DNA of 62,575 nt, filler included, from Kipferlia bialata (lineage: Eukaryota), in assembly GCA_003568945.1 (NCBI GenBank). It is 5 parts of 5 records of this genome, joined end to end, with 100 filler letters (N's around TTAATTAATTAA, not from the genome) between each part and the next. Parts side by side here need not be neighbours in the genome. Positions count along the whole stretch, not along the records: positions 40,202 to 54,596 come from BDIP01000822.1; 4 more parts are not named here. The stretch is one strand, 5' to 3'. Positions within the stretch are counted from its first letter, which is position 1, and every line of letters begins with the position of its first letter. Of the stretch, positions 1 to 62,575 are shown one piece after another. The translations under genes were made by a program, and so were the position numbers. The notes below the pieces were generated by a model. It was given only the letters and a program-made list of their open reading frames with translations. It did no database searches and was not told the origin of the DNA.

Positions 1-3000
1 TCCCCCTCCCTCTCTGTCAAGGTGGGGTCCACCGTGGTGCTCTCCGACACCCTGATCGTGACGCAGCAGATATCAGAGTCTCTGAGCTCCGTTGTGGGTC
101 AGACCCTCTCTGCTACAGGGTTCAGCATTATGGTGTCTCCTGAGGATACATGTGGAACATTCATAGGTGGTATGTCACTCACTGCTGAGGTACACGATGA
201 GGATGGTGCATATGTGGCCAGTGTACCTCTCGTAGAGACTAATGTTATGCTCTATGAGGGTATTGCTACCGTCAGTGTTGAAGGGGTGTACTCTATATCC
301 GTTCCAGTCTGGGGTATTACCCTTACAGGAGAGGGTCATGCCAGTGTATTGATGGCAGAGGGGGATGATGGGATTACCTACTCACCTTCACCAACTCTGT
401 CGGAACCGTACATGGTTGTCTCCAACCCTGTGGCTCTGGGTGGTTCCATGGACGTTGGTCTATCTGTGGTTGACATTGGGGGTTATGTGATACCAGCCAG
501 TCTCGGAGTATCAATGGAGTGGCAGGGAACGGTATATACTGGGTCTGATATAGGATGGGAAGTGTCCTCGGGCACTTACTCAATATCCCTCTCCGCCCCT
601 TCTGATCCCACAGATCTTGGTTACCACGTACTTGCTGTGTACCTGGATGACGATTCAACCCCTTTCATATCCGTTAGTGTCGGAGTGGGAGTTAGTGCTG
701 GGTCCCAGTGGGTTATGGCATCCACCTCTCTGGTCTACGAAGGGTCAGGTTCATCTCCTTTTGCAACATGTGGGCATATGCCATTCACCTTCTCCCTCCT
801 TGGATTTGATGGCTCCTCCTTGGAGACTGACCTCTCTGATGATGTGTCCGTCTATTGGAGTAGTTCAGTGTCTGACCAGGACGCCACACTCTCGTTTGAG
901 AATGGTGTGTATTCAGTCGACACCATTGCCCCTAACGAAGCCAGAGAGCATAGTCTCTGTGTGGCTGTCTCTGGGGTGACTCTCCAAGAGTCTTCGATGT
1001 CTATTGTACAGACAGTATCAGAGGGAAACAGCGACATCAGTAGCGACACGCTGTCTGGTTCTGTGTTCGCTGTACTGTTCTCCCCAAGAGACAATTGTGG
1101 GACATACATCTACGACCTTGAGATATCAGGGGAACTCTTCAGTATGGGGGGTGTATCTATGGGACCTGTGGTGTTTAGAGAGATGAGAATGACATACTCC
1201 CACTTCGCGAGTGTCACTGTACCGGAAGAGGGGCTTTACCGTCTCAGCGTGACTGTAGAAGAGGTGGAGTTCTCTGTCGACTGCTATGCGAGTGACAGGG
1301 TTGTGGAGGTTGATAGTATTCCATACTATCCATCTTCTGCGTACACAGCATCGACGTTGACTGTGGGTAATACCGACTCTTGCATTGCAATAGGAGGTTC
1401 CTATGAAGTCGGGTTCTCACTTGTGGACGTGACTGGAACACTTGTCCCAGAGAGGCTGGATGTGTCCATTGTGTGGGAGGGTGTAGAGTACCCAGAGAGT
1501 ACCATTGAGTGGGACGGGTCCCAGTACACCCTGACTCTCGATGTTCCAGCTACCATTGATGACATCGGTCTCCACTCTCTGGTAGTGTTTCTGGATGGTA
1601 GCACTGAACCCTTCGTCACTGTAGATGTGGTGGCTGCAGTTGAGGCAGGCACTAGCTGGGTATTCGACACATCCCCTCTCCTATACTCCGGATCTGAGTT
1701 ATCTCCGTATAGCACATGTGGCCAAATGGAATTCTCACTTTCGCTACTGGATGGAGATAGCAACGCCGTTGACACCATCTTGGAGGATGGGACAGTTACC
1801 ATGTCCTGGACTGGGACTGGGAGTGACTACCCTTCTGTCAGTGTGTCACAGAGTGGGGACACCCTCACTGCAGTGACCCTAGCACCGTCAGAGGTCGGGA
1901 CCCACTCTCTGTCTCTCTATGTGGGCGCTGTCTTAATGCAGACAGTGTCTGTTGACTTGGCACAGAGGGTATCAAGTAATCAGTCCTCTATATCGGCACC
2001 GGCCTATGTGTACACTGGAGGTAGCTTTGATGTTGACGTTGCTGTCAAGGACTCTTGTGGAGTTAGTGTGATAGGACAGACACTGAGTGTATCAGTTGTA
2101 GATGCTGATTCGGTTCCGGTGGATACTTCTTATCCAGTCGCAGTTACTGACAGTGTTGGTTCTGGTAGCTACACACTCACTGCCTCGGGTATATACCCTG
2201 AAGGTGTCTACAGTGTACATGCCACTGTAGGCGAGACCTCATGGTTCCAGTCGCTCACTGTGGCTGATATCATTGTCACATCGGAGACAAGTGTCACTCA
2301 ATACTCAGTCTCAAGTACTCATTCCTCTGTGGAGTTCGGTCCCACATCTGATAGCGTCAACCACCGGGGTGCACCGTTCACCGCCACCATCATCATTCGA
2401 GAGGTGTCTGGGGCAGTAGTAACTGATGCTCTCAGTGTCACTGCAGGGTTTGGCTCAGATGATGTTCCAGTTGTATTGGACTCTGATGACTATTCCACGT
2501 ATACATACAGCGGCCTAGTGCCCTGTGATGAGGGGACGCACACCTTCAGTGTCCTTGTTAGCGGCATACCTGTACTCTCTGTCAGTGTGACGCCAGAGAG
2601 CCAGTTGTCAGTGAGTCACAGCTCCATCCTCGTAGTAAGTGGAGGGTTGACGACAGATCCTTTACATGTCGTGGTGGGGACTCCTGTGCCCATCTACTTC
2701 ATCCCTCGGGACGCCTGTGGAGCACCTATGGGAGCTGACTTCACGGAGTCGAGTGATGTCAGTATCGTGGTAGAGTCAGAGGAGGGTAACTCAGATACCC
2801 TATCTCTAACTGAGCTATCCTGCAGCTACACCCCTCTGGTGGAAGGGATATATACTGTGAAGGGAGTGGTTGGGGAAGAGTCAGTGGAAGGTCTCACAAT
2901 GTGTGCCAACACCATGTCCGTAGACATCGATGGGGTTGCCACATATGTGAGCACCTCAACTTCTTCTCTCGATGGTATACCATCGCTGGTGGCCTTGGGT

Positions 3001-4548
3001 GACAGCCTTACACTCTCGCTGACTGTATGTGATATACTGGGTGGTGTAGTGTCGGACGAGGCGTTGCCGGTCTCTGTGGCCTGGTCAGGATCAGATGGTG
3101 ATGTATCAGTCACTGCTGGTCCCTCACACTATAGTGTAGAGGTGGATGTACCCTCTGACTCTATGTTGATTGGCGACCAGTCCCTTTCTGTCACTGTTGG
3201 GGATACCCTTCTGATTAGTGACACACTAGTACTGGCAGCTAGGTCTGGTACAGCTGCTGACACCAAGGAGAGTGTATGGGTGGCCTCGGCAGCACTGGAT
3301 GTCCCTGTATCGGCTCAGACGTGTGGACGTATCTCGTATGGCTTATCTCTTCTGGACCCAGATGGAGTCCTCGTGGGATCAGACCTCTCTCAGCAGCTAT
3401 ATGCAACGTGGGGTGTATCTGAGGAAGTGGTAGAGTTTGACTCAGTGTCCAGTTTCCAAGATGGTCTCTACACTGTGGGACTGGATGTTCCTAGCTCAGC
3501 AGGCGTCCACACACTATCCACCCATCTCCGTGATCCCCTCTCCTCCACTGGAGTCAGTGTAGGAATGACTAGTCGTGACGTCAGTGTGACCAGAGCCCTC
3601 AGTGTGACCCAGAGTGGAGTGTCTGTCTCACAGTCAGCTATCCACAACGAGCCAGTCTCCGTCAGTGTCTCAGTCAAGGACGGATGCAACACCGCAATGT
3701 CCGTAGCTGCTGTTACGGTTAGTGTGACAGACCGCGCAACAGACACTGTTCTAGTTCTCGATGGTCTCTCCCAGGCCTCAGGGGTGGACGAGTATGTGAC
3801 GGACCTGTCTCTTCCCACCGGAGAGTATGATATACGAACCACCGTGACTGACGAGTCGGTGCACTTTGCAGTCATATCCCCTCTCTCTGTCACTGATCCT
3901 GTCCCATGGGCACGCATTCTACTAATCTCTTTAGGAGTGGTAGTAGTCTTCCTTGTAGGGTCGGTTCTTTCTGTTTACCGCAAGAGACTGACAACCATGC
4001 TGATGGGCAAGACGGCCACGAAGGCTAAGGGTCGTACCCTCCCGGCTCTGTCGACCAAGGATGGTGGGAAGGAGGGGGCATATGTAAGGGGAGTACTTGC
4101 TCGAAAGGGCAGGCCTCTGGGGAGTACCCTTGGTTCTCGAATCGGTACCGCTGGAAATGTGAAAGTACCATCTGGCAAGCAGCCTATCTTGCACAACGCA
4201 AGTGACACAGCTAACTCCCCAACCACTGGTGTTCCCCCTCTGTCTAAGGGTCTCTCTGCAATGCTGGATGCCCCAAGAAAGGCTGCAACACCGCCAGAGT
4301 CGTCCGGCCACAGCAAGCCATTTACGTTACCTCCCATACCTGTTAATACCTTCACCCGCAAGAGAAGTTCGCTGTCCTTAAAGGACCTTCCGGCTCCCCC
4401 TCCTGTTCTGGACTCAAGGCGCCTGTCCTTCTCCCAAGTCATGCCAAACGGCGTCAGACGACCATCTGAGCCCTTTGCTCTTCCCACATTCTCCGTTACA
4501 ATGCCTTACCTTCACTCGGAGTCGGAATCCTCAGACTCCGATTTGTGA
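1..4548 (+). CDS. Large type-I membrane/surface protein with tandem Ig-like (filamin/Big-like) beta-sandwich repeats; 5'-partial
   Basis: Frame is open from base 1 (SPSLSVKVGSTVVLSDTL resembles the internal repeat QSLSVTVGDTLLISDTL). Recurrent motifs: xxDxCG (SPEDTCG, SPRDNCG, VKDSCG, IPRDACG, VKDGCN) and TCGxxxxxxSL. S/V/T-rich beta pattern. One TM helix (ILLISLGVVVVFLVGSVLSVY, ~3916-3978) followed by RKR and a Pro/Ser-rich tail; stop at 4546-4548. Confidence 0.8.
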   Translation, partial: SPSLSVKVGSTVVLSDTLIVTQQISESLSSVVGQTLSATGFSIMVSPEDTCGTFIGGMSLTAEVHDEDGAYVASVPLVETNVMLYEGIATVSVEGVYSISVPVWGITLTGEGHASVLMAEGDDGITYSPSPTLSEPYMVVSNPVALGGSMDVGLSVVDIGGYVIPASLGVSMEWQGTVYTGSDIGWEVSSGTYSISLSAPSDPTDLGYHVLAVYLDDDSTPFISVSVGVGVSAGSQWVMASTSLVYEGSGSSPFATCGHMPFTFSLLGFDGSSLETDLSDDVSVYWSSSVSDQDATLSFENGVYSVDTIAPNEAREHSLCVAVSGVTLQESSMSIVQTVSEGNSDISSDTLSGSVFAVLFSPRDNCGTYIYDLEISGELFSMGGVSMGPVVFREMRMTYSHFASVTVPEEGLYRLSVTVEEVEFSVDCYASDRVVEVDSIPYYPSSAYTASTLTVGNTDSCIAIGGSYEVGFSLVDVTGTLVPERLDVSIVWEGVEYPESTIEWDGSQYTLTLDVPATIDDIGLHSLVVFLDGSTEPFVTVDVVAAVEAGTSWVFDTSPLLYSGSELSPYSTCGQMEFSLSLLDGDSNAVDTILEDGTVTMSWTGTGSDYPSVSVSQSGDTLTAVTLAPSEVGTHSLSLYVGAVLMQTVSVDLAQRVSSNQSSISAPAYVYTGGSFDVDVAVKDSCGVSVIGQTLSVSVVDADSVPVDTSYPVAVTDSVGSGSYTLTASGIYPEGVYSVHATVGETSWFQSLTVADIIVTSETSVTQYSVSSTHSSVEFGPTSDSVNHRGAPFTATIIIREVSGAVVTDALSVTAGFGSDDVPVVLDSDDYSTYTYSGLVPCDEGTHTFSVLVSGIPVLSVSVTPESQLSVSHSSILVVSGGLTTDPLHVVVGTPVPIYFIPRDACGAPMGADFTESSDVSIVVESEEGNSDTLSLTELSCSYTPLVEGIYTVKGVVGEESVEGLTMCANTMSVDIDGVATYVSTSTSSLDGIPSLVALGDSLTLSLTVCDILGGVVSDEALPVSVAWSGSDGDVSVTAGPSHYSVEVDVPSDSMLIGDQSLSVTVGDTLLISDTLVLAARSGTAADTKESVWVASAALDVPVSAQTCGRISYGLSLLDPDGVLVGSDLSQQLYATWGVSEEVVEFDSVSSFQDGLYTVGLDVPSSAGVHTLSTHLRDPLSSTGVSVGMTSRDVSVTRALSVTQSGVSVSQSAIHNEPVSVSVSVKDGCNTAMSVAAVTVSVTDRATDTVLVLDGLSQASGVDEYVTDLSLPTGEYDIRTTVTDESVHFAVISPLSVTDPVPWARILLISLGVVVVFLVGSVLSVYRKRLTTMLMGKTATKAKGRTLPALSTKDGGKEGAYVRGVLARKGRPLGSTLGSRIGTAGNVKVPSGKQPILHNASDTANSPTTGVPPLSKGLSAMLDAPRKAATPPESSGHSKPFTLPPIPVNTFTRKRSSLSLKDLPAPPPVLDSRRLSFSQVMPNGVRRPSEPFALPTFSVTMPYLHSESESSDSDL

Positions 4549-4677
4549 TTGCAGTATTCCATAGATTTGTATGATACTTAGCAGCAGTCCAAGTCTTCAG
4601 CGTTATGACTCGGTTCTAGAGTCTCGAGTTGATGGAATGCTCATTGTATATTGAGGGTGCGTGTTGTTTCTATATAC

Positions 4678-7600
4678 TTAGAAGTGACTGCCGTTTACAT
4701 GCCCAGTACCGTCTACCTCTGGAGACATATACAACCCATGGTGTACACTGCAACTTTCATGAGGCTCTTCGGAAACACTCCTAATTTCCTCTTCCGCCCA
4801 CTCGTCATACAGCACTGCATTTACTTCTGCGTGTGCTGCTATATCCTTTAGCACAGGGACTAAGTCCGCTCGGTGATCAGGCACACACCTAAGAGTGAGT
4901 CGGTTGTAGATAAGACTGCGTTGACCTCGCACTGATTCAAGTAGTGTATATAGAATGATTACATCTCCACTCACTTCTCTACGAAGGCTGAGAGGTCTTC
5001 ACACATGTGCGTGAGGATGAATCTGTCAACTTTCAACCACTCCACTAGTGCAGTTCGGGATCCAATCACAACCTGAAGAGTCAGACTATCCCCTCTTGTC
5101 AAAGATCTCCTATTTCTCCGAGGATCTGAGGTATCCTGGGAGATACAATATGTATCATACACAATATATGAATAATGTATACTATACATAGTAAATCATC
5201 GTCACAGTGTGATATATAGCTGTCGAATCCTACCCTGTCAGTCAAAAAACACATTCTGTGTTCAATTATCGACATCATGTTCTGTCTTCTCCCGATGCTG
5301 GTTGCTAGGTTGAGGGACACCTCCCACTCTGATGGTGAGTCTCACATGTCATAAGAGCTTTGTACTCATAAGACTACATGACGACTGGATACTGTAGAGT
5401 ACATGCCTTCGCACAAATACCCCTTCCTAAGTATCTTGAGCATGGTACCCAGCAAGAGACGCAAGGTCACACCTGTAGTGGTTGTGGCGCCTGAGTGAGT
5501 TAACAGTGTATTCCTAAGTAGTTGTATTCTCTCGAGATGTTTGGACCTAGGATACTCACCAGGGTCAGAGAGAGTCACAAACGCTTCTCCAACAAGATCG
5601 TACTCTTGCGAGTGACACACGATGCGTGGCCTTGTAAAACCCTGCAGGATGTAAGACTCGGAGCTTCAGTAATAGCGTCGAGAAAATAGAAGCCGTACCA
5701 TGTCGAATCCATGAAAGGTACCAATCATGATGTCTCTGACGAACTCTCGGAAGCAAGGATAGAATCCTCTAATAGGGATGAGCTGGGAGTCAGGACAATG
5801 CTTCCCATAGCAAATACACTCATTATGGTCCTCCATTACCTGGTCCAGAAGTAGAAAGAGAGAACACGAATGCCTAATTGACACATGATCTCCAGGATAC
5901 ATTAGACCTGACCGTCAGTTACTAACAGACTATGCTATTCTCAGAACTGTATATGTTCATCGCTCCAACTCTGGCCATTGCTACATACCTGCTGGGTGGT
6001 TTAGAGCGGCAATAGTAGCGTCGCTCATTGCGATTCTGTCAACATAGGAAAAGAACCCAGCGACTAAAAGAGCCAAAGAAGCACTGTCTCCAAACCAGCT
6101 GCGAGGTTTCCTCTGATTAGTAATGACCCTTCGATGTGGAGAGGCGCCAGATGGGGTCAACCGCAGTTCCATCAAGATACGCCTCAGACGTCGCAATAGA
6201 AACAGACATGCTGTAACCTCTGATGAAGCACTGCCTGCTATAAGGGGCTCTGCAGCCATCAAGATACGTCCCAGGCAGCACTCAGGGATCTCAGACATGA
6301 GGCAGAACTCGCTGGATATTCTCTGCAGTGTCCTTGTGACAGGATACGCACTGCTGTCTGCGAATGCGGTGGAGTCACTGTTCCACTGCAAAAATGCATC
6401 AATATCAGAAAATTTGCCAGCCCCTTCTTCTCTGAACCTGTCGTAGTCATAAAGGCTTGGGATATCAATGTCCCCACAGGGGCAGGGCAAAATAGGCTGA
6501 ATGAAGCTTGTCAGTTAGACGCAACCTCCACAATTGTGCTAAGAGTGAAATGCATTCAACCATTACTATGGTCCACAGATTCCCTTACCTCAGCTGCCAG
6601 AATGTTCCCAACTCATCTGCATTCCCATGGTATATATGGGTGGGAGTGAGCTCATGCAGGCCCAGCTTGATCTGACGGCAGAGGGCCATAGATACATATA
6701 TAACAGCACAATATTGAAAACAGCTAGAAGAGTAAGCTTATATATAGAAAGGGATAGAGTGCATTCATATTGTGAATCACAATATGGTGAGAAAGATAAA
6801 TACGCAAATACCGTACCTGGTACTCGGGAAAAGCACACACTGCAGTGTAGAAGGAAAGGATCTTCTCTTTGTGGGGAAAGTATGCAAAGTGGAATCTTTT
6901 CATCTTGTTGATTGTGACCAACAGACCCGTGTCGAGTTTCCAGATCTTGTAACACCCTGTAGTGGGTGAGCTACGTTGAATCATCCAAAGGATGGTAATG
7001 GCTCTTCAATCCAGTATACAGAATCTATAGGACGAAAAGAAATTGAATACCTTTAACATTGGGATCACCGTGCTTAGTGAACATGGAGTGATCGGTTGGT
7101 GCCATGTATGGAGGGGAATCCATAAGACTCCTGTAGTAAGAGAAGAAAGAGAAAGCTCTGGTCATGAATACATTTGTAGACAGTTAGATGCACCAACCTC
7201 ATGTCCTCCGAACAATACACAGGACCTAACTTCCCGTTAATTAGAGACCTGGCGCAAAGACCAGAAGTGTGGGTGCGCCTGTGGTCAGATGTTATCGTCC
7301 ATAAGGTTACACCATTTTGGTAGTCCCAAGACTAGTAGAGAAGAATCTCAAGTAGCAGAGTACCTGCATGAATAGGTGTTGCAAACCCAATGCACACGTG
7401 GTACAAAGAACGAGTCTTCACTGTCGCGTGTGGCCTCTGGATCCACCATGTAGTGAGGCAGAGGCCGAAGTTCCCATGGCCACTGGATGTCAATCATCAT
7501 TCCACCAGTGGTGAATCACTGTAGAAGTGTACTACACATATATCCACCATGCATCATGACATTCCCAGGCATTAGGTCATATCTTATGGTATGATACTCA

Positions 7601-9961
7601 CCTCAGGGTGTCTAAGCCTGTATTGATAGACACTGCCCATCAGGATAGATGTCCTCATTGACTTGATATCATGCCCATGCATCGATGGACACAGGGAGAC
7701 CACGCCTAGTAGGTTCAGTATCTGCTCGTAGGGGGAGGCCGCAGAGCTCTTGCTCACAAGTCGGGAGCGTACCTAGATTGAGTATCATACGAAGGAGTCG
7801 CCCCAATCAAGTTGATAATTAACTCGTGAAGACAGTGATATAGAGCAGTGAAAGCTGTGACACACGAGTCTTCCTCCAGCATGTCAACTTGACATTGTTA
7901 AGACATACCGTCTCTTGTGATGGAACGTGATGAAAGGCCGAGAACATATTGTCGTCCTGCATCTGGTCATGAGTACCATGCTATCGATAGAATAATCTTT
8001 CTTACATCCACGACTTAGTATCCTCCATACTATGGAGTCCATAGAGTCGCTAGCGGAAGTCAATGGCTCAGGAACCATCATCTATATGTATATATGTATA
8101 TATATACTAAGAGGAGTTATCATCGTACTCACTTGCGGTAAAATACTCTTGACTACCCAGTTCACAGGAATCTCCCACCACCTAGGTAAGACGGCTATAA
8201 ATAACCCGGCAACAGATCTCAGAGCGACTGTCAGCTCCGATACTGGCGCTGCTCCTGCAGATATACATGCGAACATGGCTGTGACTGTAGCCTGGTGCTG
8301 CATCCACTCCTGTCGAAGAAGAGGCTGAGAGTTAGAAGTCAGCAAGTCTCGCACCATAGAACTATCCAACCACGTAGTCTTCATCACATGTGATTGCCGT
8401 ACAATGATATAGGCTCGGAAGAACTGTCGCAACTCCGGTGGACGGACACCAGACCGAAGTGACTCCATAGCGAGGCCGCCAAATCTTCCTGTTCATCAGA
8501 AGCGGCCAAATATTATACACCCGTGTGTATGAAGCCATACCACTCCTATACTGATTGCACCTGAGACCAACACTGCAGGAACATCTCCGTGTTTGTAGAG
8601 ATAGTCCCTCGCTGGGGACCTGAGGTGACTGTGACAACTACTATGTGCATAAAGACTACAATCAGAGTTCTTTGTATCTCTAGTATAATATCAGCACCTG
8701 TCAAGAAACATCAGAGATGACAAACCGGGGAAGGCCCTGACTAGGAACAGGGCTACCCAGGAAGTATACACAGCCATGCTGTGAACTCGAGGTGGGCAGA
8801 CAATAGATATACACACCTGTCATCAGTCGTAAATGACCACATATATATGAGATAGGATATGTGATCGGGTATTGGGTCGGAGATTTGGACCATAGCGGAG
8901 TATGAAGTCTCTTGTAATGAGATTCTCATTACTAATGAGAATATACACATATATTCAGAGAACGTTACCAGTGTGATCAGGCCAAGAACTATCCGAAGAG
9001 CTTCGTGCCTCTCGTTTGACACCACACAGACCTGCAGTTGGAAAGGGATAGAGAAATGAGTAGATCAATATACATATTGATATATGGTGCATACTGTAGC
9101 ACACTATGAGGTATTGTTTGTAGCTCAGACACAAGAAGTAATCAATGCATTTCTCCAGTAAAATACTGTATGCGACATATAGTCTCTGTCGTCATTTCCT
9201 TACCTGCTGTAGCTGTCCATAGACACGATCATAGTTTCTGGGGTTAGCATGTATCCACCGTGTCGCATTGACCTATACTATAGGGTATATCTCACCTACG
9301 GTATGTGTCTTTGAACGCAGAAGTGAGGTGCAGGGCCACAGCAACCGAGAGGCCGGCGCATACCACATATAGTATGACTGTTGCAATGGGGCTTCCACAC
9401 ACACCACATATACATGCGACAACGGATGTGCTGCAATTAGAAACTTACTTCTAAAGCTACACTATACTGGGGACTCCTATTCTCTACTGACTACGTCATT
9501 AACCTGAGACACACGAACTCCGTAATAGAAGTCATACCTGGTTAGCAGGCTCAACGAGAATTTGGCTCTATACCAGGAAGGCGTGTGATGCAACATAGAG
9601 AGGACGTTTCGGTACATCAGAATGCATGGAAAAAGAGACAGTCTTGGGTTCCTGCACTAAGATCCCATTCAGTATGGGTAGTGTCAATGCTATTGGTACA
9701 ATTGTGGGAGCACTGTACCTCTGTATCTTCTGGCCAACCACTAGACACATGGCACTGGTCAGGAAGTACAGATACAATCCGCCTCTGGTAGAGAACATTT
9801 GCGGCTGGAACCCGCTCGCGTGGCCTACAGCTACCTGAGTCAGAAAGAGACTGGCTCAATGTGTCAATTGATGTGCCACAATCGTGTTGTCACACACCTC
9901 TTACACTACCAGGTCTCGTCTGGATCCAATGAAGAGACGATACCTCAGTTTCACGAATCAT
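4678..9961 (-). CDS. Multi-exon membrane protein with a highly degenerate C-terminal class I cyclic nucleotide phosphodiesterase-like domain (pseudo-PDE); 5' end uncertain
   Basis: Spliced exons follow the PDEase_I pattern in order: QWNSDSTAF..YPV, LALLVAGFFSYVDRIAMSDATIAALNHPA (cf. LALLIAALCHDVDHPGxNNxFL...HPLA), VMEDHN (VLENHH), FREFVRDIMIGT, MLKILRKGYLCEEWEVS, KVDRFIL, AEVNAVLY. Hydrophobic exons at ~8800-9430. Confidence 0.55.
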
Positions 9962-10141
9962 TAACACCTCAAATATCTCGGATACTATCACTCTTCACTG
10001 TATAGAAGGTGTCTCCTGGCTGCGGGTTTCTATTCAGATTGTTCCATCATCCCAAAGAAATACAATACGGTATCGAAGTATCAAAGACCTCAAATATAAT
10101 CTTGAAACATATATCTGGCCAGTGCATCTAGACTAGATGAT

Positions 10142-11723
10142 CTAGTGGAATGCGACTCCACTGGGTGCCCTCACCGCCAGTGTGGCAGTGGTCCCAGGCT
10201 CTGCCTCCAGAGAGACAGTATACTTGCCAGAGGGGAAGTCTCCAGTGAACTGCAGTGAGAGAAAAGAGAAATGAAGCCAGTGCCTCTGAGGAGCTATCAG
10301 TACCATTAGTCATACAAAACACACCTGGCAGTATCCGTAGTGGGACATCTTGAACCTGTAGGGCCCCTCAATGATGAGTCTGATACGCTGCCTTCCTGGA
10401 CATAAGGGTATATGCTAATATATATATACTATCTATATGACATACAGGTGAGAGAGACTAGACCAGTACCCACCTGTGTCGGTGTGACATGCAAGGCCAA
10501 ACTCCGTGTTGCCAGAACCAGACAGGAACATGGTGGCATCACGACCAGCTAGGGTGAGGAAAGAGAGGAAGTAAGAGAGAAATTCAGACTAAAGTCTCAG
10601 AGGTATAGGACCCTACCGTGTATGTGCGTGGTGGCCATGTTGTGTCCTGTCCAGTTTGTAGCGTTCCCAATGTGCATCCTGGGAGTGAGAGGCGAGTAAA
10701 TGTATACTCTCCCTATCATTCTGTATTCGTATGTACTTACTTAGTGAGTGGGTCACTGGAGGGTGCCAGGGCCATACTGGGCACAGTTGCTGTCAGGATG
10801 TAGTTCCCTGTCTGGGCCGCCCCGTGAGTACAGGGGACTAGGATGTAGGCAGTGTTGGTGGTGAGCCTGGGGGTCAGCATATACTAGACAATACAACACA
10901 AGAGAAAACCACAAAGTAGTGTCGTGTCTAGGATAAACAGAGTGACCGATACCTGACATTCTGTGTCACGCAGGGTGCGGGTATGAAGGTCGGCTCAGCA
11001 ACAGGGGGGACATCGACATCGCCATGCCTGAGAGGGTGAGGGGCATACTATGAAAATACAAAACTCATATGTACAATATTGTGTCTGTATACACCCACTC
11101 ACTTCTGTCTGACTGCGAAGAGCCTCTGCTTGGAGTGCCTTGGATTGGCCTTCAGGACATAGACCCCTATGGCATGCTGCAGCTCCTCCTTTTTGGTCTG
11201 GTACAGGGCAATGTCAACATGGACCTCTCGCATCAGATTGCTGGCTGGAATCAGTATTGAATACATATACACCAAATTCTACATGAAATAGTCTTTGGTC
11301 ATTGGAAGTATACATGAGGATATATATGTTTCAACAATGAAATGTATACACAATACACTCACATATCATGAATGTGTGCTGCGGGCTGCATGCAAAGCTG
11401 CCCCTTGCCGGACTACCCCCTGCAGTAGAGGGGTTACCACCACTGGCAGGTGCCCACATGGAGTTCTGGGTAGAGACAGTGGTGAAGTAGCTGGGTGATT
11501 GTGGGGGGGGGGGTAAAATGTTTGATTGGATATATATGGGACCAACACATTACTACTGTACGAGAACGTGTCAAAGAGTGGGTAATACCTCTTGAACGCC
11601 TTTGCCTTCAGGAGCATGTGGGATGTGTTGGAGAATGAGCGTATGCAGAACAGTCCCTCATTACCCCTGTCAAAGACTGAGGGGACAACACAGAGCCTGG
11701 TCGCTGGGCCCTTTGCGTGAGAC

Positions 11724-11762
<39 letters not shown>

Positions 11763-14358
11763 TGGTCCGTACCGGCTTGAGGATGACATCGAGAACCTGT
11801 TCCCTGGTGACTGTCCAGGACGGGGTCTTGCAGTGCAGGTGGGCCTTGTCGAAGGCCTGTACTCTGCTGCCTAGGAGTCAGACAGAGGTATTATTAGGTA
11901 TACATGAAGAGAGAGAGAGAGGGAGAGAGAGTACCTGTGTCGATGTCTGAGGGTGTCCCCTCTGGGTATGTCATGACGTGCATACCAAGTGCCATCAAGG
12001 GGCGGTTGTTGATGCGAGTGTCCTATGGGATCAGCATATACTATAAATACTGTTCGACTTTGAGTGGATACTGTAATATACACCCTGTACCTGCTGCGCC
12101 AGTGACAGCACAATGTGTCTAGTCCCGTTGGATGCACCCACTCTCAACTCAAACATAGGGGCATACATGCCAATCTGACTGAGGGGGTGAGACATCGACA
12201 CTGTAGGAATTATTTAGATGATCATAACAGTATGCATATATATACAGGAATGTCCAGTGCCTATATACCTCGAGCTAAACACCCCCGTGGCACTGTTGTC
12301 CTTCTTGGCCCACTCGCCATACTGCCTGGGGGTAAGCGTTCTCTCTCTCTAAATACACATTATTATCTCATACATACTACTTTGTATGAGTTGGAGACCA
12401 CTACTGTTATGTTCAACATACAGTAATATGAAGACCACTCACTTTCCGCTCTGCTGGAACTTGGTGGGCAGATAGCAGAAGTCCATGTTGGTGAAGACAG
12501 TCATGAGGATGTCGAGGGGCATCCACGAACAGCCTGGGATAAGAGATAATCTAATTTAAGTGAATAATCAATTACAGCACTGACCATTGTTTTACTCAGA
12601 AGAAGTATGAGATGTATACTTCCTTACCCTCGTCCTTGCGGACCTTTGCCAGCATCTTGTCCCTGTGCACTAGGGGTATGGTGCCCCAGCTTGACTTGTC
12701 AGCGGCATGGAAGGGACCACTGTACTTGGTGCTGCCTGGTGTTATAATTATACATAATAATACTATATGAGGAGAACACAAGCTAATAGACAGAAGAAGA
12801 GGGATTGAATGGCCAATGTATTGAATGACATGATATTTAGACTCACCATGGGGGTTACGGCACAGGACCATCTTGATGGGCTCTAGACTGGGGGTGAGAG
12901 AGATACATAGTAACTAATACACATGCTGAGTCGTGAATTCTATAGAGATATAGTGCTGTAGCACTCACCCCTGTCTTGGAATCTCGAACACACCCAGGAC
13001 CGAGTAGGCGTGCAGTGTTGTGATGCCATACTTTGCGGCATATGCGTTGTCCTTGTTGGCACTGCACCCCATGGCACCCGTACCCTGGAGTAAGGGAGGG
13101 GGGGGGGGGAGGGCATATTCTATAAATACTATTGTATCTAGCATATACCCAAATGAACTGTGAAAGGGAAGAAATGGATATATATGCCTTCGGTGGCATG
13201 AGTAGTATCTAGATATTGTACACCCACCCTTGAGAAGACTGCGTCCATCCTGGCCCATAGTTCCTTAGCCCCAGGAAGGGGGCCCTTAGAGGAGGGGGAG
13301 GAGGATCTGTGGTCAGAGAAGAATGATTGGACCACAACTCAATACCAGTATTATGATTGTTAGATGATAGTATCCACTCAAGAGAGAAGTATATACCGTA
13401 CCCTGACAGGGAGTGTGTGGGAGGGGGAGAGAGAGCGTTGCTGTTGGCAAGGCTGGTACTCTGCTTGGCCCTCTGCTCCTCTCTCTTGACCTCTCTCTCG
13501 GCCAGGGTGGAGAAGTGAAGGCGGAAGCCTGTGGGTGAGACACACAGATGTATATCTGTTCACAATACACCAATTAGGTCCCATGCATACCTACCCCCCC
13601 TGTCAGGTCGGTCAGGGCATCTGACGTGATACCACCTGAGAGTGAGAGGGAGGAGAGAACGCCTAGTCAAAGGAGCGTACATGCATACTAGTACATACAC
13701 ACATATATATATATACTCACCTATGATGGCTGCATATGACCCATGCAGCTTGGCATATGCCTTCTCGATGAAGGAGACCCACAGCTCACCCTGAGGTCAG
13801 GGGGGGGGGGGGCGAACATAAGGTACAATACATATATGTATGGAGTGAAGATAGTACCTTCTCAGTAGGGGGAGTGGGCGAGCAGAAGGTAAGATATTTA
13901 TATATATGTGTTTAATGGTAATAGACAGTACCTTCTCAGCTGATCTGGCGAATGCGGGCTGTCCATGGAGACAGGGCAGATAGTCATCTATCACTATGGG
14001 ACGCCAGGCCTCCTAGTGTAAGGCAAAATGTAAGCGAGTGCAATACTATGTTCAAATGTATGTATCTATAGTATGGTATACACTGCGTATCCCCACCTGC
14101 TTGTAGAACTGCAACTTGACCTCGCCCTTGATGGCATCATAGGAGACAAGGACCTTGCTGGGGGGTGAGAATGGTATGATAAAATATATATCATAAAGCC
14201 AAGTTACCTATTGGAGAGTGAGATATAGATGAGGAGGAGGAGGAGGAGGAGGAGCGGGGGAGGGGGGGGCAGTGTATGTATGAGAGAGTACCTGAGCACA
14301 TTGTCGAATGAACACACAGTGCTGACAGCAGACAGGAACCAGCAGTCACCCAGACACC
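10142..14358 (-). CDS. Calpain-family cysteine protease (CysPc + two domain III/C2-like repeats + short C-terminal beta domain); about 24 visible exons, 5'-truncated by the gap
   Basis: Catalytic motifs on separate exons: GCLGDCWFLSA (14292-14358), VIDDYLP, ELWVSFIEKAYAKLHGSY, DALTDLTGG, LHAYSVL (~13000), CRNPHG (~12850). Domain III motifs GEW..SATGC / VVPSVFDRGNEGLFCIRSFS, and again W..TAGG..SPQ / YILVPCTHGAAQTGNYIL. Stop TAG at 10142-10144. Confidence 0.93.
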
Positions 14359-14420
14359 CTATCATGAGAGAGAGGGAGAGAGAGAGAGAGAGAGAGGGAG
14401 GGGGGGGGGGGGGGGGGGGG

Positions 14421-14520
14421 NNNNNNNNNNNNNNNNNNNNNNNNNNNNNNNNNNNNNNNNNNNNTTAATTAATTAANNNNNNNNNNNNNNNNNNNNNNNN
14501 NNNNNNNNNNNNNNNNNNNN
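14421..14520. other. Artificial contig spacer (N44-TTAATTAATTAA-N44)
   Basis: 100-nt N run with a six-frame stop linker; genes on both sides are truncated. Confidence 0.98.
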
Positions 14521-14528
14521 CCTCCTTC

Positions 14529-14560
<32 letters not shown>

Positions 14561-14585
14561 TTCATCCTCTCCCCCTAACCACCAG

Positions 14586-17500
14586 AGCCGCTATGCGCAT
14601 GTCCAGGAATGACCCCCAGATCCTCAACTGGAATGCAGATCTCTGCATGTTCTGGCGGAATAACAGTGTCCACGTGTCCACTTGGCCGAGAATAGGGGCT
14701 AGGTGTGGTAGCCAGCTGTCATATAGTATTAATCCTTGCGTACATATATATTGATAATGATTATATATATACATATGCGGGTTCCGTCTTATCATCAGGG
14801 ATGTGGATCTCTACCAGCTGTACAGGGCCATATCAAGTGAGGGCGGATTGAACAAGGTGAGATGGGGTCTCATGTCACCTCACAGGCCTATCCTATACCA
14901 ACCTACTCAGCTCTACTGGTTCATTGTCTGATGCTTCTCTGTAACCCGTAGGTGCTGCTAGACGGTGGCTTCCCCAGGATAGCCAGACAGCTGCGGTACA
15001 GTCATCCCGAGCACTGCCCAGGTGAGAGGGCGCTGGTATTCATCTATCTGTGTGTGTGTATTCTGAGTATGCATCCAGCATATCTGACCCAAGGCCAGCT
15101 GATCCGCATCTGCTACGAGAAGACCCTGTTTCTCTTCGAGCAGCAGGCCCTCTTCAGCCAAAGGGCCTCGCAGGAGCAGGTGGGTGGGTGACATGGATGT
15201 GTGGGGAAGGGTATGCGTCAGATTCAGAGCGAAGTCTCAATACTGTTTAAGTGTCCTGCTGGTGTACTATTCAGCCACTATCATTGGTCCCACCCCAGAT
15301 CCGGTATGTCAGGATGGTGTGGCTCAAGTACCCAAGGGACTGGACCTCAGACACCCCCTCCGACCCCTCGGAGGCACAGGTGCGGCAGAAAACTCTGGAA
15401 GCAGTGCTAGAGTCAGTCGTGGAGTGTATCTGTTGCGTATGGGTATATATTGATATATATATGTATATACTATTACTATTACTATGACTGTTCCCCCTAA
15501 CTATCCTAGGCCATCCGTGAACTTGCATCCACGGCCCCTTTCAACGACCACCGTGCCACCCCCGTGCCCACCCATGTACTGAGTGAGGAGGCAGCCCAGG
15601 TGGGGGCATGGCAGATAACAGATATCAGTACATCAGATATCAATGAAACGGACAGCGGGTGTTGGATGTATACCATTCTCGTCTCACGCCAGACCCGTGA
15701 TGTCCTTGCGCCCTCCCAGCTGAGGACAGTGATGGACCAGTGTCAGACGGCAGTGGCCTGTGGCAGCCTGAGGGGACAGGTATGATATCTATATATATAT
15801 ATTCCATATGTGGGAGTGTGTGTTATAGCTACATTAGCCCTGTGTATCTAGAGAGTGTCTCGCCCACCCCAGGCCGACGTGACCTCTGCGCTAGACAGGG
15901 TCGAGGCCTGGTTGGCCGGGGGTGCCGCCCGTGCCCACCCCTCCACCCTCCGGAGGGATGTGCTGCCAGACAGTGTGGACGTCACCATCAGGTGAGGGGC
16001 AGCGGGGTGGTAGTTGCCCATTGGCTGGTGTGTATCTCATCAGTCATCTCTACTCAATGCAGAAAGGGTCCAGGGCGGAGACCAAAGGGTGCTAGCAAGT
16101 TTGCCACAATTCCTCCCATTGCGCCAGTCCCAGCCGTTGGTCCCCATCTACCAGGTGCCATATGTGTGTATACCGTGATGTGTATATATACCGTGTGTAT
16201 ATCACGTATATGTACCATTGCCTGCCTCCTCCCTCATTGGACACATCTTCTACCCACCAAACCTAACCTTACCTTACCTTACCTTACCGTACCGTACCTT
16301 ACCTTACCTTACCTTACCTTCAGCGGATGGGTTGACGGGTACAGCTGGGCTGGGCTCCCTTGGCGTGGCTCTCCTCAAGGAGGCCGTGTCCTGGGTGGCC
16401 GATGCCTCGGACGCCCCTCCCCTCTCCGTCCCCCCCGTCCCCCCTGTGCCCACAGCAGACAGGCACCGGTGGGTGGGGGACACACTGCTAAGAGTGGTCA
16501 GAGTGGCTGGGGCACTCGGCACCGCCACCCAGGCAGCAGTAGGTGGGTGACCATGTGCGGGTAGTGTATGTATAGCGGGTAGTCACTGCAGTCTCAACCC
16601 ACCCCTCTTATTACGATGATGACCCACCCTCACTGTTAGTGAAGGATACCTCCCTAATCGGGGTTCTGTTCTCCCTGGCGTCTGGTATATCCCACCCTGC
16701 CATCCTGCAGCAGCGCACCCCGTGCTCCGTCTTCCCCCCCTCCCTCCCCCACTCCCTCCCCCCCTCTCTGGGTGAAGAGGCCGTCCTCGCCCTCATCCCC
16801 CTGGCCCCTGCCCCCATCCACCTCGACTCCCTCCCTATCGACCCAGGTGAGTAGTAGTGGGGGATGGGTCACGTGGGTCTGTATGTGTTATCTTGCCCGA
16901 TTGACCCTGTTTCACCTACACTCTTTCCACTACACCGTCCCAATAGCCCCTTCACCCTAAGGAGTGGTCTTGAAGTCTCTACTGGCGCCCCCTTTCTCCC
17001 TTCCTAGAGTGTATCTACTGGCCCAGCTGCTGACCTCTACCCGTAACCTCCAAGCGTTGCAGATGGGCACCCGTCCGCATGTGGGTACATAGGTGTATAA
17101 ACTTGGATGGATGCATTTTCTCACTCGCAGGATATGATTTCTGGGTTACGCTCTGTCCTCTCTCAGTGTGCCCCAGACTCTCTGTATGCCCAGCGTGCGT
17201 ACCTAGACTGCAAACCAGGCCAGGGTGATGGGGATGGGGAGACCGCCCCTGCCGTCCCGCCTTTCCACCCCCCTGGCTATCCACCCCATGGCTCTGGGGC
17301 ACCCTCCCGACTCAGCGTGCCCTGCCCCCCTCTACCCCTCTCCCAAAGGGTCCAGGCCGTCCTGTCCTCAGCTGGGCCCCTCAGGGAAGGGGTGGGACCG
17401 AATAGGGGCTGGGTCGGCCACACGCGCACGGGTCTGGCCCACCTGCCAGTACCGCTCCACCCCCTAGCCTCGCACCTGGCCCTGTCCCGCCTAGCCATCC

Positions 17501-17960
17501 AGTGTATGCACGGCATGTGCCAAGATAACCAGGTGGGGGGGTGCATATGGATATGCGCATTTCAGATCTATCAATGTAGATGAGTGATGCATTCCACACT
17601 ATCCTATGCTATCTGTGAGATTTACAGGGTTCTCACAGCAGAGTCGGCGTATAGGCAACCGAGACACGTCTAGCATCTATGCCTCCCTTCTTGCCACTGA
17701 CACCGTCCTAGTGGAACGGCTGACACGGTGTGTGGATATGGGGACAGACGCCATGGTGCCCACGCTCCACTCCGTCAGACACCTGTACCTGGCCGACATC
17801 CACCTGGGGCCCAAGGGGGGAGGGGTGGGGATGGGGGGGGCAACCTTCATCGCACCAGTTACATCCACCCGCACTAAGCTATGCTACTCCTCGCCTGACG
17901 CAGACCTCGCACAGCTGTTACTGCCCTTGCGACAGGACGCGGCGCTCATGGTCGTACAGG

Positions 17961-17997
<37 letters not shown>

Positions 17998-18317
17998 ATA
18001 GGTATCAGGGGTAGCTGTCGTGATGTGGGAGTGTCTATGGGAGTGTTCCTAACATGCAGTCGCTCCGGCTGTGTGCTGTCGATGCCGTTCTGCTCCTGGG
18101 GGCACTCCGCAGGGTCACAGCCCTACCAACCAAGGTGAGCATTGCGTTATCTATTAGTGTGTATGGGTATGTGTGTGTCTCTATCTTGGGAACTGGTCCC
18201 TAACTGTAGGCCCTCCTCCTCCTCGTGTCTCTCTGGGAGGCAGGGGAGGCCGGTAAGGCAGGGGCCGGCGACGCAGTTGCTAGGGCCGCTAAGGTGGTTC
18301 TCGAGGACACACAATAG
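14586..18317 (+). CDS. ARID/BRIGHT domain protein with a helical (ARM-like) C-terminal region, possibly an ARID1/ARID2-Rsc9-like chromatin remodelling subunit; may be 5'-partial
   Basis: Spliced exons give WPRIGAR|DVDLYQLYRAISSEGGLNK|VLLDGGFPRIARQL..|GQLIRICYEKTLFLFE, matching the ARID consensus. The last exon ends VVLEDTQ* at 18315-18317. Confidence 0.75.
16261..16320 (+). repeat. (ACCTT)n pentamer microsatellite directly before a 3' splice site
   Basis: Twelve near-perfect ACCTT/ACCGT/ACCTA units followed by CAG. Confidence 0.9.
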
Positions 18318-18359
18318 ACCTCGCCGTCCATTGATTGATTGTGCAGGGAATTGAACCCT

Positions 18360-21300
18360 CTACTCGTTTGATGCTTCTTCAATTGCCTTCCATGATTCTG
18401 CATTGTCTGCTGCTTGGTGTAACAGTGTCCTAGCCACAGCTGATGTGTCCTGAGATTAATCTTAGTCTTATACCCATGTAGATCTGCTCATACCCTCGGG
18501 ATATTGGAAGTTGCTCCACGTACCGTGAGTCCAAGTCTTCTTGTCTTGTGGGAGTATGCCTTGAGAAGGGGCATCACCAGACGCTGCAGGTAGGTGCGCT
18601 GGGGTTACCGGTATCATTGGTGGAGTATTGGGCCAGAGACTTGTCTACCCGGTGATGAGGTTATGAGATCAGTAGCATTTCAGTGTGTTAGCTGGTATTA
18701 GCCACCTGACAAACACTTGCTGTGACCTCAGGTTTTCCGGCATCAAGACATCTCTTGTTTGGCACTATAAGACCAGCTTCTCCCTGTTGTTACTCATCAA
18801 TTACAAAGAGATACTACCACGACACATGTCCTATATTCAGTCAGAGTATTTTGACTCATGGTACTGAGTGACTATGATATACGAAGTGGTATCACGACAT
18901 TAGCTCTTCTGAGGATGCCCACCTCCAGAATACCAGATCCAAACTCTTCCCTCATGTAGTTTCGACCGAATATCTCTGCAGTATGCCAGGCCCGGGCCAT
19001 ATTGGCCGTGGAAGCCAGAAGGACTATCGACCTGGCTAGCACTCCTTGGACACGGCCTGGGTCAGGGACTAGGACACACTATCATGGTGCATTGGTGGTG
19101 TCCTTACCTAGCTCTCCCCCTGTGTCGGACACGGCACTGGGCATCTGCACCTCTGTGCGGTGGGTGCCGTAGAGGGGACCCACTGTGCTCATTGTCTGTA
19201 TCTGGTGGAGAGTGTCCCATATCTGAGAGCCCTGAGTTACCGCTATCAGTTGTCGAGCCCAACGTCGACCCTGCCGCTCCCATCTAACCCCGCACCCCAA
19301 CACCACAGCCTCGAAGAGCAGCCCCGCCTACCGTGAGATAGGACGCAACGCTACTGTTATACACATGGATCAGGCCTATATGTACTGCCACATGACATAT
19401 TGGACCTTGTTACAGTGTTGCATTGTTATAGTGGTAGTGGTAGACGTCTGCTCTCCCACCTGCCTTGCTGCCTGGTCGTACCTCCCATGCAGGGTAGATA
19501 TGCAGTTGTCTGATCCTGTAAGATAGTCCCGGCTTAACCCTGTGTAGGAGTAACATGTGGGAGCATGGTACTTAGGTGGAGAGTTCCCACCGAAATCATA
19601 GCTCTTGTGGTGGTTACTATGATAACATGCACCGATACCTGAATGGTCCATATTGCCACAGACAATGGCTGTCATGATAATGAGTTGCAGTCTGGGTGGC
19701 ATCAGAAGCTGGTCAGCACCACATCGATAGATACAGTCGGAGAGGAGGATGCCGGCCTGGGAGGAAGCGCACTCCTAAAGAGCGTATTTATATGTGGAGA
19801 GTAATCCTCTGATTGAAGATATTGGCGATCGTAGCTGTCACATGCTACTTTGGGTCACTATGCTCATGATTCTCTTACCTGCAGCGAGTCGAGTGTGTGT
19901 ACTGTGTTGTGAAAGGGGACACTTCGGTGGAACCTGAGTGTCACTCTTAGTCTAGATACTATCTCCTCCTACAATTGATTTATGAAGCACTCGCTGTCGG
20001 TTACACAAGACTTGTGATGTATATGATTGCATCTACTATCATTTACCCCACTAAGTCCTTGTTGCGTACCTATATATGGTAAATAGTGTCTTCATTAGGC
20101 TGCGCAGCTGTATATGCACGTTTGCAGTGGCTGTCTGGTATGTTCTTGCGTGCACATATAGCCACCTGGTGGTCAGAGCTCTCTTTGAGAGAACTATATC
20201 AGGGTGATGTTTGGAAATTGAAGTCTTGGAAATGGACACCATCGGTGACAAAACAGTACCCGAAAGCAAACTCGCCAAACTTGGCTTGGAATGTGTGTGC
20301 ATCAAAGCGTGGGTCTGCAACTGCCTGTTGTAGTAGCGCTTGGGCCTCTCTATTGGCTGTCGGTTAGTCCATATGCGCTTCGGATTTCCACCAGGTGTCC
20401 CTAGGCGTACAATTACTGTCAAATTCCACACATAGTACTGATAGAACATACCATGGAGACAGTGGTATGCCACGAGGAGAGAGTCCACACATTGCTCACA
20501 GGTGACTGTCAGTGGTACACTGTGTCTGATCTCTGGCAGTGTGACAGGCACTACCCTCACTGCACCTGACTTGTCTACAATGTCATGTATGGTCATACAC
20601 TCCCTAGTCACACACTGTCTCTTGTGACTCATAGCATGCCGGCCATTAGGGCTCGAAAGACAGCCGGTATAGATGTCTGCAGAGCTGGGAACGGAGACGT
20701 CGGACTCCCCATCCCTTTGACACTCCACCGTATATATAGGGGCTATGTCCCCACACCGGCGTCCATCTGAGGTGACGGATAGACGTGGAATACGCTCCTC
20801 ATAGCCGCATACGATATATCCGTCTCCGTCCGAGGTTGGTCCACAATATGAACTGGTAGGTAAGTAACGTCATATGGTGAGATCTCGATAGCTGAGTGCA
20901 CTGCATACTCTATAACCATACCCAACAGACCGCATGAGGTGATACCGATCTGATGTCCTTGGGCAGCGGTGCCGACACTCCACCTATAGTCATGCGACGC
21001 AGGAAAGGATGTCATACACCGACTAGTATCCGTCATCGACGATGAAACGCTATTACATTGAATGCTCTGAACAGAGTCTTTAGCGGATGTTCATGACCAC
21101 TCATTATCCTACCTTATAGACTGGGGACGCTGACCTCACACTCTTTATGGCAGCATAGACCTACCGTAAGAGAAAAGGACGCTTATAGTCACCCATCAAC
21201 ACCTGTCAAGACTGTATCGTATAGTATCGTTACTGACACTCTAAGTTGCCCCTGCCATACCTTAGGGACGTCGTCAGGATGAATGCGGCCTGGGAATGCC

Positions 21301-24041
21301 GAGTTCTCCTGCGTCACCTGTAGGTCATTGCCGGCGCCGTATATGTTCAACCAGCTCTGAAGCAGATACACTCTGCACTTGATCTCAGTCAGTCGCTTAG
21401 GGTCTGGTGTCAGAGTGTGAAGAACTCTCAATGAGAATGTGACTCATGAGATGATCATATCGGTTCTGCCAAATGATATCAGTACCTATAGGTATCACAA
21501 GCATCCACGATAGCCGCAAGGGCCTCACATTGTTTGTATGTGTGAATGTTGAACTTGATGTCTCTTGCACATGGTCTGGCACTATCAGACGGGCAGATGG
21601 GGACACCTCAGATAGGTCAGTACTGCTGTGGCTGCTAAAGCTGTGTGACACACCACCACCTGCGGTCTGGAGTGATGTATCTGCAGATGCCTCGAGCTCT
21701 GTTTGGGTCATCTCCGAGCAGTCCCGACCCTGTGGCGAGATGGCCTCTTGGTGCCCTCCCTCCACTGCTGTCACCAGAGAGTGTCCGGCTAGCCACTCAG
21801 TCATCTGGACACTGGCCCCACTCTCCTGCTCTGTATACAGGGTGTGAGATATCACAGAGGACGTCAGTGTCCTCAGTCTGTGTTGAAGGGAACTGAAGGC
21901 CGGATCCCTCGCGAGGGCCTAAGGTTAATACTAACACACTGGAAAGCCTCAATATTCGTTAGCACTACCACAATATAGCATGTCACAACACCACCTGAAG
22001 TACTTGAATGAGGTCATCGGCGCTAGTGACCACCTGTCCTGGGAGCACCGCTGCCTGCTGGTGCCACGGATAGGACACCGTGCCCTTGAGGGTGTCAGTC
22101 ATACCCCAGGTGGCGTTGTCGAGTAAGAACCCAGACCATCGTCCATTGTAGTGCGACGCTAGGTATGTCAGGACAGCAAACCAAGCATATCGTACTATGC
22201 TTACGACGAATGGTCCAACACTGGGCCTATTTCCGACAGGATACGTCTTGTTCGTCAGCAGCAAATGTACAGTGAAATTGGTCAAGTGCCTCTCCTGCTG
22301 GTGGTGGTCCGGTGTGTACGTCACGAGGTTGGAGAGAGACGAGGGTATCTCAGAAGGGTCACATACGAGTCCCTCTCTCACTGTCTTATGAATGTCATGG
22401 ACCACCTCTCTACGTGCCTGGCTTCAGACATGGGCATTCTAAGATAGCCGTATACTTACAGTCTTACAAGGTGCTACATACCTCAGAGTCATATGGGAGC
22501 TGCCTTCGTGCAAGTATGTATCGATAGCTCTGCAGCCACAGAGAAGAAGTGATATCATCTGCGATGTCCCCTCCAGTGGAGTCGAAGAAGATGACAAGGC
22601 GTTGGTATATATGGGACAACGATCCATAGGACAATATGGGAAGGGTAAGCGGAGTCAAACTTGGAACCAGCACCCCCACCACCACTGCCCCCTTGGGAGC
22701 CAGTCTGGCCACACTGCTCTGTACATGTAGCAGGAGGGATCCAGCGACAGCCACTGAAGATATCACACTCGTTAGGGTGTTCAATGTGAAGAATAGCTGG
22801 TCTTGTGATCGGAACATTGTGTAAATGGTGGTTCCTGGTTCCAGGCTTGTCCTCCTTGGTAACATACGGTGGACTAGAAGCAGTGTTTCCACAGGCACAA
22901 CACCTACCACTGCCACTGATGTCATTGGTATGCCTCTGTGACCTGAGCTGTATATATCAGACAGCACCGACAGGACCTTGAGGCACCACGAGGCCACCAC
23001 CATTCTTCCTATCAGGGATGTGGGGAGACCAGTACTACCCCGGAGACCAGAAGTAAGTGTTGACTGTATGACCACATATTGAGGGGCATGGCTTACTAAG
23101 AGCATGATACAGTCGTCAAGGACCGAGTTAGTTGCGAGGTATACGGGGAGGCAAAGGAAAGACCAGGCCACGTACAGAGCAAGGACACGGGCAGGTGTCT
23201 GAAGGTGAAAACCCAGTCACACAGTGAAAGATACTGCTGGGTTGACATAGTATTGGCACTCACCAGGACGAGACGGTATGTGAGACTCTCCGACATATTG
23301 GCCGTCCACCCCGGAGTGATGGAGAGATTTGAGGGGTCTACCGATTAACGGAGATAGTCTGACAGGATGAAACAGACAACTCCTCTAGGTTCAATGGAAA
23401 TGGAAGTTGTGTGTATATCATCGGCGGCATTGGCAGTATGAGGATATCTCTTTGCCATGTAAACCCTTCAGTGTTGAGGGTATCATGATCTTATTTACAG
23501 CATTTCAATTACTACTCAGAAGGTCTTCTTGCATCGTCAATGATCACTTGTGTAGATCCCCTATAACACGCCCTGGGCGCTCCACAACCTGCGGAGGGTG
23601 CATATCGGTATCAACTGAGGAATTCCCCAGGTTATGATGGTAGAGGGTATCAGACAGGGAGGGTAAGTGTAACAATTCTACCCTTGTACCAGTGTGAGTG
23701 GCACTCACTGAGTACAAGTCACTAGCCTGCGCTTTCTGCGTCCACCCGTCCAACCCTGGACCCTCCAGGAGCACTAGCAACACTTGTGACCCAGGGACCG
23801 AGGAACACGGCCACCACCGGCACCCCCCCCCCATGACAATCATCATTCATCAATGTCCATGGAGACGAGGGGCTACTCGACAACACCCTCGTCCTCGGCG
23901 TCAACCACAAGCACATTGACCGCGATAGACTACGAGGGGGCAGGGTCAGATTTACTGAGCACTGTACATAGTACCTGTAAACAAGGTGCCCTACAAGACT
24001 TGTGAAAGACACACCCTACTTCCCTGGCTCCACCTGTCCAT
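18360..24041 (-). CDS. Multi-exon TM + PAS-like + degenerate class I phosphodiesterase protein (pseudo-PDE); 5' end uncertain
   Basis: Exons: multi-TM region 22480-23290; RIHPDDVPKVW (PAS-like, ~21261-21288); DPRFDAHTF; PFHNTVHTLDSLQ (19878-19920); TAIVCGNMDHSG (~19640-19672); LLASTANMARAWHTAEIFGRNYMREEF (~18945-19025); SVCQ|RTYLQRLVMPLL; ADNAESW; stop at 18360-18362. Confidence 0.75.
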
Positions 24042-24497
24042 AGAGTCGTGTTTTAACTGAAAACTTTTCAGACCCCACTTTCTGTGACAGACCGTCAGTC
24101 AGTATAGATCACCATGTACATTGTACCGTGTATTCATGGTGAAATATTCTCTTGCCATACAGACTTGACGAAAGGCACCCGACTGACACCTAGAATAATC
24201 CAGATATTACCAGAGTCGATCCCCCAAGCTCTTCATTCTGTAGGACGGCCCTAAAGTAGAACCTGCAGAATGTATATAGATCTAAATGAAACAAGGGTCC
24301 AGGTGTTTTTGTTGGCTTTGTTGGCACATGCTGCCAACGAGCTATTCATAGACATCGATTCGGTTGGACTGGAATAGTGCTTAGCTTTAGAAGAGTGCAC
24401 CAGTCTTCCCCCTTAGAGTCCAGGGGGGCCGAGAGAGACACAACTTGGGGCTCTGTGTCTGTGAAGACAGAGAGTCGCCATTAGTGACTGAGAGACG

Positions 24498-25488
24498 ATG
24501 TCAGCAACAATCAATGCTGAGGAGCTGTGGCCGCTGACGGCTGCCAAGAGCTTCAAGTCGTTCACTGAGTCACAGCACCTGGATGACGGAGACTTCTGTG
24601 CGCATGTGGTGTTCATCCCCAACACGTCGTTTGCACAGCGGTCAGAGACCCTGGCCTACAAGAAGAAGCACGGGTGCTATGCCATGTTTGCGGCATACCC
24701 CGTCAACAGCAGCATGGCAGACCTAGAGGTATGGGCTGTGCTTGGGGTTATACGTTCTGCTTGTGTGTGTATGTATGAGGGTCGTCGTCAAGCTCAATGT
24801 ATGTGCAGGGGTGGTGGTGCGGTGTCACATACATACAGGGGTCATGTATATTATACGTAGTGAGCATAGTGAGTCCTGTGTGTCGTTACGGACGCAGCAG
24901 AGGGTCATTGGTATATATAGGCTGTGTTTCGGCGTTGGCTCTCTTCTTCTCTCGTACCCCGTCTTCCCTGACCTCAGGGTGCTCTGCAGCTAGGCTTTGA
25001 TGGGTTCCTGCTGTCCATGGCCAAGTACGACTACGATAGACCCATCACTGACCTGCTGAACACCCTGGCTGACATCGCATCCCTCGGGAGGTGAGTGTAG
25101 GAGACTATATCATTGCTGTGCCCCTCCCCCCCTTGCCAACCTCAGACTCACCATCCTGGAGCACTGTGACTACAACCACATCAGACCCTGCCTCCCCTAC
25201 GTCAACGGGTTCCTGCTCAGCAACCCCCTCTACGCACCCATCGGCGGAAGGTATGAGCCACCTCACTTCTGTCCCTTCCATGTGTCTATATATATATATG
25301 TGCATAGATATCATAGATATCACAGATATCAATCGTATATGCCCAGGGATACTGTCTCTGCTCCTTGTATGCTACCCTCAGGCTTCTTCCCCGCAAGACC
25401 CGGCAGCTGGAGCCCGTGCTGAAGCTGCTGCAGCAGGAGACGCAGTCCCGACCCGACTTTGCTGTATTTGCTAGCCAGTACATCAGAG
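24498..25488 (+). CDS. N-terminal fragment of a protein with a GH114/PelA-like TIM-barrel pattern (possibly a Gtb3/PelF-like glycosyltransferase N-terminus); 3'-truncated
   Basis: Four GT-AG exons in continuous frame: ..SMADLE|GALQLGFDGFLLS..|..LPYVNGFLLSNPLYAPIGGR|..LLQQETQSRPDFAVFASQY. The gene is well supported; the family assignment comes from remembered motifs only. Confidence 0.4.
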
Positions 25489-25600
25489 GTACGGGTGTCC
25501 TGGCTCTCTCTCTCTCTCTATGCATTGGTGTACTGGACTGCCCTGTGTATATTCTCCACTCCCCCCCCCCCCCCCCCCTTCCGGGGGGGGTTTTGTTTTT

Positions 25601-25700
25601 NNNNNNNNNNNNNNNNNNNNNNNNNNNNNNNNNNNNNNNNNNNNTTAATTAATTAANNNNNNNNNNNNNNNNNNNNNNNNNNNNNNNNNNNNNNNNNNNN
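25601..25700. other. Artificial contig spacer
   Basis: N44-TTAATTAATTAA-N44. Confidence 0.98.
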
Positions 25701-26413
25701 GGGGGGGGGGGGGGGGGGGGGGGGGGGGGAGAGAGAGAGAGAGAGAGAGAGAGTAGAAGAGAAGAGATATTATATATAGAGATATTATATATTCGGTATG
25801 TAGCAGCTGTGCAATGAGGAGAGACAGTCTGGGTCCTCTGACAAGACACTGTCAGATGTATGTATACCCACGTACCGTAGTTGGTTCTGTCCCCATACAA
25901 TACCCCATCAACCTCACTCCCACATTGGCCTGATGAGACTGTGTAGTGCCAGGTGTTCTCGGAGTCCTGTAGTTGGACAACATGGGTAGAGAGAGATACA
26001 GAGGGGGGGAGAGAGAGCGGGCCAAGTCAAGTGCGTCAGTGATGATACCTGGAGGTGCACTGCTATGTCTGTGGCGTTGGTGAAGGAGACCACGACCTTG
26101 GACCCCGGCCAGTCAAAGGCCACCTCGTGGGTGGACTCCACATACCTGCCCACCACCTGGAAGTACTCACTGACAGGTCAGACATACATACATACATACA
26201 TGCTTACATATATATATATATATAGGGCATAATGAGTAGTAGAGTATGTGTGAGAGATAGAGACACCTGGAAGTACTCACTGACATGTCAGAGAGAGGGG
26301 GGGGGGGGGGGGATAGAGAAAGAGGGGGGTTACCTGTCGTATGGCACCATGGATGCATGTGCACACACTAATAATGCACACAGCGATGCGAGCAGCAGTA
26401 TGCCACGTGGCAT
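25701..26413 (-). CDS. Secreted carbohydrate esterase family 2 (CE2/SGNH)-like protein, N-terminal part; 3'-truncated
   Basis: Signal peptide MPRGILLLASLCALLVCAHA. Exon 2 EYFQVVGRYVESTHEVAFDWPGSKVVVSFTNATDIAVHL matches the CE2 N-terminal GR...FxWPGxxxxxxF motif. The catalytic SGNH domain is not in the window. Confidence 0.65.
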
Positions 26414-26703
26414 CAGGGGTGATGGTGACACGGTAAAGAGGATTGGGGATGACATCTTGGGACATTTCTAGATCTGCTCCAACCCTTTTCCCGATCCACG
26501 TCTGGGTAACCCAGACTGGGTTATATTATACACCTATATTTACTACTACTTCACCGCCACAGTCACAATGAAAGGTCTCCACTAAGTTGCACATGAAACA
26601 ACCATCTATTAACTGGATACAAACATAGAAATATCATTACATAACCGAGGCCACGTTGACCTAGACCTCGCTCCCATAGCAGTGCCAATCTCCTAGACAG
26701 TGT

Positions 26704-27585
26704 CTAGTTGACATACTTGACTGGGTAAGGCACCCTAGGCACCACCCTGCGGTACTTCTCCTTGGCGGTGTCTGTCTTGCCCACAGCTATGCAGCAGTGC
26801 ACCTTGTGGTCATCGGGGATGCCGCACTCAGCCTAAGGGTAAGAGGGAGACAGGTTGTTGTATCATATAGATATACAGTTATAACAATCACACTAAAATT
26901 TGTGTATATATGCGTCTCCCACCTTGAGGTTGGGGAACATCTCCAGACACATGGTGACCAGACCACCCCAGAAGGTGCCCAGGCCCTTAGCCACTGCGTA
27001 CAGCTCGAGGGTGGTGGCTGCTAGGATGGTGTCCTCGGCAGGGTCGTACCCCTTGTTGGCGGCATGGACAAGGACGAAGTGGGGTGCCCCGTGGAAGAGG
27101 GGGTCTGCCCCATCCTTGCCCTGGCCCTTGATCATGAAGGAGTACGGGTGGTCGGAGGGGAAGGCCTCGCCGATCTTGAGGCCCAGCTGGTGCATGAAGG
27201 CACGGCCCAGCACGGTGTACTCAACGGGACGGAAGTTGACGGCAGACGGGCAGTGCTGGGTGACGTCGAGTAGCTCAGTCAGATACTCCTCGGAGAGGGT
27301 GTCTGGAAGGAAGGACCGTACTGTGCGACGGGTCTCCACCAGGTGCCTGAAGTCATCTGCTGCGGTCTCACCCAGCTTGACCAGCCTCTGGGGGGTGGTG
27401 TCGAAGAGAGAGATGGCACCGGCGGGGCAGGCAGCAGCACAGTGGCCACAGGATATGCACCTCTCGGGGTGGACCACGACGGCCTTCTTGGCAGACACCT
27501 CAATCACACCAGCAGGGCACACGCTTGTGCAGCTGCCGCATCCAACGCAAGTATCAGCATCAATGGTGGGAACAGTAGGAGCCAT
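26704..27585 (-). CDS. Ferredoxin-nitroreductase fusion (2x[4Fe-4S] + nitroreductase), Giardia NR1/NR2-like; two exons
   Basis: CVGCGSCTSVCP and CISCGHCAAACP; RRTVRSF, PSAVNFRP, LFHGAP, GLGTFWGG. Intron ~26833-26922; exon 2 ends PYPVKYVN* at 26704-26706. Confidence 0.95.
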
Positions 27586-27637
27586 GGCTTGAGTTATCGA
27601 AAGAAAGTGGGTCGTGATTCAGCTCCATAATCAGAGC

Positions 27638-27739
27638 AATCAATTCTTCGAGTAGAGTGGATCACTTCCAAAATGAATCAATTGCTCGAGTAAAGTGAAT
27701 CACGAATCCGAAACGAGTTGCTCAGTACAAACGGATCTG
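27638..27739. repeat. Imperfect ~38-bp tandem repeat just upstream of the nitroreductase start
   Basis: AATCAATTCTTCGAGTAGAGTGGATCAC (27638) and AATCAATTGCTCGAGTAAAGTGAATCAC (27676), with a weaker third copy near 27712. Confidence 0.7.
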
Positions 27740-27853
27740 ATGCTTAATCCAATAATTTACCTTCTGTGTTACATCCACCCAGACTGCAGCGTCCCAGTAT
27801 ACTATATACCATATACTATACTATGGATGAAGGTATCTACCTAGTCTATTGGT

Positions 27854-30800
27854 CTAGTAGTGCGTGCGAGTCTTGCTTCGGAAGGATGAGAACCCCTGCG
27901 AGGCGTTACGTCTGAACCTCTCAAAGAGCATTGCCTCTCTCTGCCTCAACAACAGGGAGGTGGGTGCCATTGAAGAGACAGAGTCAGGGTCGGGGGAGGG
28001 GACAGTACCAACAGCACTGTCACTATCAACCACAGGGTCTCTGATGAGACTGGTGTCCATGCTACCCAGGGTGGGTGAGGACACGCCATGCCTAGACCTG
28101 ACAGGGGGACTGGGTGGGGTGTCCTGTCCTGACGGGCCAAGGGCTCCCCTGCCTCTCTCTCTCCTGCCTCTTCTGTCCTTAGAGGTCAGAGACACACGAG
28201 ATAGACCCAAACCCCCATCGTCTTGCTCGGACCTCACACGCACATCTCTGCTCGTGCGGCCCAGAGACCTATCAGCCGAGGCCTGGATGGCGTCAGGGAG
28301 GGAGTACACATCGGGTATGGAGAGCTCCTGGGGCGACACGGACCGCTCACTCTGCCTATCTGCTCTGGATTCATGCTCTACAGGCTCTTGGGAGAGGGAG
28401 AGAGAGGCGTGAGGGGAGGTAGGGGAACCACTAGAGAGGGAGAGAGACATGCTCGAGTCCAGCTCTGCCTCCTGATGTCTAGTCTCTCTCTCCCTCCTCT
28501 GCCGAGTCTCTCCTCCCCTGACACCTCCAGATGGGGACACTTGTGGTGAAGTCACCCGAGTGGCACTCCTCTTCCTAGTCCTGGGTACAGGCCTAGCCAC
28601 TAGCACACTCACACCCAGAGACCCGGCATCACCCCCACCCACATGGGCAGATGGGTGGGTGGGACCAGGGTGGGATGCCGCATGAGTACTCCCCGGCCCC
28701 TCCCCCTGCCACATCCACCTGTTCTCGGGGTATGTCAGTGCTCTAGCCATCTGGGCACGGGTGGTGCGGCGGGTCAGGGCACTCTCCCTCCACGCTGCCT
28801 GGGGTGAGGAGAAGAGAGTAAAGTGTGTACATATAGAGGAACCGAGTAGAGATTGTATCAGGGTGGGACACTCACCAGTATGACCCCTAGGCCATGCCTC
28901 TCGATACTGCGTCTCAATACCATGGCTGCTCTCTCTTGGTCGAGGCTGCTGTAGGGCCTATCCCCAGACCAGGAGGCCGACTGCCACACAGGCCGCTGCC
29001 TGCCCTGCCTGTAGCCATGCCTCTCTCTGCCTGCAGAGGAGTGCCCCACAGCACGGTCGTCAGTGCGAGAGTGGTGGATACCGGCATATGTGGCTCCCTG
29101 CCTCTCCCTCTCTGACCCTGTCGAGTGGTGCCCCCCCCCTGTGTCTATCCGTCCTAGCAGTCTGACCGGGTGGGCAGAGGTGGTCATGGGGGACAGAGAC
29201 ACAGAGCGTCGCCGGTCGGATGCCTCCCTCCCGCTGTCCCTCCTCACCCTACTAGACTGCACCAGCCTGTGTGACCCATGGCCATGAGTAGGGTGGGTGT
29301 CTCTGCCATAGGCCTCAGGGTGGGGGTGGGAGGTGTGGCCTCTGATGTAGGGGTGGGTGTGGGTGGGGGAGGCACCCTCAAAGTGCACACTGCGGGATGC
29401 ACTAAGAGTCACAGGGGTATCAGCCTCGGGATGGCGCAGGATGGACTGTTGTCTCTCTCTCTCCCTCTCGGCCTCTGCCAACCGAACCTTCTCTCTCTCA
29501 CGCTCCCTCTCCACTTCCACTATGCGTTCTCTCTCCCTCTGTCTCTCTCTCTCCTCCTCTCTCATTCTGGCCAGAGCAGACCCCAGGGCAGATCTCTCCC
29601 GTTCAGCACCTATACGACCTCTGCCTGTGTCACCGATGGAACGAGTACTGGTACCAGGTGAATCTCTGTAGACAGTGGGGGAGGTCTTGGTTCTCTCTCT
29701 CTCCCTGTCTCTCTCTCTCTGTCTCTTCTCCTCGAGTACCCTCTCTCTCTCCCTCTCTGCCTCCCTCTGCCTCTCTGCCTCTCTCTCCACCTCCTCCTGG
29801 TGTCTCTTGTGCAGTCTCTCAGCATATGCAGTGGCCAGGGAGGTGAGCACACGGCACTGCAGGCGCTGTCGGCGTCTACTGAGCACAACCCTACCCCTGT
29901 CCCTCAGAGATATACGCAGCCTAGACCCCTGCCGCCAGCTGATGTAAGACAATAGAGTGTCACACAGAAAATATTACTACAGTATAGACCTCCTCCCCCC
30001 ACCTAGTGATTGATGTCCTGACCAGTCTGCGTCTCCCCCTGAGCACCACCCTCCTCTCCTTCTTGTGCAGCTCTGCCTGTGTGTCATGTGCCTGTCTCCA
30101 CAGTCTGAGGCACCTGGCCCTGGCATCCAGGGACACAATGGCATGCACTGCAGCCTCAGCCTTGGCCAGCCTCACTCTGTCAGACAGCGCTAGATGCCAC
30201 GTATCCAGGGCACTAGAGAGCAGGGTGTGGGAGTGGGCCCTCTCCACCTGCCTCCCAGCTGTCTCTACCCTCCAGCCCCCAACCACCTCCCTTAGGAGCC
30301 TTGTGTTGACTGCCTCTGTGCACTCTGCCTCTCTCTCCCTCAGGGCCTGTCTGTTCAGTGCCTCCCACCGCCACAGGTGCAGGGCACGCCTCGCAGGCCA
30401 GGCACTGGTGCGTAGCCATGCCCCTGCCTGCACCCCGGCATGTCGGGAGAAGAGAGACGCAGCCTCGACCACAGCATCACAGTACACAGCAACCTGGGGG
30501 GTGAGGATGGGGGGGGGGGCATAAAGGGATGGAGAAATTAGGGAGAGTACATGATCACAAGATACCTGGTCCACTGCCCTCTCTCTCTTCTGGTACCGCC
30601 CCCTCCAGGTACCCAGACAGAGTCTGACAAGACCTGTCTCACTGAGGGCCTGCACCTTGCCCTCTGCCTCCCGACACAGCCTGCGGCGCACAGTGTGTCT
30701 TCCCCACCGCCTGATGAATAGGGTGAGACAGGCAGCCACAGCCCGGTTGCTGGGGTGAGTCGAATCCCAAAGATACACAGCATGCCTCTATTGTGCATAA

Positions 30801-32689
30801 AACTGCTCCATACCTGTCGATCTGAGCCCTCAGCTTCTCCTTCCTGGCAGTGTTGGCAGCCTGTCTCCACACATTGGTGGAGGTGGACAGAAGAAGGGTG
30901 CGGTGGGAGCTCCTGCGGTGGGAGGGGTTCTAGAGAGAGAGAGAGAATCTAAGCAGACTACCAACCTGACACTGAGCTCCCTTGCCCTGAGGCACATGCT
31001 CCTCTCTGTGGCCTCTCTCCATGACCCTACGGCAGATCCTAGGGTATGGAGGTCAAACACTCTGCGGCAGTGGGCCAAGACCTTGAGGTCAGTGGTATGA
31101 GTGATATAGTGTCCCAATAGTATGAATCAAGTAGGTACCTCTCTTCTGGTCTTGATCTTTGTGTAGCACCCGACCCAGCACCCCAGCGCCCTCTGTCTCA
31201 GGGTGTGTGTGAAGTGTCTGTCTGCCCTAGCCACCTGCTCCCTCTGGCCCCTTCTGATGGAGAGGGCCCTGACCCACAGACCCCACACAGAGCGAGTGAG
31301 GCTGGTACGGGCATCGACTCTGGAGGAGAGGGAGAGACACTGGTGTCTCTGCAGCATCAGGGAGAGGGCCTGGCGCTGACAGGTGTAGTCTCGTAGGGCA
31401 GATACCCTGGAGTGAGAGATACAGTGACAAGTATACATGGTAGTAACCCTCCCCTCACCAATAACTAGTCCACCATTATCCCTCCCACCTCCTGTGTCCC
31501 ATGCATATCCTGGCAGCGTCTGCCCAGTGTGTGAAGGAGGTCGAGGCCAACCGCACACCCACAACCTTCTCCACCTGTCTGCCCCGCATCCCTAGGGAGT
31601 GCAGCCTAGACCGCAGGGCAGAGAAGGCAGCTGTCTGAGTGTTGTAGGTCGTAATGGCAGTCACTAGGCCACCAGCCCGGACTAGCCTGAAATCAGAGAG
31701 AGAGAGAGAGAGGGGGGGGGGGGGGGCATAGAAGAGAATACTCTGCACAGCTAGTAGAACTTCTACCCTTGCAACTCCCCCACCTTGTGACGTATCTCCA
31801 GTGCACCACCACCCTTGACATGTGCCGCACATCCAGACGGTCCAGCCGCTCAGTCTCTCTCCTCACCACCCTCTGCCTGTCCTCCTTGCGCCGCTGTGCA
31901 CGGTCCCTCCTTCCACCCAGGAGGTCTCTGAGTACCAGGCGCATGGCTAGGCTGAGAAAGGGAGGAGAAGGGGAGGGGAAGGGGACGGGAAGGGGAGGTG
32001 GGTGAGCATATGTATTTAGGTTGTAAGTTAACACATACCTCTTACGGAACGTGTCTGCAGCCTGACATCCCGAATGATACCAACGAGGTTGTACGCCTGG
32101 GTAAGAACGAGACGGTGTTTGCTGAGGGCATAGAAAGAAGGAAAGCTCGATGCATGGATAGTATTATCAATCCACCAACCTCACACATTCTAGCGGTCTT
32201 GCGCCAGGCCAACAGTGGTCTCCTCAGTGACATCACCAGCACCCGGTCCTCCCTGTCACCCAATGTCTCTGATATGGAGAGACTGGGTCCCTCTGACTCT
32301 GTCACTGACACATCCTGAAGGGGCTGGTCAGTAACCCCACTGTCACCTGTAGTAGAGGGGGGGACACTCCCCGGAGAAACAGCACTCCCTACTACATCTC
32401 TGTGCTCTCCTCCACCTGTCCGCAGTGGTCTCGATCGACTGTGGGAGAGAGAGGTAGGAGTAGAGGGGGAGCCGATCCGGCTACTGCCCCTATCTACCTT
32501 CCTGAGCCTCGTCTTGGGGTTGTCAGGAGTACCCAGCATCAATGGCGATGGATCAGGCAGCATACTGGGCCGGAGGGAGTCAGAGAGCACCATAGACGGG
32601 GTCGACGCTGCTGGAGACACATTGGAGAGTGAGAGAGAGGGGGTTATGCTCATCGTCAGTGAAGACGGGGACAGCACATCACTGTTCAT
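27854..32689 (-). CDS. Sfi1-like centrin-binding repeat protein with low-complexity termini; multi-exon
   Basis: Periodic helical repeats ending in Trp (LRRPLLAWRK, LRQRALGCWV, LGSAVGSWRE, VRLCLGTWRG, LLREVVGGWRV, LLSSALDTWHL, RARCLRLWRQ), typical of Sfi1 repeats. Confidence 0.75.
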
Positions 32690-33112
32690 AACTCACAGCC
32701 TGTATGCACAGGGATAGTCCCTGAGGACTAGGCCGGCCCGATGAGAGCCAGTGTCTAAGATCCCACGCTGTGTGAGAAAAGTGCAGATTCTGAGCACAGC
32801 GCCAAATATATAAACCCTTAAGCGGTTGCAAAAATCTAAACGTTATATCACTACTAGGAGCATTGAAGCATATTATTGCACCCTTCCCATCCTTTTGTAG
32901 TCCGAAGGCGTGTTGCGACGGCATCTGTAAGCTACCACCACTGACGGGACTGAAAATTAGTCTAGCTGAATTGCAGGGTGTTTGAAACGAGTTTTTGTTG
33001 GCGGTTTGGTTGTAGGGTGTAGTGGTCAGTTGGAGTCAAGTACCCAACCACTGCCTTTCAATTCCCTTCTAGTGCTAATACTAGTAATAGCAGAGTTGCA
33101 TACCATCATAGT

Positions 33113-34635
33113 ATGCGGGTGTCAGTGCTGTTCTCCTCGTCCACTGGACATACGAGGTGAGGAATTACAGTCAGTGTCATTATCAAGACGGTTGAGTGGT
33201 CTGCTATAGATCTCTGTTCTAATAATGTCCTGGCATCGACGCTGCTGAGTACGGCAGTATCACCTACATTCGCCAATGTGTTTTATGTCCTTCCCCTCCC
33301 CCTCATCCCAGGGCAGCTGCTGAGCACGTGAGGGATGGGATGGAGACAGTGACCGGTGTCAGTGCCAGTCTCTGTAGTATGGTGCCCCTGTATAAGAGAC
33401 TGGTGGCCCACCAGGACGGGGCCTTCCCTGAGGCAGACGCCTATGTCTTTGCGGCATGGCCCATGTTCCACAGACCCCAAGCATTTGTGCAAGAGTATGC
33501 TAAGGTACATACCACTCCTTTCCCAACACAGTCTCACACTGTCCTGTGTTTGCCTGTCACTTTCATCATCCCCCTCACACAGGCATTCCCCCCAGAGCTG
33601 CTGAGGGACAAGCCCGTGGCTGTGTTCTGTACCAGCCAGGGTGCACCAGGTAGGGTGGAGTCAATCTTGGTTGTTTGATACTGATCCTGATGCCAGTTTG
33701 TTTATGGTATTTTCACACAGTCACGACCCATGCACCATTGGTCTTACCATCAGGGCGGCTATATCGTGTGATTGCGGCCCCCCTACGGAAGAAGGGTGCT
33801 CTCATTGCCAGCTATAAGGACTTTGACGTGACACCCCTAGCACCTCCCTGCATCAGTCAAGAGAGGGAGGCATCACACTCTGAAACAGCAACTGATACGA
33901 GGAAGCGCATTCCAGAGACAAAGGTAGGCAGTATCAACTCCCCCCCCCCCCCTACCAGCTAACTTCACGAATTACTACTCGATACATCAACCCCAGGCTG
34001 CGTCCATATCTGAGTGGGGTGCATCCCTTCCCGCTGCCTTCCAGCGTGCTATCGATGCCAAGAACGGAGCCAACCCCCTCCAGCTGCAGCATGAGACAGA
34101 GGCTGACCCGAGTGTGACAGGAGTGTCAGGGTGTGGAGGTGATAGTAGCCCAAGGGTGCGTGTTGGTACCAATGGCACCCCCAGGGCATGCACCCTCTCC
34201 CACCCCCTCTACCAACGGATAGTGGGGCCTGTGGTAGTGGACCCCGACCTGTGTGTTGGGTGTGGGGCATGTGCCAGTGCCTGTCCCTACGACAACATTG
34301 TGATAGAGGGGATCGCGTCTTATGACCCGGCCCACGGCAGTGGCCACCCCTGCGAGGTGAGAGCTATCCACATATGGTATTTGTAATTGTCTCTCTGTGA
34401 TAGTGCTACACCTCACCCCCAGGGCTGCATGAGCTGTGTGTCTGCGTGTCCCAACCGTGCCCTGAGTGTGTCCCCTGCCTGGGTGTGTGACACAGACACA
34501 GGCCTGCCAGTGGATGCATGTACCAGTAGCAGTGACGATGCCCATGAGGATAGGGACCCCCCCTCCGACCCCCTCGATGCCCAGTCTCTATCAGACTGGC
34601 ATGGGTCGGTGGAGCAGTGTGGGACACCCTGGTGA
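33113..34635 (+). CDS. Flavodoxin-like + 2x[4Fe-4S] ferredoxin protein (EFR1-family-like); about 6 exons
   Basis: MRVSVLFSSSTGHTR (flavodoxin SxTGNT loop), ADAYVFAAWPMF, KPVAVFCTSQG; C-terminal CVGCGACASACP and CE|GCMSCVSACP. Confidence 0.85.
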
Positions 34636-34834
34636 CACAGTAATAGATGGAATATAGACCCAACAACCACCAATGTATCAGTATCCACAATAGATCTATT
34701 GGGTCACCAATCGACTTCACTTGGACAGAAGGACACAAAACAAATTACACCTGCCAGGTACACACACAAATATGATATCAACGGCTACTAAACTTGGGAG
34801 GCAGGGGGATACAAAAGGGGGTCTGTCTCTCTCC

Positions 34835-37825
34835 CTACTGGGACAGAGCATCCACGATGGAAACCATCGTGTCCTGGAGGAGGTCCTCGATGAGGGCGTC
34901 AGAGACCACGGCTATACAGTCAGCACCAGCGGCCAGAGACCCAGCGAGGAATGCGTTGAGGGTGTCTCTCTCCATCCTGGAGTGGAGGGTGGCAGGACGC
35001 CTCACCTCCTCTCTCTCCAGTGGTATGCTAGGCTGTGCCTCTAGAGCAGCGGCAAGGGATGGCTTGGGTGCCTCCACAGCCCTGGTCTCAATGGCCTCAG
35101 GGATAGTCTCAGGTGCAGTGATGGCCTGGGAGGTTGCCTCCTCGATGTCCAGGGCCTTGCCCTCTGCCTCTGCCTCTATCTCTGCCTCTGCTAGAACAGC
35201 TGCAGCCTCAGCCTGCTCCTCATCTTGGAGGGATATGGAGGGGGACAGAGACTCTACGGGCTCACCCTCGCTGGAGGTGGGGGACGTGAAGGGGGACCGC
35301 TTGCCCAGGGGGGACAGGGAGGGGGAGAGGATGGAGGACCCTGGGGAGAGGATGTCGGTCTGGCCGAAGGAGGGGATCAGGGCAAGCTCTCTCTTGGCCT
35401 GCTTCTCTCTCTCTCCCTCACCCACCAGAGTAACAGAGGGGGGCATCAGCACAATCTCGTCCTGGGCTGCAGAGTCCATTGCGCCTAGGGCAATGGCCTC
35501 CTGCAGCTCCCTCTCATCTCTCTCTCTCTCCTGCCTCTCTCTCTCTGCCACTGACCCCTCTGACTCATCAGCTATCAGGTCACTGGGCTCCAGCACAATC
35601 TCGGACAGCACCCCCTCCTCTGCCGCAAAGGACATGTCCAGGGGCTCCTCAGCAGACATGGCACTGGCCCGCTCCTTCTCTCTCTCTCTCTCTCTCTCCA
35701 CATCCGACCTGCTGAGTATGGCTAGGGTCATCTCGTCATCGATGTCACTCACAACCTCCAGTCCACGCTCGGCCTCCAGCTGCGCCACCCTCTGCTTCAG
35801 GTGCCCTCTATCAATGTTGCTCTGCCTAAGTGTCTCTGCCAGCCTCTCGTGTGCCTCGGCGGCTCTGGCCTCTACCTCCTTCACAGCAGACGCGGTATCG
35901 GCAAGGCCCTGCCTGGCTGTCTCCTCGAGAGCCCTCTCCCTCCCCTCAAGGTCTCTCTCTCTCTCCTCCAGCTCCCTAGCAGTATCAGCCAGTCTCTTCT
36001 CCTCTGCCTCCCGTGCCTGCTCTCCACTCTCTGCCTCAGCCAGTAGGGCGGCCTCTGCCTCCTCTGCCCTCCTCTCAGCTGCATCCAGGGTGTCCTGAAG
36101 AGATATGACGTCCTGCTGCAGAGTGAGGACAAGGTCTCTGCTCTGCTCTGCTGCCAGGGAGTGGGTCTCAACCTCCTCTTCCAGCTCAGCGGCATGCCTC
36201 TTGGCGGCCTCTCTCTCGCGCTCCCACTCCTCCTCTCTCTCCTCCAGATAGCTCCTGCCCTCGCTGCCTTCCTCCTCGGCCCTCTGCCTCAGGGTGGCCT
36301 CGAGAGCACTGACCCTCTCTCTCTCGGCTGTCAGCACCTGCTGCAGAGCCTCTGCCTCCTCCTTGGCCTCTGTACACTGCACCTTCAGCACCCCATACCC
36401 AGAGGACAGCGTCTCCTTCTCGGTCTGCAGGGTCTCCTTGGTAGATAGAAGGGTGTCCCTCTCTCTGCGTAGCGTGTCCATCTCCTCCCTCATGGTGTCA
36501 AGGGCAGCCTGCACCTCGGCAAGGCGCTCGGTATCCTCACCTGCTGGGGCAGACCCAGCCTCCTGGGCCTTCAGCATGAGTGCCTGCCTCTCTCCCTCCC
36601 ACTCGGCCCTGCTCTCAGCTAGGGAGGCCACGGCAGCAGCAAGACTGGCCTTCGTCTGGGCAAGCTCCCGTCCCTGGGCCTCGGATGCAAGGGTATATGC
36701 ATGGCGCTCCCCCTCCCACTCCTCCTGGGCCTGTAGGAGACTGGCCTTGACAGAGGCAACCTCCCTCATCCTCTGGCCGTTCTTGGTGCGGAGGGTATCG
36801 AGTTCGGTCTGGAGAGACTCTTCCCTGGCCTCTGCATCGCTCTCTCTCTCCCTCTCCCTGCAAAGGTCCCTCTCTGCAACCTCAAGCTTGCCAGACAACT
36901 GGGTGTAAGGGGGATGCTAGAGAGAGTTAGAGGAGCCACTCATAAATAGAACTATCCACCCCACCTGGGATATCTTGTACTCGGCCTCTATGGCACGTCT
37001 CTCCTCTGCGGCTGCCTTCCTAGAGAGTATCGACAGCTTGGCCATGCCCTCTGTCTCCGATGCCATCTGGGTGGCCAGCCTGGCCTCGGCCTCTAGGGCC
37101 CTGGCTTCAGACGCCTCGGAACGCTGAGGGGTAAGGGTATTGAGAGAGAGAGAGAGAGAGAATGATCCTCATACCTGGCTGAGTATCTCCAGCTGGGAGT
37201 GGGACACTGCTGTGCGGTGGTCCTGACTGGCGACGGATGCCCTGAGCGATGCTAGCTCTGTCTGCATGTCCAGGGTGCTAGAGGTGCCTGTCCTCTCCCT
37301 CTCCTCTGCGGCCTCTGCCCTCTTCCGCAGTGTCTGGATCTCTCTCTCCATCTCCGCCACTCTAGACAGGGCCATGTCTCTCTCGACTGAGTGCCGCCGG
37401 GCATGGGCTGCAGACTCAGGCTCTCTCTCGGGTGGAGGGACCTCTCTCTCCACATACACCGGCCCTGACCCCCCTAGACTGGCACTCATACCCGTGCCCA
37501 TCTCACCCACACCGTGTAGCTCCAATGAGCGTGTGGCCCCGTTCAGCCTGGCCTCCAGCTCTGCGTTCCTGGCCTCTGCCTCCTGTAGCCTCTCTGCCAG
37601 CATGGTGGCCTCATCGACAACCTGGGGGTCAGACAGAGAGAGACACAATAACAGGGCACTTACACTTGCCCGACATACACTGACCTGGGTCATCCTCTCG
37701 TCCCCCAGCTGGCGCTGTGCCTCCATGATGCTCTTGAAGTGGGACAACTGGGTCACACCCTGCTCTCTCTCGCGGGTGGCCTCCATCTTGGACAGGCCTG
37801 GAGGGTGAGAGAGGGACATGTATGT

Positions 37826-37861
<36 letters not shown>

Positions 37862-39035
37862 GACAAGAGCAATAGAGTCAGTAATACAATACACCATCGA
37901 GCACCCACCCTTGATGAACCTGTCCGAGAGGGAGCTGGCAAAGCGAGCACTGGTGGGAGGGGGGACACGGGTAGAAGTAGTAGTACCACCAACAGTGGCA
38001 GTGGCAGGTGGGACATGGGTATGGGAGTCCACAACAGAGGGTGGGGGTGGGGGGTAGAGGGGGGCTGTGGTGTCAGGCCGAGACATGGACCGACGCACAG
38101 AGGGAAGGGCAGGGGTAGGAAGGGGCTGAGTGGCATCAACTGACACACCCTGGGGCATCTCCCCGGTCTCTCCCCGTGTCTGCTCCTCTCTCTCCCCTGG
38201 GTGGGTGGGGCTGGTACCCACAGATGTGGTAGCCTCCCTCTCCCTCTCTCCCCTCCCAGTTAGAGAGTGGGACAGAGTGGGACGCTGGTACCTGGGCTGC
38301 CTAGGGTAAGTACTTGGCAGGTTATAGTGGTAAGGATAGACGGAAACAGCAGACTCAACGAACTCACACACTCATAAAACAACACCCCCACCTATAGTCG
38401 GTTCCGGCATATGTCCAGTCATACCGGCTTGGCTGGTATTGACTTGGGCGCACTTCCCCGCTTCTTTCTCTCTCTCTGTCTCCCTCCACTCCAAAACCAA
38501 GCACACGCCGCTGTTCGGCCACCCTAGCATTCACCTGGGGTCATATAGGAGCATGCCGGTAGGGAGAGATACTATGTGACACCACTAGCTAACACCAAAT
38601 GAAACACTTAGACTCACCATGCAAATGGTACAGACACGGTATTATGACACAAGGATCTGTCCATAATGAGCAGACAGTGACTGCATATTATAACTGTACA
38701 AGTAAGACAAGCCATACCTGGGTGTGGAACTGCATTGGGTCCTCTATCCGCAGCACCTCCTCCTTGGATGGAAGGGTCACACGCACCGGGGGGGAGTACC
38801 TGGCCCGTAGGGTGGGGGACGGGGTGTCAGCCTCATCCTCTCCCCTACGGTCACTCTCATGCATACTTGGCTGGGTAAAGAGGGGACGGGATACAGGTGA
38901 CAGTGGCTCGTGGCGGGTGGGCTGCCTTCTGGGGCGGGTTGGGATTTCCGCCGTCGCCAGCTGTTCCCGCATCTTCAGCAAAAGCGCATCGGCGGCCGAA
39001 CAGCCATTGATGCGGCTCGACCCATACCGACTCAT
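34835..39035 (-). CDS. Long coiled-coil protein of unknown function; multi-exon
   Basis: A 687-codon E/R/A-rich final exon plus upstream GT-AG exons. Probable start MSRYGSSRIN at 39035; stop at 34835-34837. Confidence 0.75.
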
Positions 39036-39247
39036 TAGGGTGCTCACAAGACAACAATTAGGCTACTATAGATGTCTCCGACTGTATAGAGACTCGCGCC
39101 AAAATCTCGAATCAATAATTTTTGTTTGAGTGTGACCAAAGGGTCTAGCGACTGAATCTACTGTGAAGTGACAGTCTCCTCCTACACTGGACGCAGAAGA
39201 CATCCTCGTATCATAGCAACATCTGAGCCGGCAACAAGAGTGTCAGG

Positions 39248-39994
39248 ATGCAGTATGCAACTGACTCTCTGAAGGCTGAGGCCTACCTGGCCTTTGTGTC
39301 CAAGAACAACACCCGGCTCGACGAGAGGCAGTTCGATGCCTTCCGTGACATGTCTGTACAGGCATCCCCGGTCCCCACCAAGGCCACAGAGTCTTCTTAC
39401 ATGGCCAGGCTTGGTAATACGCGCGTTGTGGCCCGGTGTGACCTGTCCTTTGTAGGTGTGTAGTTTTGATACCGGTACCGATACCGGTATCGTTGTCTGA
39501 TATCAGAGAAGTGTTTCCTAGACGCTGCCTCCACCCTCCCATTTGCTCTGGAGGTCTCTGTATCCCGTGATGACCTGCATTCTGCTGACATATCGAACAG
39601 ACAGGTATCAGAGTGTGTGGTTTATATATACATATATGACAGTCTGTCCCTTCCATGTATGGTGACCCCTCCCTACACCACTTAACCCTATTGACACCAG
39701 ATGTTCAGCAGGCAGGATCAGACTGAACTGTTGGTGAATCAAATCACAAGGTTGGTGGGGCGTCTAGTCACTATTCATATTCAGATACGGCATTACATAG
39801 CTACGACCCCCAGCCACTCTGACCCAGAACCATTGAGGTCTCGGGTCTCTCTCTGGCCCAGGGTGACACTGACGGAGAGGAGGCCGAGGGCGCATCCAGC
39901 CTCCCCGCAGGCCTTGCCCCCTCTGTCTCTCTCTCCCTCCTGGTCGTGGCAGACGATGGGGGTCTCACCACAGTGGCCGCAGTGGCAGCGCTAG
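39248..39994 (+). CDS. Exosome complex RNase PH-like subunit (Rrp42/Rrp43/Rrp45 group); 3'-truncated
   Basis: TRLDERQFDAFRDM...SYMARLGNTRVVA is the RNase PH N-terminal motif; a later exon reads VVADDGGLTTVAAVAAL (cf. vLxxDGnlxdaxxlAa). Confidence 0.8.
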
Positions 39995-40055
39995 GTGGGT
40001 CGGGACATAGTGCCATCATCCATGGTGTATTGATTGCACATGAGATTCTCTCTCC

Positions 40056-40101
<46 letters not shown>

Positions 40102-40201
40102 NNNNNNNNNNNNNNNNNNNNNNNNNNNNNNNNNNNNNNNNNNNNTTAATTAATTAANNNNNNNNNNNNNNNNNNNNNNNNNNNNNNNNNNNNNNNNNNN
40201 N
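40102..40201. other. Artificial contig spacer
   Basis: N44-TTAATTAATTAA-N44. Confidence 0.98.
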
Positions 40202-40250
<49 letters not shown>

Positions 40251-40323
40251 ATGGAGGCATATATATATGGATTAGAATAGAGGGTGGGGAGATGCAGGGT
40301 CTTCCATTGAATGTATATTGATG

Positions 40324-40355
<32 letters not shown>

Positions 40356-40409
40356 CACTAGTGGAGGGATATGGCGGGCTGTCTCTATATATATATACAC
40401 TGACTGTAC

Positions 40410-41502
40410 CTGTGTTCAGATGGGCACTCAGCTTCTGGGCAGTGGGTCGCATCTCAGCCCTGGGGATTAGTATTATTATTACATATACACACAGACATAT
40501 ACACATCTCAGCCCTGGGGAATAGTACTATTATTACATATACACACAGACATATACACATGTGATATGGTATATATATATATATACATATTATTATTATA
40601 TATATATATATATACATGTGATATGTCAGTGGGACGCATCTCAGCTCTGGGAGGGTAAGAGTACAGTAAGGGAAAGGGGGGTGGGGGGGGAGGTAACACA
40701 CATAGACATATACACACGTGATAGGTGTACCTTGGGTCAATTGTCTCATCGTTCACTGCGGCACTCTCGGTCTGCTCATCTGTGCCAACCTGCAGTGTCA
40801 GAGAGAGTAGGCAATAAGAGAAACAAAACTGGGAAGAGCAATAGAGGGTGGAATGGTGAGGATGAGCCTGGGAGGTGCTATATATCCAATGTCACACAAC
40901 TGCAACGATAAAAGGCAAAGAAAGTCAGCAACAGACCCAAACTCAAATACACAGCTTGCATACTTAGAATACGAGTATGTGTGGTAAACCAAATATTGCA
41001 ACACACATGCTCCCATATGCATTGACACTGCACCAAACGCACAATACCCCATATATACAAACAGAAACAAAGATATACATGCAGTGAGTACCTGCAGAGC
41101 TGGCACAAAGTATGCATTGAGGTGGTTCTCCAGTGACTCTAGGGTGCTCTTGTTAAGGACGCCAAAGTCCAGCACATGGGACATGAACCCCTCCAGACCC
41201 TCCTCACCCAGATCAGCAGGGAGAGCTATGGGCTGGTCGCTGGTGTGGATGAAGAAGACCCGCTTGGAGTCCCCATCCAGGTCTGAGTAGCCCTCCTGGC
41301 CGTGGCTGGCCATGGCCACCCCTGGGGACTGGGACACAGCATAGAACAGCACCACAGGGGCAGACAGAGAGTTCTGCAGGAAGGAAGTGAGCTGGTCATG
41401 CACCTGCGAGCTGTCAGCCTTCAGGAGACGCTCGAAAGCACTGCGTTCGAGGTTCAGCTCCAAACACACCACATCACGCAGCCACTCAATACGAGGGTCC
41501 AT
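40410..41502 (-). CDS. DNAH10: Axonemal dynein heavy chain N-terminus (inner arm I1-alpha / DNAH10-like); 3'-truncated
   Basis: MDPRIEWLRDVVCLELNL..FERLL..LTSFL...RVFFIH...LDFGVLNKSTLESLENHLNAYFVPAL resembles DHC1-alpha/DNAH10 N-termini. Further exons VGTDEQ..DPR and AEMRPTAQKLSAHLNT (40410-40459). Confidence 0.7.
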
Positions 41503-41756
41503 TCTCTAGTCACAGAATGACCCTGACCGGCGGTAGGAGTCAAGTTTGGACACTACTAACTGCCCTACGCCTACTTTTCGGTTGTGAGGCGCACTGCTTC
41601 CCGCACAGAGTCTGAACCAAAAATCTCATACCCTTTTTTCACAGCCAAGTTAAGTTAGCTGTAAAACCGAAAGGTATTATTCTATCCTTCGCTGGTTTAA
41701 CGGTTTAACTTTGAAAGTATGTTGAGCTTATGTTTTATATGGCCTGGGTTCGACTC

Positions 41757-41842
41757 TGCCACTGATGACAAAAATTATAGGTGATAGCCGTCTCCTTGTT
41801 GGTGATGCTGCTACTGATATATCCTAGATCTGTTCTGAGGCA
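41757..41842 (+). ncRNA. Candidate box C/D snoRNA
   Basis: TGCC-AC-TGATGA (41757-41768) ... CTGA-GGCA (41835-41842) forms a terminal stem. The element TAGATCTGTT before box D can pair (two G-U pairs) with conserved SSU rRNA AACAGGUCUG. Intergenic location. Confidence 0.35.
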
Positions 41843-42604
41843 TATTTTCTACCTTTTCACGTGAAATCAGATAATCACAGACTGGAAAGGCGCCCTGCCG
41901 GGGTATCTCTCTCACACACTTGATGGTTGTGTTTGTCTTAGATGGTTGTCTTTGCAGAGCCTGGGGAATATTTGCCATATATTCAGCTTCACAAAGTGTC
42001 TATTCACAGTGTGAATTTCACACCCCATGACGGGGTAGTAAGGGCCATTACCACATCCTCTCTGACTACATGCGGCATGCAGCCCATTCCTACACTAAGC
42101 CAGCTGTGTAAGGAACTCTTGGTCGTTGTAAGAGACATCGCCTTGGGTGGATGTGATCACCAGCAATGCTGGATAAGCATGTCCAGTAACCCCTCGGCAA
42201 CATGACCTGACATGTTCCTCAGTGTATATGATGTCTCGGATGTATCAGACCTACCCAGAATATGGCGGTAGTTTCTAGCCTTGCTCTCTATGCGGACAAG
42301 AAGCCTGGAGTCGCCGTCAATGTCCAAGTTGGACAGTCCAACGGGTCCTATGAGAACCGTCTATCTAGCTTATAGAAATTGCAGAAGGAGGTCACCTGTG
42401 GAATTATTGGAGGTGTCATTTACCTGGCTCTCCTTCTCTGTCAGAAGAGTAGCAGACGGTGCGTGGTGTCCCTGGAGTAGTAGACAGGAGGTGGAAGTGC
42501 CGTAGAATACGTACGTGGTTTGTCGATTCGTCCTCCTGCACCCTTTTCTCACAAACTTACTCACACCGATATGCTCTGGTCCATGTAGGGCTATATCTGT
42601 CACA

Positions 42605-42885
42605 ATGTCAGAGTTTGTCCTCAAGACCAGAGACGACTACATCCCCACTGACGGGAACTGTAAGAAGGTAGGTGGTCAGGGAGGATAGGAGAGAGAGTGG
42701 CTCTAGACCAATATTTGAGTCTGTCAACCATCATGTCCCCTCAACTTATCCCTCTCCCCTCCCCTCAATCTCTTCCCTCTCATCACATTCAAATAACTCT
42801 TGTGTGTAGCACCTCAGTGTGTATGGCATACTGCTCTGCAATTTGTGCTCATATATCGATTTCTGTTACCTGTATTTACCAGTGC

Positions 42886-42921
<36 letters not shown>

Positions 42922-45888
42922 CCCCCCTCCCCCTTATCGCTAGTGCGCGTCCACCAATATCCTGGGGGTCCAACGCAGGCTTTGCAGTGGGTATGAATGC
43001 TCTCTCTCTCTCTCTCTCTCTGTCTACTCTCTCTCTCTATACTCTCTCTCTATATATATATGTATACTCCCTCTCTCGCTATCTCGAAATGGATATGTAT
43101 GAGATCTATTCTTGGCAACCTGATGTCATATGTCCTCCTTTATTATTCTCTTTTTACCCTTTCCCCCTGCTTCACACTTCTTGTGTTATATACCTATTTC
43201 ATTCTCTCTTTCTGCTTCCTGGTGTTAAATACCGTGTGTCATGATTCGGGTAGTACTTATACGTATCTATACGTATTGAGATGCTATTAGTGATATATTC
43301 GTTTATTGTAGTACTTACTCTACTATACTGTCCATTTCGTTAGATACTGCGTGTCCTGCTTCCAGAACTATAATCTCTCTCTCTCTCTCTCTCTCTATCT
43401 TCTTCCGGGGTTGAAGTACTCTTAAGGCCTGGTTGACTATTTTTCTTCACTCATATTTATGTATCTATCTTACGCTAGATACTGCGTGTCCTGCTTCCAG
43501 AAGCTAGACAAGGGAGAGAGAGAGCAGGCGTGGAAGGAGGTACTTGAGTATATATAGGCATATATATATATATAGGTATATATATGAGTATATGAGGGAG
43601 GTACATCCTGGCTATGCTAGACGTATATATATGCATATATATATATAAGTATATATAGGTTTTTATAGGTATATATATGAGTGGCGTGGAGGGAGGTACA
43701 TCCTGGCTATGCTAGATGTATTAATATTCTATACTAAGCTATATTATTACTATTCTATACTGAGCTATATTATTTAGCTTACTATTATATACTAAGCTTA
43801 ATTATGTACTATTATATTTATTATTATTATACTAATGTGTAGTCTCTTATATACTATATAAGTTATATAGTATAACATAACCCTGAAAGAGCAGGCGTGG
43901 AAGGAGGTACTTGGGTATGTTAAATAGCAATACTATAAACTATTGTGTATCCCTATATATATAGTAATATTGTATGTCGCTGACCCCCAGGCCGAGCTGT
44001 CTGAGAAGGCCAAGTGGGAGGCAGACCTAGATGTATAATGAAATATATACAAAAGTATATTGTATACAATAGTTACTATAGTTCCTGACCCCCAGGCTGA
44101 GTTGGATGCATTGCTAGTATATAGTACTATATACTAATGTGACCTAACATCCAGGCCGAGCTGTCTGAGAAGGCCAAGTGGGGGGCAGAGCAGCGGGGGG
44201 TGGCAGGTACATCTATGTTCCAATATAAATACACAAATGTATATATATATATATATATTGTTATGGCGGTATGGTACCACAGTGGGAGGCAGAGCAGCGG
44301 GGGGTGGCAGGTANNNNATGGCGGTATGGTACCACAGTGGGAGGCAGAGCAGCGGGGGGTGGCAGGTACAGTGTCTATATATGTATACATATATATACTA
44401 TTATATATATGTTGTTATGGCGGTATGGTACCACAGTGGGAGGCAGAGCAGAGGGGGGTGGCAGGTACCTGTGCATATATCAGTATATATTCATTATGTA
44501 GAATATATAATATATATAGTATATATGGGTATTATTGTATGTGAGGATACTTCTGTAGGCAGAGCAGAGGGGGGTGGCAGGTACAATATATATAATAGTT
44601 ATACTTATCATAGATACCTCTATCCTCTATGGATATAAATATGTAGCTTCACACAGTATCGTCTAACCCTTCAGAGTGTGCCGCAGCATCGTCTATCCTA
44701 TATAAATATTGTGTATATATATTGTATATAATTTATAGACTAATTCTGTTGTATGTTTATCCTCTAACCCTCCAGAGTGTGCCGCGGCCATCGTCTGTCC
44801 CGTGTATATAGTATGTAGTATATATAGTATATATAGTGTATGTAGATATAATAGAATGTATATCGTCTAACCCTTCAGAGTGTGCCGCGGCCATTGCCAG
44901 CGGGGAGGTACCATTACTATACTATTATAGTATATATATATACTATACTACTATATATATATAGCTTCACAGAGTATCGTCTAACCCCTCAGAGTGTGCC
45001 GCAGCCATTGCCAGTGGGGAGGTACAGGTACGGGAAGCATATTTGTCTGTAACAGTAACTAGCGTTGTTTCTATATGCACTTTATACATGTCATTATGCT
45101 CTTTGTCCCTGTAGTAACTATGCGTTGTTTCTATATGCACTTTGTCCATGTAGTACTATTATATACTCATGTAGTCTATATTTATATATTAGTGTAATGT
45201 CTTTGTCCATGTAGTACTATTATATACTCTATTATATATTAGTGTAATGTCTTTGTACATGTAGCAGCCATTGCCAGCGGGGATGTACAGGTATGGAGGT
45301 GTATATACAGTGATACCTATCTGTAGTGATCGGTGGTATACCTCTGTCTAATGTATGTATATTATATATTTGATGCAGCCATAGCCAAGTCATATATATT
45401 ATAATATCCATATATATATACATGTTCATAGCCCCATACCCCCAGGTGACCCTCGAGAGACGGAATGGATACATACTGACCACCGATGTCAAGTGTCCAA
45501 AGGTATATATGTATATATATAGTGTATATATATAGTGTATATATATAGTGTATATATGTAGTATACATAAATACAGTGTATCTGTATATAGTATGGATCT
45601 ATATAGTGTATATATATAGTATACGGCTGATGTAAGGTGTCAAAAGGGGTACATAACTCGACTTCGAGTCTACATTCATTATATACTCCTATTGCAATCA
45701 TTCTCAATATACGGTGGTTTACTCTGTTTATCCATTGTTTCGTAGGTCACTCCCCTGTCAAAATCGTCTCTGGTCAATATCAGTCTGGCATCCTATTACT
45801 ACTCTATGATGTGGTTCTCTCTCTCTCACTCTCTCTCTATTTGTACTGAAGTTCCCGCCTCTCACTCACCCCCCCAGTGCAGCTTCTG

Positions 45889-45934
<46 letters not shown>

Positions 45935-48152
45935 GTGCAGCTTCTCCGGTGGCTGCAGTGGGTACTGCTCTGTCTGTTGGAATGGTCTATCAAAGAGGGA
46001 GAGGGAGGACGCAAACAAGAAGGTATACATGTGTATCGGTGACTATATATCTTGCACTATTCCTAGATAGTGGTCAATATATGCACTGTATGGATGTTCA
46101 CCCCAGGCCGAGGCCGGGCAGCCCCTAGGCCATGTTCAGTATATATATTATATCCAAGTATATCCATGTAGTATACATGTACCTGGTGTGCAAACATACT
46201 CAATATATATATATATATATATCAATATATATATAATGATTAATTACTCAATGTATGTATATTAACTAATTACTCTATATATGAATTATAACTAATGAAC
46301 TATGTATATACATACCCACACCCCAGGCCGAGGCCGAGCAGCCCCCCAATGTATATATACTAACTATGTACACATATTGTATACTTTGAAGTATTGTAGA
46401 TAGTATATATAGTATACATACCCACACCCCAGGCCGAGGCCGAGCAGCCCCTGAGGACACTGGCTGGGGACAGGAAGAGACAGGGTATATATATATATAT
46501 ATATATATAGGAATAATATATAAATAATAATATATATAGTATATATATACTATATATACCCTGAGGACACTGGCTGGGGACAGAAAGAGACAGGGTATGG
46601 GTATACTATACCCATATACCCATAATCTTACTAAGATAGATAGGTACCTTACTGTAACAGTAAGTTACTGTTGCATATAGTATACATACCCTCAGGACAC
46701 TGACTGGGGACAGAAAGAGACAGGGTGTGTTTGGGTATATGCATAGAGATAGATAGATACTGTACTGTACTGCGCCTACGCTCATAGCCAGTATCAGTAT
46801 CTTGATGCCGCCTCTGCCAAAGAGTCCCTTCTCTCTCTCCCTCTCCTAATATATACGTACATATACATATATACTCTTATCCCTAGACGCCACGTCCACT
46901 AAAGAGACCCCTTCTATCTCTCTCTCCCTCTTGTTGTACTGTTGCGCCTACGCTCATGGCCAGATATCGCCTCTGCCAAAGAGGCCATTCTCTTTCTCTC
47001 TTTTCTCTTTGCCTCTCTCTCAATACGCACATACACTACGCCAGCAGCCACATGTCGCCTCTGCTATTGAAGATACCGCTCTATTTATGTATATACGTGT
47101 ATCTTATACCCAGATGCCGCCTCTGCCAAGGAGGCCTCTGCCTCTGACAAGGTCACCAAGCAGTCCAGATACAGGGCACAGGTACATAGTTATATGGATA
47201 TATATATATTTATAATCATATATATGATATATATACATATAGACCCTTGTGGGGGATGATATATATATATATAGTCACTGATACTCTGTCCAGGTACAGG
47301 GCACAGGTACATAGTTATATGGATATATATACATAAATAAATATATACATTCATATATATGATATGAATGGATGTATAAGCAGTCCAGATACAGGACACA
47401 GGTACGTAGTAAAATATACATATATGTGTTGGTATATATATATGATACATATATATGTATAATGACCATTGTGGGGGATGATATATATATGTATTCACTG
47501 ATACTCTGTGTAGACACAGGGCTCAGGTACAGGGTATTGAGGCATATATACATATGATTGGGAGATATGCAAAGTGATATATCCTCATATATGATATACA
47601 CTGATGCGTTGATATTCTGTCGAGCCCTGCGTTTCCTGGAAGACTGCCTCTCTGTCCTTCTCTGACTGTCACTCACTCTCTCTCTCTCTCTCTCTCAATG
47701 TATATCAATATGCTGCTTATCTCTCTCATTGTTACTGATGAATACTAATATCTAAATGTATCTATATATCTGTGAATATCCATGTCATTATAACCCCAGG
47801 TGCTGCGCCGTCTCTCTGCCATCGGCCCTGTCACTCTGCTGGCACCCAACGACACACACCGCACAGTGCAGGGTGGGTATATGTGTATATGTATAGTACA
47901 GTACATGTGTGTGTATACAGATGCTGTTATATATATAGCCAACGACACCTTACAGTACAGGGTACTGGTGATATATAAGTTTACGAATTTGTGAATATAT
48001 GTATGTGTCACTACATACACATATATAAGGTCCCAACGGTATATGTGTCCTCTGTGTTTGTGTATCTGTATGTGTACATCACTAATGCTAGAGTGTCCAA
48101 GTCCCATGCCCATCACCTATCCTATATATACTCATCATATACATACTATCCC

Positions 48153-48188
<36 letters not shown>

Positions 48189-50273
48189 ATGCCTCATCTT
48201 AGGCTGTTCTGCAGATGTCCCATACTCCATGCCACTCTGACATCCTATATATACTCATATACATATACCATTCTATACATATACACATCACTAATGCTAG
48301 GCTGTGCTGCCAAGGTCCCATACTCCATGCCACTCTCATGTCTGCCCAAGGAGGTCATGGAGAGGTGGGAACAGTGTATATATGTACTAGTATGTCTGAC
48401 TCTCTAACCTACGGGTATGGCCACACCCTGCCCTACACGATGCCCCCTGGTACAGCATATTGTAGTATATATACCTATATGGCATATATGTATATATACA
48501 TTATTATCCTGATATGTATGTATGACCACACCCTGCACCTTGCCGCCTGGTATTGTATATAGTAGTACATGTCTATCTTACGCCCTCCCCTTTATATGTA
48601 TACATGTATATGTGTGTCTGTATACTCTCTATCCTCTAGATATGGCCACATCCTGCCCTACACCATGCCCTATATATATATACATTACTGTATCTGATAT
48701 ACAGGTATGGCCACACCCTGCCCTACACCATGCCCCCTGGTACAGTATATAGTAGTATATATATACTTATCTTATATATATAGATACCCTATATACTCTT
48801 TACCTCTAGGTATGGCCACACTCTGCCCCACACCATGCCCCCTGGGGTGGAGGTCAGGGCATGTGGGTGAGGGAGGAAGGAGGTATGTTGTTGTGTATAT
48901 TAATGTGTAATAACTACTTTATATGTGTTGGATATGCCTAGATTAGGGCAAGTGGGTGGGGGAGGAAGGGGGTGCGTGTACACGTCACTACTTCCACTAA
49001 TCAGTACACCTATAGTGGTGTGCTTCATTGTCAGTCCTTATCATATATACATATATACATATATATATACATGTATATCTCCATATGGGTAAACCAACAC
49101 ATTGTATATGTATTGACACCAGTCCCCCCCTGCCCCCAGAGTGTGGATACTGTCATCAGTCACAGGGCACTGGGGGCAGCAAAGGTATGGGTATATATAG
49201 ACATATATATATATATATATAGTGTGGATACTGCCATCAGTCAGAGGGCACTGGGGGCAGCAAAGGTATTGTTAGCGCATATATTTATACATATAGTATG
49301 TATGTATATAGTATGTACATATATAGTATATATATGTCAGTGAGATGGCACTGGGGGCAGCAAAGGTATTGATAGTGGATAGCGGATATAAATGCACATG
49401 TATGTATGCACTGAAAAGTATGTCCCTCACCCCTAGTCCGTCTTCGATATATATATATATATTTATGTCCTCATTTCCAGTCCCTCTTCGATGCCGCAGC
49501 AGGTGCGACCTTTGAGACAGAGAGCAGTGAGAGGTGTGACATACATATATACACTATGTATACACTATATATATATGTGAGAGGTATATACACTATATTT
49601 ATATATGCGAGGCCACCTTTGAGACAGAGAGCAGTGATAGGTGGGAGTATAGTGCAAAGATACATACATATAGTATACTAGAGGTATGGTAATCAAATCA
49701 TGGAGTGTATGAAGTATGGAGTATAGATGCACATGTTAGTATATTGTATATATGTGTATATACAGATGGATACAGCATACTCATTTTCTGCACTTACCCT
49801 CACAGCTGCACTGCGTGGTTCATATATTCTATACTTTCGTATTCTTCTATATTTATACGTATATATACGGTAAATACATGTCTCTATTAACCCAGCTACA
49901 CTGCGTGGTTCATCCCCTCTGTATACTCTATATGTATGGGTATATATATATATATATATTCATTGTCTCTATCAATCCCAGCTACACTGCGTGGTTCATC
50001 CCCTCTGACCTGACTGATGATGAGTGCCCGGTGGTGCTGTCAGAGACACTCATGCCCAAGGTATACATGTATATGTGTATAGAGTATACATAGGGTATGA
50101 TACTATTGAATGATACGGTATGCCCAAGGTACGGTGGACACGGTCAGTAGTGTGTTAGTGTATGCATGACCCACTATGTGTGTTTTCAATTGTACATCAG
50201 ACTATATCCCCCCCCCCCCCCTAACACCCTTCTAACCCCAGGTTAGCCTAGGCTGTGGGTCAGACAGTGACAG
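42605..50273 (+). CDS. Multi-exon protein with two tandem Cys-rich (A20-like) zinc-finger modules; 3' end uncertain
   Basis: Phase-consistent reconstruction: MSEFVLKTRDDYIPTDGNCKK|CASTNILGVQRRLCSG|YCVSCFQKLDKGEREQAWKE|AELSEKAKWGAEQRGVAE|CAAAIASGEVQ|VTLERRNGYILTTDVKCPK|CSFSGGCSGYCSVCWNGLSKREREDANKK|AEAEQPLRTLAGDRKRQD|AASAKEA..RYRAQ|VLRRLSAIGP..|GCAAKVPYSMPL..|YGHTLP..|SVDTVISHRALGAAK|SLFDAAAG..|YTAWFIPSDL..LMPK. Confidence 0.7.
43341..50135 (+). repeat. Intronic partial exon copies ('exon echoes') throughout the zinc-finger gene
   Basis: Examples: TAGATACTGCGTGTCCTGCTTCCAGAA at 43341 and 43476; GCAGAGCAG(C/A)GGGGGGTGGCAGGTA five times 44185-44583; CTAACCC..CAGAGTGTGCCGC four times 44663-45002; TATG(G/A)CCACA..CTGC five times 48417-48826. 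Confidence 0.95.
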
Positions 50274-50372
50274 GTGGGGAAGGAATCTATCCATACTCTC
50301 TCTCTCTCTCTCTCTCTCTCTCAATCTCTCTCTCTCTAGCCCCCTGTTACTCACAAACAGTTTGCATTCTAG

Positions 50373-62575: not shown

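What the first reader, a model, noticed from the sequence alone, without database searches (positions are those of the whole stretch)
40405..40655. Echoes also occur in a conserved dynein heavy-chain gene
Seen (minus strand): full exon CCAG|GGCTGAGATGCGACCCACTG (40459 downward), with upstream copies CCAG GGCTGAGATG (~40504-40518) and CCAG AGCTGAGATGCGTCCCACTG (~40627-40650). The longer copy differs only at silent sites (AGG/AGA across the junction, CGA/CGT). If this gene is single-copy, as I1-alpha usually is, the donor of variant sequence would be alleles or past states rather than paralogues, which discriminates between models.
Basis: partly seen in the sequence, partly recalled or inferred. 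Interest (0 to 1): 0.7.

Follow-up and report, generated by a model that had tools for sequence, protein, structure and literature searches.

The report
Old splice junctions stranded in introns
An intron of a single-copy-looking dynein gene in the protist Kipferlia holds two partial copies of the next exon's start that the main transcript skips; like dozens of others nearby, they are likely older versions of the splice junction left behind when DNA repair duplicated it, so introns would keep a layered record of past exon sequence.

Summary
Intron 2 of a DNAH10/I1-alpha-type dynein gene of Kipferlia bialata holds two copies of acceptor plus exon-3 start (20 nt, two silent changes; 10 nt, none). 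DNA contigs carry both echoes, an RNA contig skips both, and no close paralogue or second allele was seen. Two silent changes alone prove little: P is about 0.17 under plain duplication. The wider pattern is the find. In three genes 24 of 34 introns hold 59 echoes, and 53 include the splice site facing their exon. Of 67 distinct differences 28 are silent (42%), as expected for duplication then neutral decay (37-42%), far below a strongly constrained donor. Outer echoes are more diverged (30/423 vs 16/453) and keep ordinary intron ends, while the working junction sits beside TA-rich DNA (20 of 26). Best reading: repair-made tandem duplications rebuild the junction and strand the old one, so echoes are past states (0.55). 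Allele-templated copying remains open (0.3), because intron flanks differ far more than exon parts.

The parts
41092..41502 (-). Exon 1 (137 codons) of a DNAH10 / I1-alpha-type dynein heavy chain, annotated KIPB_004020 (partial)
   Evidence: RNA contig covers 41552-41090
40790..41091 (-). Intron 1 (302 nt), no echo found
   Evidence: RNA joint skips 302
40731..40789 (-). Exon 2 (59 nt), ends two bases into an Arg codon
40647..40730 (-). Unit A: 84 nt from the working donor GT to the far echo's AG, with a C-rich 3' part; likely the older, complete intron
   Evidence: sequence, alignment, composition AT 0.37 vs 0.80 at the working acceptor; 'older' is inferred
40627..40646 (-). Far echo: first 20 nt of exon 3 with two silent differences (40646, 40634); skipped in RNA
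   Evidence: inside one 2332-nt DNA contig with exons 1-2, 0 other letters
40558..40626 (-). TA-rich sequence with imperfect copies of the intron's first 30 nt; likely newer
   Evidence: (family D1); the read-laying tool skipped 40533-40626 as repeat
40504..40557 (-). Upstream copy of a 54-bp tandem duplication: 44 nt intron end plus middle echo (40513-40504); 3-nt microhomology (ATG) at the junction; branch-like CTAAT reads CTATT here (40521)
   Evidence: junction held by an 81-nt DNA contig
40460..40503 (-). Working intron end with branch-like CTAAT (40470-40466) and the AG used in RNA
   Evidence: RNA joint skips 271 to this AG; branch role inferred from motif
40410..40459 (-). Exon 3 (50 nt); the gene continues beyond the contig end at 40202
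   Evidence: RNA contig of 6152 nt runs on past 40410
42605..50662 (+). Neighbour gene KIPB_004021 (same contig): 30 echoes, 12 of 16 introns; used for the statistics
55257..62372 (-). Gene KIPB_004043 (next contig): 27 echoes, 11 of 16 introns; used for the statistics

Best explanation
The echoes are skipped, tandem copies of a splice site plus an exon stub, and are likely the former splice junctions, displaced into the intron when error-prone break repair (likely polymerase-theta end joining) duplicated a 50-200-bp segment with one end in the exon and one in the intron. Shown: copies are tandem, include the splice site facing their own exon, are skipped in RNA where tested, and are more diverged the further out they lie; the working junction is flanked by TA-rich DNA while the outermost echo has an ordinary intron end. 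Inferred: a break in or near the exon is repaired by re-copying across the junction and joining at microhomology, often through TA-rich new sequence. Events wholly inside an exon are purged; events across a junction survive because only the inner copy belongs to a complete exon with both splice sites. The stranded copy then decays neutrally while the exon changes mostly at silent sites, which gives about 40% silent differences. In the dynein intron this happened twice: an older event left the 20-nt echo, and a recent clean 54-bp duplication left the 10-nt echo.
For: Polarity: 31 upstream echoes carry the acceptor, 22 downstream carry the donor, none reversed, 6 of 59 touch neither. Silent share 28 of 67 (42%, 95% CI 31-54%) against 23-27% for pure neutrality, 37-42% for duplication with a fully constrained exon, 60-88% for a donor with dN/dS up to 0.2 (p below 0.004). 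Differences shared by two or more echoes are 8 of 12 silent, private ones 20 of 55. Farthest echo 30/423 vs nearest 16/453 differences over 16 junctions, Fisher p 0.022; paired 12 vs 3, p 0.053. Working flank more TA-rich than outermost echo flank in 20 of 26 junctions, 5 reversed, p 0.0007; AT 0.79 vs 0.67, echo-free junctions 0.66 (n=39). Working acceptor scores above its echo in 22 of 28. Clean young duplications exist (54, 132, 156 bp); the 54-bp one has a 3-nt microhomology. K. bialata is listed with PolQ and without Ku70, Lig4 (PMC8516963 supplement rows). RNA skips echoes in 4 of 4 echo-bearing introns covered.
Against: Similarity stops abruptly at the splice dinucleotide: exon parts differ at 67 of 1241 sites (5%), the next 12 intron bases by 176 of 576 edits (31%; unrelated introns 41%), and 33 of 48 flanks have 3 or more edits. 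Plain duplication with one mutation rate cannot give this; the model needs new or fast-changing sequence right up to the site, and I cannot say why it starts there. A direct test for faster change in AT-rich DNA was negative on average (14-17% mismatch in all classes of young units). In 8 clearly homologous flanks, introns differ 15% but only 4 non-silent exon differences are seen against 11 expected (p 0.01). Amino-acid differences are more conservative than random (p 0.006). Microhomology was examined at one junction only. Echoes were found by their exon part, which inflates exon identity; echoes are not independent; 57 of 59 come from two genes.
Confidence: 0.55

Rival explanations
1. Allele copy-in: the two copies come from diverged homologous chromosomes, joined out of register by aborted homologous repair plus end joining. 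Both were working junctions while they diverged, so exon parts stayed alike and introns drifted apart. It overlaps with the best explanation: the echo would still be the old state, and the new copy an allele's.
For: Sharp boundary at AG/GT. Echo acceptors keep a branch-like motif in 17 of 28 (working sites 18 of 34, other intronic YAG 24 of 308), in 8 of the 17 a motif the working site lacks; retention exceeds a half-decay null (p 0.002-0.04, probably too small because indels inflate the null's decay). Conservative amino-acid changes; pN/pS 0.37; a donor with dN/dS 0.3-0.5 fits the silent share. K. bialata is suggested to be diploid (PMC5874029). Inter-homolog end joining is described in mice (10.1101/2020.06.23.168138).
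Against: No second allele or echo variant in DNA or RNA contigs. Random allele pairing does not predict the TA asymmetry. Up to four different flanks per junction need many donors. Copies that share a non-exonic breakpoint leader (44263-44468) also diverge right after GT, and a 45-nt intronic block is identical between units whose AT-rich parts differ, so selection on exons is not the only cause of the boundary. Silent share does not rise with flank divergence (16 of 39 vs 10 of 21).
Confidence: 0.3
2. Echoes are functional: minor cassette or mutually exclusive mini-exons, or splicing helpers, kept by selection.
For: Most keep their splice dinucleotide (AG 26 of 28, GT 21 of 21, partly by how they were chosen). 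The public model of KIPB_004021 includes one echo as a 42-nt exon. A few echoes have both AG and GT in a usable frame (44879, 48705).
Against: RNA contigs skip that exon and all echoes covered. First GT after the echo gives a multiple of three in 6 of 18 and the real exon's frame in 6 of 18, i.e. chance. One echo has a stop. Neither dynein echo is seen in RNA.
Confidence: 0.07
3. Variants come from close paralogues by ectopic conversion.
For: Dynein heavy chains are a gene family (general knowledge); the searches used exon 1, not the echoed exon.
Against: 4 hits at E up to 0.001 among 1.84 billion representatives: itself and three at 29-37% from other records; its 90% cluster has 1 member; no other contig at 85% or more shown on exons 1-3, and one unbranched 2332-nt contig spans exons 1-2 (14 of the two runs' pieces were not listed). 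Both neighbours returned only themselves (1 of 1 and 1 of 3 candidates).
Confidence: 0.03
4. Assembly artefact: alleles or repeats stitched in tandem near a contig end.
For: The contig ends 200 nt after exon 3 in a homopolymer; 40533-40626 was skipped as repeat, so no listed contig spans the whole intron; run X1 may be the source of the window. One 55-bp double at 44263-44368 straddles an NNNN gap and may be an artefact.
Against: Separately assembled contigs hold the far echo with exons 1-2 (depth figure 440), the 54-bp junction (340) and an echo-filler-exon stretch at 43989-44180 (434), all without other letters and at depth figures like neighbouring contigs.
Confidence: 0.02

Closest known systems
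Minisatellites spanning an exon-intron boundary with silent pseudo-sites (human F7 IVS7, CBS IVS13, LMNB2, PDGF; PMC1557585, abstract and introduction read)
   Same: Tandem copies repeat a splice site inside the intron; the copy next to the exon is used.
   Different: Those are regular arrays of near-identical units at a few loci, all donor-side in the text read. Here units are irregular, 1-4 per junction, on both sides, carry 10-51 nt of exon, have unlike intron flanks, and occur in 24 of 34 introns of three genes.
Staggered-break repair in Daphnia neointrons (PMC4202315, abstract and passages read)
   Same: Direct repeats attributed to repeated break repair, proposed to lengthen and diversify introns.
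   Different: Described for newly gained introns and ascribed to NHEJ; here existing junctions are copied in a lineage listed without Ku70 or Lig4, and no new intron is shown.
Polymerase-theta end joining with templated insertions and after aborted SDSA (Drosophila; PMC2895639, passages read)
   Same: Junctions with microhomology and imperfect copies of adjacent sequence.
   Different: Reported inserts average about 4-13 nt; spacers here are 30-250 nt. Microhomology checked at one junction only.
Intron gain by tandem duplication (Hellsten et al., PMC3265369, abstract only)
   Same: A local duplication that splicing hides from the protein.
   Different: There an exon segment is duplicated and becomes a new intron; here the duplication spans an existing junction and intron number is unchanged.

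Membership tests
DNAH10 / I1-alpha dynein heavy chain | N-terminal tail similar to DNAH10-type chains | tested here: met
   Profile E 1.5e-7 to DNAH10, aligned from residue 2; only two hits for exon 1, both of this type by name or length (naming the 4625-aa chain as Chlamydomonas I1-alpha is recalled)
DNAH10 / I1-alpha dynein heavy chain | AAA+ motor ring and phylogenetic placement | not testable with these tools
   Not in the window; the RNA contig is 6152 nt but only 30 further letters were shown
DNAH10 / I1-alpha dynein heavy chain | Single copy in the genome | tested here: met
   Indirect; no whole genome was held
Tandem duplication across a splice junction | Direct, adjacent copies with one end in exon, one in intron, and the expected polarity | tested here: met
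   53 of 59 echoes, none reversed
Tandem duplication across a splice junction | Intron part of the unit is also a recognisable copy | tested here: inconclusive
   Met for the 54-bp unit and 8 of 48 flanks at 40 nt (12 of 52 at 45 nt); most flanks are no closer than unrelated introns
Splice-junction minisatellite (VNTR) | Regular array of near-identical units, variable in number | tested here: not met
   About 2 copies per array, 77-96% matches, irregular periods; variation in number not testable
Polymerase-theta end-joining product | Short microhomology or templated filler at junctions | tested here: inconclusive
   3-nt microhomology at the 54-bp junction; imperfect nearby copies at 40626-40558; not surveyed across echoes
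Polymerase-theta end-joining product | Dependence on PolQ | not testable with these tools
   Gene listed for K. bialata; no mutant data
Alternative or mutually exclusive exon | Inclusion in transcripts and frame preservation | tested here: not met
   Skipped in RNA contigs; frame at chance; rare isoforms are invisible in contigs
Intron gain by tandem duplication | New intron whose ends copy the flanking exons | tested here: not met
   Echoes lie inside existing introns

The most novel reading that the evidence does not exclude
Kipferlia rebuilds its splice junctions again and again: repair lays down a new exon end, splice site and intron flank (from a diverged allele or by heavily error-prone synthesis filtered by selection) and pushes the old junction outward. 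Introns are then stratified archives of earlier exon alleles and earlier splice signals, readable in age order from one genome, and the same process could drive intron growth in an intron-rich lineage without NHEJ.
Probability: 0.3. Interest if true: 0.78.

Novelty: new variant of a known kind. Interest (0 to 1): 0.5.

Why it matters
Each echo is a natural competition between two copies of a splice site, so thousands of them would show how an intron-rich metamonad with a reduced spliceosome (87 of 174 proteins searched; PMC6679479) chooses sites. Ordered echoes would give a time series of exon and branch-point change without outgroups, in a lineage with one genome. They also tie intron length and TA content to break repair. 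Practically, echoes mislead gene prediction: one public model includes an echo that the RNA contig skips. The dynein case alone is one modest example.

Tried and rejected
No whole genome was held, so copy number is indirect and all counts come from this window. Exon 1 against longer proteins found none of 380 candidates; the search stops at 2000 aa. Pfam gave 0 families for exon 1. The 173-aa query ranks haemoglobin hits level with DNAH10; I treat these as chance. The run search listed no holder on record as RNA; X2 is called RNA here because its contigs join exons at GT-AG. There is no read evidence for introns beyond 44300, so those exons rest on public gene models. The protein-atlas search did not complete. 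Spliced-mRNA template: rejected by eye, since working and echo acceptors resemble intron ends, not the previous exon's end. Short patches dropped at random into introns: rejected, since echo flanks have branch-like motifs and C content 0.49 against 0.20 background. Faster change in AT-rich DNA: not shown on average. Correlation of exon and flank divergence: rho 0.19, p 0.19. Look-ups of earlier findings returned nothing.

Full report
Setting. The window is five pieces joined by 100-base spacers. The piece 40202-54596 is 14,395 bases, the contig length given for proteins KIPB_004020 and KIPB_004021 of Kipferlia bialata; a third gene is KIPB_004043. No whole genome was held.

Observation. Both echoes are at the stated places. 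The far echo is the only second match with up to 3 mismatches in the window, and 0 of 100 shuffles gave one. Its two differences are silent in the spliced frame. The middle echo belongs to a 54-bp duplication with 2 differences, both intronic; one turns a branch-like CTAAT into CTATT in the upstream copy, and the junction has a 3-nt microhomology. The far echo ends an 84-nt unit that reads as a full intron with a C-rich end; its first 30 nt recur imperfectly downstream, but its 3' part has no counterpart before the working AG.

Gene and copy number. Exon 1 hit 2 of 177,635 solved-structure sequences, DNAH10 and a 4625-aa chain; a two-sequence profile gave E 1.5e-7 for DNAH10. The echoed residues lie outside the aligned parts. 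Among 1.84 billion representatives 4 scored E up to 0.001: the protein itself and three at 29-37%. Its 90% cluster has one member. In run X1, one 2332-nt contig covers 40627-42880 without other letters and an 81-nt contig holds the 54-bp junction; 40533-40626 was skipped as repeat, and 14 pieces were not listed. X1 may be the window's source. In run X2, a 6152-nt contig joins exons 1-2-3 at the innermost AG with no other letters; a second contig skips the echoes in introns 2, 3 and 4 of the neighbour gene, including a 42-nt exon of the public model. Contigs drop rare variants, so rare alleles and isoforms are untested.

The wider set. Short direct repeats are rare in 1-40,000 (4 of 101) and dense after 42,500. 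I mapped three proteins to exons, removed the RNA-skipped exon, and found 59 echoes in 24 of 34 introns. Echo-bearing introns are longer (median 438 vs 224 nt). Upstream echoes carry the acceptor (31), downstream ones the donor (22), 6 neither, none reversed. This is the geometry of tandem duplication with one end in the exon. Silent-site counts use all 59. Flank tests drop the 6 that touch no site, 4 at two doubtful exon boundaries of KIPB_004043 and 1 with N, leaving 48.

Silent sites. 28 of 67 distinct differences are silent (42%, CI 31-54%). Expectations from the same codons: 23-27% neutral (p 0.0007-0.008), 37-42% for duplication with a constrained exon, 60-88% for a donor with dN/dS up to 0.2 (p below 0.004), 41-55% for a donor at 0.3-0.5 (mostly not rejected). 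For the dynein echo, two of two silent has P 0.16-0.18 under duplication. Non-silent changes are more conservative than random (p 0.006), which shows that some passed protein selection.

Which copy is old. At 16 junctions with two or more echoes the farthest has 30 differences in 423 sites, the nearest 16 in 453 (Fisher p 0.022; paired p 0.053). The 30 intron bases beside the working site are more TA-rich than those beside the outermost echo in 20 of 26 junctions (5 reversed; by gene 10:5, 1:0, 9:0). Outermost echo flanks match echo-free junctions (AT 0.67 vs 0.66, p 0.75), working flanks do not (0.79, p 0.0001). I infer that the echo is the old junction and that new TA-rich DNA arrives with, or after, the new copy.

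What stays unexplained. Likeness ends at the splice dinucleotide: median exact run 2 nt on the intron side, 10 on the exon side; 31% edits in the next 12 bases against 5% in exon parts. Yet echo acceptors look like real ones: branch-like motif (my pattern, read off the window's introns and like the fused branch-acceptor motifs in PMC6679479) in 17 of 28, against 24 of 308 other YAG sites. One mutation rate after a clean duplication cannot give this. Either the new copy brings new flank almost to the site, or both copies diverged while working, as alleles would. For alleles. Against: no second allele, the asymmetry above, and intronic blocks that stay identical beside diverged AT-rich stretches. 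A test for AT-dependent divergence was negative on average. Echoes were found by their exon parts and are not independent, so p-values are optimistic.

Mechanism. Shown: tandem geometry, skipping, gradient, asymmetry. From papers: metamonads lack NHEJ (PMC8516963 passages); K. bialata is listed with PolQ and without Ku70, Lig4, Lig3 or PARP (supplement file 6 rows; file 1 had no text); polymerase theta joins ends after aborted SDSA and leaves imperfect templated copies (PMC2895639 passages). Inferred: break, re-synthesis across the junction, microhomology joining, survival of events whose inner copy is a whole exon. That truncated duplicates of splice sites are skipped in vitro (Reed and Maniatis 1986) is recalled, from no call.

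Known relatives and novelty. Splice-spanning minisatellites with silent pseudo-sites (PMC1557585, abstract and introduction), repeat-bearing Daphnia neointrons (PMC4202315 passages), inter-chromatid duplications (10.1101/2020.06.23.168138 passages) and intron gain by duplication (PMC3265369 abstract) are the nearest. Parts 1-3 of 6 of the genome paper (PMC5874029) report 124,912 introns and suggested diploidy and do not mention such copies. Seven paper searches (listings seen, some cut to the top 10-20) showed no report of dense, polarised junction copies; subscription journals are largely missing. Look-ups of earlier findings returned nothing.

Verdict. Real and not an artefact. The dynein case is a small sample of a locally dense process; its two silent changes are suggestive only. 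New variant of a known kind; interest 0.5, up to about 0.78 if genome-wide and population data show ordered archives of former junctions.

Noticed in passing
window 43991-44032 (+): The public model of KIPB_004021 includes this echo as an exon; the RNA contig skips it. Likely an annotation error or a minor isoform.
   Followed up: partly
window 44181 (+), exon 44155-44206: Four echoes on both sides read Glu where the expressed exon reads Gly, so the exon likely changed after the copies were made.
   Followed up: partly
window 48414-48450 and 48705-48745 (+): Two echoes end in the same GTAC donor-like site at a place that is mid-exon today; possibly a former intron position or a shared breakpoint.
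   Followed up: no
window 13792-13945 (-): In a calpain-like gene (name recalled from motifs, no call) with many short introns, one intron is present twice in tandem, about 75% alike, separated by about 9 nt of exon end plus GT.
   Followed up: partly
window 26150-26345 (-): Echo with the same layout as the dynein one: C-rich upstream intron end, 16-nt exon stub, TA-rich spacer, working acceptor.
   Followed up: partly
window 26899-27588 (-): Ferredoxin-nitroreductase fusion gene (Pfam Fer4 plus Nitroreductase); a similar Fe-S gene lies near 33,200-34,700 (+).
   Followed up: no
window 53200-53910: Further cluster of local repeats, including a roughly 490-bp-period duplication, in an unmodelled gene.
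   Followed up: no
window 44263-44368: 55-bp exact double across an NNNN gap; possibly an assembly overlap.
   Followed up: no
window 42605-46022 (+): KIPB_004021 has two cysteine clusters that resemble A20-type zinc fingers (recalled, not tested).
   Followed up: no

What the first reader, a model, noticed from the sequence alone, without database searches (positions are those of the whole stretch)
43341..50135. 'Exon echo' gene architecture: polarised partial exon copies stacked in the flanking introns
Seen: most short exons of the 42605-50273 gene are flanked by 1-5 partial copies separated by TA-rich DNA. Upstream copies are branch point + AG + 5' part of the exon (3'-truncated); downstream copies are 3' part + GT (5'-truncated). 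Exon order stays collinear. Many differences are silent: GCC GAG CTG vs GCT GAG TTG (44155 vs 44095), CGG/AGG, GCA/GCG, AGT/AGC, AGG/AGA, CTG/CTC, AAG/AAA, ACT/ACC. Inference: neutral decay after simple slippage would not favour silent sites. Candidate mechanisms: (i) single-crossover integration of small DNA circles or fragments from diverged alleles or paralogues, displacing the old exon end; (ii) ongoing recombination or gene conversion between copies that rebuilds the exon; (iii) programmed deletion between direct repeats, like ciliate pointers. I know of no description of this as a system.
Basis: partly seen in the sequence, partly recalled or inferred. Interest (0 to 1): 0.93.

Follow-up and report, generated by a model that had tools for sequence, protein, structure and literature searches.

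The report
Splice-junction 'mirage' stacks in a protist
In two genes of the free-living protist Kipferlia bialata most exons are flanked by stacks of decaying partial copies of their own splice junctions, a kind of repeat known from lancelets as 'mirages', likely made by small local DNA duplications and likely harmless.

Summary
The architecture is real. The window is Kipferlia bialata; the gene is KIPB_004021. A second gene, KIPB_004043, is built the same way. Together they hold 65 echoes on 23 of 34 exons, 64 of 65 with the stated polarity, about 110 nt apart. On 42400-44313, DNA contigs carry echoes at single-copy depth and one RNA contig skips them.

The exotic reading is not needed. Silent bias is real, but pN/pS is 0.53-0.54, the floor expected when a dead copy is compared with a still-selected exon. 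Splice signals decay at the neutral rate. In gene A the echoes keep ancestral residues shared with paralogues, including a tryptophan where the exon now has a stop.

The pattern matches amphioxus 'mirages' (PMC3087553). This scan had already seen them in sea-urchin genes; my paper searches found no protist case. Best model: tandem duplications across splice sites, amplified by unequal exchange; polarity follows from geometry.

Still open: the peaked unit size, and exon cores better kept than their spacers.

The parts
42605..50665 (+). Gene A, KIPB_004021: 17 exons (42605-42667, 42944-42990, 43479-43539, 44155-44206, 44993-45027, 45446-45502, 45936-46022, 46433-46484, 47114-47181, 47800-47872, 48301-48364, 48810-48862, 49123-49184, 49481-49533, 49982-50060, 50242-50273, 50599-50665). 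Hypothetical Cys-motif protein, no Pfam family; likely a decaying paralogue.
   Evidence: Exact spliced mapping of P0001; Pfam blank; joins of exons 1-5 in RNA contig; family alignment
43335..43367 (+). Upstream echo of exon 3 (AG + first 24 nt, 0 mismatches)
43683..43913 (+). Two downstream echoes of exon 3 (43683-43699, 43885-43913); a 95-nt tandem unit lies at 43549-43721
43980..44104 (+). Upstream echoes of exon 4: 43980-44025 (annotated as an in-frame exon 43991-44032, skipped by the RNA contig) and a 9-nt copy at 44096
44281..44585 (+). Four downstream echoes of exon 4; three share one junction; they and the upstream echo keep GAG (Glu) where the exon has GGG; 4-N gap at 44314-44317
44661..44911 (+). 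Three upstream echoes of exon 5 (114, 217, 318 nt from the exon); the 44879 copy is complete to an alternative donor but is not the one in the RNA contig
45264..45296 (+). Downstream echo of exon 5
46099..46726 (+). Exon 8 with two upstream (46099-46132, 46313-46345) and two downstream echoes (46559-46598, 46689-46726)
46804..47531 (+). Exon 9 with three upstream and three downstream echoes
47939..47963 (+). Weak downstream echo of exon 10 (below threshold) carrying the paralogue's Leu where the exon has Arg
48078..48238 (+). Two upstream echoes of exon 11
48400..48740 (+). Four upstream echoes of exon 12; three keep the paralogues' Tyr; the same echo and junction appear, read in another frame, in paralogue protein P0009
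48868..48870 (+). In-frame TGA in exon 12 where both paralogues and the downstream echo (48940-48973) have Trp; the annotation avoids it with an earlier donor
49221..49369 (+). Two downstream echoes of exon 13; one codon reads Glu (far echo and paralogues), Gln (near echo), His (exon)
49612..49921 (+). Downstream echo of exon 14 (49612-49646) and two upstream echoes of exon 15 (49800-49823, 49883-49921)
55254..62518 (-). Gene B, KIPB_004043 (402 aa, no Pfam family, no paralogue found): 17 exons in the window, 13 with echoes, 31 echoes; holds the clearest whole tandem units (156 nt at 58913-59225, 132 nt at 59309-59599)
40450..40557 (-). Young 54-nt tandem duplication across a 3' splice site of a third gene (2 mismatches; ATG shared at both breakpoints); an older echo lies at about 40620-40650

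Best explanation
These are mirage-type repeats: direct copies of exon-intron junctions, likely seeded by short tandem duplications with one break in an exon and one in the next intron, likely multiplied by unequal exchange between exon and copy, and likely left to decay because splicing uses the intact exon. Polarity follows from geometry: duplicating [intron tail + exon head] leaves a headless-tail copy upstream of an intact exon, and duplicating [exon tail + intron head] leaves one downstream; other duplications would break the protein and be purged (inferred). Shown: copies, polarity, whole tandem units in a minority, shared breakpoints, skipping in one RNA contig, neutral-level decay, ancestral residues in echoes. 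Inferred: microhomology-mediated seeding, favoured by TA-rich introns and by the reported lack of Ku-dependent end joining in metamonads; amplification by unequal exchange or conversion.
For: Polarity 64 of 65 and collinearity 9 of 9. Whole units with the intron spacer copied: TRF periods 54-156 nt; spacer homology at p<=0.05 for 9 of 65 echoes. One clean young unit with 3-nt microhomology. Shared breakpoints in 10 of 20 arrays against 5.2 expected, p=0.01. pN/pS 0.53-0.54 and 54 of 150 variants silent, between the neutral 23-28% and the ceiling 38-43%; amino-acid changes no more conservative than the two-lineage null, combined p=0.39 over 13 echoes. Three stop variants, and gaps in 8 of 65 echoes. 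AG/GT kept in 48 of 56, expected 47-51. Farther echo more diverged in 26 of 37 untied pairs, p=0.02. Echoes carry the paralogue residue at 4 of 4 sites where both paralogues agree against gene A; at 8 other covered sites they follow gene A at 6, a paralogue at 1, neither at 1. Intron length rises about 84 nt per echo, rho 0.80. Repeat density tracks TATA density, rho 0.68. Mirages described with the same layout. Metamonads lack Ku and DNA-PKcs (PMC8516963 passages).
Against: Most spacers cannot be shown to be copies of the flank: only 3 of 34 outermost echoes reach p<=0.05. In five clear units spacers differ at 80 of 454 sites but exon cores at 2 of 110; local GC does not explain this (45/249 vs 43/265, p=0.64). 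Caveats: core ends are set by the match itself, and my aligner gives about 18% mismatch over half the length even for unrelated spacers; the two firmest units give 27/215 vs 1/58, p=0.013. Per array, nearest-versus-farthest order is not significant (13 vs 5, p=0.10). Microhomology rests on one junction. The peak at 110 nt is not explained. The TATA correlation is partly circular, since echoes lengthen TA-rich introns. Only two dense genes were analysed.
Confidence: 0.72

Rival explanations
1. Exon displacement from a diverged partner: unequal exchange or integration brings in an exon with its flank from a diverged allele or paralogue, so the echo is the former working exon end.
For: Exon cores are better kept than spacers, as expected if the core stayed under selection until the exchange. 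In 11 of 20 arrays the flank most like the exon's is not the nearest. Some old echoes read like protein homologues, e.g. the membrane-helix echo at 56649-56574. Gene A has paralogues; the genome is reported diploid.
Against: pN/pS is not below 0.5 in any subset (0.44-0.67, none significant); BLOSUM test null. No paralogue of gene B was found (word-limited search). Gene A echoes follow its own lineage, with a stepwise Glu-Gln-His series. No variant letters in DNA contigs on 42400-44313. Nothing points to circles.
Confidence: 0.15
2. The echoes work in splicing: as cassette or alternative exons, or as stepping stones that let a short-intron spliceosome remove long introns from the inside out.
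For: The annotation uses echo 43991-44032 as an in-frame exon and P0004 shows a repeated exon tail. Several echoes have both AG and GT with frame-keeping lengths. Spacers (median 82 nt) and central cores (median 102 nt) are near ordinary intron size, 86 nt in a predicted calpain-like gene.
Against: The one RNA contig skips the echoes of exons 3-5. Splice dinucleotides decay at the neutral rate. AG excess at free ends falls from p=0.005 to p=0.08 when arrays are counted once. Stops and gaps occur.
Confidence: 0.07
3. Assembly artefact: alleles or repeats stitched in tandem by a short-read assembler.
For: Short-read diploid assembly; two identical copies flank a 4-N gap at 44314-44317; most of the gene was not covered by the read check.
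Against: Contigs span echoes at single-copy depth and shared words double in depth; copies differ by up to 35% and come in arrays of up to four per side; a paralogue shows the same echo junction.
Confidence: 0.04
4. Programmed DNA deletion between direct repeats, like ciliate pointers.
For: Direct repeats of 10-75 nt are present.
Against: No DNA joints (contigs drop rare forms); splicing already removes the echoes; repeats are degenerate; a germ-soma split in this flagellate is not known to me (recalled).
Confidence: 0.02

Closest known systems
Amphioxus 'mirages' (globins BflGb6/BflGb9, Adh3, TnC, PGBD5; PMC3087553 passages; PMC3902484 passage)
   Same: Direct tandem copies of [intron end + exon head] or of the exon's 3' boundary; both boundaries affected; many but not all keep AG/GT; mRNA spliced normally; units of 60-160 nt; unequal crossing-over proposed.
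   Different: Here on 23 of 34 exons of two genes, often on both sides, rather than at one or a few junctions; more decayed, with most spacers no longer alignable; in a metamonad protist; length polymorphism not tested.
Human F7 intron-7 37-bp VNTR (PMC1557585 abstract)
   Same: First unit spans the exon-intron boundary and gives a stack of silent pseudo-donors; the donor next to the exon is used.
   Different: One homogeneous short minisatellite at one junction, 5' splice site only.
Potato RdRp duplication across an intron-exon boundary (PMC4974935 passages); internal gene duplication, Gao and Lynch 2009 (seen only as cited there)
   Same: Same seed event: intron 3' end plus exon 5' part duplicated in tandem.
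   Different: There the upstream copy gained a donor and made a new intron; here no such gain is shown, apart from the annotated but RNA-skipped exon 43991-44032.
Duplicated and partial exons of Drosophila Y-linked genes (PMC8794474 and PMC12758392 passages)
   Same: Dead exon copies beside working ones in simple-repeat-rich introns; microhomology-mediated repair proposed.
   Different: Very large introns, whole or inverted exon blocks; no 110-nt polarised stacks described in the passages seen.
Repair-mediated duplications in vertebrates (PMC2671141 abstract)
   Same: Closely linked copies up to 619 bp, some with exons and splice sites.
   Different: Scattered single events, not arrays at most exons.

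Membership tests
Mirage repeats | Direct repeats that span an exon-intron boundary and lie in the adjacent intron | tested here: met
   65 echoes, 64 polarised, 1 of 1024 controls
Mirage repeats | Both 5' and 3' boundaries are duplicated | tested here: met
   38 upstream and 27 downstream echoes
Mirage repeats | Many but not all copies keep AG/GT | tested here: met
   58 of 65 with flank-aided search; 48 of 56 with exon-only search
Mirage repeats | Normal mRNA splicing ignores the copies | tested here: met
   One RNA contig joins exons 1-5 and skips echoes; exons 6-17 and rare isoforms untested
Mirage repeats | Minisatellite-like head-to-tail units alignable over their whole length (81-100% in BflGb6) | tested here: inconclusive
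   Clear in some arrays; spacer homology significant for only 9 of 65; spacing regular, median 110 nt
Mirage repeats | Length instability between haplotypes or cells | not testable with these tools
   Only contigs of one sample; no raw or long reads
Mirage repeats | Concerted evolution within clusters, outer units excluded | tested here: inconclusive
   16 variants shared between echoes, shared breakpoints; spacer homology in 6 of 31 inner vs 3 of 34 outer units
Mutually exclusive or tandem duplicated exons | Whole exon copies with both splice sites, kept under purifying selection | tested here: not met
   Median 42% of exon copied; pN/pS at the dead-copy floor; stops and gaps
Ciliate pointer-guided DNA elimination | DNA form lacking the sequence between the repeats | tested here: not met
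   No DNA joints on 42400-44313; rare forms not excluded
Introner-type elements | One repeated intron sequence shared across loci | tested here: not met
   Window self-BLAST finds local repeats and simple-sequence hits only; whole genome not available

The most novel reading that the evidence does not exclude
K. bialata renews exon ends by a recombination ratchet: exchange with a diverged allele installs a new exon end together with an intron-sized spacer and pushes the old working end into the intron, so that introns of affected genes grow in 110-nt steps and hold a time-ordered archive of former exon versions.
Probability: 0.13. Interest if true: 0.8.

Novelty: new variant of a known kind. 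Interest (0 to 1): 0.43.

Why it matters
The kind of repeat is known, but the cases I found in print are animal genes with one or a few affected junctions. Here it covers two thirds of the exons of two genes in a metamonad with a reduced spliceosome (87 of 174 proteins, PMC6679479 passages). That makes three things testable: how a short-intron spliceosome picks the true site among stacks of decoys, whether such stacks feed intron gain, and how the loss of classical end joining shapes intron growth. The echoes also preserve earlier states of an exon, and they mislead gene prediction: at least one echo is annotated as an exon.

Tried and rejected
No whole genome is held, so no genome-wide scan. 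The run search listed no RNA holder on record; X2 is a guessed RNA run, used because its contig shows a GT..AG joint. Metagenome scan with P0001: 276 pattern matches, no relative. Pfam: nothing above cut-off for either gene. Search of earlier notes in this genome: none; 'mirage exon echo Kipferlia protist': none. Silent excess beyond the dead-copy null: not found in any subset. Conservative amino-acid excess: not significant. Selection to keep AG/GT: not found. GT near upstream free ends: not enriched, 16 of 38 vs 20.3 expected. TA-rich hypermutability as the cause of spacer divergence: not supported by GC bins in six units. My first guess at the exon 11 donor (48373) differs from the annotation (48364) and was dropped. 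My guess that 40798-41505 is dynein-like had no Pfam support. Gao and Lynch 2009 is not held; one search opened an unrelated paper. The script stopped at its 14th unit; 13 were printed, and its B-exon-11 core count is misaligned and unused. The calpain-like gene model is my own unverified prediction.
Full report
Setting. The window joins five contigs with N spacers. In-frame window stretches matched KIPB_004021 (gene A, the finding) and KIPB_004043 (gene B, minus strand) of Kipferlia bialata. Both proteins map to one exact GT-AG path. Neither has a Pfam family above cut-off. The genome paper (PMC5874029; parts 1-3 of 6 read) reports a short-read diploid assembly with 124,912 introns; a word search of its main text finds no 'duplicat' or 'tandem'. 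Its supplements were not seen.

Observation. Exon-only local alignment scores >=24 in 33 of 64 adjacent exon-intron pairs and 25 of 1024 others. With splice flanks, 65 echoes pass a threshold reached by 1 of 1024 controls: 34 in gene A, 31 in gene B, on 23 of 34 exons. For this I dropped the annotated exon 43991-44032, which counts as an echo, and extended exon 12 to the paralogues' donor. Upstream echoes begin at the exon start and downstream ones end at the exon end in 64 of 65. Order is collinear in 9 of 9 introns with both kinds. Spacing is peaked: median 110 nt, quartiles 99-129; the exon part is 27 nt and the spacer 82 nt at the median. Density is uneven: 4.7-5.3 repeats per kb on two contigs, 0-0.35 on three. 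A predicted calpain-like gene has median 86-nt introns and 1 of 22 exons over threshold, that one a CT-repeat hit.

Reality check. Reads were laid on 42400-44313 only. DNA contigs cross two echoes and the exon 4 start at depth 434 against 440-468 in flanks; words shared by copies stand at 900 and 985; no other letters, no DNA joints. Alleles stitched in tandem would give half depth. One 349-nt contig of a likely RNA run joins exon 1 to 3 with 46 letters between (exon 2 is 47 nt) and exon 3 to 4 across GT..AG, and goes on with the 44993 version of exon 5. So this transcript skips the echoes, including the one annotated as an exon. Contigs drop rare forms, and the rest of the gene is unchecked.

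The silent-site argument. After a duplication, silent sites change on both lineages and replacement sites mostly on the dead one, so pN/pS of 0.5 or more is the null (reasoning, not a tool result). Of 150 distinct variants 54 are silent, above the neutral 23-28% and below the 38-43% ceiling. The 4-fold/0-fold ratio is 1.7: above 1 (p=0.008), not above 2. pN/pS is 0.54 for the 34 nearest and 0.53 for the 31 more distal echoes; subsets range 0.44-0.67, none below 0.5 significantly. Variants shared by several echoes are silent in 9 of 16, private ones in 27 of 79 (difference p=0.16). Some old echoes look protein-like, but 13 tested are no more conservative than the null (p=0.39). Three stops occur and 8 of 65 echoes have gaps. 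AG/GT survive in 48 of 56, as neutral decay predicts.

Echoes as fossils. A search of 1.84 billion representatives found three K. bialata paralogue fragments of gene A and eight distant relatives. At the 4 covered sites where two paralogues agree against gene A, echoes carry the paralogue residue; one codon steps from Glu (far echo) through Gln (near echo) to His (exon). At 8 other covered sites echoes follow gene A at 6, a paralogue at 1, neither at 1. This fits frozen ancestral states better than import. The start of paralogue P0009 is the other-frame reading of the exon 12 echo with its junction, so that echo is likely older than the gene duplication. Gene A has a stop in exon 12, an exon 13 one base shorter than the paralogues' 21 codons, and no match to the family C-terminus: likely a decaying, still transcribed copy. 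The short paralogue contigs could include an allele. Gene B returned only itself.

Mechanism. A tandem duplication with one break in the exon and one in the intron always leaves one intact exon and gives the observed polarity (inference). A 54-nt unit at 40450-40557 shows the seed: two mismatches and ATG at both breakpoints. Whole units with copied spacers occur in both genes. Ten of 20 arrays reuse a breakpoint (5.2 expected), which points to one seed then amplification by unequal exchange. Metamonads lack Ku and DNA-PKcs and fornicates lack Rad51A (PMC8516963 passages), which would favour microhomology-based repair; the status of alternative end joining in K. bialata itself was not seen. Introns of genes A and B have 60-66 TATA per kb against 25 in the calpain-like gene.

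Results against this model. Spacer homology is significant for 9 of 65 echoes and 3 of 34 outermost ones. In five clear units, chosen by eye from 13 printed, spacers differ at 80 of 454 sites and cores at 2 of 110; GC content does not account for it. In 11 of 20 arrays the most exon-like flank is not the nearest. Conversion centred on the exon core, or exchange between diverged alleles, would explain this; I cannot separate them. The 110-nt peak, close to an ordinary intron plus an exon head, is unexplained; truncation by selection of a broader size range is a guess.

Comparison. PMC3087553 (passages) describes tandem copies of intron end plus exon head, or of the exon's 3' boundary, 150-160 bp in globins and 10-72 bp in Adh3, many with AG/GT, not disturbing splicing, unstable in length. 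PMC3902484 (passage) adds PGBD5 and TnC. The original Adh3 paper was not seen. The F7 VNTR (abstract) and the potato RdRp case (passages) are the same geometry. Four mirage features are met, two are inconclusive, one is untestable. Searches for 'mirage amphioxus minisatellite' (2 papers), 'mirages intron exon tandem' (10), 'Kipferlia duplication exon' (13), 'Kipferlia bialata intron' (29, 20 listed) and partial-exon phrases (18) showed no protist case; most were seen as listings only and subscription journals are not covered.

Verdict. Observation confirmed; the special mechanism is not needed; a dense, decayed, gene-wide variant of mirage repeats in a distant lineage. Interest 0.43.

Noticed in passing
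window 55254-62518 (-): Second gene (KIPB_004043) with the same architecture, 31 echoes; its annotation starts beyond the window edge.
   Followed up: yes
window 48810-49184 (+) and 50274-50665: Gene A carries a stop, a one-base-short exon 13 and a non-homologous tail relative to its paralogues; the published model steps round the stop with an earlier donor.
   Followed up: partly
proteins P0004, P0009 (other K. bialata contigs): Their annotations seem to include echoes: a repeated exon tail in P0004, an echo read out of frame at the start of P0009.
   Followed up: partly
window 42605-46022 (+): Gene A has two copies of a Cys motif (C-x2-C...CSGYC-x2-C) shared with eight unnamed eukaryote-like proteins of no Pfam family.
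   Followed up: partly
window 26151-26296 (-) and 13849-13942 (-): Single echoes in otherwise echo-poor genes: an upstream one 110 nt from its exon, a downstream one 74 nt from its exon.
   Followed up: partly
window 53255-53904: A 490-nt direct duplication with nested GC-rich short repeats between the copies; no gene model made.
   Followed up: no
window 51403-52968 (-): Intron-free 521-aa frame with weak kinase/phosphotransferase hits (E 0.004-0.006), just past the point where gene A leaves its family alignment; possibly mobile.
   Followed up: no
window 26893-27618 (-): Ferredoxin-nitroreductase fusion of bacterial type (Pfam); a second ferredoxin-like frame lies at 33928-34386.
   Followed up: no
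window 1-4548 (+): Intron-free frame of over 1500 aa with Ig/filamin-like repeats (weak Pfam hit) and a membrane-like segment, unusual in this intron-rich genome.
   Followed up: no
window 10181-14207 (-): Predicted calpain-like gene (motifs recalled, no family search) with 21 short introns, used as the echo-poor control.
   Followed up: partly
window 45021/45027 (+): Two in-frame donors 6 nt apart at the end of exon 5; the 44879 echo ends at the first one.
   Followed up: no
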